A program made the translations under genes and the position numbers. A stretch of DNA of 64,000 nucleotides from NCBI GenBank assembly GCA_035625025.1, contig DASPQJ010000030.1, forward strand, positions 2,993 through 66,992. The letters are read 5' to 3'. Below are positions 1 to 64,000 of this stretch, in pieces; position 1 is the first letter of the stretch, and every line of letters starts with the position of its first letter. The DNA is from Acidimicrobiales bacterium. GTDB lineage: Bacteria; Actinomycetota; Acidimicrobiia; Acidimicrobiales; Bog-793. The notes under the pieces were generated by a model. It saw nothing but the letters and a program-made list of their open reading frames with translations. It had not been told where the DNA came from and made no database searches.

Positions 1-1282
1 CACGACGCCAGAGGGCACGAGCGCGACCGCGTCGATCCGGCCTCCGCAGCTCGGCGCGGTCTTCTTCAATTCCCAGGGGGTGATCGAGCCGAGGCCGGGA
101 AGCGAGGAGGCGCAGGCGGCGACGGAGTACGACTACGTCCCCAAGCCGAAGGTGACGCTGGTCGCGGAAGGCAAGTCATCTGGATCGCCGGTGCGCATCT
201 TCGGATCGGGTTTCTCCGTCCTCACGTTCGACTGGGTGAACCTCGGACCGGCCTCGTCGGTCGACAGCGAACAGACGAAGATCGATTACGTCACGCCGAC
301 CTCGATCATCGTCACGCCGACCTCCGAAGACCCGACGGGTTCCTCGTCGGCGCCGCTCGGAGGTGGCGTCTCCGTGCAGACCGCCGGGGGACTGAGCAAC
401 GTCGTCGTCCCCCCGCGACACGGGACGCTGAAGGTGAGACGCCTGTCGGCCCTCGGAGGTTCAACGGCGGGGGGGACAGAGCTCCGGATCAGTGGCTCCG
501 GACTTGCCGCAGTCAGGTTCGTCGCCTTCGCGGGCAAGTTGTCGCCTCCGACGCTCGCGGTCTCTTCGCGCGCGGTCGTGACGCGGGTTTCGGGGAGCGC
601 GCTGACAGTCCGAACTCCCGCGCACGCCGCCGGACCCGTCGACGTCCTTCCGTGCTCGGCGACGTCCTGCGCTCTCGCCGACAGCTCGACTGACACGTAC
701 GTCTACGTCGGCCCGGCGGTCCAATCGCTGGTGGCGGTGTCCCGTTTGTCGGGCCCCGCTTCTGGCGGGACCCGGTTGACGCTGTTCGGCCGGAACGCCG
801 ACGAGATCTCGGCGGTCCTGTTCGGTTCGGCCCGCTCCACTCCGGCGAGGCCAGCACCCGGCTATCCCAGGGATGATCCGTACGTTGCACAGGTACGCAC
901 GCCGCCGGGCACTGCGGGGGCCCGCGTCTCGGTCACGACCCTCGTCTCCGGCCGGCGCGGCGCTTCGCTCAAGGGGGCGACGTACCGCTTTGTGCCGAGC
1001 GCCCCGAGCCCCCCACGGTCCGTTGGAATGGTGCGCCATGGAGCGGTGGTGATCCTCCGCTGGTCGATTCCGGCAAGCGACGGAGGTTCTCCGATCACCT
1101 CGTACACCGTCGCGGCCTCGACGGTCGGTCTGCCGGCGCGCACGTGGCGCTTCAGCCCCGGGATCCACGCCGCGCGACTCGCGGGGCTAGTGCCCGACCG
1201 CTCTTACGTGTTCGCGGTCGCGGCGTGGAACGCGACACATGGGCGGGGATTGCCCGTGACCGTTCGCGCCTCTGCCGTCTAG
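1..1282 (+). CDS. Surface or secreted protein with IPT/TIG-like repeats and a C-terminal fibronectin type III-like domain (5' partial)
   Basis: The frame of ORF 80..1282 has no stop back to the window edge, so the gene is truncated at the 5' end. It contains repeated segments such as GSPVRIFGSGF, GGTELRISGSGL and GGTRLTLFGRN, typical of IPT/TIG Ig-like folds. The last ~90 aa (PSPPRSV..WSIPASDGGSPITSYTV..YVFAVAAWNATHGRG) look like FN3. Confidence 0.6.
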   Translation, partial: TTPEGTSATASIRPPQLGAVFFNSQGVIEPRPGSEEAQAATEYDYVPKPKVTLVAEGKSSGSPVRIFGSGFSVLTFDWVNLGPASSVDSEQTKIDYVTPTSIIVTPTSEDPTGSSSAPLGGGVSVQTAGGLSNVVVPPRHGTLKVRRLSALGGSTAGGTELRISGSGLAAVRFVAFAGKLSPPTLAVSSRAVVTRVSGSALTVRTPAHAAGPVDVLPCSATSCALADSSTDTYVYVGPAVQSLVAVSRLSGPASGGTRLTLFGRNADEISAVLFGSARSTPARPAPGYPRDDPYVAQVRTPPGTAGARVSVTTLVSGRRGASLKGATYRFVPSAPSPPRSVGMVRHGAVVILRWSIPASDGGSPITSYTVAASTVGLPARTWRFSPGIHAARLAGLVPDRSYVFAVAAWNATHGRGLPVTVRASAV

Positions 1283-1526
1283 CCGGGCTGGGGCCGAGCT
1301 TCTTTTCGCCGGTGGCGCCGGGTCGCACGTGGCCCCCGCCCATCCGGGCACGCCGAGAGGCCGACCGCGTTCCTCGCGCGGACCCGCCATGCACGCGAGT
1401 ACCGGCGTTGTGACCGCCCGATGGGGTCACCTGGAGCGGCGGTACACTGCCGTCGCTTCGTGACGAAACTGTGAAAGGCGTGGGCGGCACCACTTGGGCC
1501 GGTTGGACAAGGAGGGTGAGTCTTCG

Positions 1527-2282
1527 ATGCCAGACGAGATCTGCTCCCGGGTCGTAACGGAGGTCGGTCACAACGGAGATCCGATCGAGGCGTACTTCAC
1601 GAGTCCGGTCGGCGGCGAATCGACTCCCGGTGTCGTCGTCGTCCACCACATGCCGGGCTGGGACGAGTGGACGCGCACGGTCACGTTTAAGCTCGCCGTC
1701 CACGGCTTCGCGGCCGTCGCACCCCATCTCTACTCGCGTTTCGGCCCGGGTCGCTGGGACGAGCTCGCGGCCGCCGCTCAGGCACAAGGCGGGGTGCCCG
1801 ACGCCCAGGTCGTGGGCGACATCGAAGGGGCCGCTGCCTTTCTGCGTTCCCAGCCCGGGGCGAGCGGCAAGGTCGGTGTGATCGGGTTCTGCTCGGGTGG
1901 TCGTCACGCCTATCTCGCGGCCTGCACGAGCACGGCGCTCGACGCCGCCGTCGACTGTTGGGGAGGACGCGTCGTGATGCCCCCCGAGGCGCTCAATCCG
2001 TTGCAGCCGGTGTCGCCGATCGAGCTGACCCGGGAGATGCACTGCCCGATTCTCGGCATCTTCGGAAATGAGGACCAGTTCCCGAGCCCGGCTGAGGTCG
2101 ACCAGATCGAGGCCGAGCTAAAGCGCCACGGCAAGGAGTACGAGTTCCACCGCTACGACGGGGCGGGGCACGGTTTCTTTGCAACCGACCGTGCGTCGTA
2201 CCGACCTGAGCAGGCGCTCGACGGGTGGGGGAAGGTCTTCGAGTTCTACGGAAGACGCCTCGGCGCGCCCGCGGGGCCCTGA
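1527..2282 (+). CDS. Dienelactone hydrolase family protein
   Basis: Motifs VVVVHHMPGWDEW and GVIGFCSGGRHAY (nucleophile elbow with Cys) and the C-terminal YDGAGHGF are DLH-like. The ATG at 1527 is preceded by AAGGAGG. The track ORF starts earlier, at 1494. Confidence 0.8.
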   Translation: MPDEICSRVVTEVGHNGDPIEAYFTSPVGGESTPGVVVVHHMPGWDEWTRTVTFKLAVHGFAAVAPHLYSRFGPGRWDELAAAAQAQGGVPDAQVVGDIEGAAAFLRSQPGASGKVGVIGFCSGGRHAYLAACTSTALDAAVDCWGGRVVMPPEALNPLQPVSPIELTREMHCPILGIFGNEDQFPSPAEVDQIEAELKRHGKEYEFHRYDGAGHGFFATDRASYRPEQALDGWGKVFEFYGRRLGAPAGP

Positions 2283-2627
2283 CTGGACGCGACCCGAGAC
2301 GATCGGGGCGAAACCCAGCGTCGGGACTCGCTGGCATTCCGCCGACGAAGACGGCAAGAAGCACCGGTCGATTCGGTCCTACATGTCGGTTCTTTTATCT
2401 GCTCAATCCCTGTTGCCGGGGGTCGCAGTTCACATCCTCGTGAACGGCTGCGCGCGCCACCCGGTGACCCGCAGCCTCGGGCTGAGCGCGGCGGCGACCG
2501 CCGAGTCCACGGGGCGATCGACCAGACGGGAACGATCCCGCCGACGGACGAGAACCTTCGGCGACTGCGACGGCCGCGTCGGACCGCGCTCACCCCGCCA
2601 CGTCCGGGCCGCCGTTGCCGGACGCGA

Positions 2628-3065
2628 TCAGTGACGGACGACGACGACCGGGCAACTGGCGTGGCACACGACGTGCTCGCTCACCGACCCGACCAAAAGG
2701 CCGGCGACCGCGCCGTGACCCCGGCAGCCGACGACGAGGAGGCTGGCCTCGTGCGACATCTCGATGAGTGTCGCCGAGGCGTGGCCTTCGACCACGACGA
2801 GTTCCAGCGGGATGTTCGGATCTTCACCGAGTGCTTCGGCGATGGTGTCCTTCTGCACGGCCCGGGCGTCCGCCTCGGGGTCGAAGTCCTCCGGGTATGG
2901 CGGCGTCCAACCCACGGTGGCGGGGAAGGCCCAGGTCGTCACCACCCGGAGTGTCGCGCCGGTCAGTTCGGCCTGGTGGGCCGCCCAGCGCAGGGCGTTG
3001 ACCGACGAGGGGGTTCCGTCGACACCGACGATGACCAGGTTCGTCGTCCCGACATCCGGTGCCAT
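2628..3065 (-). CDS. Universal stress protein (UspA family)
   Basis: 145 aa. IVVGVDGTPSS..ALRWAA at the N-terminus and VVGCRGHGAVAGLLVGSVSEHVVCHASCPVVVV at the C-terminus form the canonical Usp ATP-binding fold signature. Confidence 0.85.
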   Translation of the reverse strand: MAPDVGTTNLVIVGVDGTPSSVNALRWAAHQAELTGATLRVVTTWAFPATVGWTPPYPEDFDPEADARAVQKDTIAEALGEDPNIPLELVVVEGHASATLIEMSHEASLLVVGCRGHGAVAGLLVGSVSEHVVCHASCPVVVVRH

Positions 3066-3098
3066 GCCATTACGTATACACCAGCGTGCGTCGCGGCC

Positions 3099-4148
3099 CT
3101 AGGGGCCAACGGCCCGACCGGGTGAGGACAGCGGGTGCGCCCGAAAGAAGCTGAGCATCACCGAGTCGGCGTTGACGGCCTCCGATTGGGCGCCGAGCAC
3201 CTTCGTGATCGCGCGCGGAAGGATCGGACCGCCCGGCCACTCGTGACCCTCGCCGACGAGCGCGTACAGCTCGATCTTGGCGCCGTTCCGACAGTTCCCG
3301 TACGCCGTGAACACGACCTTTGCGGTCTTCGTCGTCTTCGGAGTGCTCGTGCACCCGTCATGGACGGCCCAGAGCCTCGCCGCGGTCGGCACGCTGTAGG
3401 TCCAGTAGGAAAAGCCATGTCCTTCGAAGGGGTCGACGGGATCGGCTGTCCCGTGGAAGGCGATCACCGGGACGGCGCGCGTCCCGGGACAGGGCGACGG
3501 AAACCGCAGGCCGCTCACCGCGGCCACGGCGGCGAAGACGGTCGGCGCGTCACAGGCGAGCTGACTGGCCATCCGGGCGCCGCCTGAAAAGCCGGATAGG
3601 TAGACCATGGAGGAGTCGATGCAGTAGCGGCTCTCGAGCGTGATGACGAGCTGTTCCAGGAACGAGACGTCGTTAGGGGCGTTCTTCGGCGGCAGGGCGC
3701 CGGACACCAGCGGCTCGTTCGGCACGTTCCAGTCGTAGCCGGGTCCCGAAGGGATGTCGGCCTGGGGGTACGCGACGATGAACCCGTCGGTGTCCGCGGT
3801 CGCGTCCATCCCGCTCAGCGCTTCCTGTTGTGCGGCGTCGGACTCGCTGCCATGGAGGTTGAGCACGAGCGGTACCGGCTGACGTCCTGTGTAGCGCCGC
3901 GGGACGTGAACCAGGACGATGCGTTCGTGCGAGTCGATCCTGAGCGAAAGGGAGATCGTTCCGGCCTCGGCCACTTGCGCGCAGCCGCCCCGCAGCAGGG
4001 CGGGGGCATCACCCGATTCAGGGTCGTGGGCCATGGCCGCGGGCACGTGAGCAGGCGCCACGGCGGGGGTGCCGCCGGCGCTGGCGACGAGCGCCGCGCC
4101 GACGAGTGCCGCGGCGCAGGTCGCGCGCCGCCACAAGGCGCTCGTCAT
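3099..4148 (-). CDS. Secreted PHB depolymerase / LpqC-like esterase family protein
   Basis: The internal ATG at 4148 gives a signal-like N-terminus, MTSALWRRATCAAALVGAALVASAGG. PLVLNLHGSESDAAQQ..GFIVAYPQ and the GFSGGARMA serine elbow are typical of this esterase family. The 50 aa upstream of this start in the track ORF are Arg/Pro-rich and probably not translated. Confidence 0.75.
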   Translation of the reverse strand: MTSALWRRATCAAALVGAALVASAGGTPAVAPAHVPAAMAHDPESGDAPALLRGGCAQVAEAGTISLSLRIDSHERIVLVHVPRRYTGRQPVPLVLNLHGSESDAAQQEALSGMDATADTDGFIVAYPQADIPSGPGYDWNVPNEPLVSGALPPKNAPNDVSFLEQLVITLESRYCIDSSMVYLSGFSGGARMASQLACDAPTVFAAVAAVSGLRFPSPCPGTRAVPVIAFHGTADPVDPFEGHGFSYWTYSVPTAARLWAVHDGCTSTPKTTKTAKVVFTAYGNCRNGAKIELYALVGEGHEWPGGPILPRAITKVLGAQSEAVNADSVMLSFFRAHPLSSPGRAVGP

Positions 4149-4453
4149 CGCCTGCCTCGGACTTCGGGCACTGCCGCGGACCTCCTGGGCGTCGCGCGAC
4201 GGTCGGGCAGTCGACCCCGGGGACCCGTCAGGTCCAGCGTATGCGTTGAGCTTGCAGGGGGTGTCACGGGGACGGTGACGCGCCGCAGATCCTTTCAAGA
4301 GGCGTCCCGGCCGGAGGCGCTCCTGCGAAGCGTGTGACTGATGAATGGCGACCGCTGGGTTTGCCGTGGCGGCGCGGCTTCGAAAGTCCGGTCGCGTTTC
4401 AGGCTCGGCTCCTAAGGTCTGTACGGATGCGAGGTCGAACGGAGCGCGTATTC

Positions 4454-5341
4454 ATGGAGCCCGTGATCACAACCGAGCAGTTGAGCAAGCATTTCGGGCG
4501 CACGACCGCGCTCGACCGACTGACGCTCGAGGTGGGCCGAGGTGAGGTCTTTGGCTTCCTCGGCCCGAACGGGGCCGGCAAGACGACGACGGTGCGACTC
4601 CTCATGGGTTTGTTGAAGCCGACTTCGGGCGCTGCTCGGGTCCTCGGTCTCGACGCGTGGGAGGATCCGACGAGGCTCCACGCCCGTGTCGCCTACGTGC
4701 CGGGTGAATTCGCGATCTGGCCGCAGCTCACGGGGGGCGAGATGCTCGAACTGCTCGGTTCGCTCCACGGATCCGCCGATATCGGGTATCGAGACGAGCT
4801 GTGCGAGCGATTCGACTTCGACCCGACGAAACGGGGGCGCTCGTACTCGAAGGGCAACCGTCAGAAGATCGCCGTCATCGCGGCGCTCATGACGCGGGCC
4901 GAGCTGTTCGTGTGCGACGAACCGACCGCCGGCCTCGACCCGCTGATGGAAGCGACGTTCCGCGACTGCATCGGCGAGGCGCGCGAGCGTGACCAGACGG
5001 TCTTTCTCTCGTCGCACGTCCTCGCCGAGGTGGAGGCGTTGTGTGATCGCATCGGCATTCTCCGGGGCGGGCGTCTCGTCGACGTCGGAACGCTCGCCGA
5101 GCTGCGCCACCTCGAGGCCCACACGGTCGAAATCCGATTCCAAGGCGAGGTGCCCGATCTGTCGGCTGTCGAAGGTGCTTCGAACATCTCCTGGTCGGGC
5201 GAATCGGTCCGGCTCGAGGTGCGGGGGAGCACGGCGCCGCTTCTGAAGGCGATCGCGCCCTACGACGTCGTCTCCCTCGAAAGCCGGGAGCCGACCCTCG
5301 AAGAGGTCTTCCTCTCACACTACGGACCCGACGGGACGTGA
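4454..5341 (+). CDS. ABC transporter ATP-binding protein (ABC-2 / drug-exporter type)
   Basis: Walker A GPNGAGKTT, signature YSKGNRQK and Walker B ELFVCDEPTAGLD are present. The ATG at 4454 (MEPVITTEQLSKHFG) gives a normal N-terminus. Confidence 0.9.
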   Translation: MEPVITTEQLSKHFGRTTALDRLTLEVGRGEVFGFLGPNGAGKTTTVRLLMGLLKPTSGAARVLGLDAWEDPTRLHARVAYVPGEFAIWPQLTGGEMLELLGSLHGSADIGYRDELCERFDFDPTKRGRSYSKGNRQKIAVIAALMTRAELFVCDEPTAGLDPLMEATFRDCIGEARERDQTVFLSSHVLAEVEALCDRIGILRGGRLVDVGTLAELRHLEAHTVEIRFQGEVPDLSAVEGASNISWSGESVRLEVRGSTAPLLKAIAPYDVVSLESREPTLEEVFLSHYGPDGT

Positions 5342-6942
5342 GCACGCCGCGGCACACGTGGGTGCGGGCCCTTCGGCACTCGTTGCGCCTCCAGTGGCGG
5401 CAGGCCGCGACGTGGACCGCAGTGTTCGCGGTCACGGGTGTGGGAACCGCCGAGGCATTCAAATCGGCGTATCCGTCCGCGGCCTCGCGCCTGGCTCTCT
5501 TCCGCAGCGTCCGGGACAACTACGGCCTTCAGGGGCTCTACGGCGTGGCCCGTCGCATCGACACAGTCGGTGGTTTCACGACCTGGCGCATCACCTGGAT
5601 GCTCGGTCTGCTCGCCGGTGCGTGGGGCCTGTTGTCGAGCACGCGGATCCTACGAGGTGAGGAACAGGACGGACGGCGTGAACTCGTCCTGTCCGGCGTG
5701 ATCACGGCGCGCGGCGCCCTCCTCGCTGATGCAGCCGCGCTCGCGGCGTTGCTTATCGGCAGCTTCGTCCTGTATGGGACAGCGCTCGTCGCCGTCGGGC
5801 TGCCGGTGACGGGCGCGTTCGTCGTCGCTGGTGGAACCCTCGCCGTGGGTGCGCTCTTCGCCGGCGTCGGCGCCGTGACGTCGCAGCTCTTCGCCGACCG
5901 GCGCCATGCACTGGCATCGGCGGGCGCGTTGCTCGGCGTCTCATTTCTCGTTCGCGTCGCCGCCGACGGAACCCGCACTCTCGGATGGGTGCGGTGGATA
6001 ACACCGCTCGGCTGGCTCGAGAACACCAGGCCGTTCGCGGGGACGAACCCGGCCGCCGGGCTCCCGCTCCTCGGCGGAGCGGTCGTGTTCCTGGCTGTGG
6101 CCTCGGGGCTCGTCGTCGTTCGGGACCTCGGAAGCGGGCTCCTCGTCGAACGCGACAGGATTCGTGTCCGCGCGCGCCTGCTCGGGGGAACGGTCGGATT
6201 CACCGTGCTGACGGCGCGCGGGGCGGTCGTTGCCTGGTCGGCCGGAATCGGCTTGTACACGTTCGTCCTCGGACTTCTCACCAAGGACGTGACGAACGTC
6301 ATCCGTCAGCAGGCGTCCGTGCACTCGCTGCTGGGGCGCCTCGGGATCGCGAGCTTCACCCGGCCTGAGGATCTGCTCGGGCTGATGTTCGTCTTTGCCG
6401 CGCTACCGATCGCGCTCTTTGCGGTAAGCCAGGTGAGCTCGGCCCGTGAAGAGGAGGCGAGCGGACGAGTAGACGCGATCCTCGTTCGCACCGTCGGGAG
6501 GAGTCGTTGGATGCTTACCCGCCTTGTCGCTTCGGTCGTTGGTGTGGCGCTCGTCGCGGTCGTATCCGGCGTGCTGGCCTGGGCCGGCGCCGCGATGCAC
6601 GACACCGGCGTCCCGCTCCCATCGATGCTCACGGCTGCGATCAACTGCGTTCCAGCGGCGGTGCTCTTCCTCGGCGTCGGTGCCGCCGCCTTCGGGATCG
6701 TCCCGCGCTACGCCCCGGGGGTGGGCGTCGGGGTCGTCGTCGTTTCCTACCTCCTTGAACTCGTCGGAGCGCTCACGAAGGCTCCCGGCTGGGTGCTCGA
6801 CCTGTCGGCGTTCCACCACGTCGCCCCGTCACCAGCGGCTCCCGTCGGCGTCACCGCGGCGGTGGTCATGACGACGATCGGTCTCGCAGGTGTTGCAATC
6901 GGCACGGTGGCATTCCGCCGACGCGATGTCGCGGCGGCCTGA
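5338..6942 (+). CDS. ABC-2-type transporter permease
   Basis: 534 aa, highly hydrophobic, with many predicted TM stretches. The GTG start overlaps the ATPase stop (GTGA at 5338-5341), indicating translational coupling. Confidence 0.7.
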   Translation: MSTPRHTWVRALRHSLRLQWRQAATWTAVFAVTGVGTAEAFKSAYPSAASRLALFRSVRDNYGLQGLYGVARRIDTVGGFTTWRITWMLGLLAGAWGLLSSTRILRGEEQDGRRELVLSGVITARGALLADAAALAALLIGSFVLYGTALVAVGLPVTGAFVVAGGTLAVGALFAGVGAVTSQLFADRRHALASAGALLGVSFLVRVAADGTRTLGWVRWITPLGWLENTRPFAGTNPAAGLPLLGGAVVFLAVASGLVVVRDLGSGLLVERDRIRVRARLLGGTVGFTVLTARGAVVAWSAGIGLYTFVLGLLTKDVTNVIRQQASVHSLLGRLGIASFTRPEDLLGLMFVFAALPIALFAVSQVSSAREEEASGRVDAILVRTVGRSRWMLTRLVASVVGVALVAVVSGVLAWAGAAMHDTGVPLPSMLTAAINCVPAAVLFLGVGAAAFGIVPRYAPGVGVGVVVVSYLLELVGALTKAPGWVLDLSAFHHVAPSPAAPVGVTAAVVMTTIGLAGVAIGTVAFRRRDVAAA

Positions 6943-7209
6943 AAGGCGCTGCTCCCGCGTCGCCGTCGAGTTCGGTATTCCCTGAGTCGGAGGCCGTGAT
7001 GAGGTCTTGTCGCAGGGCGCGGATCGAGCTCGAAAGGTCCCAGGCGCATCGACAGAACCCGCGGACACCACGGTTTGCAGCGCACGCGGGGGCACTACGA
7101 TGACCGCGTCTGGTGGCGCCGGGCGGTTGGTCGGGCGGCCCAACGAGATCGACGCCCACCGGGCACCGATGGCACCCGAGGGCTGAAGAGCCTTCGGACG
7201 AGGAGGAAC

Positions 7210-7692
7210 ATGTCAAGCGTTGATGCGAGCATCGACATCGGGATCCCTGCCGACAAGCGCGAGGAGATCGTGCGGGGGCTGTCGGCGGTTCTCGGCGACA
7301 CCTACACCCTGTACCTGAAGACGCACAACTACCACTGGAACGTGACCGGTCCGATGTTCGAGACCCTCCATCTCATGTTCGAGACCGAGTACAACGAGCT
7401 CGCGCTGGCCGTCGACGAGATCGCCGAGCGCATCCGGGCCCTCGGCGCGGCCGCTCCCGCCACCTTCCGCGAGTTCGCGCAGCTCTCCTCGATCTCCGAG
7501 GACACCGACTCGCCGGACGCGACCGAGATGATTCGGCGTCTCGTTGCTGGGCAGGAAGCGGTGGTGCGCACGGCCCGCACCGCATTCGCCGTCGCCGAGA
7601 AGGCAAACGACCAGCCGACGGCCGATCTGCTGACGCGGCGCATGCAGATCCACGAGAAGACGGCCTGGATGCTGAGGAGCCTGCTCGCGTAG
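7210..7692 (+). CDS. dps: Dps family DNA starvation/stationary-phase protection protein
   Basis: LSAVLGDTYTLYLKTHNYHWNVTGPMFETLHLMFE..YNELALAVDEIAERIRALG is a textbook Dps ferroxidase-site region. The ATG at 7210 is preceded by AGGAGGAAC. Confidence 0.9.
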   Translation: MSSVDASIDIGIPADKREEIVRGLSAVLGDTYTLYLKTHNYHWNVTGPMFETLHLMFETEYNELALAVDEIAERIRALGAAAPATFREFAQLSSISEDTDSPDATEMIRRLVAGQEAVVRTARTAFAVAEKANDQPTADLLTRRMQIHEKTAWMLRSLLA

Positions 7693-7806
7693 GCGACCCG
7701 CGAGTGGTGCCGGGCCGCACCCGCGGTGACGAGGCCTGTCGCCGAGCCGCTCGCCTCCACCGCGCCGACGTTGCCGTTCACGCCGCGACTGGCGCGGACT
7801 TCTCGG

Positions 7807-8604
7807 CTAGCGCTTGGGGGCGATCGAAAGCGGGGGCACCGTCGTCGCCGGCAGCGTCACCGGACCGCTGCCGCCCCCGCGGGGGATGGTCGTCGTGGTC
7901 GTCGTCGGGACCCTGCCCTTTACCAGGTGGAGCAGGACCTCGAGCGTGCCCTGGTTGGCCGTCGTGACGAACCCGCCGACGCTCGGGTTCTGGATGTGCC
8001 AGTCGGCGAAGATGACGGTCGCGTCGGCGAGCACGTAGATCGAGCTGCCCGATCGCTTGGCGCTGATCTTCACCCGCAACGCGTGCGTGACGCCGTGCAT
8101 CGTCAGCTTGCCCTCGGCCCGGGTCGCGACGACCGTATCCGGCGCGGGCGGCCGCCCGAACGAGATCGGCGATGTGAGCGTGAACGTGGCGGTCGGCCAG
8201 CGGGCGATGTCCATGATCCGGCCGTCGAAAGCGGCGTTGCGCTCGCTCTGGTCGCTGACAACCGTGGCGAGCGGAACGCTGAAGCGTGCCGACCGGAGGA
8301 CGTTCCCGTCGAGGACGAGCGCACCGGAGACGTCGGACGTGCGGCCGACCGCAGTCGCGCTCTGGCCGAGCAGCACCTCCTGCACGCGATAGCCGGCCTT
8401 CGACCCCGAGGTGACGTTCCAGGTTCCGCTGAGCGGGACCCGGGGCGCGGAAGACGGGGTCGTTCCTTCTGATTTCGGTAGAGCGAGTTTTGGTTTCGGA
8501 GGACCCTCGATGAAGTGGATGAAGACGTAAGGGCCGCCGACCACGAGCGCGACGACGAGGATCAAGCTGGCCGCCAACCAGCGGATCCAACGGTGCCGCG
8601 CCAT
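7807..8604 (-). CDS. YceI family (polyisoprenoid-binding-like) protein with N-terminal membrane anchor
   Basis: GTWNVTSGSKAGYRV..VSGALVLDG..ARFSVPLATVVSDQSERNAAFDGRIMDIARWPTATFTLTS matches the YceI domain. There is an N-terminal TM segment, WLAASLILVVALVVGG. The start is taken at the second Met (8604); 8640 is an alternative. Confidence 0.8.
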   Translation of the reverse strand: MARHRWIRWLAASLILVVALVVGGPYVFIHFIEGPPKPKLALPKSEGTTPSSAPRVPLSGTWNVTSGSKAGYRVQEVLLGQSATAVGRTSDVSGALVLDGNVLRSARFSVPLATVVSDQSERNAAFDGRIMDIARWPTATFTLTSPISFGRPPAPDTVVATRAEGKLTMHGVTHALRVKISAKRSGSSIYVLADATVIFADWHIQNPSVGGFVTTANQGTLEVLLHLVKGRVPTTTTTTIPRGGGSGPVTLPATTVPPLSIAPKR

Positions 8605-8843
8605 CAGTCGGCCCGCTCGCGGCGGCGCGGGCCACGCCACTCCGCTCGATGTATCACGGGTGCGACGCTACAGAAGACGACGTGGGTGGAAGCACACCAT
8701 GAAATACGGTGCGCAGGCCGGTTTGGATCGGATGACGCCCGATGGCGCGATCGCCCGCGACCCTTGTGGCGCGGTCTCGTGAGCAGCGCATTCGGGAGCC
8801 GCCGGGGAAGCCGGGAGACCGTAGGATCACGTCCGGTGGACAG

Positions 8844-9830
8844 ATGATCCCCGATCGCTACGCGCTGCGCGGCACGGCTGTCACGATCCCATTGCTCGGC
8901 GTGGGGACCTGGGCGTGGGGGGATCGTTCCACTTGGGGAATGGGCGGTTACGACCCCGCACTCACGCGTGAGTCGATTCAAGAGGCATGGGACGCTTCGA
9001 TCGACGCCGGAGCCACGTTATTCGACACCGCTGAGGCCTACGGCCGAGGCGAGAGCGAGCGTCTCATCGGCACGATGCTGTCACGGGACCCCCAACGGGC
9101 CGCGTCCGTCGTCATCGCGACCAAGTTCCTGCCATACCCGTGGAAGCTGCAAGTTCGCAGCGCCCTGTGGAGGTCCCTTCGAGCTTCTCTCGACCGTCTT
9201 GGCCTGGCGGCGATTGACCTCTATCAGATCCATGGTCCGATCAGCCTTCGCTCGCACGCCGCGCTGGCCGACGCCCTGGCAGCCGCCCACGAGAGGGGCC
9301 TGGTGAAGGCAGTAGGCGTGTCGAACTACTCCGCGAGGGAAACTCGCTCTATGGCCTTGGAACTGAGCAATCGCGACCTGCGACTCGCCACCAACCAGAT
9401 CGAGTTCTCGTTGCTGCGACGTTCCCCTGAGACGAGTGGCCTGCTCGCGGCGTGCAAGGAATTAGGTGTCGTGCCGATCGCGTACTCGCCACTCGGTCAA
9501 GGACGACTCACCGGCAAGTACTCGGTTTCCCATCCTCCCCCCCGAGGAAGGAGCTTCGGCAATTACCCGATGGCAGTGGTCGACGGCGTCGTCGCCGAAC
9601 TTCGACGTGTCGGAGAGAAGCACGGGGGGAAGTCGCCGGCCCAGGTCGCTCTGAACTGGGTGATCGCGAAGGGCGCGGTTCCGATTCCCGGGGCTAAGAA
9701 TCGACTTCAGGCCCGGGAAAACGCCGGAACACTCGGTTGGAGCATCGACGACGAGGATCTCGCTCGGCTTGACGGAGTCGCCATGGTGGGCGTGCGCCGC
9801 ATCCAGGCACGGATCTGGCAACACGGCTGA
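8844..9830 (+). CDS. Aldo/keto reductase
   Basis: LGVGTWAWG, FDTAEAYGRGESERLIG, IDLYQIHGP, VGVSNY and PIPGAKN are canonical AKR motifs. The ATG at 8844 gives the usual N-terminus (MIPDRYALRG). Confidence 0.9.
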   Translation: MIPDRYALRGTAVTIPLLGVGTWAWGDRSTWGMGGYDPALTRESIQEAWDASIDAGATLFDTAEAYGRGESERLIGTMLSRDPQRAASVVIATKFLPYPWKLQVRSALWRSLRASLDRLGLAAIDLYQIHGPISLRSHAALADALAAAHERGLVKAVGVSNYSARETRSMALELSNRDLRLATNQIEFSLLRRSPETSGLLAACKELGVVPIAYSPLGQGRLTGKYSVSHPPPRGRSFGNYPMAVVDGVVAELRRVGEKHGGKSPAQVALNWVIAKGAVPIPGAKNRLQARENAGTLGWSIDDEDLARLDGVAMVGVRRIQARIWQHG

Positions 9831-10440
9831 CGCCGAGAGCACCGATGGGACGGATCCGGGGAGAAAGCGCCCGCCCGAACCGTCCCACGTGATCACAGGG
9901 GTAGGAGATAGAGGCCGCCGAAACGCGACAAGCCTGGATCGCATCTTGGCTCCCTTTCCCTGGGGTTGCCCCCGCCAACCCGGGGCCGGTGAACACCCCA
10001 GCTCGGACAACCAGCCTCCGGTGGTTGCTGTCCGTTACAGGTCCTGGTAGGGGCGCGAGTACCGAACGTGGCGGCGCGTCAGCGAACGGCCGGCGGACTT
10101 CGGGGCGGAGGCGGAGTGGACAGGCGGAATCGAGTTCTGCCTTTCACATCGTCCTCTCACCAGGGTCACGTGTGATTGCATTGCCGGGGCTCTCGGCCCC
10201 GGACCCCCAAGAGCCCGCCTTGCTGCGACAATCGCGTGCCGTCCTCGATTGGCATGCCAGGTTCGCGACTCTCATTGTCTGAAGCGCAGCCGTCGATTCG
10301 CCGTCTTCCCCACTAGCATTTCACTTCGTGATCGCGCGCCAAATGATCACGAATCTCGTCAGACACATCTGATCGCGAGCCCGCATCTGGTTTTCGATAT
10401 AGGTGCCCGACGAGGGACACTTCATTTCCCTTGATCGGGA

Positions 10441-11889
10441 ATGGTCATGCGTCGGATCTTCGCTCCACTGTTGGTCGCGTTTCTCGTCGTCGGTGCGTCA
10501 GCGGCGGCGGTGTCCTCCGCAGGACCACCGGGCGCCGACATCACCCGGGGAACACCGAGCGAAGTCGCCGGATCGCTCAACATCGGCGGTGACGCGCACA
10601 TCTCTTCGATCTCGTGCCCCTCGGACGGGAACTGTGTTGCCGGTGGGGACTATCTAGACGGTTCCAAGCACGAACAGGCCTTCGTTGTCGACGAGGTCAA
10701 CGGCGTCTGGAAACCGGCAAGCGAGGTCGCCGGGCTGTTCAACACCGGCGGCCACGCGCAGATCAATTCGATCTCGTGCCCCTCGGACGGCGACTGCATC
10801 GCTGCTGGGTCCTACAGCGAAGGCCCCGGGCAATTCCAAGCCTTCGTCGTCGACGAGGTCGGAGGCGTCTGGAAACCGGCGGGCAAGGTTGCCGCCTCGC
10901 TCAACACCGCTGGTCTAGCCGCGACTCAATCGGTCTCCTGCCCCTCGGACGGGAACTGTGTTGCCGGTGGGTCCTACAGAGACGGCTCCCAGCACTTCCA
11001 GGCCTTTCTCGTCGACGAGGTCGAAGGCGTCTGGAAACCGCCACGCGAGGTCGCCGGATCGCTCAACGCCGGTGGCTACGCGCAGATCAACTCGGTCTCG
11101 TGCCCCTCGGACGGGAACTGCGGCGCCGGTGGGTACTACACCGACGGCTTCAAGCACCAACAGGCCTTCTTCGTCGACGAGGTCGGAGGCGTCTGGAAAT
11201 CGCCACGCGAGATCGCCGGATCGCTCAACGCTGGCAGCTACGCGCAGATCAACTCGGTCTCGTGCCCCTCCGACGACAACTGCGGCGCCGCTGGGTCCTT
11301 TACCGACAGCTTCGGACACTCCCAGGCCTTTGTCGTCGACGAGGTCGGGGGCGTCTGGAAACCGGCGCGCGAAGTCGCCGGATCGCTCAACACCGGCGGT
11401 ATCGCGGGGATCTCCTCGGTCTCGTGCCCCTCGGACGGCAACTGCGTCGTGGGTGGGTCCTATAGAGACGGCTCCGGGCACTTCCAAGCCTTCGTCGTCG
11501 ACGAAGTTGAAGACGTCTGGACACCGTCACGTGAAATCGCCGGATCGCTCAACACCGGCGGCTACGCGCAGATCAACTCGGTCTCGTGTCCCCCGGACGG
11601 CGACTGCGTCGTCGGTGGGTCCGCCACCGACGGCTCAGGGCACACCCAGGCCTTCGTCGTCGACAAGATCGGAGACGTCTGGAAACCGGCGCGCGAAGTC
11701 GCCCGATCGCTCAACACCGGCGATGACGCGTGGACCCAATCGATCTCGTGTCCCCCGGACGGCAATTGCGTCGCCGGTGGCTACTACACCGACAGCTCCA
11801 ACCACCAACAGGCCTTTGTCGTCAATGATGGACGGTCGCTCCCTCCTGCACCGTCACCTTCCGCCCCAACGTCGGGACGGGGACCATGA
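10441..11889 (+). CDS. Secreted repeat protein of unknown family: signal peptide plus about eight 54-aa two-Cys repeats
   Basis: The N-terminus MVMRRIFAPLLVAFLVVGASAAAVSSAG looks like a signal peptide. It is followed by repeats of consensus SCPSDGNCVAGGxYxDGSxHxQAFVVDEVxGVWKPAxEVAGSLNTGGYAQINSV. I do not recognise the repeat family. Confidence 0.8.
   Translation: MVMRRIFAPLLVAFLVVGASAAAVSSAGPPGADITRGTPSEVAGSLNIGGDAHISSISCPSDGNCVAGGDYLDGSKHEQAFVVDEVNGVWKPASEVAGLFNTGGHAQINSISCPSDGDCIAAGSYSEGPGQFQAFVVDEVGGVWKPAGKVAASLNTAGLAATQSVSCPSDGNCVAGGSYRDGSQHFQAFLVDEVEGVWKPPREVAGSLNAGGYAQINSVSCPSDGNCGAGGYYTDGFKHQQAFFVDEVGGVWKSPREIAGSLNAGSYAQINSVSCPSDDNCGAAGSFTDSFGHSQAFVVDEVGGVWKPAREVAGSLNTGGIAGISSVSCPSDGNCVVGGSYRDGSGHFQAFVVDEVEDVWTPSREIAGSLNTGGYAQINSVSCPPDGDCVVGGSATDGSGHTQAFVVDKIGDVWKPAREVARSLNTGDDAWTQSISCPPDGNCVAGGYYTDSSNHQQAFVVNDGRSLPPAPSPSAPTSGRGP
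10561..11829 (+). repeat. Tandem in-frame coding repeat, period 162 bp, about 7.8 copies
   Basis: The string ctcgtgcccc(tcggacgg) recurs at 10611, 10773 and 10935 and onward, at exact 162-nt spacing (54 codons). The copies are diverged but clearly homologous at the DNA level. Confidence 0.85.
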
Positions 11890-12072
11890 GCGCCGAGCCC
11901 CACACCTCGGGCGTTGCCGAGGCGCTCAGGGCCAATGCCTTCCCGCGCACCGGCTGCGCCTTCGCCGACTGGAGCACGAGGACCAACGGCTCGGGTACCG
12001 CCTACAACAAACCGCGGGAGGATCACGATCGACGCCTCCCTTTCCTTCTACGCCCGCTGGCACGCCGTCTGA
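11829..12072 (+). pseudogene. Out-of-frame InlB B-repeat (Listeria-Bacteroides repeat, Flg_new-like) domain remnant at the 3' end of the repeat-protein gene
   Basis: The frame one nt behind the CDS frame reads WTVAPSCTVTFRPNVGTGTMSAEPHTSGVAEALRANAFPRTGCAFADWSTRTNGSGTAYN (11829 to about 12008). The sequence then returns to the CDS frame as NRGRITIDASLSFYARWHAV-stop (12010..12072). Joined, these fit the pattern xTVTFxxNGGTGxM...L..N.F.R.GY.F.GWNT..xGSGT.Y......xLYA.W. Confidence 0.55.
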
Positions 12073-12423
12073 CACGATGAACGCAACCGCGGCCGCGTAT
12101 GGCGGCCACGGATCAAGACGTGCCGCAATCGCCAGTCGGAGATTGCGGGCGATGAACCGCCGACACATACCCCTCGGCCGCTGACTTCCTTCAGTCGAGT
12201 TGGAGGCGGGCGCCCCCGATCGACGTCATTGATGCTCGCCAATCAATGAGGTGTTGCGACGATCAGTTGAGGACACACCGGTTAGGAGTCGCTCTGGAAG
12301 GAGGGCACAGGCATCGGCCGACCCCAGATTGAGGGGGCAGCGATGGGAGAGACGGCTGAGAACCTGTCCGTGTTTGTTGCGTCTTGGCGGCCGCTATCTC
12401 TTATCCCCCCGCGCGATCACAGG

Positions 12424-12496
12424 CGCCCCCGGCAGGACTCGAACCTGCGACACGCGGTTTAGGAAACCGCTGCTCTATCCCCTGAGCTACGGGGGC
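12424..12496 (-). tRNA. tRNA-Arg (anticodon CCT)
   Basis: The reverse complement reads GCCCCCGTAGCTCAGGGGATAGAGCAGCGGTTTCCTAAACCGCGTGTCGCAGGTTCGAGTCCTGCCGGGGGCG. It has a 7-bp acceptor stem (GCCCCCG/CGGGGGC), a D arm, an anticodon stem GCGGT/ACCGC with loop TTCCTAA, and a T arm GCAGG-TTCGAGT-CCTGC. The 3' CCA is not fully encoded; the next bases are CCT. Confidence 0.9.
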
Positions 12497-12743
12497 GACG
12501 TCTCCGTTGATACGCCTGGTCCACGATTCTTATCGCTCGCGCCGGCCGCCCGTTCGACATCCCGATTGTCGCGGGCTGCCAAGAGCCGGGTCACAGCGGC
12601 GATCGGTGATCTCCGCCAGGAACGTGTTTCCGAACGTCATCGAGCGAAGCCGTGGTCGAGCGTGCACAATGGCGGGATCGACCGGCGTCGGATTCGATGC
12701 GGGACACGCGCGCCCGACGCCACCTGTGAGAAAGGTGGAACAG

Positions 12744-13136
12744 ATGAAGGACTTCAAGGCGTTCCTTCTTCGGGGCAACGTCGTCGACCTCGCGATCGCG
12801 GTCGTCATCGGCATCGCGTTCGGAGCGGTCATCACGGCATTCGTTCGGGACCTGATCACGCCGCTGATCGCAATACCCGGGAAGACGAACTTCGCGTCGC
12901 TCCATTTCACCGTGAACAAGAGCACCTTCTTTTACGGTGACTTCGTCAACTACGTCGTCGCCTTCGTCATTCTCGCGGCCGTGATTTTCTTTCTGGTGGT
13001 CAGGCCACTCAACGCAGTTATGGCGCGCCGCCAAGCCGGCACCGCTCCGACGACGAAGACCTGCGAGCACTGTGCCAGCACGATCCCTGTAGCCGCGCAC
13101 GTCTGCGCGTTCTGTTCTCGCGACGTTTCCTCTTAA
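12744..13136 (+). CDS. mscL: Large-conductance mechanosensitive channel MscL with a C-terminal CxxC..CxxC extension
   Basis: MKDFKAFLLRGNVVDLAIAVVIGIAFGAVITAFVRDLITPLI is the canonical MscL TM1 region. The ATG is at 12744. The C-terminus ends KTCEHCASTIPVAAHVCAFCSRDV. Confidence 0.9.
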   Translation: MKDFKAFLLRGNVVDLAIAVVIGIAFGAVITAFVRDLITPLIAIPGKTNFASLHFTVNKSTFFYGDFVNYVVAFVILAAVIFFLVVRPLNAVMARRQAGTAPTTKTCEHCASTIPVAAHVCAFCSRDVSS

Positions 13137-13381
13137 CGGGGCAATCCCAGATCATCTCGTCCAACGAAGGCGACCTTCTAGCGCGCTGACGAGGCCCGAC
13201 CTTCTCTGATGGACGTCCTAGCGGGCGCGGTGTCGCGTCCGCGCGCGCGAGCGGACGAGAAACTGTTGCGGCTTCATGTTCCTCAAGTCTCCAAGACAAG
13301 TTGAGAACGGCTCGCTCTTGCCCGTCGTCTCATCCGACCCTGCGGATCCAGAACGCGATGGGCGGCGCAAACGAGGTCCAC

Positions 13382-14437
13382 CTATTCGGTAGACGGTTTT
13401 GCCTGGGAGATGACGGTTTTCGATGAGTCGATGACGATCTTCGCGGACTTAGCTGCTGTCGCTACCCGGCGGGCCGGCCGACCCGCCGCAAGTAGCGGAT
13501 TGATGTTGCCGTTTGCCGCGTTGGCCGCGCCCCCCAGGTGGCCGACCGCGTAGCTGTCCTCGATCGAGGCCAGGATGCCAGCGGTGTCCACCGGGGTCGT
13601 GTCTTTTCGCGGGGAGGCCTTCAAAGCGTTGGAGACCACGATCGTCGGGATGTGTCCCCCGTCGGTGCCGTTGAACCCGGAGTCTTCGGTGTCGGACTCG
13701 TCCCATTCGATGATGATCTCGCCGCCGGATTTGTACCAGGCGGTGGATTGCACCTTGGGAACAAGCCTCGCCAAGAAGGCGTCTCCTTCTTGCACGGTGC
13801 CATCGTGCTCGTCGTCGATGAGGTTGGGCGTATACCAAACAAAATCCGGGGGGCGAGAAGAGTTGAGGTCACGCACGAGCGAAGTTGAGTCGGCGATGGG
13901 CATCTTCGTGGAGGGGAAGTACGCCCAGGGAAAGTGTCGGACGGCATACTCACCTGAGTCGCGGGAGGGGTCGGGCGGGAGGTCCTCGGCATAGGCCTTC
14001 TCGCTGAACCCGGCCGCCGCCAACTGGTCGGCCAGGGTGGCGACCCTGGGAAAGGAGTGCGCTGACGGGGCGTCGTCATCGGTCACTCCTTGACTGGAGC
14101 CGGAGACCAAGACCAGGTAGTTGGGAAGCGACGGGTGGCCGAACGCGAAGCTCTGCGTGGCCAGGCCGTAGTGCTGCGCGAGCGCATTCGTGTAGGGCTG
14201 GTCCGCCTGCCCGATCACCTCGGAGTAGTTCTTGTTCTCCATCATGATGACCATGATGTGGGACGCGGAGCGGTGCCTCTCGGCCGTCGGACTGGGCAAG
14301 GTTGTGCGTGCAGCGCGGGATGAACCGCCGATGCTGTCGGGTGACAAGGGATTTCTCGTGGGAGCTGGTTCACTGCCACCGGAGAGAACAGCGATCGTCA
14401 GGAATGCGGCGCCGAAGCCGCGCCAGACCATCCCCAT
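13382..14437 (-). CDS. Secreted phosphoesterase family protein (acid phosphatase / phospholipase C-like)
   Basis: Has a signal-like N-terminus. HIMVIMMENKNYSEVIG, HPSLPNYLVLVSG and YTPNLIDDEHDG are typical of the phosphoesterase family (AcpA/PlcN-like). Confidence 0.8.
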   Translation of the reverse strand: MGMVWRGFGAAFLTIAVLSGGSEPAPTRNPLSPDSIGGSSRAARTTLPSPTAERHRSASHIMVIMMENKNYSEVIGQADQPYTNALAQHYGLATQSFAFGHPSLPNYLVLVSGSSQGVTDDDAPSAHSFPRVATLADQLAAAGFSEKAYAEDLPPDPSRDSGEYAVRHFPWAYFPSTKMPIADSTSLVRDLNSSRPPDFVWYTPNLIDDEHDGTVQEGDAFLARLVPKVQSTAWYKSGGEIIIEWDESDTEDSGFNGTDGGHIPTIVVSNALKASPRKDTTPVDTAGILASIEDSYAVGHLGGAANAANGNINPLLAAGRPARRVATAAKSAKIVIDSSKTVISQAKPSTE

Positions 14438-14686
14438 ATCCAGAAGCTAGCGACTCCTTGGGGTCGATTTCTCGTCACGGCACCCAGCTGGTGAGTGGGC
14501 TGACCGTGATGCTCGCGCTCACCGAGAAGGTCGAATTCTGTACGCAGATCGGGTTCACGCGGCGCGAGCGTGACCTCGCCGACGCACCCGGGGCGCGACG
14601 TGGTGATCGTGCGGGACCGACGCTGGAGCGGGAATGGCTCGAGAGAAGGTCGGCGGCGCTCAGCTGGTCGCCCTGCCCGGCGCGAT

Positions 14687-15469
14687 TCAGCGCGACTTGG
14701 CTTTGTCCGCGACGATGCAAACGGCCTCGCAAGCGAGTGAGATCGTGTTCCCGCGGGCGCTGGCCGCGTCCGCGAGTCGATCGAGAAACAGCTCCCGTCT
14801 CTTTTCCGGGAGGATCGCGACGCCGCTGTGGGTTCTCACGAGATCCAAGAACTCCTCAGGACGGAGCTCCCAAGCCCACGGGAAGCGCTTCACGGAGCAT
14901 GAGGCGAATCTGCCGCAATTCTCGATCGAGGCGACGTGATCCGCAGTCTGGGACTCGTGGCGCCGGGTGTTGTGCCGACCGATCCCGCTTCCTTCCAGAT
15001 CGGGCGCGAAGGTCTCGTAGGCTGCCTCGACGGCGGCACCGAGTGCTTCATCGCTGGTGTACTCGTAGTTCCAGAACGCGGCGAGCCGGCCGTTCGACGT
15101 GAGTACGTCTGCCGCTCTCGCCGGGCCGACGTTCGGATCGACCCAGTGCCAGGCCTGTCCGCTCACCACGAGATCAAAGCTCCGTCCGGCCGCGTCCCAC
15201 TTTTCGAACGACGCGACCTCGACGGGGATGCCGCGGTCCTGCGCGATCGCCGCCATCCGTTGGTCGATCTCGATCCCCAGCACCTCACAGTCCCGCGCGG
15301 CGAACAGCACTGCCGCCTTGCCGGTGCCGCATCCGACGTCGAGAACGCGGCGGCCCCCTGTGGGACAGACCCAGTCGACGAGCTCACTCGGATAGGTCGG
15401 ACGTGAACGGTCATACTGCTCGGCATACTCGCCGAAAGCTTCGGCTCGCCTTCGTTCCTCGTGAAGCAC
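14687..15469 (-). CDS. Class I SAM-dependent methyltransferase
   Basis: Contains motif I VLDVGCGTGKAAVLFA, then EVLGIEID and DLVVSGQAWHWVD. The start is uncertain: GTG at 15469 was chosen because the longest ORF (to 15607) would overlap the gabD start. There are visibly more A/T-ending codons than in neighbouring genes. Confidence 0.75.
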   Translation of the reverse strand: MLHEERRRAEAFGEYAEQYDRSRPTYPSELVDWVCPTGGRRVLDVGCGTGKAAVLFAARDCEVLGIEIDQRMAAIAQDRGIPVEVASFEKWDAAGRSFDLVVSGQAWHWVDPNVGPARAADVLTSNGRLAAFWNYEYTSDEALGAAVEAAYETFAPDLEGSGIGRHNTRRHESQTADHVASIENCGRFASCSVKRFPWAWELRPEEFLDLVRTHSGVAILPEKRRELFLDRLADAASARGNTISLACEAVCIVADKAKSR

Positions 15470-15599
15470 TCGTCCATTGTTACCGGTCTCCGTCCTCCGT
15501 CGGCCGAACGTCAGCTCTCCGGCACCCGTTGGCGTATGTCGAGCTTCGGGCTTCTCGCCGGCTCCCGGTTTCCGGCGGGACGGGCGTATCCTCGGGCCA

Positions 15600-17048
15600 A
15601 TGGGCAAGAGCGCGCCTCCGCTGCAGACGGACTGTCACCTGGGCGGTGACTGGTGCCTGGCCAAAGACGGTCGGCGTTTCGAGGTCACCGACCCCGCGAC
15701 CGGTAGGCCGATCGAGACGGTCGCCGACGCCTCGCCAGTCGACGGGCTCGCCGCCGTCGCCGCGGCGCACAATGCCTTCGAGGCGTGGTCGCAGGTGGCG
15801 CCGCGCCAACGCGGGGAGGTCCTGCGGCGGGCGTTCGCGCTCATGACCGAGCGCGCCGAGGAGCTGGCGCGCCTCGTGGTCGCGGAGAACGGCAAGGCGC
15901 TCGCCGACGCGCGCGGCGAGGTGGCGTACGCCGCGGAATTCTTCCGTTGGTACTCCGAGGAGGCGGTGCGCAACAGCGGCGAGTTCGTCAGGGCACCCGT
16001 CGGCACGAACCGGATCCTCGTGTTGCGTCAGCCGATCGGTGTCGCCCTCCTCGTCACGCCGTGGAACTTCCCCGCGGCGATGCTGACCCGCAAGATCGGC
16101 CCGGCACTCGCCGCGGGGTGCACCGTCGTCTGCAAGCCGGCTCGGGAAACCCCGCTGACCGCGCTGGCGATTTCCGGGATACTGGACGAAGCGGGAGTCC
16201 CCCCGGGCGTGGTGAACGTCGTGCCGAGTTCGCGACCCGGACCGCTCATCGATGCCGTCCTGGCCGATGCGCGGGTCCGCAAGCTCTCCTTCACCGGTTC
16301 GACCGAGGTCGGCCGGATGCTCCTTGCCAAGGCGTCGGAGCGGGTCGTCAACTGTTCGATGGAGCTCGGCGGGAACGCGCCATTCATCGTCTTCGCTGAC
16401 GCCGATCTCGACGCCGCCGTCGCGGGCGCGATGGTCGCCAAGATGCGCAACGGCGGCGAGGCCTGTACCGCGGCGAACCGCTTCTATGTCGAGGAGACCG
16501 TCGCCGCCGAGTTCTTGGCGCGGTTCGCTACCTCGATGGCCGCGATCCGCATGGGCAACGGCCTCGACGAAGGGGTCGGGCTCGGCCCGCTCGTCAACGC
16601 CGAGTCGCGCGACAAGGTCGCCCGTCTCGTTGCGGGGGCGCTCGACGCTGGGGCACGGGCGTTGGTCGGCGGATCCGTTCCGGACGGCCCGGGGTATTTC
16701 TACCCGGCGACCATTCTCGACCGGGTCGCTCCGGGGTCGTCGATCCTGAAAGAGGAGATCTTCGGTCCGGTCGCGCCGATCGTCACGTTCGGATCGGAGT
16801 CCGAGGCGGTCGAGTGGGCGAACGACTCGATTCTCGGCCTCGTTTCCTACGTCTACACGGGCGATCTGGCACGCGGCCTGCGGGTCGCCGAGGCGTTGGA
16901 GACCGGCATGGTGGGCCTCAACCGCGGGCTGGTCTCAGATCCTGCCGCTCCTTTCGGCGGCGTGAAGCAGTCCGGGCTCGGCCGGGAGGGTGGTCACGAG
17001 GGGATGAAGGAGTATCTCGAAACGAAGTACGTCGCTTTTTCGTGGTGA
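15600..17048 (+). CDS. gabD: NAD(P)-dependent succinate-semialdehyde dehydrogenase (aldehyde dehydrogenase family)
   Basis: FEAWSQVAPRQRGEVLRRAFALM, VTPWNFPAAM, KLSFTGSTEVG, MELGGNAPFIVF and EEIFGPVAPI are GabD-type ALDH motifs. The ATG is at 15600. Confidence 0.85.
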   Translation: MGKSAPPLQTDCHLGGDWCLAKDGRRFEVTDPATGRPIETVADASPVDGLAAVAAAHNAFEAWSQVAPRQRGEVLRRAFALMTERAEELARLVVAENGKALADARGEVAYAAEFFRWYSEEAVRNSGEFVRAPVGTNRILVLRQPIGVALLVTPWNFPAAMLTRKIGPALAAGCTVVCKPARETPLTALAISGILDEAGVPPGVVNVVPSSRPGPLIDAVLADARVRKLSFTGSTEVGRMLLAKASERVVNCSMELGGNAPFIVFADADLDAAVAGAMVAKMRNGGEACTAANRFYVEETVAAEFLARFATSMAAIRMGNGLDEGVGLGPLVNAESRDKVARLVAGALDAGARALVGGSVPDGPGYFYPATILDRVAPGSSILKEEIFGPVAPIVTFGSESEAVEWANDSILGLVSYVYTGDLARGLRVAEALETGMVGLNRGLVSDPAAPFGGVKQSGLGREGGHEGMKEYLETKYVAFSW

Positions 17049-17117
17049 CCCGAGCATGCGACAGAGGCCCTACCGACTGCGTGTCGCGTCGCACGGACTG
17101 GCTGAACCGGTAGCAGG

Positions 17118-18290
17118 TTGACCGACCGAATCGACCTCGACTGTCTTGGACGCGCCCAACTTGCGGCCCGACGCGGTGAGAAGTGGGCGCTCGTTCCGGC
17201 GGGGACGATCCCTCTGTGGGTCGCCGACATGGACTTCCCGGTCGCGCCCCCGATCCGTCGCGTCCTCGAGGAGGCGATTGCAACCGGCGACCTCGGCTAT
17301 CCGATGTCCTCGCTCGAGCAGACTCTCGCGTCAACGTTCGCCACTTGGACCAAGTCCCGCCACGGACTCGACGTCGATCCGGTCTCCGTGGTCGTCACGA
17401 CGGACGTCGTCCAAGCGATCTACTTCGCGATCGATTCGCTGAGCGAACCCGGTGACGGCGTTCTCACGCTCATGCCCGCTTATCCGCCGTACTTCCTCGC
17501 GCTCGAGGAGAAATCGCGCCGAATGGTCGCCCACGAGCTCGCGGTCCGCGACGGTGCCTACCGGTTCGACGCCGAAGAACTGCGGCAAATCGTCGCCCGT
17601 GAGCGGCCGCGTCTCCTGCTGCTCTGCAACCCGCAGAATCCGACGGGCAGGGTGTTCAGCCGCGCGGAGCTCCTCGACCTCGCGTCGATCGCGGTCGAGG
17701 CCGACCTGGTGGTCATCGCCGACGAGATCCACTGCGATCTCGTCTACCCCGGATCAACACACATCCCCATCGCTTCGCTCGGCGACGAGATCGCCCGGCG
17801 CACGATCACTTTGTCCTCGGCGAGCAAGACCTTCAACCTTGCCGGTCTGCGCTGCGCCGTCGCGGCGTGCGGATCTGAGTACCTCGCGGCCCGGTTGCGC
17901 GCGATCCCGAAGCGACAGCGCGGCCGAGCAAATAACCTCGGCATCCTTGCCGCGATCACCGCTTGGCAGGAGGGGAGACCCTGGCTCGATGCCGTCATCG
18001 CTCATCTCGCCGCCAACCGTGATCGGGTGACGGACGAGCTCGCCCAATTCGGCCAGGTGACGTGCATCCCGCCGGAGGCGACCTACCTCGCCTGGCTCGA
18101 CATGCGCCGGACGGGCCTTGGGGACGACCCGGCCCAGGAGCTCTCCCGAAGAGCGCACGTGAAGCTGATGTCAGGTCCAGAATTCGGGCCAGCCGGTCGG
18201 GGACACGCCCGTCTCAACTTCGCGACGACGACCGCCGTGCTCGGCGAGGCGCTCGAGCGGATCGCGCGATTCCTCTCCGCGCTCCCCTGA
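17118..18290 (+). CDS. PatB/MalY-type PLP-dependent C-S lyase (aminotransferase class I/II fold)
   Basis: RRGEKWA..PLWVADMDFPVAPPI, LLCNPQNPTGRVF and the PLP-lysine motif SASKTFNLAGLR are present. The TTG start from the track is uncertain. Confidence 0.8.
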   Translation: MTDRIDLDCLGRAQLAARRGEKWALVPAGTIPLWVADMDFPVAPPIRRVLEEAIATGDLGYPMSSLEQTLASTFATWTKSRHGLDVDPVSVVVTTDVVQAIYFAIDSLSEPGDGVLTLMPAYPPYFLALEEKSRRMVAHELAVRDGAYRFDAEELRQIVARERPRLLLLCNPQNPTGRVFSRAELLDLASIAVEADLVVIADEIHCDLVYPGSTHIPIASLGDEIARRTITLSSASKTFNLAGLRCAVAACGSEYLAARLRAIPKRQRGRANNLGILAAITAWQEGRPWLDAVIAHLAANRDRVTDELAQFGQVTCIPPEATYLAWLDMRRTGLGDDPAQELSRRAHVKLMSGPEFGPAGRGHARLNFATTTAVLGEALERIARFLSALP

Positions 18291-18312
18291 GCGATCGGGA
18301 TCTCCGGCGCCC

Positions 18313-19494
18313 CTACGGAGCCAGCTCGGTCGCGTCCTCGGGGAGGAGGGAGACGAGGTTCGACAGGCGCGCGTCGTTCGAGAAGACCTCGATGATCGGC
18401 ACCGACAGGCCGAGCCGGCGTTGCAGGCGTTCGGCGGGAAGCTCCTGATCCCAGAGCAGCAACGTGACGACGACGCCGGCCTCGCCCGCTCGGGCGGTCC
18501 GCCCGGAGCGGTGGAGGTAGGCCTTCTGGTCCTCGGGCGGGTCGAAGTGGACGACGACGTCGACGCCTTCGATGTCGAGACCGCGGGCGGCGACATCGGT
18601 CGCGACGAGCGCCTGGAGCCTGCCCCGCGCGAAGTCGACAAGGGCGTGTTCGCGTGCTTGCTGGCGCAGGTCCCCGTGGATCGCCGCGGCACGCACGCCT
18701 TCCCTGTGGAGAGCCGAGGTGAGGCGATCCGCGCCCCGCTTGGTGCGGACGAAGACGAGGGTCTTGCCCGCGCCGCGCGCGATCGCCCCGACGACTTTCG
18801 CCTTGTCGAGCTGGTGGACCTTGAAGAAATGGTGCTCCATCTCCTCCACGGTGACCTGGTCAGAGCGGGTCTCGTGAAAAACCGGGTCGGCGAGATGGCG
18901 CCTCACGAGACGGTCGACTGTCGAATCGAGCGTCGCCGAGAAAAGGAGCGTCTGGTGAGGCCCCGTGATGCGGCGGAGCAGCCACTCGACTTGCGGCATG
19001 AACCCCATGTCCGCCATGCGGTCGGCTTCGTCGACGACGAGTGTCGAGATCTCCGACAACACGATCGCGCGACGGTCGACGAGATCGATCAGCCTTCCCG
19101 GCGTTGCCACGACGACGTCGAGCCCCTGGTTCACGAGTCGGACCTGCCTGTCGAGGTCGGCGCCCCCGTAGACAGCGCCGACGCGTCTGTCGATTGTGGC
19201 GCCGAAATGGGCGAGGACCTCGGTGACCTGGAGCGCGAGCTCCCGCGTCGGTTCGAGGACGAGCGACGCGGGGTGGCGGGACGCGGTGACCGGCGTGGCC
19301 ATCAGCAACGGGAGCCCGAAGGCGAGCGTCTTGCCGCTGCCTGTCTTGGCCTTGCCGCAGACGTCGCGGCCGGCGATGGCGTCGGGGATCGTTAGCGTCT
19401 GAACCTCGAAGGGTTCCTCGATCCCGTCGGCCGTGAGGGCTGCGACGAGCCTCGCGTCGACACCGAGTTCGGCGAAGGTCGGCGTCGCAGTCAT
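18313..19494 (-). CDS. DEAD-box ATP-dependent RNA helicase
   Basis: Contains the Q-motif region FAELGV..PFEVQ, Walker A AKTGSGKTLAF, DEAD box VVDEADRM, SAT, and HRSGRTARAG. Confidence 0.9.
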   Translation of the reverse strand: MTATPTFAELGVDARLVAALTADGIEEPFEVQTLTIPDAIAGRDVCGKAKTGSGKTLAFGLPLLMATPVTASRHPASLVLEPTRELALQVTEVLAHFGATIDRRVGAVYGGADLDRQVRLVNQGLDVVVATPGRLIDLVDRRAIVLSEISTLVVDEADRMADMGFMPQVEWLLRRITGPHQTLLFSATLDSTVDRLVRRHLADPVFHETRSDQVTVEEMEHHFFKVHQLDKAKVVGAIARGAGKTLVFVRTKRGADRLTSALHREGVRAAAIHGDLRQQAREHALVDFARGRLQALVATDVAARGLDIEGVDVVVHFDPPEDQKAYLHRSGRTARAGEAGVVVTLLLWDQELPAERLQRRLGLSVPIIEVFSNDARLSNLVSLLPEDATELAP

Positions 19495-19609
19495 GGCAAC
19501 GAGTCTTTCACCGACAAGCGGCCGTTCCTTCGACCGTCGAGATCAAAGGCCGCCGCGGAAATGGCGTCTGTGTATCCTTCGAAATCGGCCAACAAGACGA
19601 GGAGGGGTT

Positions 19610-20074
19610 GTGGCAGAGCTCATTGCGGGCGATAAGGCTCCCGCGTTCAGCCTTCTGGACCAGGACAACGAGACCGTGTCGCTGTCGGACTTCGCCGGTC
19701 GGAAGGTCGTCGTCTACTTCTATCCCGCCGACGACACCCCGGGATGCACGAAGGAAGCCTGCCAGTTCAACGACCTCCTCGCCGACTTCGCCGCGTTCGG
19801 GGTCGACGTGGTCGGCATCTCCCCCGACGGGGACGAATCGCACCGCCGCTTCCGGGCGAAGTACGAGCTCGGTCTGCGGCTCGCCTCGGATCCATCACAC
19901 GCGACGATGAAACGCTACGGGGCGTGGGGCGAGAAGACCCTCTATGGCCGGGTGAGCGTCGGCGTCATCCGCTCGACATTCCTCATCGACGAAGAAGGAC
20001 GTGTGGAGAGAATCTGGCGTCACGTGCAAGCCGACGGGCACGCGGCGAAGGTGCTCGCCGCGCTCGAGAGCTGA
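19610..20074 (+). CDS. bcp: Thioredoxin-dependent peroxiredoxin Bcp
   Basis: GDKAPAFSL..GRKVVVYFYPADDTPGCTKEACQF is the Bcp peroxidatic-Cys motif. The GTG at 19610 is preceded by GGAGG at 19601. The upstream part of the track ORF is antisense to the helicase start. Confidence 0.9.
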   Translation: MAELIAGDKAPAFSLLDQDNETVSLSDFAGRKVVVYFYPADDTPGCTKEACQFNDLLADFAAFGVDVVGISPDGDESHRRFRAKYELGLRLASDPSHATMKRYGAWGEKTLYGRVSVGVIRSTFLIDEEGRVERIWRHVQADGHAAKVLAALES

Positions 20075-20083
20075 CGACCCCTC

Positions 20084-21211
20084 GTGCCCCCCGAGAAAGC
20101 GCAGTGGGCCGAGCTCTTCACCGAGGTCGTCACCTCCGGGCTGTGCACGGGTTGCGCCTCCTGCGTCGTGGCCTGCCCCTATGACGTCCTCGGCTACGAC
20201 GCCTCCGAGGGGCGCTACCGGCCGTTCCACGTCGCCGACTTCGGCGGCCCGGAGAACTGCACGCACGGCGAGCGGGGCTGCACGCTGTGCACCCGAGCCT
20301 GTCCGCGTTTTCGCGCCTGGGAGCCGGAGATCGATTCTTTCCTGTTCGGGCGGACCCGCGCGGCCGACGAGGTCTTCGGGATCGCCGCCGAGACGCTGCT
20401 CACGCGGACGACGGACCCGGAGATCAGCGCAGCAGGCCAGGACGGAGGTTTCGTCTCGGCCGTCGTGATCTGGGCGCTCGAGCACGACATCGTCGACGCC
20501 GCGCTCGTCTCCTATCGCGAGGGCGACGGCAGCTCCTGGCGGGCAGTTCCCGGGGTCGCGCGGAACCGCGTCGACGTGTTGCGGGCCGCGGGCTCGCGCT
20601 ACACGTACTCGGCGAACCCGCTCGCCTACCCCGACGCGATCGCCCAGGGCGCTGAGCGGGTCGCGCTCGTCGGCATGAGCTGCCAGGCCTCCGCCCCGCC
20701 GGTGTTGGGGGCGCGCAAGGCCGGCAAGGTCGCCCGCCGCTTCGCGCTCACAGTCGGGCTGCTCTGTTCGAAGACCTTCGATGACGCGATCTTCCCCGAG
20801 CTGTTCGAGGCGCGTTACGGGTTGCGCCGAGAGGACATCGTGAAGATGAACATCAAGGGCGTGTTCCAGGTCTGGACCCGGGACGGCGCCTGCCATGAGA
20901 TCCCCCTCAAGGAGGCGCACGCCTGGACGCGAGAGGGTTGCGAGCGGTGTCCGGACTTTGCGGCACAACACGCCGACATCTCCGCCGGCGGGATCGGCGT
21001 CGACAATGACTGGACGCTCACGATCGTGCGGACCGAGCGTGGTGCCGAGATCGTCGACGCGATGCGCGTCGCCGGTGCGATCGAGGTTCGTCCGGCCGCC
21101 GATGACGCGACCGTCCTGCGGCTCCTCGCCCGACTCTCCCGGGTGAGCAGGAGACGTTGGCCCGACGCCGCCGACGCCGCGCCCCGGCACGTCCCCGTCG
21201 CCTCCGGCTGA
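20084..21211 (+). CDS. Coenzyme F420 hydrogenase/dehydrogenase beta-subunit (FrhB) family protein
   Basis: The N-terminal ferredoxin-like CTGCASCVVACPYDVL, then RYTYSANPL, VALVGMSCQASAP and the C-terminal CERCPDFAAQHADISAGGIG are characteristic of the FrhB/FdhB/HCAR/BciB family. Confidence 0.75.
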   Translation: MPPEKAQWAELFTEVVTSGLCTGCASCVVACPYDVLGYDASEGRYRPFHVADFGGPENCTHGERGCTLCTRACPRFRAWEPEIDSFLFGRTRAADEVFGIAAETLLTRTTDPEISAAGQDGGFVSAVVIWALEHDIVDAALVSYREGDGSSWRAVPGVARNRVDVLRAAGSRYTYSANPLAYPDAIAQGAERVALVGMSCQASAPPVLGARKAGKVARRFALTVGLLCSKTFDDAIFPELFEARYGLRREDIVKMNIKGVFQVWTRDGACHEIPLKEAHAWTREGCERCPDFAAQHADISAGGIGVDNDWTLTIVRTERGAEIVDAMRVAGAIEVRPAADDATVLRLLARLSRVSRRRWPDAADAAPRHVPVASG

Positions 21212-21449
21212 GGACGACCCCGGCGGTGCCTCGATGGGAGCGCGTCCGGGCCTTCTACCCCGGTCACTCGCCGTTGGGCGATCACGTCGGTTGCGTTCCG
21301 ACCCCCCGGCGAGGGAGCAGGACCTCGCGCGCCCTCGGGGCCCGCGCCGAGAGTCGAGATCGCGGACTCGACGGGGCCGTCGTGGCGGAGAAACCGAGAC
21401 CCATAGCCACCAGCAGTGCGGTGCAGAGACATACCCGACCGACGGTCTC

Positions 21450-21974
21450 TCACCTCTCGCTCCCCTGGCGCAGATGGGCGTCGACGGTTTCGGCCGAGGA
21501 GCGATAGCAGATCGCGCCACCCGGCTCCAGATCGGGGACGTGCCAGTGGCTGAGGTCGCAGATTCGGGCACGCCTCGAACAGACGTCCTCGTCCGAGAGC
21601 GTGCCGGCAAGCTGGGCGACCTTGCAGGGGAAACCGGTCGGCGAGGTCGCGGCTCGGGGCGCACCTGGTCGTTCCGCGCCCAACGTGGCGAGGAGTTGAC
21701 TGCGGCGCGGCTCGGCGGGATTCGAGTCCCGCCTCCAGGCGAACAGCGATCTGACCTGGACGCCGTCCGTCCCGGCGGCACACGCCGCGGAAGCCCGCTC
21801 GGGTCGCGAGGAGCCGCCGGCGAGCCGGAACGGCAACCCGAGCGCCCCGGACTCCGCCGCATCGGTTGCGTCCCGCGGGCCGCAGACGGACTCTCCACTG
21901 GCGGCCAGCCGTCGTGGCCCCCGAGGCGGCGCGTCGCGTTCTCCAGCGATCCCCCTGGACCACGACCTGGGCAT
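21450..21974 (-). CDS. Hypothetical protein (174 aa, seven Cys, four in the C-terminal 60 aa), family not recognised
   Basis: This is the only open frame with coding-like third-position GC between the FrhB-like gene and the radical SAM gene: about 81% by my hand count, against about 90% in core genes. It starts 80 nt downstream of the rSAM stop on the same strand. It is Arg/Ala/Pro-rich, so it could still be a GC artefact. Confidence 0.35.
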   Translation of the reverse strand: MPRSWSRGIAGERDAPPRGPRRLAASGESVCGPRDATDAAESGALGLPFRLAGGSSRPERASAACAAGTDGVQVRSLFAWRRDSNPAEPRRSQLLATLGAERPGAPRAATSPTGFPCKVAQLAGTLSDEDVCSRRARICDLSHWHVPDLEPGGAICYRSSAETVDAHLRQGSER

Positions 21975-22054
21975 CGGCCTTTCGGGCTGGTGCCTCGCCG
22001 GCGCCCGGGATGGTCCTCGGGAGCGTCATCGGTGTGACCTGTTCGAGGCCACGA

Positions 22055-23287
22055 TCAGCCGACCGCCGCGGGCGTCCCGGCCGGCTGGTACGGGCATCCG
22101 GGGTCCTCGGCGAGCGGGTCGCCGCTCGCCGCGAAGGCGCGGGCGCGTGACCCGCCACACGGCACGCGGTACTCGCAGCGCCCGCAGCGCCCGTGCAGCT
22201 GATCCGGGTCCCGCAGTGATCGGAACAACTCCGAGTCGGAGTAGATCTCTGGCAGCGGTCGTTCCCGCACGTTGCCGGCTACGAGCGGGAGGAACCCGCT
22301 CGGCTGGACCTTTCCGCGAGCCGAGATGAAAACGACGCCACGCCCGTCACCGACGACGAGCGGCGCGCGACGGCGGCCTCCTCCCGGACCGGCGGGGCGG
22401 TGCGCCGACTCGGAACCCGGCAAGACGAGCCCGAGAGTCCCGAGGCGATCGTGGAGCTCGGCGTACAGGGACCCTTGGGAGACCGGTTGGCGCGGCGCGT
22501 CGGTGCCGTGTCTGAGGACGATCCTGCGGTACTGGGGCGCCTCGGTAGTTTTCAGGGGGATAACCGTCGCGGCCTCGTAGAGGAACTCGAGGGCGTCTTC
22601 CATGCCCTCCGCCGAGAGCGTCTGGAGCGCGCTTCCCCGCCCCATCGGCACGAGGAAGAAGACGCTCCAGAGGCTGACGCCGAGCCGGCGCGCGAGGCTG
22701 AGGATCTCGGGCAGCTCGTGAACCGTCGCGGCGGTGACGGTCGTGTTGAGCTGCAAGCGCAACCCGGCCTGTCGGGCCGCGACGCAGGCGGCGACTGTCC
22801 AGTTGAACGAGCCTTGCGTCAGCCGGAAACGGTCGTGGGTCTCGGCGCTCGCCCCGTCGATCGAGAGCGACACTGTCGCGACACCAGCTTGGCGGAGCTC
22901 CCGGAAGAGGGCGCGTGCCGCGCGCGGCGTACCGGCCGGGGCGACGGACACCGCGAGCTGAGAACCCACGCCGTGCCGGACGAGCTCCAGCAGGTCGGGG
23001 CGCATCAGCGGGTCGCCACCGGTGAATACGACAATGGGCCGCGGCGACCCGAGGGCGCCAAGATCATCGAGCACCGCGGCGACCTCGTCGGTCGTCAGCT
23101 CGTCGGGGTCGCGTTCTCGCTTCGCCTCGGCGCGGCAGTGGCGGCAGGCGAGTTCACACGCCCGCGTCAGCTCGAACAGCACGAGGAAAGGTCGGCGGCT
23201 CAAGTCATAGCGCAGGTGTCTCAGACCGGAGCGCGCCCCAGCGCCGTCTCCCGCGCGCTCCTGCGGGCTGTCGGTCGTCTCGCCCAT
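22055..23287 (-). CDS. Radical SAM/SPASM domain protein, NirJ/AhbD-like
   Basis: RRPFLVLFELTRACELACRHCRAEA carries the CX3CX2C motif at 23135-23158. VVFTGGDPLMRPDL is present, and the C-terminal SPASM-type Cys cluster is GRCGRCEYRVPCGGSRARAF..DPGCPY. The ATG at 23287, preceded by AGGAGGGAG, is preferred over 23368 because the extra codons include ATA/ATT. Confidence 0.85.
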   Translation of the reverse strand: MGETTDSPQERAGDGAGARSGLRHLRYDLSRRPFLVLFELTRACELACRHCRAEAKRERDPDELTTDEVAAVLDDLGALGSPRPIVVFTGGDPLMRPDLLELVRHGVGSQLAVSVAPAGTPRAARALFRELRQAGVATVSLSIDGASAETHDRFRLTQGSFNWTVAACVAARQAGLRLQLNTTVTAATVHELPEILSLARRLGVSLWSVFFLVPMGRGSALQTLSAEGMEDALEFLYEAATVIPLKTTEAPQYRRIVLRHGTDAPRQPVSQGSLYAELHDRLGTLGLVLPGSESAHRPAGPGGGRRRAPLVVGDGRGVVFISARGKVQPSGFLPLVAGNVRERPLPEIYSDSELFRSLRDPDQLHGRCGRCEYRVPCGGSRARAFAASGDPLAEDPGCPYQPAGTPAAVG

Positions 23288-23461
23288 CGCGGGCCGCTCC
23301 CTCCTGCGTTGGCTCGGCGTGTCGCGACGGTCACCGAATCTCGCCGCGTCCACTATAGGGAGAATCACCTGGATGATCGAAAGGCGTGTCGTCGCTCGAT
23401 CTGGCTTCGCGGCTCCTGTGGGCGGGGCGCTTCAGAGGGACGCCGGGCTAGCTTGGCTGCG

Positions 23462-24145
23462 GTGGTAAAGAGTGCCGAAAGGGACAAGACGACGTATCTG
23501 TTGTTCGTCCGGCACGGGGCGACGGCGTCCACGGGAAAGGTCTTGCCCGGCCGCGCCCCGGGTCTGCACCTGACGCCGGGTGGGCTCGCCGAGGCGGGCG
23601 AGGTTGGCGGGCGGCTCGGCGCGCTCGGTCGAGTTCGGGCGCTGTACTCCTCGCCGATGGAGCGGGCCGTCGAGACCGCCGAAAAAATCGCGCAGAGCCT
23701 CGGCCTTCCGGTCGAGATCGAGTCCGGATTGATCGAGTGCGACTTTGGCGACTGGACCGGGATGGCGCTGCGCGCCGCGAGCAACAAGAGAGAATGGCAG
23801 CTCCTGCTGCAGTGTCCAACGGGATTTCGGTTCCCGGCAGGCGAGTCCTTCCCGGAGCTGCAAGCGCGAGTTCTCGCGGCGGTCGAGCGGCTGACCACCC
23901 GCCACCGGGGCGAGGTCGTCGTCGCAGTCAGCCATGCGGATCCGATCAAGGTCGCGCTCGCCAGCGCGCTCGGCGCACCGCTCGACCTTTACCAACGGAT
24001 GGTCGTGCATCCGTGTTCGACGAGCGTCGTCGCCTACGGCGCCGGGCCGCCCCGCGTCCTCGCCGTGAACACCTTCTCCGACCCGGCGCGTGTCGGTGTG
24101 CCGACGTCCGAGGACAAGCGGAACAGACTCTGCCGGGAGCACTGA
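23462..24145 (+). CDS. Histidine phosphatase family protein (MSMEG_4193-type putative phosphomutase)
   Basis: YLLFVRHGAT (catalytic RHG), SSPMERAVETA and VVAVSHADPIK are present. It occupies the first position of the conserved actinobacterial trio. The GTG at 23462 is preferred, with TTG at 23453 as an alternative. The rest of the 581-aa track ORF is antisense to the rSAM gene. Confidence 0.8.
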   Translation: MVKSAERDKTTYLLFVRHGATASTGKVLPGRAPGLHLTPGGLAEAGEVGGRLGALGRVRALYSSPMERAVETAEKIAQSLGLPVEIESGLIECDFGDWTGMALRAASNKREWQLLLQCPTGFRFPAGESFPELQARVLAAVERLTTRHRGEVVVAVSHADPIKVALASALGAPLDLYQRMVVHPCSTSVVAYGAGPPRVLAVNTFSDPARVGVPTSEDKRNRLCREH

Positions 24146-24215
24146 AGGTGGTCGGGGTTCAACCGGGAGGGCGAGGCGCCGTCAGTGGGGCGCGAATAGC
24201 CAAGGCGAGGCCGGC

Positions 24216-24716
24216 ATGAGCGGATACTTCGAGCTCCGAGAGCCGACGCGCATCACCGTCGGCGCCATCGGGCCGGTCGGCGGGCGGGTCTTCGTTCTCC
24301 AGGCCCGTGAAGGGGCCCGGCTCGTCACCGTGAAACTGGAGAAACAGCACGTCGAGGCCATCTCCCGCCATCTCGGGCAGCTGCTCCAGGACCTTCCGCG
24401 ACCCGGTGACGTCGCCGAGGCCGACCTCGAACTGGAACCGTTCCAAGAACCCGACTTCGTCGTCGGGACGCTCGCCCTGGCGTACGACGCGAGCGCGGAT
24501 CGCATCGTGATCTTCACCGAGGAGGCGGTCGCCGCGGACGTCGAAGGCGATTCAGCCCGCTTCTCCTGCACCCGTGGGCAAGCCGCGGCGCTGGCGACGC
24601 GAGGCGTCCGTCTCGTCGAGGCCGGGCGTCCGGCCTGCCCTTTGTGCGGGTATCCGCTCGACCCGAGGGGGCACGTATGCCCGCGGACGAACGGCCATCA
24701 CGCTCCGCTGACCTGA
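24216..24716 (+). CDS. DUF3090 family protein
   Basis: The sequence begins MSGYFELREPTRITVGAIGPVGGRVFVLQA, contains VKLEKQHV, and has the C-terminal zinc-ribbon-like CPLCGYPLDPRGHVCPRTNGH. This is how I remember the DUF3090 (TIGR03847-type) family. Confidence 0.8.
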   Translation: MSGYFELREPTRITVGAIGPVGGRVFVLQAREGARLVTVKLEKQHVEAISRHLGQLLQDLPRPGDVAEADLELEPFQEPDFVVGTLALAYDASADRIVIFTEEAVAADVEGDSARFSCTRGQAAALATRGVRLVEAGRPACPLCGYPLDPRGHVCPRTNGHHAPLT

Positions 24717-25414
24717 CGGCGCAGGAGTGGGTCGCGCTCCTGACCCGCGGGTCGGTCAAGGTCGTCGGTCGCCTGCCCTGGAGCTCGAACGCCACGTTCC
24801 TCGTCACGGTGACCGACGGGGACCGGACGGTCCGGGCTGTCTACAAGCCCGGCGCCGGGGAACGCGGGTTGTGGGACTTTCCCGACGGGCTGTTCCGGCG
24901 CGAGGTCGCGGCGTACGAGCTCGACCGGGCTCTCGGCCTCGAGATCGTCCCGACGACGGTGCTGCGCGCCGAAGCGCCCTTGGGCGAGGGATCGCTGCAG
25001 CGCTTCATCGAAGCGGACTTCACCGAGCACTACTTCAGCCTGCGCGAGGTCGCAGAGCACGGCGAGGCGCTCCGGGTGATCGCGGGATTCGACCTGCTTG
25101 CCAACAACGCCGACCGCAAAGGCGGGCATCTGCTCGTCGATCGCTCCGGCCATCTGTGGGCGATCGACAACGGACTTTCGTTCCACGCCGACACCAAGCT
25201 CCGCACGGTGATGTGGGACTTCGCCGGCGAGGAGCTCCCTGCCTCCATCGTCGCCGGGGCGCGGCTGTTCACCGCCGCGATCCCCGACGAACTCGTGGCG
25301 CTGCTCTCCGCTGAGGAGGTCGACGCGCTGGCGGCGCGCGCCGAAGCGATCATCGACGATCCGCGCTTTCCCGGTCCGACGGCGAAGACGCGGCTTCCTT
25401 GGCCGCTCGTGTGA
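24677..25414 (+). CDS. SCO1664 family protein (PI3/PI4-kinase-like fold)
   Basis: Motifs are WSSNATFLVTV..VYKPGAGERGLWDFPDGLFRREVAAYELDRALG, FDLLANNADRKGGHLL and WAIDNGLSFH. The ATG at 24677 overlaps the DUF3090 3' end by 40 nt. Confidence 0.8.
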   Translation: MPADERPSRSADLTAQEWVALLTRGSVKVVGRLPWSSNATFLVTVTDGDRTVRAVYKPGAGERGLWDFPDGLFRREVAAYELDRALGLEIVPTTVLRAEAPLGEGSLQRFIEADFTEHYFSLREVAEHGEALRVIAGFDLLANNADRKGGHLLVDRSGHLWAIDNGLSFHADTKLRTVMWDFAGEELPASIVAGARLFTAAIPDELVALLSAEEVDALAARAEAIIDDPRFPGPTAKTRLPWPLV

Positions 25415-25463
25415 GAGCCGTGCCGGTACGCACGGCGGTAGGGGCGGAGGCCACTCTCGTGCG

Positions 25464-25889
25464 GTGACGAAGTTCGACGCGCCCGGGACCGCGGCCAACA
25501 CCGGCCGGGGCCGGAGGGGCTCACCTTTTCTCGCCAAGGCACGGCTGTGTCGGCGGGACGCCGAGCGGATGTGCGCCGTCATCACGGTCATCGCCGAGCG
25601 TGCTTCGCCGAGCCTCGGCGCCGAGGCGCGCCGCGGCCTGGGTCGGCTCGACCGCTTGGCGGGGCGGACGCTCGGCCGGAGGCGCGGGGCGCGCGTCGCA
25701 ATGACGGTGGTCGAGACCGACGAGGGCCTCGACCTCGCGGCGGGGCTGTTGGAATGTGCGGACGCCCTCGCCGGTCAGGGGCGGCCCGTCGAGGCCTTCG
25801 CGCTCGAGGGGATCGAGGGCCGTCTTCTCGAGGCGCTGCTCGACGCGGGCCGTGTCGCCGGCGGTGTTCCCGACGATGTCAGCCGGTAA
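25464..25889 (+). CDS. Hypothetical protein (start uncertain)
   Basis: The frame is open with about 90% third-position GC and ends 9 nt before the msrB ATG. I recognise no motif. Internal starts (MCAVITV.., MTVVETDEG..) are possible. Confidence 0.35.
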   Translation: MTKFDAPGTAANTGRGRRGSPFLAKARLCRRDAERMCAVITVIAERASPSLGAEARRGLGRLDRLAGRTLGRRRGARVAMTVVETDEGLDLAAGLLECADALAGQGRPVEAFALEGIEGRLLEALLDAGRVAGGVPDDVSR

Positions 25890-25898
25890 CCTCAACTC

Positions 25899-26312
25899 AT
25901 GACCGACGCGGCGACGGGCGGGGAGCGGCTCGATCTCGACGAGGAGGAGTGGCTCCGGCGTCTCGGCCCCGAGAGCTACCACGTGCTGCGAGAGAAGGGG
26001 ACGGACCGGCCCTTCTCGGGCGAGTACACGCACCCCGGGCGTAAGGGCGTCTTCCGCTGCGTCGCCTGCGGCAACACGCTTTTCGTCTCCGACGCGCAGT
26101 TCGACTCGGGCTCGGGATGGCCGAGTTTCACGACCCCGGCGGCCGCGGACGCCGTCGAGACGGCGCCGGATCACAGTTTGGGGATGGACCGCGTCGAAGT
26201 GACCTGCACCCGCTGCGGCGGTCACCTCGGCCACGTCTTCGACGACGGGCCTGCCCCGTCCGGGCTGCGCTACTGCATCAACTCCAGCGCGCTGGATCTC
26301 GACGAGCAATAA
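25899..26312 (+). CDS. msrB: Peptide-methionine (R)-S-oxide reductase MsrB
   Basis: FRCVACGNTLF, GSGWPSF, CTRCGGHLGHVFDDGP and RYCINS give both CxxC zinc pairs and the catalytic Cys region. Confidence 0.95.
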   Translation: MTDAATGGERLDLDEEEWLRRLGPESYHVLREKGTDRPFSGEYTHPGRKGVFRCVACGNTLFVSDAQFDSGSGWPSFTTPAAADAVETAPDHSLGMDRVEVTCTRCGGHLGHVFDDGPAPSGLRYCINSSALDLDEQ

Positions 26313-26432
26313 CAGGGAGAAGCGTGCAATAGCGTGCCGGCTGGGCGCGCTGCCACGCCGGGTGGTCGGATATTCACGCGACTGCAACGCCGTCGCGGTG
26401 GGGCCGTCGCCTGCCGCCGTCATCATTGGTTG

Positions 26433-26837
26433 GTGGAGTTTCATCGGGGTTCGACGAAAGTGCCGAAAGGTGCCCGCGTCGCCTCCGGGACCGACACGAG
26501 GGCACTGGGTGCCCTCGTCGGTCTCAGCGGCAAAAGGGCATCTCCGGAGCGGTTTGTCGTCATCGAGTCCTGCCACAGCACCTGGCTGTTCGACACGGCG
26601 GACCGGCGCTTCTGTCGGGTCGCGCGCAACGGCGGTTCCGCGGCGGTGGTGACCGACTGGCGACCCTACGACCGACTCGTGGTCGAGGACCGCACCGACG
26701 CCTTCGTCGTCTTTCTCGATGCCTCGGGGACGCGGTTGCTCCGTTCGTGGCGTCACACCGCCGGTTGCGAACACTGCGATCGTGACGTCACCGCGGAGAT
26801 GTCCCTCGGGGATCTCCGTCGTGTCACGCGCGCCTGA
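26433..26837 (+). CDS. Hypothetical protein
   Basis: The C-terminal two thirds (FVVIESCHSTWLFDTADRRFCRVARNG..WRPYDRLVVEDRTDAFVVFLDASGTRLLRSWRH) look like a real globular protein. The N-terminal part of the track ORF is Arg-rich. The GTG at 26433 is tentative. Confidence 0.45.
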   Translation: MEFHRGSTKVPKGARVASGTDTRALGALVGLSGKRASPERFVVIESCHSTWLFDTADRRFCRVARNGGSAAVVTDWRPYDRLVVEDRTDAFVVFLDASGTRLLRSWRHTAGCEHCDRDVTAEMSLGDLRRVTRA

Positions 26838-26965
26838 GCGGCACATTCCGCCGAAGTGAGCCGCCGCGCGCCTTCCTCGGCGCCCCCCAGAAGGGGGCGC
26901 CGAGGAAGTCTCCTTTTGAGCCACGACGCCTTGGGCGGGGCCGGGCTCCGTGGGACAATCGCGCC

Positions 26966-27481
26966 ATGGTCGACAACGAAGCCGCGCCGAAAGCTCCTCT
27001 GATCGTCGTCACCTCCGCACCTGATCCAGGGGCGGGAGGCGAACAGACGGGTGGCGCCGCGCCATCCGGACCGTCCGAAGGAGAGTCGGTCGAGCGTCCG
27101 GCGAAGGTGATGCGGATCGGGTCGATGATCAAGCAGCTGCTCGACGAGGTAGAGAAGGCGCCGCTCGACGCGGCGAGCCGCACCCGGATGAAGGAGATAT
27201 ACGAACGGTCGGTGCGCGAGCTCTCCGACGGGCTCTCCCCGGAACTCGTCGCCGAACTCGACCGGCTGGCGCTGCCCTTCGACACGGACGAGCCGACCGA
27301 TTCCGAGCTGCGGATCGCGCAAGCGCAGCTCGTCGGGTGGCTCGAGGGCCTGTTCCACGGGATCCAGGCGGCGCTGTTCGCGCAGCAGCTCGCGGCGCAG
27401 AGCCAACTCGAGGAGATGCGCCGGAGGAGCCTCCCGGTCGCGGCCAGCGATGTGCAGGAGCGCCCCGGACCGTATCTGTAG
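26966..27481 (+). CDS. bpa: Bacterial proteasome activator (Bpa/PafE family)
   Basis: After a disordered N-terminus comes VMRIGSMIKQLLDEVEKAPLD..RMKEIYERSVRELSDGLSPEL..QAQLVGWLEGLFHGIQAALFAQQ, ending in GPYL. The Mycobacterium protein ends in GQYL, which docks into the 20S core. Confidence 0.75.
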   Translation: MVDNEAAPKAPLIVVTSAPDPGAGGEQTGGAAPSGPSEGESVERPAKVMRIGSMIKQLLDEVEKAPLDAASRTRMKEIYERSVRELSDGLSPELVAELDRLALPFDTDEPTDSELRIAQAQLVGWLEGLFHGIQAALFAQQLAAQSQLEEMRRRSLPVAASDVQERPGPYL

Positions 27482-27552
27482 GGAGAACGGCCACGAGACG
27501 GGTCCCGGCCGGCGCGCTATTGTCCGCGGAGACCGAATGACATCCCTGTAGT

Positions 27553-27573
27553 TCATCCACAGACGGTGGATGA
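27553..27573. promoter_or_regulatory. Perfect 8-bp inverted repeat TCATCCAC-N5-GTGGATGA, 30 nt upstream of dnaE
   Basis: Read directly from the sequence. A second repeat, CAGGT-N7-ACCTG, follows immediately. Function unknown (protein-binding site or 5' UTR hairpin). Confidence 0.25.
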
Positions 27574-27603
27574 CAGGTGTGGACGACCTGTGGAGGCTCA
27601 CCG

Positions 27604-30600
27604 ATGGCAGGGTCGCCGGACCGCCAGTCCTTCGCCCACCTCCACCAGCACACCGAGTACTCGATGCTCGACGGAGCGGCGCGCGTCCGAGAGCTCGTCG
27701 ACGCCGCGGCCGTCGACGGTCAGCCCGCGCTGGCGATCACCGACCACGGGAACATGTACGGCGTCCTCGAGTTCTACCGCGCCTGTCACGAGCGCGGGAT
27801 CTCGCCGATCGTCGGCATGGAGGCCTACATGGCGCGCACGTCGCGCCATGAGCGCCCGGTGCGGCGGGGCCGTCTCGACGACACCGGCGGCGAAGCCGAG
27901 CGCGGCGAGAAGCTCTACTACCACCTGACCGTCCTCGCCGAGACGAACCCGGGATACCGCAACTTGATGAAGCTCTCGTCGGAGGCCTACCTCGAGGGCT
28001 ACTACTACAAACCACGGGTCGACTGGGAGCTGCTCGAGCGCCGCCACGAGGGGCTGATCGCCACCACCGGCTGCCTCGGTGGCGTCGTCGCGCAGGCGAT
28101 CCTCGCCGGCGACGCCGCCGAGGCCCGCGGACTCGCGGGCCGCCTCCAGGAGATCTTCGGCCCGGAGAACCTCTTCGTCGAGCTGCAGGACCACGGGATC
28201 GCCGCGCAACGTCAGATCAATCCGGTCCTCGTCGAGATCGCCCGGGCGATTCGGGCGCCGCTGCTCGCGACGAACGACGGTCACTACTGCCGTCGTAGCG
28301 ACGCCGTCGCGCACGACGCGCTCCTCTGCGTGCAGACCGGCGCGACCATCAACGACCCGAAACGATTCAAGTTCGAGAGCGCTGAGCACTACCTGAAAAC
28401 CGCCGCCGAGATGCGGATGCTATTCCGCGCTCTTCCGGAGGCGTGCGACAACACCCTTGTTATCGCGGAGCGCGCCCACGTCGAGATCGAACTCGACAAG
28501 CCGACGCTTCCGGAGTTCCCGATCCCCGAGACTTTCCTCGCCGGCTCCTACGAAGCGTCGGCGTCGGCGTACCTCGCCGACCTCACCCGACGTGGCGCCG
28601 CCGAACGCTACGGATCGCCACTATCCGAAGAGGTCACGAGCCGACTCGACTACGAGCTCGGTGTGATCGCCAAGATGGGGTTCTCCGCTTATTTCCTCGT
28701 CGTTTGGGACCTCATTCGTCACGCCCGCGCGCAGAAGATCCGCGTCGGACCGGGTCGGGGTTCCGCCGCCGGCAGTCTGGTCGCTTACTGCCTGCGCATC
28801 GTCGACATCGACCCGATCCGCTACGGGCTCGTCTTCGAGCGGTTCTTGAACCCGGGCCGCAAGCAGATGCCTGACATCGACATGGACTTCGACGAGCGCT
28901 ACCGGTCCGAGATGATCCGCTACGCCTCGGAGCGGTACGGCTGGGACCACGTCGCGCAGATCGTGACTTTCTCCACGATCAAGGCACGGGCGGCGGTGCG
29001 CGACGCCGCGCGCGTCCTCGGGCTGCCCTACGCGGTCGGCGACAGGGTCGCCAAGGCGATGCCACCGCTCGTCATGGGTCGTGACGCGCCACTGCGGTTC
29101 TGCTTCGAGCAGGTCGAGGGGCACGGGGACGCCTACGTCGCGGCGACGAGCCTGCGCGAGATGTACGAGGCCGACCCCGAGGCGAAGACGGTGATCGACG
29201 TCGCGCGCGGTCTCGAGGGCCTGCGTCGCCAGGACGGCATCCACGCCGCCGCGGTCGTGATCTCGAAAGAGCCGCTCACCGAGTACATGCCGATCCAGCG
29301 CAAGCCCGAGCCCGGGACCGATCCAGCCGACGCGCCGATCGTCACGCAGTACGAGATGCACGGGGTCGAGGAGCTCGGGCTGCTGAAGATGGACATCCTC
29401 GGGCTGCGCAATCTCTCGGTGATCGAGACTGCCCTTGACCTCGTCGAGAAGGCGACTGGGACCCGTCCCGACATCGACGCCGTGGCGCTCGACGACGAGA
29501 CGACCTACGCGATGCTCCGGCGCGGCGATTCGATCGGCGTCTTCCAGCTCGAGGGCTCAGCGATGCGGTCGACGCTGCGCGCGCTGGCGCCGACATGTTT
29601 CGACGACGTCGCCGCGCTCGTGGCCCTCTACCGGCCCGGGCCGATGGCGGGGAACATGCACCGCGACTACCCGGATCTGAAGAACGGCCGGGTACCGCCC
29701 AAATACGTCCATCCCGAGATGGCGGAGGTCCTCAGCGACACCTACGGCCTGATGCTCTATCAGGAGTCCGTGATGCGTGTCGCCGAGCGTTTTGCCGGGT
29801 ACACGCTCGAGGAGGCGGACAACCTCCGCAAGGCCTGCGGGAAGAAGGACGCCGAGCTGATCGCCGCGGAGCGCGAGAAGTTCGTGCGGGGCTGCGTCGA
29901 CCGCGGTTACGGAGAGGAGCTCGGCACACGGCTTTTCAACATCATCGAGCCCTTCGCCAACTACGCCTTCAACAAGTCCCACGCCTACGGTTACGGGCTC
30001 GTCGCCTACCAGACGGCCTGGCTGAAGGCGAACCACCCCGTCGAGTACCTGGCCGCGCTCCTGTCATCGGTGAAAGACGACAAGGACCACACCGCCATCT
30101 ACCTCGGGGAGTGCCGCACTCTCGGCATCGAGGTGCGCGTGCCGGACGTCAACGAGTCGAGCTCGAATTTCACCGCCCGTCGCGGCGGCGCGCGCCCCGG
30201 GAGCCCCGGAGTGATCGTGTTCGGACTATCCGCCGTGCGCAACGTCGGCGAAGGGGTCGTCGGGCTCATCGTCGCCGAGCGCGAGAAGAACGGAGCATTC
30301 GCCGACTTCCACGACTTCTGCTGCCGGGTCGATCCGTTCGTCCTCAACAAGCGCTCGATCGAGTCGCTCATCAAGGCCGGGGCCTTCGACTCCCTCGGCC
30401 ACCCGCGTAAAGGGCTCTGCCTCGTCTTCGAGGAGATCATCGACCGCGTGCTCGCCCGGCGACGGGAGGAGGAGCTCGGGATTTCGACGTTGTTCTCGGT
30501 GCTCGCGGAAGTCCCCGCAGACGAGTCGGGCGGGCTCGACGAGGCCCGACTCGCCATTCCGGACGTCGAGTTCGACAAGACCGAGCGGCTCGCTTTTGAA

Positions 30601-31212
30601 AAGGAGATGCTCGGGCTGTACGTGAGCGACCACCCGCTCTTGGGATTCGAAGCGGCCTTGCGGCTGCGGACCGACGCGACGGTGCGCGAGCTGCTCGACC
30701 AGGCGATGTCACCGGAGGCCTTCGCCGAACTCGGCGGCTCGTCGGTCGTCGTCGGCGGCGTCGTGACCGGCCTGAACCGCCGCTACACGCGGCGCGGCGA
30801 GCTGATGGCGACCTTCGTCCTCGAGGACCTCGAAGCGGCGATCGAGGTGTTCGTCTTCCCGAAGACGATGGCGGAGCACGGGATGCGGCTCGAAGACGAC
30901 GCGATCGTCTGCGTGCGCGGGCGGCTCGACCTGCGGGAGGAAGTGCCGAAGCTCGTCGCGATGGAGGTCACGCGTCCCGAGCTCACGGCCTCCGACGAGG
31001 CCATCGAGCTCCGCGTTCCCCTCTCGTCGGTCTCGGAATCGGTCGTCGCCCGGCTGAAAGAGCTCGTCGTCGAGCACCCCGGCCCGGTGCCGGTCCACAT
31101 CCGTCTGGGGCAGAAGGTCCTGCGCCTTCCGTCCAAGTTCAACGTCGACCCGCGCGGAGGCCTCGTCGGCGCGCTGAAGGAGCTGCTCGGCGCCAACGCC
31201 GTTTCCGCCTAG
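27604..31212 (+). CDS. dnaE: DNA polymerase III alpha subunit
   Basis: Starts with the PHP domain FAHLHQHTEYSMLDGA, followed by GPGRGSAAGSLVAYCLRI, PDIDMDF, and the OB-fold and C-terminal region. About 1200 aa. The ATG is at 27604. Confidence 0.97.
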   Translation: MAGSPDRQSFAHLHQHTEYSMLDGAARVRELVDAAAVDGQPALAITDHGNMYGVLEFYRACHERGISPIVGMEAYMARTSRHERPVRRGRLDDTGGEAERGEKLYYHLTVLAETNPGYRNLMKLSSEAYLEGYYYKPRVDWELLERRHEGLIATTGCLGGVVAQAILAGDAAEARGLAGRLQEIFGPENLFVELQDHGIAAQRQINPVLVEIARAIRAPLLATNDGHYCRRSDAVAHDALLCVQTGATINDPKRFKFESAEHYLKTAAEMRMLFRALPEACDNTLVIAERAHVEIELDKPTLPEFPIPETFLAGSYEASASAYLADLTRRGAAERYGSPLSEEVTSRLDYELGVIAKMGFSAYFLVVWDLIRHARAQKIRVGPGRGSAAGSLVAYCLRIVDIDPIRYGLVFERFLNPGRKQMPDIDMDFDERYRSEMIRYASERYGWDHVAQIVTFSTIKARAAVRDAARVLGLPYAVGDRVAKAMPPLVMGRDAPLRFCFEQVEGHGDAYVAATSLREMYEADPEAKTVIDVARGLEGLRRQDGIHAAAVVISKEPLTEYMPIQRKPEPGTDPADAPIVTQYEMHGVEELGLLKMDILGLRNLSVIETALDLVEKATGTRPDIDAVALDDETTYAMLRRGDSIGVFQLEGSAMRSTLRALAPTCFDDVAALVALYRPGPMAGNMHRDYPDLKNGRVPPKYVHPEMAEVLSDTYGLMLYQESVMRVAERFAGYTLEEADNLRKACGKKDAELIAAEREKFVRGCVDRGYGEELGTRLFNIIEPFANYAFNKSHAYGYGLVAYQTAWLKANHPVEYLAALLSSVKDDKDHTAIYLGECRTLGIEVRVPDVNESSSNFTARRGGARPGSPGVIVFGLSAVRNVGEGVVGLIVAEREKNGAFADFHDFCCRVDPFVLNKRSIESLIKAGAFDSLGHPRKGLCLVFEEIIDRVLARRREEELGISTLFSVLAEVPADESGGLDEARLAIPDVEFDKTERLAFEKEMLGLYVSDHPLLGFEAALRLRTDATVRELLDQAMSPEAFAELGGSSVVVGGVVTGLNRRYTRRGELMATFVLEDLEAAIEVFVFPKTMAEHGMRLEDDAIVCVRGRLDLREEVPKLVAMEVTRPELTASDEAIELRVPLSSVSESVVARLKELVVEHPGPVPVHIRLGQKVLRLPSKFNVDPRGGLVGALKELLGANAVSA

Positions 31213-31470
31213 CGCGCCGGCCCGACACGGGTGACAGGCGTGACTGGGCCGCGCCCCGCCTCGACGAGTCGAGGGTGTGTCCGGAGAGCCCCCGGCAAGG
31301 CGGCGTCAGGCGCCCCCCGTGGCGTGCCGTGTCGCCGTTCCCGTAGACTGGGAATATCCACATCGTCGTGAGCAGGTCCTGCGTGTGGTCGTGGGGAGAA
31401 CGACGACGGGCCGCTCGGGTGAGTCGGCGCACAGCGGGACAGTAGAGCAGTGAGGGGTTTACGAAACGTG

Positions 31471-32139
31471 ATGGACGTCGCGACGAAAGACTGCACGGCG
31501 TTGAGCGACGCGGAGCTCGGCGAGCTCGCCGACCTGTGTGCGGAGAACGGGAACGGATACGAAGTCGGGTTCCTCTCCAAGCAACGCGACGAGTGGGTGC
31601 TCGTCACCCACGTCCGCGAGCAGAACAAGCTGCGCGGCTTCGCCTTCTCGACGCTCGAGAGAATCGGCGGAACACCGAGCTTGCTCGTCGGTGTCGCCTC
31701 GTTCACGCGCACCAACGTCGCCGAGCAGGCGCTGAAGGCGATCATGCGCGACCTGTTCCGCCGGGCCGTGCTCGCCTTCCCCGACGAGGACGTGCTCGTC
31801 GGCACCCGCATGGCGAACGCGGCGTCGTTCCGCGGCTACGGCGGGCTCGCCGAAGTCGTGCCGCGTCCGGGTCACAAGCCTTCGGGCGAAGAGCGAGCCT
31901 GGGGCCGACGGCTCGCCAAACGGTTCGGCGTCGACGGACAGCTCGACGACCGCGTCTTCGTCGTGAAAGGTGACGCCAACCCCACGGGGATGCTCGATTA
32001 CGCACCACGCCGCGCCCCGGCGCTGGCGACGCAACTCGCCGAGCTGTTTACCCCGCTTGACCGCTCACGTCGGGACACGCTCGTCGCGTTCGGCTGGGCG
32101 ATGGCCGAGGACCTCGCCGCCGGGAATCTTCCGAAGTAG
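31471..32139 (+). CDS. Hypothetical protein
   Basis: 222 aa with good codon bias and no motif I can name. The ATG is at 31471 (MDVATKDCTALSDAELGELADL). Confidence 0.6.
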   Translation: MDVATKDCTALSDAELGELADLCAENGNGYEVGFLSKQRDEWVLVTHVREQNKLRGFAFSTLERIGGTPSLLVGVASFTRTNVAEQALKAIMRDLFRRAVLAFPDEDVLVGTRMANAASFRGYGGLAEVVPRPGHKPSGEERAWGRRLAKRFGVDGQLDDRVFVVKGDANPTGMLDYAPRRAPALATQLAELFTPLDRSRRDTLVAFGWAMAEDLAAGNLPK

Positions 32140-32913
32140 CCTCCGCCACCGCCGCATAAGGCGCCGCGGCACCCGGCGGGGCAGCACGGCGAGGACCACC
32201 TTGGCGGCGTGCCCGTGGCGCACTGCCGCGAGTCCGCAGAGGAGGTAGCTCGGACGGAAACCGAGGGTCTCGACGAGTTCGCCGCGCCGCAGGGGATGTT
32301 CCGTCGCGAACGCCGCCCGGCGGGCGACGGGATCGGCGACGAGCACGGTCTGGGTCGTTCCCGACCACGAGATCGTGGCGACGACCTCGCCATCGGGCCG
32401 CACGGAGAGCTCGAGGGAGCGGGGTGAAGTCTCGATGACGACGACCGACTGGTTCGCCCCGTCGAGCTCGAGGTAGGCGATCGACGGTCCCCACGTCGAA
32501 AGGAGTGAGGCGCCCTGGCGCGGCGGCGACGCGAGCTGGCGGAGGAGACGCCGGGCCGGACGGCGTCGAGCTCGCCCGAGAAGCGTCGGCGGGCCCAGCG
32601 CGAGGATCGCCTCGGGCCGGGCGGGGTCCTCCGGCTCCTCGTCGTCGGCGAGGGTCACGGCGACGACGTCGAAGCGGGCGGCGAGGCGCGGCCGGCCCTC
32701 GGGGGTCCGGACCCGCTGGAGCTGCGGCGCCCCTTCGGGACGCGACCGGAGCAGCGTCCCCGAGGCGAGGTCGACGCCGACCCACTCCTCAGGTCCCGGC
32801 GACAGGACGAGACAGGTGAGCTCGGCGCCCGGCACGGCCGCGGGTCGCGTCCCGACCCGCAGGTGACGGGGGAACCGGATCCGACGGTGCCTTGGTGTCT
32901 GGGCCCTCGTCAC
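32065..32913 (-). CDS. Hypothetical protein, translationally coupled to the upstream DUF255 gene
   Basis: The GTG at 32913 overlaps the upstream stop (GTGA at 32910-32913). The region [57 protein letters not shown] looks like real protein. The rest of the 602-aa track ORF is shadow. The 3' end overlaps the convergent gene by 75 nt. Confidence 0.55.
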
Positions 32914-34919
32914 ATCGAGATCATTGCTGTCGCGTCGGCCACCGCGTGGTCGATCGCGGCGGAAATCTCCGCCGGGTCGGTGACCGGGGCGAGGCAAGCT
33001 CCCCGACGGCAGACGTAGGCGCCCCCGAGGTGGCGGCCGGCGACGCGCGGGCTCGGCGCTGAGGCGCCCCAGACGAGCACCCGCTCCGGCACGTAGCCGG
33101 CCGACGCCGCGGCGACGAGGTCCGGGCGGTCCCCGACGACGACGATCTCGACCGCCCCGAGCTCGAGGAAGACCGCGGCCTCGACGAGATGGGCGAAGTC
33201 GAGCGGCGAGTCCGCCAGTGCCGAACCCGCCGCGGCAACACTTTGTTCGGCGCGGGTCCACAGGGTCGTCTCCCCGGAGATCGCGGCGAGCCGCGCCAGG
33301 GCGGAGGCGGCCACCGAGCCCGCGGCGGGTGTGACGCCGTCGTAGATCTGGCGGGGGCGCACGACGAGCGTCTCGGCGTCGCTTCCCGTCGCGTACCACC
33401 CCCCGTCGGGGGCGGAGAACAGCCGGATGAGCTCGTGGGCCGCCGTGAGCGCTTCGTCGCCGAAACGGCCGACCCCGGTGAGCTCGCCGAGGCGCGTGAA
33501 ACAGTCGACGAGCCAGGCGTAGTCGGCGGCGACCCCGAGGTGGGCGGCTCGTCCGGCCTGCCAGACCCGCAGCCACCTCCCGTCCGGGCGCCGCAGCGCG
33601 GCGAGCAGGAACTCGCCGAGCTCGACCGCCCTCGTCCGCCAGAGGGTGTTCCCCGTCGCCGCCGCGGCCTCGGCGAGAACCGAGCAGGTCATCGCGTTCC
33701 ACTCGGTGACGACCTTGTCGTCGAGTGCCGGACGGACCCGTTCGCCCCGGGCGCGGCGCAGATCGACGCGGCAGCGTTCCACCTCGGCCGGCCGGAGGAG
33801 ATCGCCCCGCACCGGGCGGGAAAGGACGCTCCTCCCGTTGTCGAGGTTGCCCCCGGCGCCGACGCCGTACCACTGCGCGGCGAGGGCCGCCCTTTTCGCG
33901 CCGAGGACCCCGATGAGCTCCTCGAAAGTCCAGGCGTAGAAACGCCCTTCCTCGCCTTCGGAATCGGCGTCCTCGGACGACCGGATGCCGCCGGCGGGGT
34001 CACGGAGGACGTCGAGCACGTAGCCCAGCGTCTCGTCGAGCACCTGGCGCCAGCGGCTGTCACCCGTCACCTGCCAGGCGTGCAGGTAGCAGCGGCTGAG
34101 CGCGGCCTGGTCATAGGCCATCTTCTCGAAATGGGGCACGAGCCAGCGACGATCGACCGAGTAGCGCGCGAAGCCACCCCCGAGGTGGTCGTAGATACCG
34201 CCCGAGGCCATCGCCGCGAGCGTCGTCGTCGCCATCTCGAGGGTGCGGGGGCGTCGGAGTCGGTGGGCGCGCAACAGCAGCTCGAGCCGCGGCGCCTGGG
34301 GGAACTTCGGCGCGCCGCCGAGGCCGCCGTATTCGGGGTCGAAGTTCGCGGCGAAGCCAGCGACCGCCCGGTCGACGAGCCCCGAGGCGTCCGGGACCGT
34401 CGTCGCCGGCCCCGGCGAACCGAGCCGAGCCGCGACGGCCGCGGTGAGCTCGTCCGCTTGCCGGCCGATCTCGTCGCGCCGGTTCGTCCAGGTCGCCGAG
34501 ACTGCCTTGAGCACGTCGGCGAAGGCCGGCAGGCCGTGGGCGGCGTGGCGCGGGAAGTAGGTGCCGCCGAAGAACGGGCGGCCCTCGGGGGTCGCGAAGA
34601 CCGTGAGTGGCCATCCCGCTTGGCCCTGCAACGCCTGGACGGCCTCGAGGTAGACGGCGTCGACGTCGGGCCGCTCCTCCCGGTCGACTTTGATGGCGAC
34701 GAAGCCATCGTTGATGAGGTGGGCGACGGCTTCGTTCTCGAAGGATTCGTGGGCCATGACGTGACACCAGTGACACGCGGCGTAGCCGATCGAGATGAGC
34801 ACGGGATGGTCGAGGCCCCGGGCGCGGGCAAAGGCTTCCTCGCCCCAGGGGAACCAGTCGACCGGGTTGTCCCGGTGCTGGCGGAGATAGGGGCTGAGTT
34901 CGTCGGCGAGGTGGTTCAT
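32910..34919 (-). CDS. Thioredoxin-domain protein, DUF255 / YyaL (SSP411-like) family
   Basis: [68 protein letters not shown] is the hallmark N-terminus, followed by a long alpha-toroid-like C-terminal part. The ATG at 34919 overlaps the menE stop (ATGA). Confidence 0.85.
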
Positions 34920-36064
34920 CGACCGATATCGCCCTCGGCGAGGGCCCGTTTCAAGGTGTCCCGGCGGACCTTGCCGATCCCCGTGCGGGGCAACGCCGGA
35001 ACGAGGACGAGCTCCTTGGGCGCCGCGATCGGGCCGAGCTCGCCGCGCACGAGCTCTCGCAGCTCGTCGAGCGTCGGCGGCGACGCGTCGGTGGTCTCGA
35101 CGACGGCGACGACGCGTTCGCCCCACTCGGGGTCCGGGACGCCGACGATGACGACCTCGGCGACGCCGGGGTGGGCGCGCAGCACGGCCTCGACCGGCAC
35201 GGGCCAGACCGACTCGCCTCCCGTGCGGATCACGTCCGCCATCCGTCCGAAGACTTCGAGCTGACCTTGCGGCGAGAGCATCCCCGCGTCGCCCGTCCGG
35301 AACCAGCCGTCGGCGTCCTTCGGGTCGTCGCCGAAACGGTAGGCGCGCAGGAGCATCGGGCCACGCAGGACGATCTCTCCGCCGGCGGCGATCCGGATCT
35401 CGACGCCGTCGAGCGGCCAGCCGTCGTAGACGACGCCGCTTCCCGTCTCGGTCATGCCGTAGGTCGCGACGGCGTTGCGCGGCCGCACGTTCGGCATCGG
35501 CCCCCCACCGAGGACGATCGTGCGGAAGCGCGCCGCTTCGGCGCCGAGCCGCGCGCAGGTGGTCGGGACGAGCGAGACGAGGGTCGCGCCCCGGGCCGCG
35601 GCCGAGGTCACCCCGCCGACGGCGAAGACGGGCTGCACCTCGAGGGGGGTGCCGGTCGCCAGGGCCCGTGTGACGACGGCAAGCCCCCCGACGTGGGCGA
35701 GCGGCAGGCAGCACAGCCACTTGTCCCGGGCGGGATCGACGCCGAGGCGAGTGCTGACGGCGCACGCCGACGCCGTCACCGCGTCGTGGGTGAGGACGAC
35801 GCCGCGCGGTTCCCCCGTCGTGCCCGAGGTCGCGACGACGTAGGCGTCGCCCTCCTCGATCGGGCGGGCCGCGGCGAGTTTGGTCTCGTCGCCATCGGCC
35901 CCCACGACGACGGCGGGGCGGAGGGCCTCGAGGACGCGGATCTTGGCCGGAGCGGGGAGGCGCTGGTCAACCGGGAGGACGGCGTCGCCGGCGTCATGAA
36001 CTCGCCGCATCGCGGCGACGAACCCGGCGTCGCCCGCCATGTCCAGGGCGACGAGCCGACGCAC
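34916..36064 (-). CDS. menE: o-Succinylbenzoate-CoA ligase (short actinobacterial MenE type, AMP-binding family)
   Basis: Has the AMP-binding motif [18 protein letters not shown], then YGMTETG and GWFRTGD. It sits in a men cluster context. The start may be the internal Met at 36040. Confidence 0.8.
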
Positions 36065-36085
36065 TCACGGTAGCCTAACGGCCTC

Positions 36086-36937
36086 ATGACGACTGCTGAG
36101 CTGGGCCTGCCCGCCTGGGAGGCGAGCGGCGACTACGACGACATCACGTACGAGACGGCCGAGGGGATCGCCAAGCTGACGATCTGCCGGCCGGAGGTCC
36201 GCAACGCCTTCCGGCCCCGGACGATCAGCGAGCTCGGCCGAGCGCTCACGGTCGCCCGCGACGATCCGGAGATCGGCGTCATCATCCTCACCGGGCAGGG
36301 CTCCGAGGCGTTCTGTGCCGGAGGGGACCAGAAGGTCCGCGGCGAGGACGGGTACCTCGGGGACGACTCGGTCGGGGGGCGCGGCATCGGCCGGCTGAAC
36401 GTCCTCGATCTGCAGATCCAGATCCGCCGGTTGCCGAAGCCCGTCGTCGCGATGGTCGCCGGTTACGCCATCGGCGGTGGCCACGTCCTCCATCTCGTCT
36501 GTGATCTGACGATCGCGGCGGACAACGCCCAGTTCGGTCAGAACGGCCCGCGCGTCGGCAGTTTCGACGCCGGATTCGGCGCCGGGTTGCTGGCGAGGAC
36601 GATCGGTACGAAACGGGCGAAGGAGATCTGGTTCCTCTGCCGCCACTACGACGCGTCACGCGCTCTGGCGATGGGGCTCGTGAACGCCGTCGTGCCGCTC
36701 GATCGGTTGGAGCTCGAGACGGTCGCCTGGTGCCGGGAGATGCTGCGACTCTCGCCGATGACACTGCGCCTGCTGAAGGCCGGGTTCAACGCCGCCGAGG
36801 ACGGTCTGGCGGGAGTCCAGCAACTCGCCGGGGACGCGACGATGCTCTTTTACATGACCGAGGAGGCCCAGGAGGGCCGCGACGCCTTCGTCGAACACCG
36901 CCCAGCGGACTTTGGCCGTTTTCCACGCCGGCCGTGA
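36086..36937 (+). CDS. menB: 1,4-dihydroxy-2-naphthoyl-CoA synthase
   Basis: [39 protein letters not shown] and [13 protein letters not shown] give the crotonase fold with MenB-specific motifs. Confidence 0.95.
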
Positions 36938-36971
36938 AGGCCGCGGAACCCTCGTGGAACTGAGGCGGTAA

Positions 36972-37838
36972 GTGGCGGGAGCGGCCCAGTGGTTTGCCGC
37001 GGCCCGTCCTCGCACGCTGCCCGCTTCGGTCGTCCCCGTCGCGGTCGGCGTCGCCGTGGCTCGATCGACGGGACACGTCGTCGCGTGGCACGCCGTCCTC
37101 GCGCTCGTCGTGTCGCTGGCGATGCAGATCGGCGCCAACTACGCCAACGACTACTCCGACGGCGTGCGCGGCACGGACGCACAACGGTTCGGGCCGAGCC
37201 GCCTCGTCGCCTCCGGGAGCGCCAGCCCGGCGGCGGTGCGCTCCGCCGCCTTGGCGAGTTTCGCGGTCGGCGCGGTCGCGGGCCTGGTCCTCGCCCTCGC
37301 GGTGTCGCCGTGGCTGATCGCGGTGGGGGCGGCGGCGATCGCCTCCGCCTGGCTGTACACCGGTGGCCCCCGGCCGTACGGCTACGCCGGGTACGGGGAA
37401 GTTTTCGACTTCGTGTTCTTCGGCCTCGTCGCCGTCGTCGGGACGACGTACGTCGCGTCGGGGAAGCTTCCCGCCCTCAGTTTCGTCGCCGCGATTCCCG
37501 TCGGGTTGCTGGCGGTCGCGCTTTTGGTCGCGAACAACCTGCGCGACATCGTCTCCGACGCGCAATCCGCCAAACGGACCCTCGCGGTGCGGCTCGGCGA
37601 CCGGCGGACACGCTTCCTGTACGTCGCGCTGGTCGTCGGTGCCTTCGCCACCTCGGCGGCGGTCGCCCCGTGGCGGAACTTCGCCCTTTTCGGCTTGGCC
37701 GCCGCCCCCGTCGCCGCGGTTCCGCTGCGCCGGGTTCGCTCCGGCGCGACCGGCGAGAAACTTGTCCCTGTGCTCGCGCTGACCGGAGCCGTCGAGGCCG
37801 TCTTCGGGCTCGTCTTCGCGATCGGCATCGCGCTGTGA
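36972..37838 (+). CDS. menA: 1,4-dihydroxy-2-naphthoate polyprenyltransferase
   Basis: Carries the UbiA-family motif ANDYSDGVRGTD and a second Asp-rich region NNLRDIVSD, with about 8 hydrophobic segments. Confidence 0.9.
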   Translation: MAGAAQWFAAARPRTLPASVVPVAVGVAVARSTGHVVAWHAVLALVVSLAMQIGANYANDYSDGVRGTDAQRFGPSRLVASGSASPAAVRSAALASFAVGAVAGLVLALAVSPWLIAVGAAAIASAWLYTGGPRPYGYAGYGEVFDFVFFGLVAVVGTTYVASGKLPALSFVAAIPVGLLAVALLVANNLRDIVSDAQSAKRTLAVRLGDRRTRFLYVALVVGAFATSAAVAPWRNFALFGLAAAPVAAVPLRRVRSGATGEKLVPVLALTGAVEAVFGLVFAIGIAL

Positions 37839-37870
37839 AAAGAACCTTTCTTGACGGCGCGCCGGGCGCG

Positions 37871-38686
37871 CTATGGCGCGCCCGGCGACGTCAACCAGGA
37901 GGCGAGGATCTCGGCGAAAAGAAGCGGTGCCTCGAACGGCGCGGCGTGGCCGACGCCCGGAATCGACCGGAAGGTCGCGTTGGCGCCGATCGTCCCGGCC
38001 AGGCGGCGCCCGAGCCGGGAGTAGGGGCGGTCGAGGCCGCCGGCGACGATGAGGACCGGCATCGCGAGCCGGTGCAACCGGACCGCGTCGTAGTCCTGGG
38101 TCCCGGTCCCGAGCGTGCGCAACGCCCGGGCGAGGCCGTCGGTCGTGTTCTCGCGGCGCGCCGCCAAGCCGGCCGCAGACCGTTCGAGATGAGCAAAGGG
38201 CGGTGCCGCGAGCCACTCGGCAAGGAAGGCGTCGATCGTGAGTCGTCCCTTTCCGGTCGCCTCGAGTCGGCTGGCGAGGGCGTCGTCGGCGCGACGGCGC
38301 ACCGCCCGCTCGTCGAGGTCCGCGATCCCGGGGTGCGCGCCGACGAGGACGAGGCGGCGCACCGACCCGGGGCAGGAAAATGCGGCGTGGAGGGCGACAC
38401 GACCCCCCATCGAGTAGCCGACGTAGGTCGCCTCACCCCCCGCGGCGGCGACGAGGCGTCCGGCCTGGGGAAGGTCCCGGACCCCGACGTCCGCCGACCG
38501 CCCGTGGCCCGGCAGGTCGACGGTGAGGACCTCGTGGTGCCGCGAGAGGTCCGTGGCGATTCTCCGCCAAGACCGACCGGTCTGGGTGAAGCCGTGGACG
38601 AGGACGAGGCGCGGACCCGCGCCGGTGCGGTCGACGGCGAGGGCGCGCGGCGCGCCGGAGCCGGCGTCGCGTCGCGGCCGGGGCAT
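37871..38686 (-). CDS. menH: Alpha/beta hydrolase, probable SHCHC synthase
   Basis: LVLVHGFTQTGRSW and the nucleophile elbow GYSMGGRVAL are present. It is divergent from menD with a 5-nt gap. The MenH assignment rests on context. The ATG is at 38686; the rest of the 451-aa track ORF is shadow. Confidence 0.65.
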   Translation of the reverse strand: MPRPRRDAGSGAPRALAVDRTGAGPRLVLVHGFTQTGRSWRRIATDLSRHHEVLTVDLPGHGRSADVGVRDLPQAGRLVAAAGGEATYVGYSMGGRVALHAAFSCPGSVRRLVLVGAHPGIADLDERAVRRRADDALASRLEATGKGRLTIDAFLAEWLAAPPFAHLERSAAGLAARRENTTDGLARALRTLGTGTQDYDAVRLHRLAMPVLIVAGGLDRPYSRLGRRLAGTIGANATFRSIPGVGHAAPFEAPLLFAEILASWLTSPGAP

Positions 38687-38691
38687 CGGCC

Positions 38692-40464
38692 GTGACCCTA
38701 CAGGCGAGTTTCGCGGCGACGCTCGTCGACGAGTGGGTGCGCGCCGGCATCGTCGACGCGGTCGTCGCGCCGGGGTCGCGTTCGAGCCCGCTGGCGGTCG
38801 CGCTCCTCGGCGACGAGCGGATCCGGGTCCACGTCCGGCTGGACGAACGGTCGGCGGGTTTCTTCGCGATCGGCCTCGCGCTCGTCTCGGCCCGTCCCGT
38901 CGTCGTCGTGGTGACGAGCGGGACCGCGACCGCCGAACTCCACCCGGCGGTCGTCGAGGCCGACCTTGCCGGAGTGCCGCTCCTCGTCTGCACGGCGGAT
39001 CGTCCCCCCGAACTGCGCCACGTCGGCGCGGCGCAGACGATCGACCAGCAGTATCTCTTTGGGCGCGCGGTGCGTTTCTTCGCCGATCCGGGAGTGCCCG
39101 ACGTCGACGGTCGTTGCCACTGGCGTAGCTTCGCGAGCCGGCTCGTCGCCGAGGCGACGGCCGGCCCCGGTGGGCCCGGTCCCGTGCACGCCAACCTGGC
39201 TTTCCGCGAGCCGCTCGGCGGCACACCCGACGACCTCCCGCCCGGCCGGCCGGAAGGTCGTCCCTGGCACGACGCGATCGGCCGGATCGACGTGCCCGAG
39301 GAGGCCGTGGAACGGCTCGTCGCCGAGGTCGGACCCACCCGGCGCGGCGTCATCGTCGCGGGTCGGGGGGCGGCCGAGGGGGACCCCGGGGGCGTCCTCG
39401 CCCTCGCCGCCGCCGCCGGCTGGCCGGCTCTCGCCGACACTCTGGCTTTCCCGCGCGCTCGCCAGACGGAAGTCGTGGCCGCGTGGGATCTCGTCGTGAA
39501 GAGCCAGGCGGCGCTGCGCGCCTTGCGACCCGAGTTCGTGCTGCGCGTCGGCGCGCCGCCGGCGAGCCGGGCGGTCGCGACCTGGCAGACCGCGCTCTGC
39601 GGCGCCGGGGCTTCGTCGGTCCTCGTCGATCCCCACGGACGCTTCGCCGACCCGGACCGGATCGCCGCAGTCGTGTTGCGGGCATCCCCGGGGGCGTTGT
39701 GCCGACGTGTCGCCGACGCGCTCGCCGGTCGGCCCGGAGGGCCCGAGGGATGGCTCGCGCGTTGGGAAAGGGCGGAGGCGGTGGCACAGGACGCGATCGA
39801 GGAGGTGCTCGGCGCGACGGACGAATTCAGCGAGCCGGCCGTGGCGCGGGGCCTTTTTGCCCGTCTGCCCGCCGAATCGACGCTCGTCGTCTCCTCGTCG
39901 ATGCCGATCCGCGACCTCGACGCCTTTGCCCGCCCGCGCGTCGGCGCGCCGACGGTCCTTGCCAACCGGGGGGCGAACGGGATCGACGGCGTCTTGTCGA
40001 CGGTGCTCGGCGCGGCCCGCGGCGCGTCCGCCGTCCGGTCCGGTTCCGGCGGGCGGACCTTCGGGCTGCTCGGCGACCTCGCCTTCTTCCACGACCTGCC
40101 CGCTCTGGTCCGGGGCCGGCACGAAGACGTCATCGACGCCACCGTCGTCGTCGTCGACAACGCCGGCGGGGGGATCTTCTCGTTCCTGCCGTACCCGAGG
40201 GACCTCGACGCCGGGCTTTTCGAGCGGGCCTTCGGGACCCCGCAGTCCCCGGACCTGTCGGGGGTGGCCGAGGCGCTCGGCTGTCGCGTGCACGGGGCAT
40301 CGTCGCCGGCCGAGTTCGCCGCGACGCTCGACGAGACGGCGTTCTGGCGCGGGGTTCAGCTCGTCGTCGTCCGCACCGACCGGGCCCGCAACGTCGCGGT
40401 CCACGCCGCGCTGGAAAGATCCGTCGTCGCGGCGGTCGACGGGGCGTGCGGGGAAGCTACCTAG
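38692..40464 (+). CDS. menD: 2-succinyl-5-enolpyruvyl-6-hydroxy-3-cyclohexene-1-carboxylate synthase
   Basis: FAATLVDEWVRAGIVDAVVAPGSRSSPL, TSGTATAELHPAV and NRGANGIDG..GDLAFFHD are ThDP-enzyme motifs of the MenD type. Confidence 0.9.
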   Translation: MTLQASFAATLVDEWVRAGIVDAVVAPGSRSSPLAVALLGDERIRVHVRLDERSAGFFAIGLALVSARPVVVVVTSGTATAELHPAVVEADLAGVPLLVCTADRPPELRHVGAAQTIDQQYLFGRAVRFFADPGVPDVDGRCHWRSFASRLVAEATAGPGGPGPVHANLAFREPLGGTPDDLPPGRPEGRPWHDAIGRIDVPEEAVERLVAEVGPTRRGVIVAGRGAAEGDPGGVLALAAAAGWPALADTLAFPRARQTEVVAAWDLVVKSQAALRALRPEFVLRVGAPPASRAVATWQTALCGAGASSVLVDPHGRFADPDRIAAVVLRASPGALCRRVADALAGRPGGPEGWLARWERAEAVAQDAIEEVLGATDEFSEPAVARGLFARLPAESTLVVSSSMPIRDLDAFARPRVGAPTVLANRGANGIDGVLSTVLGAARGASAVRSGSGGRTFGLLGDLAFFHDLPALVRGRHEDVIDATVVVVDNAGGGIFSFLPYPRDLDAGLFERAFGTPQSPDLSGVAEALGCRVHGASSPAEFAATLDETAFWRGVQLVVVRTDRARNVAVHAALERSVVAAVDGACGEAT

Positions 40465-41192
40465 TCGGGAAAGCGCCGGGCATCGGTCGCGGCGTAGCGG
40501 GCGACGCCCGCGTCGGTCGCGGCGGCGCGCTCGACCGCGCCGACGAGCTCGTCGAGGTCCGCGGCCGGGAGCGCGCAGGTCATCTCCTCGGGCGCCAGAC
40601 CTGTTCGGACCCGCGACAACGCGCAGCCGACGCTCGCCGCCGTCAGCCGCTGTTCCTTCGCGATCGCGACGATGTGGCACTGGGGCTTGCCGCCGATCAC
40701 GAGCCCGGGGATCGCGTCGGAGAGCACCATCAACTGGCGGCCGTTCACGCGGAGCAGCACGACGTCGGGGCGCACCCCGGGCGGGGTGGCCGCGAGAGGC
40801 CCGTAGGTGATGGCGCCCGGATGGCCCGAGACCACCGGCAGGCCGGCCGCTTCGGCGGCGGTCACCCAGCCCGATTCGAGGAGCGTGGCGACGTCAGCGT
40901 TACCCGCGACCTCGCCGAGCGTTGCCAAACCGTGCGTGACTCTTCCGACGCTGCAGTTGCCGTGGTCGGCGGGAACGGTCGTGAAGGTGCTCGTGGCGCC
41001 CCGGATCCAGAACACGCAGCCCGCCGGGACGCGCCCGGTCCTGCCGTCGGCCGTCGGCTCCGACATCGGGTCGTCGAAGGGGGCGACTCGGGGGGGCGGT
41101 TCGTCCGAGAACGAGATGGCGACGGGCGCGACCGCGAGGTGCAGGGCGCTCGTGAGCCGTTCGGCGAGCGCACCCCAGGAGGGTAGAGTCAT
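40461..41192 (-). CDS. DUF169 domain-containing protein
   Basis: 243 aa. The pattern AISFSDEPP..AGCVFWIRG..DHGNCSVG..GKPQCH resembles DUF169 as I remember it. Its stop overlaps the menD stop in the palindrome CTAG (40461-40464). Confidence 0.6.
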   Translation of the reverse strand: MTLPSWGALAERLTSALHLAVAPVAISFSDEPPPRVAPFDDPMSEPTADGRTGRVPAGCVFWIRGATSTFTTVPADHGNCSVGRVTHGLATLGEVAGNADVATLLESGWVTAAEAAGLPVVSGHPGAITYGPLAATPPGVRPDVVLLRVNGRQLMVLSDAIPGLVIGGKPQCHIVAIAKEQRLTAASVGCALSRVRTGLAPEEMTCALPAADLDELVGAVERAAATDAGVARYAATDARRFPD

Positions 41193-41286
41193 CTGGCGTT
41201 TCTAGCTCAGGCCGGTAAGGCGTGCACTTCGGCGGCGCCGGCTCCCGATCGGCCGATCGTCGTCGCGCCTGTGGCAGGCTGAAGAG

Positions 41287-42567
41287 ATGGCGAGCTGCTC
41301 CGAGGATTTCGCGTTCCGCGGGCTCATCCACCAGGTGAGCGACCCCGCGCTTTTCGACCGGCTCGACGCCGGTGGCGAGAGCGTCTACGTCGGCTTCGAC
41401 CCGACGGACGCCAGCTTGCAGATGGGCAACCTGTTGCAGCTTTGCAGCCTGCGCCGGTTACAGCTCGCCGGCCACCGGCCGATCGCCGTCGCCGGGAGCG
41501 GGACGGGGCTGATCGGCGACCCGGGGGGTCGGGCCGAGGAGCGCCCGCTCATCGGCCGCGCCGAGCTCGAGGCCAACCTCGTCGGGATCCGTCCACAGCT
41601 CGAGCGGTTCCTCGATTTCTCGCTGCCGTCCGAGCACGCCGCCGTGATCGTCGACAACGGCGAGTGGCTCGGCGCGCTGGGGCTCATCGATTTCCTCCGC
41701 GAGATCGGCAAACACTTCACCGTCAACCAGATGGTGGCGAAAGAGGCGGTGCGGTCGCGCTTCGACCGGCCGGACCAGGGCATCTCGTACACGGAGTTCA
41801 GCTACGCGCTCCTCCAGGCCTACGACTTCCTCCACCTGTTCGACCAGTACGGCTGTCGGGTCCAGATGGGCGGAAGCGACCAGTGGGGGAACATCACGAT
41901 GGGCGTCGAACTCATTCGCAAGCTGCGTGGCGAGACGGCCTACGCCCTCACCACGCCGCTCGTCACGAAAGCCGACGGGACGAAGTTCGGCAAGACGGAG
42001 TCGGGCGCGCTCTACCTCGACGCCCACAAGACGAGCCCGTACGCCCTTTACCAGTACTTTTTCCGTGTCGAGGACAGCATCGTCGGTACCTATCTGCGGT
42101 ATTTCACGTTCCTCGACCACGAGGCGATCCTCGCCCTCGACGAGGCGACGACGGAGAGGCCCGAGGCGCGCGACGCCCAGCGGAGCCTCGCGCACGCGGT
42201 ATGCACGCTCGTGCACGGCGAGGCCGAGACCGCCCGGGCGGAACGCGCCGCCCTGGCGCTGTACTCGGAGGACGTCGCGGCTCTCGACGAACAGACCCTT
42301 CTGGAGGTCTTCGCCGACGCGCCCGCTTTGGCGGTGTCGGCCGCCCTCCTCGAAGGCGGCGGCGTCGACTTGGTCGACGTCTTCGTGGCCTCGGGCCTTG
42401 TCGGCTCGAAAAGCGCGGCGCGCGCGGCGATCGCCCAGGGTGGCGCCTACGTGAACAACCGCCGTGTCGCACCCGAGGGGCGGCTCACCCCCTCCGACCT
42501 CATCGCCGGCCGTTACGCCGTGCTGCGCCGCGGACGCCGCGAAAACTGCCTTCTGCGCTTCGGCTGA
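41287..42567 (+). CDS. tyrS: Tyrosine-tRNA ligase
   Basis: YVGFDPTDASLQMGNL is the HIGH-region equivalent, KFGKTESG is the KMSKS equivalent, and the C-terminus has an S4-like domain. Confidence 0.95.
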   Translation: MASCSEDFAFRGLIHQVSDPALFDRLDAGGESVYVGFDPTDASLQMGNLLQLCSLRRLQLAGHRPIAVAGSGTGLIGDPGGRAEERPLIGRAELEANLVGIRPQLERFLDFSLPSEHAAVIVDNGEWLGALGLIDFLREIGKHFTVNQMVAKEAVRSRFDRPDQGISYTEFSYALLQAYDFLHLFDQYGCRVQMGGSDQWGNITMGVELIRKLRGETAYALTTPLVTKADGTKFGKTESGALYLDAHKTSPYALYQYFFRVEDSIVGTYLRYFTFLDHEAILALDEATTERPEARDAQRSLAHAVCTLVHGEAETARAERAALALYSEDVAALDEQTLLEVFADAPALAVSAALLEGGGVDLVDVFVASGLVGSKSAARAAIAQGGAYVNNRRVAPEGRLTPSDLIAGRYAVLRRGRRENCLLRFG

Positions 42568-42574
42568 CCGCGGC

Positions 42575-44215
42575 TCAGGCCCCCCGCTCGAGCGCCTCCT
42601 CGGCGAGGGCGAGCGGCAGGCACCCTGTCGCGGCGATTGCATCGTGGAATGCCCGGAGGTCGCCGCGTCCGGCGGCGAGAAAGCGCGCCCGGATCCGCTC
42701 GATCTCGAGGCTCCCGGTGAGGTACGCCGCTGCCTGGGTCGGCCAGGCACAGTAGCGGCCAACCTCGGCCCGGGCGACGGGCTCGGGCAGCCCGGCGTTC
42801 GTCTCCAGGAAGGCGACGGCTTCGTCGACCCCGAGGTCGCCGATGTGCAGCCCGGCGTCGACGACGACGCGCGCGGCGCGGAAGATCCGCGCGTTGAGGT
42901 GTCCGAGCTCGGCGGCCGCGTCGGCGAAGTAACCCTCTTCACGCATCATGTGTTCGGCATAAAGAGCCCAGCCCTCCGAGAAGTACGCAGAGTGGATGAA
43001 ATGGCGGACCCGCCGTCTCGACGCCTTCATCCAGGTGAGGTGCCAGTGGTGGCCGGGGTACGCCTCGTGCACGGTGATCGTGGGGATGACGTGGAGGTTG
43101 TTGGCTTCAAGACGCCGAGCCTCGTCGGCCGGCGTCGTCCCGGCGGGAGGCCACGGGACGTGGAAATGCCCGACGCGACCGGGACGGAACGCTGGCGGGG
43201 GGGTATAGGAGGCCACGGCGATGATCGGGCGCAAAAAAGGCGGCGTCGGCTCGACTCGGCACTCCTCGCCCTCGGGCAAGCTGACGAGACGGTGCGAAAC
43301 GAGAAAGTCGCGAGCTCGGGCCGCCTCGTCCGCGTAGCGGCGGCGCATCTCCTCGAAGGTGACCGGGCGGTCCTTGGTCAGCGCCGCGAAGACGGGTCGC
43401 CATGTCGCGGCGTGCGGGTCGATTTTGTGGGCAAGCCCGTCCATCTCGGCCTCGAGTTCCTCGAGCGCGCGCCGACCGCGGACGCGCAGTTCCCCCGCGC
43501 CGTACCCGAGGAGCTCCCGTTCGCGCAGCAACGACGTGTACCGCTCCTCCCCGATCGCGTAACCGCCCCGCGCCGCGGCGCCGAGTTCGGCAAGAAAGGC
43601 GCAATAGCACCGGGTTGACTCGGCGGCGACGTCGGCCGCGTCGGCGACAGCCGCGCCGCTCGCCGGGTCAGCGAACTCCGCGGGCAGGATCTCGGTGAAA
43701 TACGGGATTGCCGCCTCGCACTGCGCGACGGCGCGACCGACGATGAGCGGGTTCGCCACCTCGGCGACGAGGTTCGCCCGTCCGGCCTCGAGGACGCCCG
43801 GCACGGCGCGCAGACGGTTCGCCGTGTAGGTCGCCAGCTCCCCTTCGGGAAATGATCTGTGGGTGACGAGGCTGAGCACTCCGTCGAAGCACGGTTCGAG
43901 ATAGACGGATGGGTCCCGTTGCCACCCCCGCCACGACTCTCGGAGCTGTCGTCCACGGATCTCGGCGATGAGCGCGGTTCGGTCGACCCTCTGGTCGGGC
44001 CGGAGCGAGGCCGCGTCGACGGCGCGCAGCCGTTCGAGCCAAGCCGCATTCTCAGACTCTCGTTGCGCGAAGGCCGTCGCCGAGAAGTCGCCGATCTCGC
44101 CGTGCGCGCCGTCGGCGCCGAGGGCCGTGGCCATCACGGGAGACACGGCGAACTCATGGGCGAGCCATTCGTCGAGCAGATCGTCAAAGTCGTCGCCGGG
44201 CCGGGTTTCTTTCAC
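42575..44215 (-). CDS. DUF885 family protein
   Basis: The HEAYPGHHWHL motif, the length and the overall pattern fit DUF885. GTG at 44215 was chosen as the start. The upstream 210 aa of the track ORF are antisense shadow over the flavin reductase gene. Confidence 0.8.
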   Translation of the reverse strand: MKETRPGDDFDDLLDEWLAHEFAVSPVMATALGADGAHGEIGDFSATAFAQRESENAAWLERLRAVDAASLRPDQRVDRTALIAEIRGRQLRESWRGWQRDPSVYLEPCFDGVLSLVTHRSFPEGELATYTANRLRAVPGVLEAGRANLVAEVANPLIVGRAVAQCEAAIPYFTEILPAEFADPASGAAVADAADVAAESTRCYCAFLAELGAAARGGYAIGEERYTSLLRERELLGYGAGELRVRGRRALEELEAEMDGLAHKIDPHAATWRPVFAALTKDRPVTFEEMRRRYADEAARARDFLVSHRLVSLPEGEECRVEPTPPFLRPIIAVASYTPPPAFRPGRVGHFHVPWPPAGTTPADEARRLEANNLHVIPTITVHEAYPGHHWHLTWMKASRRRVRHFIHSAYFSEGWALYAEHMMREEGYFADAAAELGHLNARIFRAARVVVDAGLHIGDLGVDEAVAFLETNAGLPEPVARAEVGRYCAWPTQAAAYLTGSLEIERIRARFLAAGRGDLRAFHDAIAATGCLPLALAEEALERGA

Positions 44216-44284
44216 GGGGCGCGACCGTAGACGCTCAGTACGGAGCGCGCAGCTACCCGAGCCGGCGCGTATAGGGTCCTCGTC

Positions 44285-44839
44285 GTGGCGGACACGCCGA
44301 AGCTCGTCGGGCCGTTTCCCGCCGGCGTCGACCCTGAGGAGTACGACCGCATCCGTCGGCGGGTGCTCTGGCGGATGCCGACGGGCCTGTACCTCGTCGG
44401 CTCGTTGGCCGGCGGCGAGCGCAACCTGATGACGGCGAATCTCGTCACCCAGCTGTGCGCCGTCCCGAAACTCGTCGGCGTCGTCGTCGAGGTGACGGCG
44501 CGCACCCACGTGCTCATCGAGGCGGGAGGGTCGTTTGCCGTCTCGCTGCTCGCCCGAGAAGACCGCGCCCTCGTCCGCAAGTTCGTCAAGCCGGCGCGCG
44601 ATGACCGCGCCGGACGCACGCTCAACGGGGTCGTCTACTTTGATGCCCCCGTGACCGGGGTGCCGGTCCTCGCCCAGGCGGTTGCTTTCGTCGACTGCCG
44701 TCTCGAGCGGACCGTCGCGTTCGGCTCGCACTCGCTCTTCGTCGGCGAGGTCGTCGACGCCGCCTTCGGGCCGGCCGCCTCGGCGGGCGAGGCCGCGGTT
44801 CTGCGCCTCGAGGACACCCGCATGAGCTACGGCGGTTGA
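44285..44839 (+). CDS. Flavin reductase family protein
   Basis: LWRMPTGLYLVGS..NLMTANLVTQ..PKLVGVVV..FAVSLL and VAFVDCRL..GSHSLFVGEV show the flavin reductase-like FMN-binding split-barrel pattern. Confidence 0.8.
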   Translation: MADTPKLVGPFPAGVDPEEYDRIRRRVLWRMPTGLYLVGSLAGGERNLMTANLVTQLCAVPKLVGVVVEVTARTHVLIEAGGSFAVSLLAREDRALVRKFVKPARDDRAGRTLNGVVYFDAPVTGVPVLAQAVAFVDCRLERTVAFGSHSLFVGEVVDAAFGPAASAGEAAVLRLEDTRMSYGG

Positions 44840-46107
44840 ACGGGTTGCCACCCTCGCCGCGCGCCCATCCGCGTCCTTGCTGGCCGGAACCCGTCGAGCT
44901 GCGTCACGTCGCCGACGCGGCGGCGTTGCGCGCCCTCGTCGACGAGCTCGACCGGGCGGAGGAGTACGCAGTCGACACCGAGTTCCATCGCGAGCGGACG
45001 TACTTCGCCCGGCTCGCCCTTCTGCAGGTCGCCTGGCCCGGCGGAGTCGCGCTCGTCGACCCCCTCGCCGTCGACGTCGCGCCCTTTGGCGCGGTTCTCG
45101 CCAGCCCGCGGCTCGCCGTCGTCCACGCCGCCGACCAGGACCTCGAAGTCCTGGCGCGGGCGTGCGGCGCGACGCCGTCGCGACTTTTCGACACCCAACT
45201 CGCCGCGGGGTTCCTCGGCATGTCGACGCCGTCGCTCGCCGACCTGGTCGAGCGCCTGTTGCGCTTGCGCCTGGAAAAGGGCGACCAGCTCACCGACTGG
45301 ACGCGACGTCCCCTGAGCGACGAGCAGTGCCAGTACGCGGCGCACGATGTCGCCCACCTCCTTGAGCTGCACCGCGTCTTAGCCGACCGGCTCCAGGCGA
45401 GCGGCCGGCTCGCCTGGGCCGAGGAGGAGTGCGCCGCCCTCCTTCAGCGGGCACGCCTTCTGCCCGTCCCGGAAGAGGCCTGGTGGAAGCTGCGCCAGGC
45501 GCGCCAGCTGCGCGGCGTCAAGCGGGGCGTCGCCCAGGCCGTCGCGGCCTGGCGGGAACGGCGCGCCCAGGCGCTCGACCGACCCGTCCGGTTCATCCTC
45601 TCGGACCTGGCGTTGGCGGCGATCGCCCACCGGCCCCCGAAGAGCCGGGCCGACCTCGAGCACGTCCGAAACCTCGATCTGCGCGGCCTCGGCGAACAGG
45701 TCGTGGCGGAGCTGCTCGCGGCCGTCGACGCGGGAGCGAGGCTTCCCGCCGCGGCGATCCGTCTGCCGCCGGGTCCCGAGGGGAACTCCGTCGGCAAGCC
45801 AGCCGTGGCACTGGCGCTCGCCTTCGCCGGGGAGCTCGCCCGCCGGCTCGACATCGACCCGGCGCTCCTCGCGACGCGTGCCGACGTCGTCGGCTTCCTC
45901 CAGCAACCCCCCGAGGGTCGGCTCACGGCTTCCTGGCGCCACGAGATCGTCGGCGAGCCGCTCGCCCGCCTCGTCACGGGGCAGGCTGCGCTCGTGCTCG
46001 AAGACGGGGCGCTCGTCCTCGAGGAACGCTCCCACCGCCTTCTTCAGGAGCCGGTTGCGACCCCGGCGCCGGACGGGGTCACAACCGTGCGCCGGAGCGA
46101 GGTGTGA
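44836..46107 (+). CDS. rnd: Ribonuclease D
   Basis: Has the DEDDy exonuclease motifs AVDTEF, LLQV, HAADQDLEVL and YAAHDVAHL, followed by an HRDC-like region. The TTG start overlaps the upstream stop (TTGA) and is uncertain. Confidence 0.8.
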   Translation: MNGLPPSPRAHPRPCWPEPVELRHVADAAALRALVDELDRAEEYAVDTEFHRERTYFARLALLQVAWPGGVALVDPLAVDVAPFGAVLASPRLAVVHAADQDLEVLARACGATPSRLFDTQLAAGFLGMSTPSLADLVERLLRLRLEKGDQLTDWTRRPLSDEQCQYAAHDVAHLLELHRVLADRLQASGRLAWAEEECAALLQRARLLPVPEEAWWKLRQARQLRGVKRGVAQAVAAWRERRAQALDRPVRFILSDLALAAIAHRPPKSRADLEHVRNLDLRGLGEQVVAELLAAVDAGARLPAAAIRLPPGPEGNSVGKPAVALALAFAGELARRLDIDPALLATRADVVGFLQQPPEGRLTASWRHEIVGEPLARLVTGQAALVLEDGALVLEERSHRLLQEPVATPAPDGVTTVRRSEV

Positions 46108-46729
46108 AGCTGGTCGCCGATCCGGCGAAAGCCGACCCGGGCGTAGCTGCGGGCGGCCGCCTCATCGCCGGGGGTGGGGGAGACGAGGTCGGAGCCGGCC
46201 GCGCCGGCCGACCGGGCGAGGGACACGGTGAGAGCCAAGGTGAGCTTGCGGCCGCGGAAGGCCTCGTCGACGGCGATGCCGGAGATCTCACCGAAACCGC
46301 CCCGCCGCCGGAGTATGTTCCGGCGCCGACGAAGCGACCCGTGGCAGCCTCGATGGTCGTCGCGACGAAACCGCCGACGGCGACGATCCGGGAGAGCGCG
46401 GCTCCGTCCGGCACGGCCGGATCGGCCTGACCGAACGCGGCGTGGGGCACCCGGGTCGGGCGACGAGTTCGTCGGGCGTCGCCGGCGGACGGATCGTGAA
46501 AGCGGCGTCGAGCCCGTCGGTGGCAGGGCGTCGGGGCTGGCCGCCAGGAGCGCGAGCACCACTTCCGCGAGGAAACTCGCTCTCGAGCGCGCTCCTTTTC
46601 GAGCGGGCCGAGCGCGGGGAAATACTCGGCGCGGACGACGCGATTCCGTCGAGGGAAGGCCGCGACGACCGTCGCCACAGCGTCGCCCGACGGCGACGCT
46701 CCGTCGTCGGGATCGCTTAGATGAGGCAA
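46044..46729 (-). pseudogene. GNAT-family N-acetyltransferase, apparently disrupted by four 1-nt frame changes
   Basis: Protein-like sequence with high third-position GC hops between frames. The segments are MPHLSDPDDG..AEYFPALGPLEKERARE, then SFLAEVVLALLAASPDALPP, then DGLDAAFTIRPPATPDELVA, then VPHAAFGQADPAVPDGAALSRIVAVGGFVATTIEAATGRFVGAGTYS, then GGFGEISGIAVDEAFRGRKLTLALT..AAARSYARVGFRRIG (acetyl-CoA site). Neither long ORF in the track (216 aa, 172 aa) contains the whole domain. Confidence 0.45.
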
Positions 46730-46873
46730 GGATCGGCGTCGCGCTCTGTGAAGGTGGCGAGGAACGGACCGACGCGTTCGACGGTGCGCATCTCGGCCGC
46801 AGTCGCCCGCACGCAGCCGGCGAGGCGCGCGAACCCGTCGTGGTCCACCGGCTCGCCTGGGGGTGCCGGTCGG

Positions 46874-47128
46874 TTACGTGGGCCCGTCGCCGGCGTCAGC
46901 TCGGCTCGTCGGAGACGGCCGCAAGTCGATCGTCAGGGTGAGGATTCCGTCGGCGAGGGCGGCCTCGGCGTCGCCGAGCATCGCAAAGTCCATGTAGTCG
47001 AGCTCCATCTGCTCGAGGAGGCGGCGACGTTCGGGGCCTTCGACGGGCGGCATCCCGCGCCGTCGGACCGCGGCGGCGCGCTCGCGAAAACGGACCACCA
47101 TCGCCCCGGGATCGAAGGTCTCGGGCAC
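46874..47128 (-). CDS. Hypothetical small protein (84 aa)
   Basis: Has an ATG start and high third-position GC throughout, with non-repetitive composition (MPETFDPGAMVVRFRERAAAV..LEQMELDYMDFAMLGDAEAALADGILTLTIDL). Confidence 0.5.
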   Translation of the reverse strand: MPETFDPGAMVVRFRERAAAVRRRGMPPVEGPERRRLLEQMELDYMDFAMLGDAEAALADGILTLTIDLRPSPTSRADAGDGPT

Positions 47129-47301
47129 GTTGCCAGGCTACCGGGGCGCGCCGCCCGTCGGCTTGGCGGATCCGGCCAGGACTCGGGCGGTATGCTGCAC
47201 TGCGCAGCAGGGTCCTGGGGCGGGCTCCGACGTGGTGCCGCTGCAGGGCGTCCCCGGGCAGCCGTGGTCGACGCGACCTCCTGCAAGCTAGGGAGCGGCT
47301 C

Positions 47302-47472
47302 GTGAAAAAGGGACGGCATCGGCGCTTCGAAGAGGCGCGCAGTCTGAAGCGTGCGGTCGAGGTCGTCGTGGAACCCTGCCCCGAGTGTGGCGCGCGTCCT
47401 GAAGAGGACCACGCCAGCTGGTGCCTTTACGAGTCCGAGGAACTCGAGGAAGACGTCGAGGACCTGACCTAG
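47302..47472 (+). CDS. Small ORF (56 aa) absent from the ORF track: basic N-terminus, C2HC zinc-knuckle-like centre, acidic tail
   Basis: The GTG at 47302 is preceded by GGGAGCGG. The translation is KKGRHRRFEEARSLKRAVEVVVEPCPECGARPEEDHASWCLYESEELEEDVEDLT-stop. GC-ending codons dominate. Its stop overlaps the convergent gene's stop in CTAG. Confidence 0.35.
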   Translation: MKKGRHRRFEEARSLKRAVEVVVEPCPECGARPEEDHASWCLYESEELEEDVEDLT

Positions 47473-48203
47473 CCGCTCGATCGCCGGACGACGGGATGCG
47501 GCAGGGGCGCCGATCTCCCGCCGCGCTCGTCGAGGTAGCTGGCGATCACCTTGTACACGGCCGGTCCGACGAGCGAGCTGAGCTCGTCGGCGAGGCTCAG
47601 GTAGACAGGCTGGGCCGAGACGAAGGCCTCGGGTGCCTCGGTGCACCACCAGTGGAACTCGTCGCCGGCCGGTCCCCAGTGGCGTCGTTCCCACTGTGTG
47701 ACCGTGGAGGTGACGTGGCCGGTCTCGTCGGTCGCGTCCTCACGGCGCACGGGGAGCTGCCAGCAGACGTCGGGCTTGTAAAGACGCGGGGGCACGCCCG
47801 CCTCGAGGGCAGCCCGGTGGAGGGCGCAGCCGGGGCCCCCGGGGAAGCCGGGCCGGTTGAGGAAGATGCAGGCCCCGTCGACGAGCCGCGTCGTGAGGTC
47901 CTCGCCCTGGCGCTTCACGATCCCGACGCGTCGCGCCCTTGTCATGTGCTGGAACTGGCTCGGGCTCAACCGCGCCGCGGCAGCCTCGACCCGCCGGACG
48001 TCTTTTTTGTCCGAGAGGTGGGCGCCGTAACTGCAGCAGCCCTCGGCGAGCTCGGCCGCCGGCCCGGTGAGGACCCCTTGGCAGCCCGCGTTGTAGATGC
48101 ACTTCCACGCGCTCGCCAGGAACGTGACGTCGAAAACCCACGTGCGGTCCTCTTCAGGATCGCCAAAGCTCACCCATTCGTGGGCGTCGTCGGGGACGGG
48201 CAC
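47469..48203 (-). CDS. Conserved Cys-rich hypothetical protein (8 Cys)
   Basis: WVSFGDPEEDRTWVFDVTFLASAWKCIYNAGCQGVL..GCCSYGAHL..DGACIFLNRPGFPGGPGCALH..KPDVCWQLPVRRE..HWWCTEAPEAF looks like a widespread actinobacterial hypothetical protein I have seen but cannot name. An alternative GTG start at 48173 would overlap the rSAM stop as GTGA. Confidence 0.75.
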   Translation of the reverse strand: MPVPDDAHEWVSFGDPEEDRTWVFDVTFLASAWKCIYNAGCQGVLTGPAAELAEGCCSYGAHLSDKKDVRRVEAAAARLSPSQFQHMTRARRVGIVKRQGEDLTTRLVDGACIFLNRPGFPGGPGCALHRAALEAGVPPRLYKPDVCWQLPVRREDATDETGHVTSTVTQWERRHWGPAGDEFHWWCTEAPEAFVSAQPVYLSLADELSSLVGPAVYKVIASYLDERGGRSAPLPHPVVRRSSG

Positions 48204-49645
48204 GAATCGAACGCTACCGGCGCCGACCCGGGGCCGGCGAGCTGATCACGTGTCGGCTCGGCGCAGCAGAACCACGGTTCGCTAAGACGCGGCCGGGCTC
48301 CGGCGGGGCCGCGCGGGACGACGGGCTTCGGCGGTCCGGGGTCCCGCCGGCCGAGGCGGTCGAACACGATCTCGCGTACTGCGGCGTAGGTCGTCTCGAC
48401 CGGCTCCGCCGTTGTGGCGGCGGTCTCGCAGCGTCCGGCGAGCGCCGTTTGCAGTTCGTCGAGGATCGGGTCGTCGGCCGACCAGCGGTAACCGAGGGAG
48501 CGGACGTCGAGCTCGCCGAGGCAGCGGGTGAGCACGGCGTCGTCTGAGTCCAGAACGAGGGAACCCGGCGGGATGAGGAGGCGGATGGAGTACTGGACCG
48601 GATCGACGTTCGCCACGAGGTCGTGCGCCGCGACGAAATCGACGATGTCGACCACGTCCTGGCGGTTCGTCCAAGGCGTGAACGGGAGGAACGACGGTCG
48701 GATCTCCACGCCGCAGCGGCGCAACTCGACGACGGCGCGGCTGGCGTCCGCCGCGCTGTGGCCCTTTTGCAGGCGACGCAGCACGGCGTCGTTCGTCGAT
48801 TCGAAGGCCGAGACGACGAATAGAAGGCCGAGCCTCGCGAGTTCGGCGACGACGTCGCGGTGGCGCAGGAGATGCGAGACCTTGATCGTCGCGTCGAAGG
48901 TGATCTCGCGGTGCGCGGCGTGCATCTCGCGCACGACGGCGAGGGCGTGGGTGGGACGGTTGAGGAAGTCGGGGTCGGCGAAGCGCACGTGCCCGGCGCC
49001 GGCGGCGACGAGCGCGTCGATGTCGGCGAGGACTGCGTCGGTCGCGACGAGGCGTGATCGCCCGCCGTAGACGACGGGAACCGGGCAGTGCCGGCAGCGG
49101 TGGTTGCAACCCTCGCTGGCTTCGACGGTCCCGACGAGGCTCTCCCCGTCGGCGGTGAGGAGACGCGCGTAGGCCTCGAGACCCGGTAGGTCGGCGCGAC
49201 GCGGGAGCACGCCCGCCGAGCCCTTGGCGTCCCGCGCCCGGCCGAGGGCGACGACCGGCGCTGTCTCAGCGTCGGCCGGAGCTTCTCCGTCGAGCCAGTC
49301 GGCGAGCGAGGCCCCGACGTCGCCGGCCACCGCGAGGTCGCCTTGTCGCAGTGCCCCGGCCGCCGCCGCCACGGGCGCGTACAGGCCGTAGAGCGCGACC
49401 GGCGCCTCGGGGCGTGTCTCGTGCAGCCGGTCGACCGCCGCCAGCGCGAGACGCAGGGCGGTGTGCATCGGGACGGAGAGGGCGACGGCCTGGGCCCAGG
49501 CGACATCGGCGGCCGGCCACGGTTCGACGGACAGGTCCGCGCTGCGGACCTCATGGCCGGCGGCGCAAAGCTCGGCCGCGGGCCAGGCCAGCCCGAGCGG
49601 TTGCGCGCCGAGCTCGTAGGACGACAGGAGCAGGACCCGGCTCAC
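48170..49645 (-). CDS. Radical SAM protein with N-terminal B12-binding-like domain and C-terminal CCAEP motif (CUAEP/CCAEP-tail family)
   Basis: The N-terminus is Rossmann-like (RVLLLSSYELGAQPLGL). The CX3CX2C motif EGCNHRCRHC lies at 49085-49108. The C-terminal PWFCCAEP lies at 48254-48268, with both Cys encoded by TGC. The GTG start overlaps the ATP-grasp stop (GTGA at 49642-49645). Confidence 0.85.
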   Translation of the reverse strand: MSRVLLLSSYELGAQPLGLAWPAAELCAAGHEVRSADLSVEPWPAADVAWAQAVALSVPMHTALRLALAAVDRLHETRPEAPVALYGLYAPVAAAAGALRQGDLAVAGDVGASLADWLDGEAPADAETAPVVALGRARDAKGSAGVLPRRADLPGLEAYARLLTADGESLVGTVEASEGCNHRCRHCPVPVVYGGRSRLVATDAVLADIDALVAAGAGHVRFADPDFLNRPTHALAVVREMHAAHREITFDATIKVSHLLRHRDVVAELARLGLLFVVSAFESTNDAVLRRLQKGHSAADASRAVVELRRCGVEIRPSFLPFTPWTNRQDVVDIVDFVAAHDLVANVDPVQYSIRLLIPPGSLVLDSDDAVLTRCLGELDVRSLGYRWSADDPILDELQTALAGRCETAATTAEPVETTYAAVREIVFDRLGRRDPGPPKPVVPRGPAGARPRLSEPWFCCAEPTRDQLAGPGSAPVAFDSCPSPTTPTNG

Positions 49646-50919
49646 CCGCTCGCTCCGGAGGCGACCTCGGCGTCGACGCGCACGGCGAGCGCGGCGAAGC
49701 CGCTTCGCAGGGCGGCCTCGACCTGTTCGGGGAGCGCGGCCCGGGCGAACAAGAACCCTAGGTAGCGGTCGCCGGCCGGCCACGCCGTGAGCGTCCCGCC
49801 GACCGGGACGGTCACCTCGATTCCCCACACTCCCGGTACCGCGAGCGCGGCTTGCGATCCGTCGATCCCGGCGAAGCGGCCTGAGGCGGGGATGGGGAGC
49901 ATCATCACGCCGGACGCACCTCGCAGGCGGGCGTTCGCCACCTCGTAGTCGAGACCGAGGGCGTGGGCGAGCACGATCTCCTCGAGCGAACGGCCAGAAG
50001 AGAAGTGCAGCGCCCGGGAGCACCGCCCGCCGATCGTGCGCGCCGCGACCTCGATGACGACGACCTCCGCCTCAGGATGCGTTCCCCGCGGCGACAAGCG
50101 CGCTTCGGCGTGGACCGGACCGTCGACGAGGCTGAGCGCCGCACAGGCCGACGCCACCGTGGCGTGCAGCGCTTCCTGGAGGTATTCGGGATGACGGGAG
50201 GGCGTGACGTAGATCGTCTCCTCGAAGTATGGGCCCTCGAGCGGGTCGGGTTTGTCGAAGACGGCGAGCACGTCGAGGCGACCAGCGGAAAGGAGCCCTT
50301 CGACGGCGACCTCGTCGCCGGCGACGAACTCCTCGACGAGGAGCGGCTCCTCGGCGGGCCGCCCCGCGTCGCAGCTGATGCGGCGCGCGGCCACCGCCGC
50401 GGCCCGTGCCCCGCCGTCGTCGTCGGCGCGGATCACGCCGCGGCTGGCAGAGAGCGAGCACGGTTTCACGACGACCGGGTAGCCGAGGTGGGCGCCGGCG
50501 GCGGCGACCGCCGCGGACTCGCCGGCACCGGCCCCGACGATCTCGAAACGCGGTTGGCGGACACCGGCGTTGTGCAAAAACTGTCGCATCACCGACTTGT
50601 CCCGGGTCGCGGCGACCGCGGCAAACGGGTTCTTGGCGAGACCGAGCCGTTCGGCGGCGGCGGTCGCAACGAGCGCTCCGGCGTCGTCGACGGCGAGGAC
50701 CGCGTCGAACGGCGTCACCGAGTGCCGCGTGGCCACCGCGTCCGCCGCGGCCGCGGGGTCGTCGAGGGGCAGGACGAGGAATCTGTCCGGTGTCGTGCCG
50801 GCCATCGCCTGGGGGGCGTCCGATCCCGTCACGACGTCGACGCCGAGCCGCCCGGCGGCGACGAGGAAATCAGTGGCGCGGTACGTCGACGACGGCAGGA
50901 CGAGAAGGACTCGGGCCAT
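49642..50919 (-). CDS. ATP-grasp domain protein, L-amino-acid-ligase-like
   Basis: It starts MARVLLVLPSSTYRATDF, carries the ATP-grasp core RDKSVMRQFL..LGYPVVVKPCSLSASRGVIRADD..LLVEEFVAGDEVAVEGL, and has a C-terminal GDRYLGFLFA. The ATG is at 50919. The remaining 245 aa of the track ORF are shadow over the nfu gene. Confidence 0.85.
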   Translation of the reverse strand: MARVLLVLPSSTYRATDFLVAAGRLGVDVVTGSDAPQAMAGTTPDRFLVLPLDDPAAAADAVATRHSVTPFDAVLAVDDAGALVATAAAERLGLAKNPFAAVAATRDKSVMRQFLHNAGVRQPRFEIVGAGAGESAAVAAAGAHLGYPVVVKPCSLSASRGVIRADDDGGARAAAVAARRISCDAGRPAEEPLLVEEFVAGDEVAVEGLLSAGRLDVLAVFDKPDPLEGPYFEETIYVTPSRHPEYLQEALHATVASACAALSLVDGPVHAEARLSPRGTHPEAEVVVIEVAARTIGGRCSRALHFSSGRSLEEIVLAHALGLDYEVANARLRGASGVMMLPIPASGRFAGIDGSQAALAVPGVWGIEVTVPVGGTLTAWPAGDRYLGFLFARAALPEQVEAALRSGFAALAVRVDAEVASGASG

Positions 50920-50997
50920 GCCCCCATCATGCCGGTGTGTCGCCGCTCGCCAGCGCGGCGCGCTCGTCAGTTCGGGTGTCGCCCCTACCATGGCGGC

Positions 50998-51642
50998 ATG
51001 GCCGACGAGGCGCTCGACCGACCGGGCCCCGACCCGGTGCTCGCCGTCACCGACGCCGCTCGGGCCACGATCCTCGAGGCCCGCGCGGCCGAGAAGGATC
51101 CGGAGAGCCTGGCGCTCTTCGTCGAGGTGACCGGGTCGACAAACGGCGCCTACGTCTACGAGATGTGGTTCGAGGCGCTCGCCGACGCCGCGCCGCGTGA
51201 TGTTCTGTGCCGCAACGACGAGCTCACCGTCGTCGTCGGTGGTGACAGCGTCGACAAGGTGCGGGGCGCGTCGCTCGCTCTCGGCGAAGAGGGACTTGTC
51301 ATGCTGAACCCGAACACGCCGCCCGTCGCGCCCGCCGCGGCCGCGATTCCCGAGGGCGACATGACGAGCCCGCTCGCCCGCTCGGTGATCGCCGTTCTCG
51401 AAGAGCAGGTCAACCCGCAGATCGCCTTTCATGGCGGTCGGGCGGACCTCGTCGCCGTCGACGAGGGAGTCGCCTACCTCCGACTCTCCGGCGGTTGCCA
51501 GGGTTGTGGACTCGCGGCCGTGACGCTCGGCCAGGGGATCACGCTCGCGATCAGACAGGCGGTGCCCGAGATCGTCGATGTCGTCGACGTCACCTCGCAC
51601 CAGGACGGCCGCAACCCTTACTTCGAGCCGGCGAAGAAGTAG
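50998..51642 (+). CDS. NfuA-like Fe-S cluster carrier (degenerate IscA/HesB-like N-domain plus Nfu C-domain)
   Basis: The C-terminal VNPQIAFHGGRADLVAV..GVAYLRLSGGCQGCG is the Nfu CxxC motif. The N-terminal half resembles the Cys-less A-type domain of NfuA. The ATG is at 50998. Confidence 0.85.
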   Translation: MADEALDRPGPDPVLAVTDAARATILEARAAEKDPESLALFVEVTGSTNGAYVYEMWFEALADAAPRDVLCRNDELTVVVGGDSVDKVRGASLALGEEGLVMLNPNTPPVAPAAAAIPEGDMTSPLARSVIAVLEEQVNPQIAFHGGRADLVAVDEGVAYLRLSGGCQGCGLAAVTLGQGITLAIRQAVPEIVDVVDVTSHQDGRNPYFEPAKK

Positions 51643-51647
51643 CGACG

Positions 51648-51679
51648 CGTCTCGCATCTCGGCTCGGGAAGGCGAGACG
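51648..51679 (+). terminator. Hairpin CGTCTCGC-N16-GCGAGACG between nfu and aroC (possible terminator)
   Basis: An 8-bp perfect stem read directly from the sequence, starting 6 nt after the nfu stop. There is no U-tract, which is common in high-GC actinobacteria but leaves the call weak. Confidence 0.3.
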
Positions 51680-51692
51680 GTAGATTGCAGCG

Positions 51693-52901
51693 ATGCTCCG
51701 TTTTTTGACGGCCGGGGAATCCCACGGTCGTGCGCTCGTCGTGATCGTCGAGGGCTTGCCCGCCGGGTTGCCGATCACGATCGACGAGATCCGTGTCGAG
51801 CTCGCCCGGCGGCGGCTCGGCTACGGGCGGGGACCGCGCATGCGCGTGGAACGCGACGAAATCGTCGTTGTGAGCGGCGTGCGGCACGGCCGGACGCTCG
51901 GCTCGCCTGTCGCGATCGAGATCGCCAACACCGAATGGCCGAAATGGGAGCGGGAGATGTCGCCCGAGCCCGGCGAACCGGAGAGGATCCTCACGGCGCC
52001 GCGTCCGGGCCACGCGGACTTGGCCGGGATGGAGAAGTACGGATTCGTCGACGCCCGCGACGTGCTCGAAAGGGCTTCGGCCCGCGAGACGGCGGCGCGT
52101 GTCGCGGCGGGCGCGCTTGCCAAGGCGCTCCTCGCGCGGCTCGGCACCGAGATCGTGAGCCACGTCGTCGCGATCGGCGCCGCGACGTCACCTTCGGGCC
52201 TGCGGCCACGTCCCGAGGATCTCGCGGCCGTCGACGCCTCCGCGGTCCGCTGCTTCGACGCGGCCGCGACCGACGCGATGGTCGCCGAGGTCAAGGCCGC
52301 CGCGCAGCAGGGGGACTCGCTCGGAGGCGTTGCCGAGGTCGTCGCTTACGGCGTCCCGGTCGGCCTCGGCAGCTACGTCCAGTGGGACCGCCGGCTCGAC
52401 GGGCTGATCGCGCAGGCGCTGATGAGCATCCCGGCGGTGAAAGCCGTCGAGGTGGGCGACGCGATCGCGATCGCGAGCCGCCGGGGTTCCGAAGCGCACG
52501 ACGCGATCTTCTGGGACGCGTCCCGCTTGACGTACCGCCGCGAGACGAGCCGTGCCGGCGGGATCGAAGGCGGAGTCTCGACGGGCGGTCTCGTGATCGC
52601 CCGGGCGGTGATGAAGCCGCTCGCGACGTTGAACCGCCCGGTGCTGGCGACCGTGGACGTCGTGACGAAGAAAAGCACGCTCTCGTTCAAGGAACGCACC
52701 GACGTCACGGCCGTTCCGGCGATGGGGGTCATCGCCGAGGCGATGGTCGCGTTCGTGCTCGCCTCTGAGGCGCTCCGCAAGTTCGGCGGCGATTCTGTCG
52801 CCGAGTTCGTCCGTAATCGGGACAGCTTCGTCGCGGCACTCGGCTCGGCCCCGTCCGCCGCCGAACCGCCAGGCACCGCCGCGAGATCAGGCCAAAGGTG
52901 A
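51693..52901 (+). CDS. aroC: Chorismate synthase
   Basis: MLRFLTAGESHGRALVVIVEGLPAGL, RPGHADL and SARETAARVAAGA are canonical AroC motifs. Confidence 0.95.
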   Translation: MLRFLTAGESHGRALVVIVEGLPAGLPITIDEIRVELARRRLGYGRGPRMRVERDEIVVVSGVRHGRTLGSPVAIEIANTEWPKWEREMSPEPGEPERILTAPRPGHADLAGMEKYGFVDARDVLERASARETAARVAAGALAKALLARLGTEIVSHVVAIGAATSPSGLRPRPEDLAAVDASAVRCFDAAATDAMVAEVKAAAQQGDSLGGVAEVVAYGVPVGLGSYVQWDRRLDGLIAQALMSIPAVKAVEVGDAIAIASRRGSEAHDAIFWDASRLTYRRETSRAGGIEGGVSTGGLVIARAVMKPLATLNRPVLATVDVVTKKSTLSFKERTDVTAVPAMGVIAEAMVAFVLASEALRKFGGDSVAEFVRNRDSFVAALGSAPSAAEPPGTAARSGQR

Positions 52902-54493
52902 TGGCGACCGCCCCGCGCAACCGCTGTCACGTCCTGCTCGTCGGGATGATGGGGACCGGCAAGTCCTCCGCCGGTCTGGAGCTCGCCGCGCGGCTCGGCC
53001 GACCGTTCATCGACACGGACGAGGAGATCGCCGCGACCACAGGGAGGACGATCGCGGAGATCTGGTCGGCCGAGGGCGAGGCGAAGGTGCGCGCCGTCGA
53101 GTCGACGGTCCTTTCCGAGGCGCTCGCCTCGTCCTCCCCGTCGGTTATCGCCGTCGGCGGCGGCGCGGTCCTCGACCCGGCCAACCGTGCCGCGATCTCC
53201 GAGGCGGGAGACGTCGTCTGGTTGCGCGCCCAGGCCCACACGCTCGCGCAGCGACTCGGTGACGGCGCCGGCCGACCGCTGCTCGAGGCGGACCCCGTCG
53301 GGGCGCTGGCGCGGATCGAGCTGGAGCGTCGGGTGCTCTACGAGGAGGTGGCCGATGTGGCCGTCGACGTCGACGCGCTGGAGCCTGACGCGACAGTCGC
53401 CGCCGTGCTCGGCGCGCTGCAGCGCCGGGTCGTCGTCGCGGTTCCGAACCATCCCTACGAGGTCGTCGTCGGACCCGGGGCACGACACCTGCTCGGCGTG
53501 GTCATCCCGGCGGGAGCGGCGCGCGTCGCCATTGTCAGGCAAGCGGGCGTGAATGTCGCGGTCACGACCGGCGGCGACGAGGTCGAGTTCACGGTCGGCG
53601 CCGGGGAGTGGGCGAAGTCGCTCGCCACGGTCGAGAAGTTGTGTCGGGAGTTCGCCCGAGCCGGGCTGACCCGAGCGGACGTCGTCGTCGCCGTCGGCGG
53701 CGGAGTCGTCACCGATGTCGCCGGTTTTGCGGCGGCCTGCTACCACCGGGGCGTCGCCGTCATCCACGTGCCGACGACGTTGCTCGGCCAGGTGGACGCC
53801 GCCATCGGTGGCAAGACCGGCGTCAACCTGCCCGAGGGCAAGAACCTCGTCGGGTCGTTCTGGCAGCCGAGTTGCGTGCTCTGTGACACGGACACGCTGT
53901 GGTCGCTACCCGAGCGCGAGTGGCATTCGGGGTTTGGCGAGATGGCCAAGTACGAGTGTTCCGGCCTCACCGATCTCGGTGGGCTCTCGCTCGTCGACCA
54001 GATCGCGTCGTGCGTCGCGGCGAAGGCGGCGGTCGTCGCGATCGACGAGCGCGACGCAGACCGCAGGATGGTCCTCAACTACGGCCACACGCTTGCCCAC
54101 GCGCTCGAGGCGACGGGTTTCTCCTCGTCCGGCGGCGGCGAGTCTTCGATCCGGCACGGCGAGGCCGTCGCAATCGGACTCGTCTTCGCGGCGCGATTGG
54201 CAGCCGCGCTCGGTCGGATCAGTGCCGCGGATGTCGAGCGTCACGTCGCCGTCGTCGAGCGCTACGGGCTTCCCTTTTCGATCCCCGCTGGAGTCGACCT
54301 CGACGAGCTGACGGTCTTCATGGCCCGTGACAAGAAGACGCGGACCGGGCTGAGCTTCGTCCTCGGCGGTCCCCGCGGTGTCGAGTTCGTGCCCGACGTC
54401 GACCCCGAAGCCGTCCGCGTCGCCCTCGTCGCGACGCAGGCCGTCAGGAGCGAAAAGGGCGCGTCGCGCCAAGCCAAAGCGAGGACCGCGTGA
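52898..54493 (+). CDS. aroKB: Bifunctional shikimate kinase / 3-dehydroquinate synthase (single 531-aa ORF)
   Basis: The N-terminal ~175 aa carry Walker A LVGMMGTGKSS, FIDTDEEI and GGGAV (AroK). The remaining ~355 aa carry VAVGGGVVTDVAGFAAA, GGKTGVN and NYGHTLAHALE (AroB). There is no stop codon between the two parts. Confidence 0.85.
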   Translation: MMATAPRNRCHVLLVGMMGTGKSSAGLELAARLGRPFIDTDEEIAATTGRTIAEIWSAEGEAKVRAVESTVLSEALASSSPSVIAVGGGAVLDPANRAAISEAGDVVWLRAQAHTLAQRLGDGAGRPLLEADPVGALARIELERRVLYEEVADVAVDVDALEPDATVAAVLGALQRRVVVAVPNHPYEVVVGPGARHLLGVVIPAGAARVAIVRQAGVNVAVTTGGDEVEFTVGAGEWAKSLATVEKLCREFARAGLTRADVVVAVGGGVVTDVAGFAAACYHRGVAVIHVPTTLLGQVDAAIGGKTGVNLPEGKNLVGSFWQPSCVLCDTDTLWSLPEREWHSGFGEMAKYECSGLTDLGGLSLVDQIASCVAAKAAVVAIDERDADRRMVLNYGHTLAHALEATGFSSSGGGESSIRHGEAVAIGLVFAARLAAALGRISAADVERHVAVVERYGLPFSIPAGVDLDELTVFMARDKKTRTGLSFVLGGPRGVEFVPDVDPEAVRVALVATQAVRSEKGASRQAKARTA

Positions 54494-54942
54494 CAGAACC
54501 CGTCATTCTCCTGTTGTCGGGACCGAACCTCGGACTGCTCGGAGAGCGCGAGCCGTCGATCTACGGCACGGCGACGCTCGCTGACCACGTCGCCCGGGCC
54601 GAAGCGACCGCCCGGCGGCGCGGGTTCTTACTCGAGCACGTCCAGTCCGAGCAGGAGGGCGAACTCGTCGCCGCCGTGCACGGCGCGCGCGGACGGGTCG
54701 CGGCCATCGTCGTGAACGCGGGCGCCCTGTCGCACTACGGTTGGTCGCTGCACGACGCTTTGGCGGCGTTCGACGGAAAGGTGATCGAGCTCCACCTCTC
54801 GCTTCCCGACTCTCGGGAACCGTGGCGGCGCACTTCGGTCATCGCACCGGTGGCGCAGGCCGGCATCGCGGGACTTGGGGGACTCGGTTATGAGCTCGCG
54901 GTCGAAGCCGCGGCGCGGCTCGTCGAGGAAGAAAGGGAATAG
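54490..54942 (+). CDS. aroQ: Type II 3-dehydroquinate dehydratase
   Basis: ILLLSGPNLGLLGEREPSIYG, NAGALSHY and ELHLS are present. The GTG overlaps the upstream stop (GTGA). Confidence 0.95.
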   Translation: MTEPVILLLSGPNLGLLGEREPSIYGTATLADHVARAEATARRRGFLLEHVQSEQEGELVAAVHGARGRVAAIVVNAGALSHYGWSLHDALAAFDGKVIELHLSLPDSREPWRRTSVIAPVAQAGIAGLGGLGYELAVEAAARLVEEERE

Positions 54943-54944
54943 CG

Positions 54945-56078
54945 ATGGCCGTCGAGGTGACGATCGGGAGGGAGGCGACGAGCGCAGCAAATCTCGCGTC
55001 GATGAATGTGCCGGGGCGGCTCGCGCAACTACGGGAGCGTCTCGGCAAAGAGCGCATCGACGGGATCCTCGTCACCTCGCTAGCCAACGTCCGCTATCTC
55101 AGCGGGTTCTCTGGGTCGGCCGCCCTCCTCGTCGTGACGGCGCGCCGCGCCCTGCTCATCACCGACGGGCGCTACCGGGACCAGGCGGCGGCGGAGACGG
55201 CGGCGGCGGGCGTCGATGTCGATCTTGAGGTGGTCGGCGCGACGAAACAGGTCCAGGCCGTCGAGACGGCGACGAGCAACCTCGCCCGGCTGGCGCTGGA
55301 GGCCAAGGCGGTGAGTTGGGAACTGCAAGCTCAGTTCGCCGCGACGCTGAAGCCCGAGCTCGTCGCGACCTCCGGTCTCGTCGAGGCGATCCGCCTCGTG
55401 AAGGACGCCGGGGAGATCGACCGGATCGAACGGGCTTGCGACATCGCCGACGTCGCGTTCGCCCAGACGAAAGGGCTCCTCGCGCAGGGCGTGACCGAGG
55501 CGGAGTTCGCGGCCGAGCTCGAGTTCGAGATGCGCCGGCGAGGAGCCGCCCAGGCCTCGTTTGAGACGATCGTCGCGAGCGGGCCGAACGGGGCGATGCC
55601 GCACGCCCAGCCGACTGGTCGCGTCATCTCGCCGGGCGATCTCGTCGTCGTGGACTTCGGTGCCGTCGTCGACGGCTATCACTCCGACATGACACGCACG
55701 GTCTGTGTCGGCGAGCCGTCGGCGGCCGACATCTCGCTTCTCGACGCCGTGGCGGCGTCGCAGCGTGCCGGCCTCGTCGCTGTCGTCGCCGGCGTGACCG
55801 GCGGCGCCGTGGACGAGGCCTGCCGCAAGTCCCTGGGGGAGGCCGGTCTCGCCGAGGCGTTCACGCACTCGACCGGCCACGGAGTCGGGCTCGAGGTCCA
55901 CGAAGCGCCGACGCTCGCCGCGGGATCGGAGGAAAACCTTGCGGAGGGCAGCGTCGTGACCGTCGAGCCCGGGGTGTATCTCGAGGAGCGCGGCGGGGTC
56001 CGCATCGAGGACACCGTCGTCGTGACGAGGACCGGGTGCCGGCCCCTCACCAAGACGACGAAGGACTTTTTGCTCTGA
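54945..56078 (+). CDS. M24 family Xaa-Pro aminopeptidase/dipeptidase
   Basis: The creatinase-like N-domain (YLSGFSGSAALLVV) is followed by the metal ligands VVDFGAVVDGYHSDMTRT, HSTGHGVGLEVHE and VEPGVY..IED. Confidence 0.9.
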   Translation: MAVEVTIGREATSAANLASMNVPGRLAQLRERLGKERIDGILVTSLANVRYLSGFSGSAALLVVTARRALLITDGRYRDQAAAETAAAGVDVDLEVVGATKQVQAVETATSNLARLALEAKAVSWELQAQFAATLKPELVATSGLVEAIRLVKDAGEIDRIERACDIADVAFAQTKGLLAQGVTEAEFAAELEFEMRRRGAAQASFETIVASGPNGAMPHAQPTGRVISPGDLVVVDFGAVVDGYHSDMTRTVCVGEPSAADISLLDAVAASQRAGLVAVVAGVTGGAVDEACRKSLGEAGLAEAFTHSTGHGVGLEVHEAPTLAAGSEENLAEGSVVTVEPGVYLEERGGVRIEDTVVVTRTGCRPLTKTTKDFLL

Positions 56079-56638
56079 TGGCTTTATCGACGAACGACCT
56101 GAAGAACGGGATGGGCCTCGAACTTGCCGACGGACTGTTCGAGGTGGTCGAGTTCCAGCACGTGAAACCCGGCAAAGGCGGCGCCTTCGTGCGCACGAAG
56201 CTCCGCAATCTGCGGACCAAGGCGGTCGTCGAGCGGACGTTCCGCGCGGACGAGCGCGTCGAGCAGGCGGTGATCGACAAGCGCGAGATGCAGTTCCTCT
56301 ACCGCGACGGAAGCGACTTCGTGTTCATGGACAATGTCTCGTACGACCAGATGACCGTCCCCGTCGCCACCCTGGGTGGCGCGGCACCGTACCTGAAAGA
56401 GGGGAAATCCGTCTTCCTCGTGCTCCACGAGACCGAGATCGTCGCCGTCGAGCTGCCGGCCGCCGTCGAGCTTGAGATCACGGACACCGAGCCCGGCATC
56501 CAGGGCGACCGCGTCTCGGGCGCGCGCAAACCGGCGACGACCGAGACCGGTCTCGTCGTCCAGGTGCCGCTGTTCGTCAACCCGGGCGACCGGATCAGAG
56601 TCGACACCCGGTCCGGTGAGTACCTCACGAGGGCGTAG
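56078..56638 (+). CDS. efp: Elongation factor P
   Basis: MALSTNDLKNGMGLELADGLFEVVEFQHVKPGKGGAFVRTKLRNL is present. The ATG shares one base with the upstream TGA (TGATG at 56076-56080). Confidence 0.95.
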   Translation: MALSTNDLKNGMGLELADGLFEVVEFQHVKPGKGGAFVRTKLRNLRTKAVVERTFRADERVEQAVIDKREMQFLYRDGSDFVFMDNVSYDQMTVPVATLGGAAPYLKEGKSVFLVLHETEIVAVELPAAVELEITDTEPGIQGDRVSGARKPATTETGLVVQVPLFVNPGDRIRVDTRSGEYLTRA

Positions 56639-57056
56639 GGAGCGGCCGTCGTCAACCGGCGCGCGCCGGCGCGCCCGCGAGCGGGCGCTCGACCTGCTCT
56701 ACGAAGCCGAGGCCAAGGGCCTTTCCCCGGACGCCGTCCTCGACGGGCTCCCGGTCGTGCCCGAGGCGTACGCCGCGGCGCTCGTCCGCGGGGTCGGGGC
56801 CCATCTCGACGCCATCGACGCCGTCATCGCCTCCCACGCCACGGCGTGGGAGGTGAGCCGCCTGCCGGCGATCGACCGCCAACTGCTGCGGATCGCGACC
56901 TTCGAGCTCATCTTCGGCGGCGAGGTCCCGCTGGCGGTGGCGATCGACGAGGCCGTCGAGCTCGCCCAGGATTTCTCGACCGCGGAATCCGGCCGGTACG
57001 TGAACGGCGTGCTCGCCGCGATCGCCGCCGAGCTTCCGCCGACCGCGGCGTCGTGA
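56616..57056 (+). CDS. nusB: Transcription antitermination factor NusB
   Basis: RERALDLLYEAEAKG, the IDRQLLRIATFELIF motif and AVELAQDFSTAESGRYVNGVL are present. The only in-frame start candidate near the domain is GTG at 56616, which overlaps efp by 23 nt. Confidence 0.85.
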   Translation: MSTSRGRRERPSSTGARRRARERALDLLYEAEAKGLSPDAVLDGLPVVPEAYAAALVRGVGAHLDAIDAVIASHATAWEVSRLPAIDRQLLRIATFELIFGGEVPLAVAIDEAVELAQDFSTAESGRYVNGVLAAIAAELPPTAAS

Positions 57057-58153
57057 GCAGGCGCGACCCTTACGCCGCGGCCGGCGTCGACTACGGCACC
57101 CTCGACGCCGCCAAGCGCCTGGCGGTCACGGCCGCCCGCTCGACGTCGTCGTACGCCGCCCCCCGCGGCGCGACGATCGAGGAGCGAAGCCGCGGCGAGC
57201 CGGCGACGGTCGTCCGATCAAACGGCGCGACCTACGGGTTCGTCCTCGAGTGCCTCGGCACGAAGTCGCTCGTGGCGCGCGATTTCGAGGCGGCGACGGG
57301 GATCGACCGGTTCGAGGCGATCGGCTACGACACCGTCGCCGCGGCGGTGAACGACTGTTGTTGCGTCGGCGCCCTGCCACTCGTCGTCAACGCCTACTTC
57401 GCGACCGGCGCGGCGTCTTGGTACTCGGGGACTCGGCATGCCTCGCTCGTCGACGGTTTCGCCCGAGCCTGCCGCGACGCCGGCGCCGCCTGGGGCGGCG
57501 GCGAGTCCCCGACGCTGGCGGGACTCGTCGCGCCGGACGGGATCGACCTCGCGGCGGCCGTCGTCGGTCGGGTGCCGAGGGGGGTCGAACCGATGCTCGG
57601 CGCGGCGCTCCGTGCCGGCGACGAGATCGTGCTCGTCGCGTCGAGCGGTCTCCACCAGAACGGGGCCTCGCTCGTGCGTGCCGTGGCGGCCCGGCTCGAT
57701 CTCGGGCTCGCGACACCACTGCCGTCTGGTCGACTGTTCGGTGACGCGGCGCTCGACGCGGGCCTGATCTACGTCGGTTTCGTCGCCCGCTTGCTCGCCG
57801 AGGGCGTGGCGGTGCACTACCTCAGCCACGTCACTGGACACGGGCTGCGCAAGCTGATGCGAGCCGACCGGGATTTCACCTACCGGATCGAGAGGCTTCT
57901 TTCGGTTCCGGAGGTGCTCGGGTTCGTCGCCGAGCGGGCGGGATTGTCGAGCGCCGAGGCCTACGCGACTCTCAACATGGGCGCCGGGTTGGCCTGCTTC
58001 GTCGCGCCGGGATCGGGCGCCCGCGTCGTTGCGCTCGCCGGCGAGTTCGGCCTCGCCGCCCTCGTCGCCGGACAGGTGGAGTCGGGTCCGCGCCGGGTCG
58101 TCGTCGGCCCGATCGGCGTCGAGTACGCGAGCGGCGAGCTCGAACTGCGTTGA
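57053..58153 (+). CDS. AIR synthase-related (PurM-like fold) protein of unknown function
   Basis: AAGVDYGTLDAAK.., GYDTVAAAVNDCCCVGALPL, GGGESPTL and SSGLHQNGASL resemble the PurM/ThiL/SelD/HypE superfamily but not PurM itself. The GTG overlaps the nusB stop (GTGA at 57053-57056). Confidence 0.7.
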   Translation: MSRRDPYAAAGVDYGTLDAAKRLAVTAARSTSSYAAPRGATIEERSRGEPATVVRSNGATYGFVLECLGTKSLVARDFEAATGIDRFEAIGYDTVAAAVNDCCCVGALPLVVNAYFATGAASWYSGTRHASLVDGFARACRDAGAAWGGGESPTLAGLVAPDGIDLAAAVVGRVPRGVEPMLGAALRAGDEIVLVASSGLHQNGASLVRAVAARLDLGLATPLPSGRLFGDAALDAGLIYVGFVARLLAEGVAVHYLSHVTGHGLRKLMRADRDFTYRIERLLSVPEVLGFVAERAGLSSAEAYATLNMGAGLACFVAPGSGARVVALAGEFGLAALVAGQVESGPRRVVVGPIGVEYASGELELR

Positions 58154-58187
58154 GCAATCGTCGGCCGATCCCGCGCCGGCCCGCCGG

Positions 58188-59018
58188 TCACGGTTTGCGG
58201 GCCCGGATGAAGGCACTCATCGCGGCACCGTCGAGCTCGGCGATCGTCGCCGCGACATCGAATCCGTCGGGGAGCGATTCTGCAGCAGACATCTCCTCGG
58301 CCAGGCTGCTCAGACGGCTGCGGTCGTAGACGTCGGTCGGCTCAATGTCGATCTCGCGAAAGCCGGCGACCTCGAGCTCCCCGCGGTAGTCGGCCTGGGA
58401 CAATGCGCCGGCGATGCAACCGGTCCAGAGCCCGACCACCCGCTGCAATGGCGGGGCGAGCGTCCGGCGCAGGACGACGTCCGAAATAGCCAGGCGGCCG
58501 CCCGGGCGGAGGACGCGGAACGCCTCGCGGAACACGGCGGGCTTGTCAGCGGACAGGTTGACGACGCAGTTGGAGATGATCACGTCGACCGACTCGTCAA
58601 GTAGGGGAACGGCCTCGATCGTGCCCTCTAGGAACTCGGCGTTTTCGACGCCCGCCTCGGTTTGGTTCCGCCGCGCCAGGGTCAGCATCTCCGGCGTCAT
58701 ATCGAGGCCGTAGGCCTTGCCGGTCGGGGCGACTCGGCGCGCGGACAAGAGCACGTCTATCCCGCCGCCGGATCCGAGATCGAGGACGACCTCGCCGGGA
58801 TGGAGATCCGCGAGCAAGGTCGGGTTGCCGCAACCGAGTGACGCGGCGAGGGTCCCTTCGGGCAGCAACTTCGCGTCCTCGTCGCTATAGAGAGTGGGGC
58901 CAAAGACACTTTCCGGCGCGCTCGTCCGTCCGCAACACGATGTCTCCGTCTCCTGAGCCGCGTTGGCGTAACGCACGCGCACCGCGTCCCTGATCTTGTC
59001 CGCTTCCGGGTTTGTCAT
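58188..59018 (-). CDS. arsM: Arsenite S-adenosylmethionine methyltransferase
   Basis: The N-terminus is [14 protein letters not shown]. Also present are GCGNP, motif [26 protein letters not shown], and a conserved downstream Cys (WTGCIAGAL). The ATG is at 59018. Confidence 0.8.
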
Positions 59019-59081
59019 TTCAGCTTCCCTGGGTCCGCGAACCGGCCCGGTCGTGTGGCCAACGGCCGCGAGCCCCACGCC

Positions 59082-59486
59082 TCAAGGCAGGAGTTCTGCG
59101 ACGAGGGCTCGCACGCGGGCGTCGATCTCGTCGCGGATCGGGCGGACCTCGTTGAGTTGGCGCCCCGCGGGGTCGTCGAGCTCCCAATCCAGATAGCGCT
59201 TGCCTGGAAAGACGGGGCAGGTGTCCCCGCAACCCATCGTGATGACGACGTCGGCGTCTTCGGCAAGCTCGTTCGTCAGCAGTTTCGGTCTTTTGGAGGC
59301 GATGTCGATACCGATCTCGCGCATCGCCTCGACGACAGCCGGATTCAACCGGTCCGCCGGTTCGGAACCAGCCGAGCGAATCGTCATCCGGCCTCGGGCG
59401 TGTCGGGCGAGCAGCGCGGCGGCCATCTGCGATCGGCCGGCGTTGTGGACGCAGACGAACAGGACTTCCGGCTTCTCCTGGCTCAC
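59082..59486 (-). CDS. arsC: Arsenate reductase, thioredoxin-coupled LMW-PTPase type
   Basis: VLFVCVHNAGRSQMA is the CX5R P-loop, and ITMGCGDTCP carries the Cys pair. The GTG overlaps the aquaporin stop (GTGA at 59483-59486). Confidence 0.9.
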   Translation of the reverse strand: MSQEKPEVLFVCVHNAGRSQMAAALLARHARGRMTIRSAGSEPADRLNPAVVEAMREIGIDIASKRPKLLTNELAEDADVVITMGCGDTCPVFPGKRYLDWELDDPAGRQLNEVRPIRDEIDARVRALVAELLP

Positions 59487-60271
59487 GCGGCCTCCTCTTG
59501 GGCGACGACGACATGGCGAGCGCTGCGGCGGATCTGCGGGTAGAGCACGGCGACGCAGCTCGCCCCGAAGGCGCCACCGATCAGTTCGAAACCCATGAAC
59601 GGGACGACCGAGCCCGGCGCGATGCCGGCGAAGCTGTTCGAGCACATCCGGCCGAGGGCGACCGCGGGGTTGGCGAAGCTCGTCGAGGACGTGAACCAGT
59701 ACGCGGCGGCGATGTAGGCGCCGACGGCGAAAGGTGCGAGGTGAGAACGGCCGGAGCCAGCAAGGCCGAACACGATGAGGACGAGGCCGAACGTCGCGAT
59801 CACCTCCGCGAGGAGATGTGGCCCGCTCGCGCGATGACGGGTCGACAGGGAAATGACGGCGTCTCCGAACATCGTGTTGGCTGCGATTGCTCCGGTGACG
59901 CCGCCGGCGAACTGCGCCACGACGTAGGTGAGGGCGTCCTTGGTGGACGTGGTGCCGAAGAAGCGATCGACGAGGGTGATCACCGGATTGAGATGAGCTC
60001 CGGACACCGGACCGACCGCGAAGATGATCGCGGCGAGCGCGCCGGCCGTCGCCAGGGTGTTCTCGAGGAGTTCGATCCCGACGTCGTCTGGCGATAGACG
60101 TGCGGCGGCGATGCCCGAGCCGATGATTGCGGCGACGAGAAAGGCTGTTCCGACGAACTCCGCGAGAGCCTTGCGGCTCCGGATGCCCTGTCCAGCCGGA
60201 GGCGCTCCTCCGGCGCGCCCCGTCCCGCCGACTCGATTCGGCCAGCCCGACTCGGGCTGCCGTCGCCCCAT
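59483..60271 (-). CDS. MIP-family aquaglyceroporin (AqpS-like, probable arsenite channel)
   Basis: EFVGTAFLV, SGAHLNPVITL (first NPx box, NPV) and FANPAVALGR (second NPA box) are present. The ATG at 60271 is preferred over 60301, because the longer version would run through the promoter palindrome. Confidence 0.85.
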   Translation of the reverse strand: MGRRQPESGWPNRVGGTGRAGGAPPAGQGIRSRKALAEFVGTAFLVAAIIGSGIAAARLSPDDVGIELLENTLATAGALAAIIFAVGPVSGAHLNPVITLVDRFFGTTSTKDALTYVVAQFAGGVTGAIAANTMFGDAVISLSTRHRASGPHLLAEVIATFGLVLIVFGLAGSGRSHLAPFAVGAYIAAAYWFTSSTSFANPAVALGRMCSNSFAGIAPGSVVPFMGFELIGGAFGASCVAVLYPQIRRSARHVVVAQEEAA

Positions 60272-60287
60272 CTTGTCCTCCGCCAGA

Positions 60288-60301
60288 TTGACAAATGTCA
60301 A
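60288..60301. promoter_or_regulatory. Palindrome TTGACA-AA-TGTCAA in the arsR / aqp divergent promoter region (candidate ArsR operator and/or -35 boxes)
   Basis: Read directly from the sequence. It sits in the ~80-nt AT-richer gap between the aquaporin ATG (60271) and the arsR ATG (60352). A related TGTCTGTCAAT follows at about 60338. Confidence 0.4.
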
Positions 60302-60351
60302 TATGAGAGTATGACGGTCGAATCGATGTCTGTCAATGCCAAAATGGTCTC

Positions 60352-60723
60352 ATGACCCAGGTCGCAGCCAAAAAGTCGCCTTCGGCCCGTCGTGAGCTCT
60401 GTTGCGCGCCGCTTTCGGCAGGTCCGTTGAGCGAGACCGAATCCGCCCAGCTTGCGGCGGTGATCGGCGCGATCGCGGACCCGGTGCGGTTGCGCCTCCT
60501 CTCGATCATCGCGACCTCAGGAGAGGTGTGCAGTTGCAACCTCGAAGAACCGTTGGGGAAGAGCCAGCCGACGATCTCGCATCACACACGCGTGCTCGCC
60601 GAAGCAGGGCTGATTGAGGGACGAAAGCGCGGCAAGTGGACGTGGTGGAGGATCATTCCCGAGCAGCTCGCGATGGTGTGCCACTTCCTCGGTGGTTCTC
60701 AGCCAGAGCGCGTCCCCGGTTAG
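60352..60723 (+). CDS. arsR: ArsR/SmtB family metalloregulator
   Basis: IADPVRLRLLSII is followed by the CxC motif GEVCSCNLEEPLG, and the HTH is QPTISHHTRVLAEAGLI. There is an additional vicinal Cys pair, ELCCAPL, near the N-terminus. Confidence 0.9.
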   Translation: MTQVAAKKSPSARRELCCAPLSAGPLSETESAQLAAVIGAIADPVRLRLLSIIATSGEVCSCNLEEPLGKSQPTISHHTRVLAEAGLIEGRKRGKWTWWRIIPEQLAMVCHFLGGSQPERVPG

Positions 60724-61019
60724 TCGCGACCTCGTAGCAGCGAGATTCGGAACGGGTGGAGTTCACCCCGGGCGAAGCCGTCCCTGATGGCGGGATCTTC
60801 CTCCATGATTCTGCGGGCCGAGATCTCATCGGGTGCTTCGAAGATCGCGACGCCGGTGTTGACCCGGCCCAAGGTGGGACCGACCAGGATGAGGGTTCCG
60901 TCGGCGAGGAGGCTCTGGAAGCGTCGGAAATGAGCCTCCCAGACCGTCTTTTCCTCGGCGGTCATCGTCTCGGCGAAGTCGTCGCGAGGAGGATGGATGA
61001 AGTAGATCCACTCCGGCAC
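60720..61019 (-). CDS. YciI family protein
   Basis: About 99 aa. The pattern WIYFIHPPRDDF..EAHFRRFQSLLADGTLILVGPT..GVAIFEAPDEISARRIMEEDPAIRDG.. fits YciI. GTG at 61019 was chosen as the start. The rest of the 487-aa track ORF is shadow over pyrR and pyrC. Confidence 0.7.
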   Translation of the reverse strand: MPEWIYFIHPPRDDFAETMTAEEKTVWEAHFRRFQSLLADGTLILVGPTLGRVNTGVAIFEAPDEISARRIMEEDPAIRDGFARGELHPFRISLLRGRD

Positions 61020-61253
61020 ACCCCGAGTCTCGCAGGTGACAGGCCGACGAGGGCATGCGAGCCGGGCCTTTGCCGAGCCTTGGCGTGGCGAGGGTGCCAC
61101 CCGAGCGCCCCGGCACCGTCGGAGACGCGCGCCTCGCGCCTCCCCGGCGCCCGGCAGTTGCTCCGGCTGGGCCCGTAATCGTTTCGCGCCCCGCTTCGAA
61201 AAGTGGCATCCTGGAGCGGACGTGAAGCGGGTCCCGTGAGGCCCGCACGGACG

Positions 61254-61835
61254 ATGAGGAGCGCAGTGGCCGAGCGAGAACGGCGGGCGGCACGCCGGAA
61301 AGGGCGTGTCTTCGTCCCTCGCTCGCACGTGATGGACGCGAACGACGTCCGCCGCGCCCTCGTGCGGATCGCCCACGAGATTCTCGAACGCAACCACGGC
61401 GCGAACGAGATCGTCGTCGTCGGGTTGCAGACAGGAGGGGTTCCTCTCGCCGCGCGTCTCGTGGCCGAGATCGCCGAGATTGACGGCTCGACGGTGCCGC
61501 TCGGCATCGTCGACGTCGCGGCCTACCGCGACGACACCGGCATCCGTCCGGTCCTGTCCAAAGAGGCGACCGACATCCCGGTCGACCTCACCGGTCGCAT
61601 CGTCGTGCTCGTCGACGATGTCTTGTTCACGGGAAGGACGGTCCGCGCCGCGCTTGACGCCCTCGGGAACCACGGTCGGGCGCGCGCCGTGCAACTGGCG
61701 GTGATGGTGGACCGGGGTCATCGGGAGTTGCCGATCCGTCCGGACTTCGTCGGCAAGAACCTGCCGACGCGCCGGAGCGAGACGGTCGAGGTGAGCAGCG
61801 ACGGGGTCGCGATCGGCGACCTCGTGGAGGTTTAG
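61254..61835 (+). CDS. pyrR: Bifunctional pyrimidine operon regulator / uracil phosphoribosyltransferase PyrR
   Basis: DVRRALVRIAHEILERN, GLQTGGVPLA and the PRPP loop VVLVDDVLFTGRTVRAALDAL are present. The start is uncertain: ATG at 61254 was chosen, and ATG at 61332 is an alternative. Confidence 0.85.
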   Translation: MRSAVAERERRAARRKGRVFVPRSHVMDANDVRRALVRIAHEILERNHGANEIVVVGLQTGGVPLAARLVAEIAEIDGSTVPLGIVDVAAYRDDTGIRPVLSKEATDIPVDLTGRIVVLVDDVLFTGRTVRAALDALGNHGRARAVQLAVMVDRGHRELPIRPDFVGKNLPTRRSETVEVSSDGVAIGDLVEV

Positions 61836-61964
61836 GGACCGTGGACGGCTGCCAGTTGCCCGCTGCTGGGCCCCGTCACGGCGCGATTCATGACCTGGCC
61901 GGTTCGTCCTGCCCCCTCGTCGATCGCAAGATCGGTCGGAAACCCAGGCGACGAGGGCGGCGAA

Positions 61965-63311
61965 GTGTCTGAGAACAACGGGACCCGACCTGGTGGTGGC
62001 CGACGTGTCGTCGTGCGCGGCGGGACCGTCGTCGACTCGACCGGCGAGCGTCGCGGCGACGTCTTCGTCGAGGACGGCCGGGTTGTCGCCGTCGGAGAGG
62101 GGATCGATGTTCCCCTGGGAACGATCGTCCTCGAGGCTTCGGGCTGCGTCGTCGCGCCCGGGCTCGTCGACATCCACACGCATCTGCGCGAGCCGGGCGG
62201 CGAGGCCGCAGAGACGGTCGCGACCGGGTCACGCTCGGCGGCGCTCGGCGGCTACACGGCCGTTGTTGCCATGCCGAACACCGAGCCGGCGATCGACTCG
62301 GCCGCGGTCGTGCAATACGTGCTCGAGCTCGCCCGCGGCGCGTGCGCCGACGTCGCCGTCGCCGGGGCGATCACCGTCGGGCGTGCCGGTGACCGGGTCG
62401 CGCCGCTCGCCGAGATGGCCGCGCTCGGCGTGAGGCTCTTCACCGACGACGGCCGTGGAGTCCAGAACGCCGACGTGTTACGGCAAGCGCTCGAACAAGC
62501 GCGCGACCTCGGGATCATCCTCGCCGAGCACTGCCAGGACGAAGTTCTCGCCTCCGGTGGCCATATGCACGAAGGGGCCTGGTCGCGCCGGCTGGGGATT
62601 CCCGCCCAGCCCGCCGCGGCCGAGGAGGCGATGCTCGCCCGGGACCTCACGCTCGTGCGCGAGACGCGAGCGCCGATGCACTTCCTCCACCTGTCAACCG
62701 CCGGTTCGGTCGAGCTCGTCCGGGCGGCAAAGGCGGAAGGATTGCCGGTGACTGCGGAGGTGACGCCCCATCATCTCGTCCTCACCGACGCCGTCGCCGC
62801 CTCGCGGGACCCGCTTTTCAAGGTCGCCCCGCCCCTGCGCAGCGCGGCCGACGGGGTGGCGCTGCGGGCAGCTTGTCGCGAAGGTGTCGTCGACGCCATC
62901 GCCACCGACCACGCGCCGCACACCCGGGAGGCGAAGGAGGCGCCGTTCGAGGAGGCGCCACCCGGGATGATCGGGCTGGAGACGGCCCTCGCCGTCGCCT
63001 TTGACGCCTTCGTGGCGCGTCCCGAAGACGCCGAGCCGTTGTCTTTGGCCGCGCTCATCGCCCTGATGTCGTGGCGACCCGCGGCGCTCGTCGGGCTCGA
63101 CCGTTCCCTCGGCCATGGGGGACCGCTCGCCCCGGGCGCCCGGGCGCACCTCTGCGTGTTCGACCCGACCCAGACCTGGACCGTCGATCGGCGGGCGACG
63201 GCGAGCCGGTCGCACAACTCGCCGTTCGACGGGATGACGCTGACGGGGCGGGTCCGCCACACCGTGCTGGCGGGCGAGCCGATCGTCGTGGACGGGACGA
63301 CCACGCGGTGA
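61965..63311 (+). CDS. pyrC: Dihydroorotase
   Basis: APGLVDIHTHLREPG is the HxH metal site. MPNTEPAID, FTDDG, HLSTAGS and ATDHAPH are also present. The GTG at 61965 is preceded by GAGGGCGG. Confidence 0.9.
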   Translation: MSENNGTRPGGGRRVVVRGGTVVDSTGERRGDVFVEDGRVVAVGEGIDVPLGTIVLEASGCVVAPGLVDIHTHLREPGGEAAETVATGSRSAALGGYTAVVAMPNTEPAIDSAAVVQYVLELARGACADVAVAGAITVGRAGDRVAPLAEMAALGVRLFTDDGRGVQNADVLRQALEQARDLGIILAEHCQDEVLASGGHMHEGAWSRRLGIPAQPAAAEEAMLARDLTLVRETRAPMHFLHLSTAGSVELVRAAKAEGLPVTAEVTPHHLVLTDAVAASRDPLFKVAPPLRSAADGVALRAACREGVVDAIATDHAPHTREAKEAPFEEAPPGMIGLETALAVAFDAFVARPEDAEPLSLAALIALMSWRPAALVGLDRSLGHGGPLAPGARAHLCVFDPTQTWTVDRRATASRSHNSPFDGMTLTGRVRHTVLAGEPIVVDGTTTR

Positions 63312-64000
63312 CCAGCGGGCCCGGTCCGGAAGGCCCGCGACCGCCGGGGCTGCTCGTCCTCGCCGACGGGACGACGTTCGAGGGCGAGGCGATCGGTTTC
63401 GCGGCGAGAAGCTCGCCCACGGTTCAGGCCGGCGAGCTCGTCTTCAACACGGCGATGTCGGGCTACCAGGAGATCATCACCGACCCGTCCTACGCGGGAC
63501 AGGTGATCGCCTTCACCTACCCGCACATCGGCAACTACGGCGTCACGGCGGCCGACAACCAATCCAGCCGCCCGTCTTGCCGCGGGGTCGTCGTGCGGGA
63601 CCTGCCGGACCGGCCGAGCAGCTGGCGCGCCACCGGCGACCTCGAGTCTTTCCTTGTCGGGCACGGCATCGGCGGGCTGACGGGGGTCGACACGAGACGC
63701 CTCACGCGTCATGTGCGGGAGGCGGGGGCAATGCCATGCGCCTTCGGCACGGCCGATCAGGCGACGCTGCTCGCGACGGCAGCGACTGAACCGGGCACCG
63801 AGGGCCAGGACCTCGTCGCCGAGGTGACGACGGCGACCCCCTACGAGGTCGCGGGCGGGCCGTGGCGCGTCGTCGCCTACGACTTCGGGATCAAGCGGTC
63901 GATTCTCGACGCGCTGGCCACGATCGCGACCGTCGAGGTCGTTCCGGCGACGACGCCACCCGACGAGGTCCTCGGGCGTCGACCCGACGGAGTCTTCCTC
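63308..64000 (+). CDS. carA: Carbamoyl-phosphate synthase small (glutaminase) subunit, 3' partial
   Basis: The frame is open to the window edge and so is not in the ORF track. It contains LVLADGTTFEGEAIG, FNTAMSGYQEIITDPSYAGQVIAFTYPHIGNYGV and TRRLTRHVREAG. The GTG overlaps the pyrC stop (GTGA at 63308-63311). Confidence 0.85.
   Translation, partial: MTSGPGPEGPRPPGLLVLADGTTFEGEAIGFAARSSPTVQAGELVFNTAMSGYQEIITDPSYAGQVIAFTYPHIGNYGVTAADNQSSRPSCRGVVVRDLPDRPSSWRATGDLESFLVGHGIGGLTGVDTRRLTRHVREAGAMPCAFGTADQATLLATAATEPGTEGQDLVAEVTTATPYEVAGGPWRVVAYDFGIKRSILDALATIATVEVVPATTPPDEVLGRRPDGVFL

Follow-up and report, generated by a model that had tools for sequence, protein, structure and literature searches.

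ArsL, a radical SAM (rSAM) enzyme of arsinothricin biosynthesis, converts SAM to an aminocarboxypropyl radical or an Fe-C species, and its cysteine tail is required for As(III) binding (bioRxiv 10.1101/2024.02.01.577332; 10.64898/2026.04.29.721666). The most active ArsL variant carries an engineered two-Cys 'MCCA' tail (PMC13598754), so that a CC pair suffices to present a substrate atom. AprD4 and ArsL homologues have been reported to lack cobalamin binding (PMC12931638). The rSAM family with a CUAEP or CCAEP tail (NCBIfam: NF040546) was labelled as uncharacterised in the Haft 2022 preprint; cobalamin is reported or predicted as not needed in the ArsL and NF040546 families. Among ATP-grasp enzymes, the L-amino-acid ligases (LALs) BL00235, BacD/YwfE and DdaF have a three-domain layout whose N- and C-terminal domains are specific to LALs. 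Ligases such as BacD and DdaF hide other antimetabolites in dipeptides. Furthermore, LipA, MiaB and RimO are rSAM enzymes that use an auxiliary cluster rebuilt by NfuA. In M. tuberculosis without the DUF3109 protein Rv0495c (Pfam: PF11307), redox balance and iron tolerance are disturbed (bioRxiv 10.1101/2023.08.22.554105). In the searchable literature we found no description of a module of ligase, rSAM enzyme and Nfu, or of the gene neighbourhood of NF040546.

Gene layout of the locus

The window analysed here is a stretch of 64,000 nucleotides from an Acidimicrobiales bacterium. As read from the sequence, it holds three overlapping minus-strand genes, coding for an ATP-grasp enzyme, an rSAM enzyme and a Cys-rich protein (gene 3), with an nfu gene on the opposite strand. 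The features discussed are:

40461..41192, minus strand: DUF169 protein of 243 aa with conserved Cys, 6.3 kb downstream (Pfam DUF169, 52.4 bits)
47469..48203, minus strand: gene 3, DUF3109/Rv0495c-family protein of 244 aa with 8 invariant Cys (homologues with PF11307)
48170..48203, minus strand: 34 nt shared by the 3' end of the rSAM gene and the start of gene 3 (start fixed by homologue alignment)
48170..49645, minus strand: CCAEP-tail rSAM enzyme of 491 aa with Rossmann-like N-domain, rSAM core and C-terminal CC domain (NF040546)
48254..48268, minus strand: CCAEP tail motif, C460 C461 A E P (C460 invariant, C461 nearly so)
49085..49108, minus strand: CxxxCxxC, C180/C184/C187, predicted [4Fe-4S] rSAM cluster ligands (invariant in 24 family members)
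49642..49645, minus strand: GTGA stop/start overlap of the ATP-grasp and rSAM genes, 4 nt
49642..50919, minus strand: LAL-type ATP-grasp enzyme of 425 aa (Pfam and PDB relative)
50920..50997, no strand: divergent intergenic region of nfu and the ATP-grasp gene, 78 nt (gene coordinates)
50998..51642, plus strand: Nfu-type Fe-S cluster carrier of 214 aa (Pfam NifU, 66 bits)

An earlier sequence-only reading of this DNA had described three same-strand genes chained by overlaps. This holds, and all of the motifs it quoted were found again (VVVKPCSLSASRGV, GDRYLGF, CNHRCRHC and PWFCCAEP). The ATP-grasp ORF runs from the ATG at 50919 to the TGA at 49644-49642, and the GTGA said to join the first two genes is indeed there, with the rSAM GTG start at 49645 and a GGAG about 10 nt upstream of it. 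Judging from these letters, the GTGA is a translational coupling of the two genes. The N-terminus of the rSAM enzyme aligns with 23 homologues.

For the last pair two links had been offered, a GTGA at 48170-48173 or a 34-nt overlap, and only the latter stands. The rSAM gene stops at TGA 48172-48170, and the candidate starts of gene 3 are the GTG at 48203 and the in-frame GTG at 48173. In an alignment with 14 homologues E9 and W10, both upstream of 48173, are invariant, and the homologue N-termini fit the pattern M-x-x-P-x-D-A-H-E-W. The true start is therefore 48203, and the start at 48173 was rejected since it would drop both invariant residues. The overlap codes for the disordered C-terminal extension of the rSAM enzyme in one frame (residues 472-491 with pLDDT <50 in the AF2 model) and for the N-terminus of gene 3 in another. 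An overlap of about 31-34 nt is also present in the close relatives L001, L003, L082 and L208. Each of the three proteins has thousands of homologues, and the chosen N-termini align with theirs.

The Nfu-like Fe-S carrier had been correctly placed upstream, its ATG at 50998 being divergent from the ATP-grasp ATG at 50919 and 78 nt apart. The intervening region presumably holds a shared promoter or regulatory region; a sigma-70 consensus scan gave no match there, which for an actinobacterium with 72% GC carries no information. The Nfu protein consists of a degenerate A-type N-domain and a NifU C-domain with CxxC, and scores 79.6 bits on the NfuA model TIGR03341, under the cutoff of 269.

Relatives of the ligase and the radical SAM enzyme

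The identification of the first gene product as a ligase-like ATP-grasp enzyme is borne out by its Pfam matches to ATP-grasp_4 (84 bits), LAL_C2 (39.8 bits) and ATPgrasp_N (39.8 bits). Of the proteins in the PDB, the L-amino acid ligase BL00235 (PDB: 3VOT) is the best match, to which the enzyme aligns over the full length (E 3e-32) with the ATP-grasp motifs conserved. Across 15 orthologues there is no variation at the motif residues K152, E196, E203, H270, E272, R274, E290 and R294. While the enzyme has the three-domain layout of BL00235, BacD/YwfE and DdaF, it scores far under every named LAL model, with weak matches to BacD (39.9 vs cutoff 850) and DdaF (32.7 vs 840). No NCBIfam family reaches its cutoff on this protein, housekeeping enzymes included, a point in favour of the earlier reading. 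The protein belongs to its own large orthologous group, whose members bear no annotation beyond 'biotin carboxylase' or 'ATP-grasp domain protein'.

The second gene product scores 505 bits on NF040546 (rSAM_CUAEP; cutoff 500), and the match spans positions 1-467 of the 468 in the model. By this near-full-length match the enzyme is a member of the CUAEP/CCAEP-tail family, as had been recognised, with every motif present and a score barely over the cutoff. The second-best NCBIfam model is that of ArsL (NF040542) with 240 bits (cutoff 450) over model positions 1-408, and the identity to P. amygdali ArsL is 31% over residues 3-398, with the cluster motif aligned and the Cys tail at the same end. 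On sequence grounds ArsL is the nearest characterised relative and the only mechanistic lead, which had been overlooked before. Both enzymes have a Rossmann-like N-domain, a CxxxCxxC core and a C-terminal tail with Cys-Cys. The CxxxCxxC is also invariant on alignment with ArsL and the T. roseum homologue. Outside this motif only two Cys are conserved in the 24-member alignment. The second tail Cys is a selenocysteine (TGA) in other family members, such as the T. roseum homologue, which reads WFC-TGA-AEP. In a gapped alignment the CC of the terminal RCCLKC of ArsL falls in the same columns as the CCAEP motif. ArsL differs in having three tail Cys rather than two, and in its neighbourhood of arsQ/arsM, neither of which lies next to the rSAM gene in the window, where the ATP-grasp ligase and Nfu are found instead.

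The AF2 model of the rSAM enzyme has a pLDDT of 88.3, and the residues of the CC tail lie at about 74-86, meaning fair confidence rather than a free arm. A Foldseek search with this model placed AprD4 at the top, followed by OxsB, MgmA, TsrM, MiaB and RimO; MiaB, MtaB and RimO are at ranks 11-21, and the structural similarity to MiaB and RimO is moderate. The N-domain had been called Rossmann/B12-binding-like. The Rossmann-like part stands, while the B12-like part is doubtful, as the Pfam B12-binding score (25.2) is below the threshold of 32.1 and the top structural match is AprD4.

Conservation of the gene neighbourhood

We surveyed 80 genome loci of rSAM homologues with the Cys form of the tail, of which 70 were informative for the ATP-grasp gene and 68 for Nfu. 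For the selenocysteine form, metagenome contigs were scanned for WFC-TGA-AEP, which gave at least 120 matching stretches, of which 80 were analysed. In 60 out of the 70 Cys-form loci with enough flank the gene immediately 5' of the rSAM gene codes for an ATP-grasp enzyme, usually at -18 to +141 nt, an adjacency far beyond chance. Nfu adjoins the module in 62 out of 68 loci and is the most constant neighbour. Among the selenocysteine-form matches listed, ATP-grasp and Nfu both recur in reordered form, ATP-grasp in 17 of 39 loci and Nfu as a short 93-aa NifU-domain version. The search begun from the ATP-grasp side again found the rSAM gene next door. The linkage spans MAGs labelled as Acidimicrobiia-order groups, Solirubrobacterales/Thermoleophilia and Chloroflexota. 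The supposed co-occurrence of ligase and rSAM enzyme is thus well founded, but the two are not obligatorily coupled, since T. roseum and about half of the selenocysteine-form loci (among the matches listed) have no ATP-grasp gene nearby. The T. roseum rSAM gene is flanked by genes for a PLP aminotransferase and an MFS transporter, with a GNAT protein two genes past the transporter.

The third gene was rightly described as coding for an 8-Cys protein with CxxxxxC and CC, and all eight Cys are invariant in the 14-homologue alignment. Gene 3 itself has no Pfam match reaching the threshold, whereas homologues with 60-86% identity carry precomputed PF11307 matches and the eight invariant Cys are common to the Rv0495c/DUF3109 family. 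It follows the rSAM gene in 9 out of 70 loci, all from close Acidimicrobiales relatives, and the family is widespread and found in unrelated context too. Contrary to the earlier idea of a partner or substrate, the protein is no core partner and no likely substrate. Gene 3 codes for a distant DUF3109/Rv0495c member and adjoins the module on its downstream side in a single lineage only.

Further neighbours recur at some of the loci. DUF169 is present in the fetched flank of 27 out of 74 loci with the rSAM gene called, often beside nfu or directly 3' of the rSAM gene, and also in selenocysteine-form loci (among the matches listed). A SaoD/DsrE-family protein (NF040913, 194 bits) is convergent with the rSAM gene in 13 loci. 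YggX, an Fe(II) trafficking protein, is encoded directly upstream of the rSAM gene in 16 of about 45 selenocysteine-form loci (among the matches listed). Locus L207 has genes for an ApbC-like protein, a class V aminotransferase and an aconitase. The sole small ORF near the pair (84 aa, 46874-47128) is confined to 8 close loci.

Possible functions of the module

We tentatively propose a working, possible but by no means probable, in which the rSAM enzyme would move the aminocarboxypropyl group of SAM onto a soft atom bound to its CC tail, the ligase would link the alkylated product with an amino acid, and Nfu would maintain the cluster. As a sister family of ArsL with the same working, the rSAM enzyme would use its [4Fe-4S] cluster to cleave SAM at C-gamma-S. 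The 3-amino-3-carboxypropyl group would pass to a soft nucleophilic atom on the two adjacent tail residues (Cys-Cys or Cys-Sec), most likely sulfur or selenium and less likely a metalloid such as As(III), and the result would be a non-proteinogenic amino acid akin to homocysteine or arsinothricin. The ATP-grasp enzyme would then convert a carboxylate to an acyl phosphate and link this amino acid with an amine or another amino acid. The cluster would be supplied or rebuilt by Nfu, in other lineages also by YggX, and the DUF169, SaoD/DsrE-like and Rv0495c-like proteins may each be an alternative Cys-rich helper for delivery of the atom or of electrons.

The sequence kinship with ArsL and the chemistry of ArsL, the LAL type of the ligase and the conserved linkage would all fit this proposal. 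The aminotransferase and transporter of T. roseum point to a small-molecule context elsewhere, and the neighbours Nfu, YggX and SaoD/DsrE, together with those of L207, share an Fe/S theme. On the other hand, the 31% identity to ArsL leaves the SAM cleavage site unfixed, so that the usual 5'-deoxyadenosyl radical may be formed, and the NF040546 cutoff is barely cleared. The tail has two Cys against three in ArsL and is modelled as no free arm. Moreover, the pairing of the enzymes is not obligatory, a homocysteine-like product would seem redundant beside ordinary metabolism, and the ligase-first gene order gives no backing to a ligase that acts second.

Seemingly unlikely, though deserving attention, is an Fe-S-dependent insertion of sulfur (or selenium), in which Nfu or the SaoD/DsrE-like protein would deliver a cluster or persulfide as sacrificial donor and the rSAM enzyme, with an ordinary 5'-deoxyadenosyl radical, would thiolate a substrate made or consumed by the ATP-grasp enzyme. 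The constancy of Nfu, the YggX and SaoD/DsrE genes, the L207 neighbours and the structural ranks of MiaB, MtaB and RimO speak for it, and the tie between rSAM enzyme and Nfu, here genetic, recalls LipA, MiaB and RimO. However, the rSAM enzyme is without their three-Cys auxiliary-cluster motif, and its two conserved Cys beyond the rSAM motif are not enough for an auxiliary cluster of the normal kind. MiaB-like NCBIfam models score weakly (20-28 bits), the closest characterised enzyme by sequence is ArsL and no methylthiotransferase, and Nfu could be a mere maturation factor of an unusually labile enzyme. An organoarsenical 'Trojan-horse' peptide, in which an arsinothricin-like amino acid made from CC-held As(III) or methylarsenite is hidden in a dipeptide by the ligase, we regard as improbable. 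It would agree with the kinship to ArsL, the BacD and DdaF matches, and the MFS transporter and GNAT protein of T. roseum, and the two-Cys ArsL variant does best with methylarsenate reduced in situ (PMC13598754). An ArsM-ArsC-MIP cluster lies 7.3 kb off in the window and is syntenic in the relative L208, with a methyltransferase likewise at the cut end of L209; but eight housekeeping genes separate these ars genes from the module. The flanks of the 160 surveyed loci have no recurrent ars gene, the sole match being a weak methyltransferase-like one in L063, and a conserved exporter or resistance acetyltransferase is absent. Furthermore, the module sits in conserved aro/efp/nusB housekeeping synteny with Fe-S proteins, and not in a mobile or variable biosynthetic island.

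Less probable still is that the targets of the pair are proteins or ribosomal peptides, for instance the Rv0495c-like protein, Nfu or a precursor that has escaped notice, and that no free small molecule is made. RiPP clusters contain many rSAM/ATP-grasp pairs, and the 34-nt overlap of gene 3 with the rSAM gene is retained in close relatives. Dph2, the other aminocarboxypropyl-radical enzyme, acts on a protein (bioRxiv 10.1101/2024.02.01.577332). Yet 61 out of 70 loci are without gene 3, no small ORF is conserved with the core pair, and the LAL N- and C-terminal domains of the ligase are typical of free-amino-acid ligases, not of graspetide-type enzymes. Finally, we disfavour as very improbable that the genes adjoin one another but share no function, their overlaps reflecting no more than the compact operon style of high-GC actinobacteria. 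Stop/start codon overlaps are common in such genomes, and gene 3 illustrates that coupling is possible without constant partnership; however, the association of ATP-grasp, rSAM and Nfu persists across phylum-level MAG labels and outlasts reordering around Cys-form and selenocysteine-form rSAM enzymes.

Nfu, given only passing mention before, is a core partner of the ligase and the rSAM enzyme, and the core module consists of Nfu, ATP-grasp and rSAM rather than of the trio drawn earlier. This module is chromosomal and vertically kept, and is held in most of the related soil-bacterial genomes sampled.

Gene layout and family assignments

Three minus-strand genes between 47469 and 50919 had been described by the sequence-only reading as coupled by overlaps, and direct inspection of the sequence confirmed this arrangement as well as all the motifs quoted for it. 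These genes and the divergent Nfu-like gene are the following:

49642-50919 (-), ATP-grasp gene, ATG 50919 to TGA 49644-49642, 425 aa
48170-49645 (-), radical SAM (rSAM) gene, GTG 49645 to TGA 48172-48170, 491 aa
49645-49642 (-), GTGA, the 4-nt overlap of the ATP-grasp and rSAM genes, with GGAG about 10 nt upstream of the GTG
47469-48203 (-), gene 3, Cys-rich Rv0495c-like protein, 244 aa
50998-51642 (+), Nfu-like gene, ATG 50998, 78 nt from the ATP-grasp start, as had also been noted

For the last gene pair two links had been offered, one for each of the two in-frame GTG codons, 48203 and 48173, at which gene 3 might begin. When 14 homologues are aligned, E9 and W10 prove invariant, two residues that a start at GTG 48173 would leave out, and all N-termini fit the longer form, so the 34-nt overlap (start 48203) is the true one and the GTGA option falls away. 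The rSAM extension after CCAEP (residues 472-491, window 48170-48203) is predicted to be disordered, yet PVAFDxCPSPTTPTxG is kept among the closest relatives, probably because this DNA, read in another frame, codes for gene 3's conserved N-terminus. The region has a GC content of 72% and its closest matches are MAGs labelled Acidimicrobiales or Acidimicrobiaceae. A scan of 46700-51800 for promoters and terminators gave no promoter-like sites and terminator-like sites at chance level, and is uninformative at this GC content.

The rSAM scored 505 bits on NF040546 (CUAEP/CCAEP-tail radical SAM (seleno)protein), a margin of just 5 bits over the cutoff of 500, and the match is full-length, with residues 4-470 covering model positions 1-467 of 468. 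The cluster motif CxxxCxxC (C180-x3-C184-x2-C187) is invariant in 24 members, and WFCCAEP at residues 458-464 contains the C-[C/U]-A-E-P motif, whose C460 and C461 are the sole conserved cysteines outside CxxxCxxC in the same family alignment. Judged by its sequence, the rSAM is a member of this named NCBIfam family, which has no assigned reaction. Full-text searches of the literature returned a one-sentence mention by Haft (2022 preprint) alone, and nothing on the gene context or function of the family.

The AlphaFold2 model of the rSAM has a pLDDT of 88.3, with about 74-86 in the CCAEP stretch. Foldseek ranked AprD4 first for this model, followed by OxsB, MgmA, TsrM and MiaB/RimO, and a PDB sequence search with the rSAM profile found distant class B and methylthiotransferase matches only, with no ArsL structure among them. 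The enzyme had been called B12-like. However, PF02310 (B12-binding) reached only 25.2 bits, below its cutoff of 32.1, and according to a 2026 review (PMC12931638) AprD4 and ArsL homologues do not bind cobalamin although they possess a Rossmann-like domain. Cobalamin dependence is thus unsupported, and the B12 likeness is probably a resemblance of fold only.

The amino-acid-ligase-like layout proposed for the ATP-grasp protein was borne out, since it has the core together with N- and C-terminal domains of the L-amino acid ligase (LAL) type: PF13535 (ATP-grasp_4, 84 bits), PF18130 (ATPgrasp_N, 39.8 bits) and PF18603 (LAL_C2, 39.8 bits), all above their gathering scores. The best solved relative is the LAL BL00235 (PDB 3VOT; E 3e-32, residues 21-405, full-length), followed by BacD. 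The ATP-grasp motif residues and a family-specific FDKPDPxxGPxFEE block are invariant in 15 orthologues. No NCBIfam model scored above its cutoff, the named LAL models included, and by sequence the protein falls in the LAL class, but outside its characterised members. Of the Nfu-like protein only the NifU domain gives a secure match (PF01106, 66 bits); its N-domain is a degenerate A-type one, and the score on the NfuA model TIGR03341 is 79.6 bits, below the cutoff of 269.

Neighbours of the radical SAM gene in related loci

One genome per species was scanned, guided by the motif, for the Cys form (CCAEP); at least 588 stretches were confirmed, and the best 80, with 44-75% identity in their best segment, were taken for analysis (Cys-form motifs only). 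The MAG labels of these 80 are Acidimicrobiales and related groups, Solirubrobacterales, Thermoleophilia, Chloroflexota and unclassified Actinomycetota. Because the ORF caller was crude, with GC3-based gene calls merging the ATP-grasp ORF with the nfu antisense, the counts for named partners, including ATP-grasp and Nfu, were taken from tblastn.

Position of the ATP-grasp gene in the 70 Cys-form loci with at least 1.4 kb of upstream flank (from the best 80 of at least 588)
Directly upstream of rSAM, same strand: 60 loci
Same strand, 0.4-7 kb from rSAM: 4 further loci
Inverted, 3 kb from rSAM: 1 further locus
Absent: 5 loci

Such a survey had been set as the check on the pairing, and the ATP-grasp and rSAM genes do co-occur. 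The distance from ATP-grasp stop to rSAM start is between -18 and +141 nt in 63 of 66 adjacent pairs, 12 of which overlap. Within the same best 80 of at least 588, the divergent Nfu gene is present in 62 of 68 loci and gene 3 follows the rSAM in only 9 of 70. The working model was corrected accordingly: from the trio first drawn the ATP-grasp and rSAM genes are kept together, the Cys-rich gene is no longer a module partner and Nfu belongs to the module. In the survey from the ATP-grasp side the rSAM adjoins in every case sampled; the related locus L209, a frameshift-ridden assembly, has no called rSAM gene. The five Cys-form loci lacking the ATP-grasp gene share no common neighbour theme (alpha/beta hydrolase, AceE, transporters, aldehyde dehydrogenase).

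DUF169 was found by ORF clustering in 27 of the 74 loci with a called rSAM, either beside nfu or right after the rSAM; in the window it lies at 40461-41192. In 13 Solirubrobacterales-type loci a 121-aa protein is encoded convergently with the rSAM and matches NF040913 ('SaoD/DsrE family protein') with 194 bits. In one relative (L207, 1-10870) the module lies among an ApbC/Mrp-like carrier, a class V aminotransferase (cysteine-desulfurase-like), DUF169, endonuclease III, NifU and aconitase.

The nine loci with gene 3 are those of the closest Acidimicrobiales relatives, which also have the aro-pepQ-efp-nusB block in common. Gene 3 has no match in Pfam or NCBIfam, PF11307 being unmatched even at E 10, and its family was placed through homologues only: precomputed annotation assigns PF11307 (DUF3109, now Rv0495c) to all 120 close homologues, which are 60-86% identical. 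With a local copy of the model, the homologues P0208 and P0140 scored 27.3 and 17.5 bits, both below the gathering score of 33.5. All eight cysteines of gene 3 are invariant in the alignment of 14 homologues. The AlphaFold2 model from 14 sequences has a pLDDT of 57, with the Cys-bearing segments below 50, as would be the case if the fold depended on a bound metal or cluster. M. tuberculosis without Rv0495c shows increased ROS and increased iron sensitivity (bioRxiv 10.1101/2023.08.22.554105). Downstream of gene 3, an 84-aa ORF (46874-47128, -) has no family match and keeps its position in 8 related loci.

Beyond the Nfu gene an arsenic cluster (58188-59983, -) lies 7.3 kb from the ArsL-like module, with nfu-aro-pepQ-efp-nusB-purM-like genes between the two:

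58188-59018 (-), ArsM arsenite methyltransferase, NF008823 260.6 bits on an N-truncated call
59082-59486 (-), LMW-PTP-type ArsC-like reductase
59483-59983 or longer (-), MIP-family channel

This arrangement (HTH_5, LMWPc, methyltransferase) is syntenic in the related locus L208, and a methyltransferase is at the cut end of L209. An apparent fusion of shikimate kinase and 3-dehydroquinate synthase (aroK-aroB, 531-aa ORF, 52898-54493, +) was also called in three relatives (L082, L205, L208). An AIRS/AIRS_C protein follows nusB (57053-58153, +) and is kept in synteny in 7 related loci; SelD was considered for it and rejected in favour of a PurM-like paralogue (PurM model 142 bits, cutoff 236). 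Elsewhere in the window, a second radical SAM gene (22055-23182, -) matches the radical SAM/SPASM model TIGR04053 (439.5 bits, cutoff 395) and has the heme b synthase AhbD among its relatives; near it is an F420-hydrogenase-beta-like Fe-S protein (20084-21211, +).

Selenocysteine-form homologues

The homologue on the Thermomicrobium roseum megaplasmid is 39.5% identical to the window rSAM and its annotated CDS ends at WFC. The TGA stop is followed by in-frame AEPLEDPSG (L083 10330-10440; NC_011961, record 796591-798027), so this protein is probably a selenoprotein annotated in shortened form. A tblastn search of the ATP-grasp protein against plasmids gave no match, which indicates that the megaplasmid carries no ligase on the replicon of the rSAM. 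The neighbouring PLP aminotransferase and MFS transporter were rejected as general partners, being missing from the 80 Cys-form loci analysed, the best of at least 588.

Metagenome contigs were scanned for WFC-TGA-AEP, which gave at least 120 selenocysteine-form (Sec-form) stretches, and 80 were analysed; their flanks are uneven and they carry no taxonomy. The rSAMs of these 80 are 34-49% identical to that of the window. An ATP-grasp orthologue (40-56% identity) is found downstream of the rSAM in 17 of the 39 Sec-form loci with at least 2 kb of downstream flank, Nfu in 9 and DUF169 in 5 of the 39. Counted over all 80 loci, the ATP-grasp gene faces the rSAM convergently in 15, lies upstream of it in 1 and is downstream with the same orientation in 8; same-strand copies often follow a 93-aa NifU-domain gene. 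In 16 of about 45 Sec-form loci (for example L094, L095, L128, L133, L139 and L164) the gene immediately before the rSAM, in the same orientation, encodes YggX (Fe(II)-trafficking, Iron_traffic, PF04362); YggX was found neither in the surveyed Cys-form loci nor in the window.

Comparison with ArsL and possible chemistry

ArsL, the rSAM of the arsinothricin pathway, is the only characterised relative of the rSAM. With Pseudomonas amygdali ArsL the window enzyme shares 31% identity, and on the ArsL model NF040542 it reaches 240 bits, below the cutoff of 450. Both have a Cys-rich tail at the same end, but it is CCAEP in the window rSAM and RCCLKC with three As(III)-binding cysteines in ArsL. ArsL splits the C-gamma-S bond of SAM to give methylthioadenosine and an aminocarboxypropyl radical or Fe-C species, and joins the aminocarboxypropyl group to As(III) on the C-terminal cysteines (bioRxiv 10.1101/2024.02.01.577332; 10.64898/2026.04.29.721666). 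The most active ArsL variant has a two-Cys 'MCCA' tail (PMC13598754), and papers on ArsL describe it as the sole canonical radical SAM enzyme for which SAM cleavage on the 'wrong' side is known. A further difference is the context: arsM and arsQ accompany ArsL in an ars operon, whereas no ars genes adjoin the rSAM in the window or among the 160 surveyed loci.

All functional statements here are drawn from homology and gene context. By analogy with ArsL, the CCAEP enzyme would use its CC or CU pair to present a soft atom, which it would then alkylate, the LAL-type ligase would join the resulting amino acid to a partner and Nfu would supply or rebuild the cluster. We hold this alkylation and coupling scheme tentatively, with less than even confidence. 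The neighbours have an iron and sulfur theme (Nfu, YggX, the SaoD/DsrE-like protein, the Cys-rich DUF169 and the Rv0495c-like protein) and not an arsenic one, so sulfur or selenium is rated above arsenic as the atom. On the other hand, Haft noted that CU motifs suggest heavy-atom contact and that SaoD relatives outside the SAO system adjoin metal-uptake genes, which leaves room for a metal(loid) reading.

An organoarsenical dipeptide as the product would fit the ArsM-ArsC-MIP cluster 7.3 kb away, which is syntenic in at least one close relative, but that cluster occurs in the window lineage only and ars genes are missing from the 160 other loci, and we regard this product as improbable. Also unlikely, though less so, is a sacrificial-cluster sulfur insertion of the LipA/MiaB-NfuA type, in which the rSAM would use an ordinary 5'-deoxyadenosyl radical. 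Modification of a protein or peptide by the ATP-grasp/rSAM pair appears highly improbable. A RiPP/graspetide system was rejected, as no small precursor ORF is conserved with the core pair in the surveyed loci and the ligase is LAL-type. That the genes are merely adjacent has a very slim chance of being correct: the linkage of rSAM, ATP-grasp and Nfu outlasts changes in gene order and the switch between Cys and Sec, which argues for a functional link, though about half of the Sec-form loci have no nearby ligase and the link is therefore not absolute.

Returning to tail-based alkylation followed by ligation, a more specific version may be formulated, which we consider unlikely as a whole. The CCAEP/CUAEP family would be a second canonical-fold rSAM using the aminocarboxypropyl half of SAM, and would form a C-S or C-Se bond, not C-As, on an atom carried by the Cys-Cys/Cys-Sec tail. 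With the ligase this would give a new low-molecular-weight thiol or selenol dipeptide that would, in Acidimicrobiia, Thermoleophilia, Chloroflexota and other lineages, take part in iron-sulfur cluster homeostasis alongside Nfu and YggX. To our knowledge, no low-molecular-weight thiol is established for these lineages.

From its sequence, the module appears to be an ArsL-like rSAM pathway that includes a ligase and an Fe-S carrier. The CCAEP/CUAEP family is a much more widespread sister family of ArsL, with at least 588 stretches in species-representative genomes for the Cys-form motif alone. It includes selenocysteine variants and has no known reaction. It is tied to an amino-acid ligase and to proteins of iron-sulfur and iron trafficking rather than to arsenic genes, which makes of an orphan family a two-enzyme system that can be tested and may point to an unknown metabolite in abundant, poorly cultured soil bacteria.
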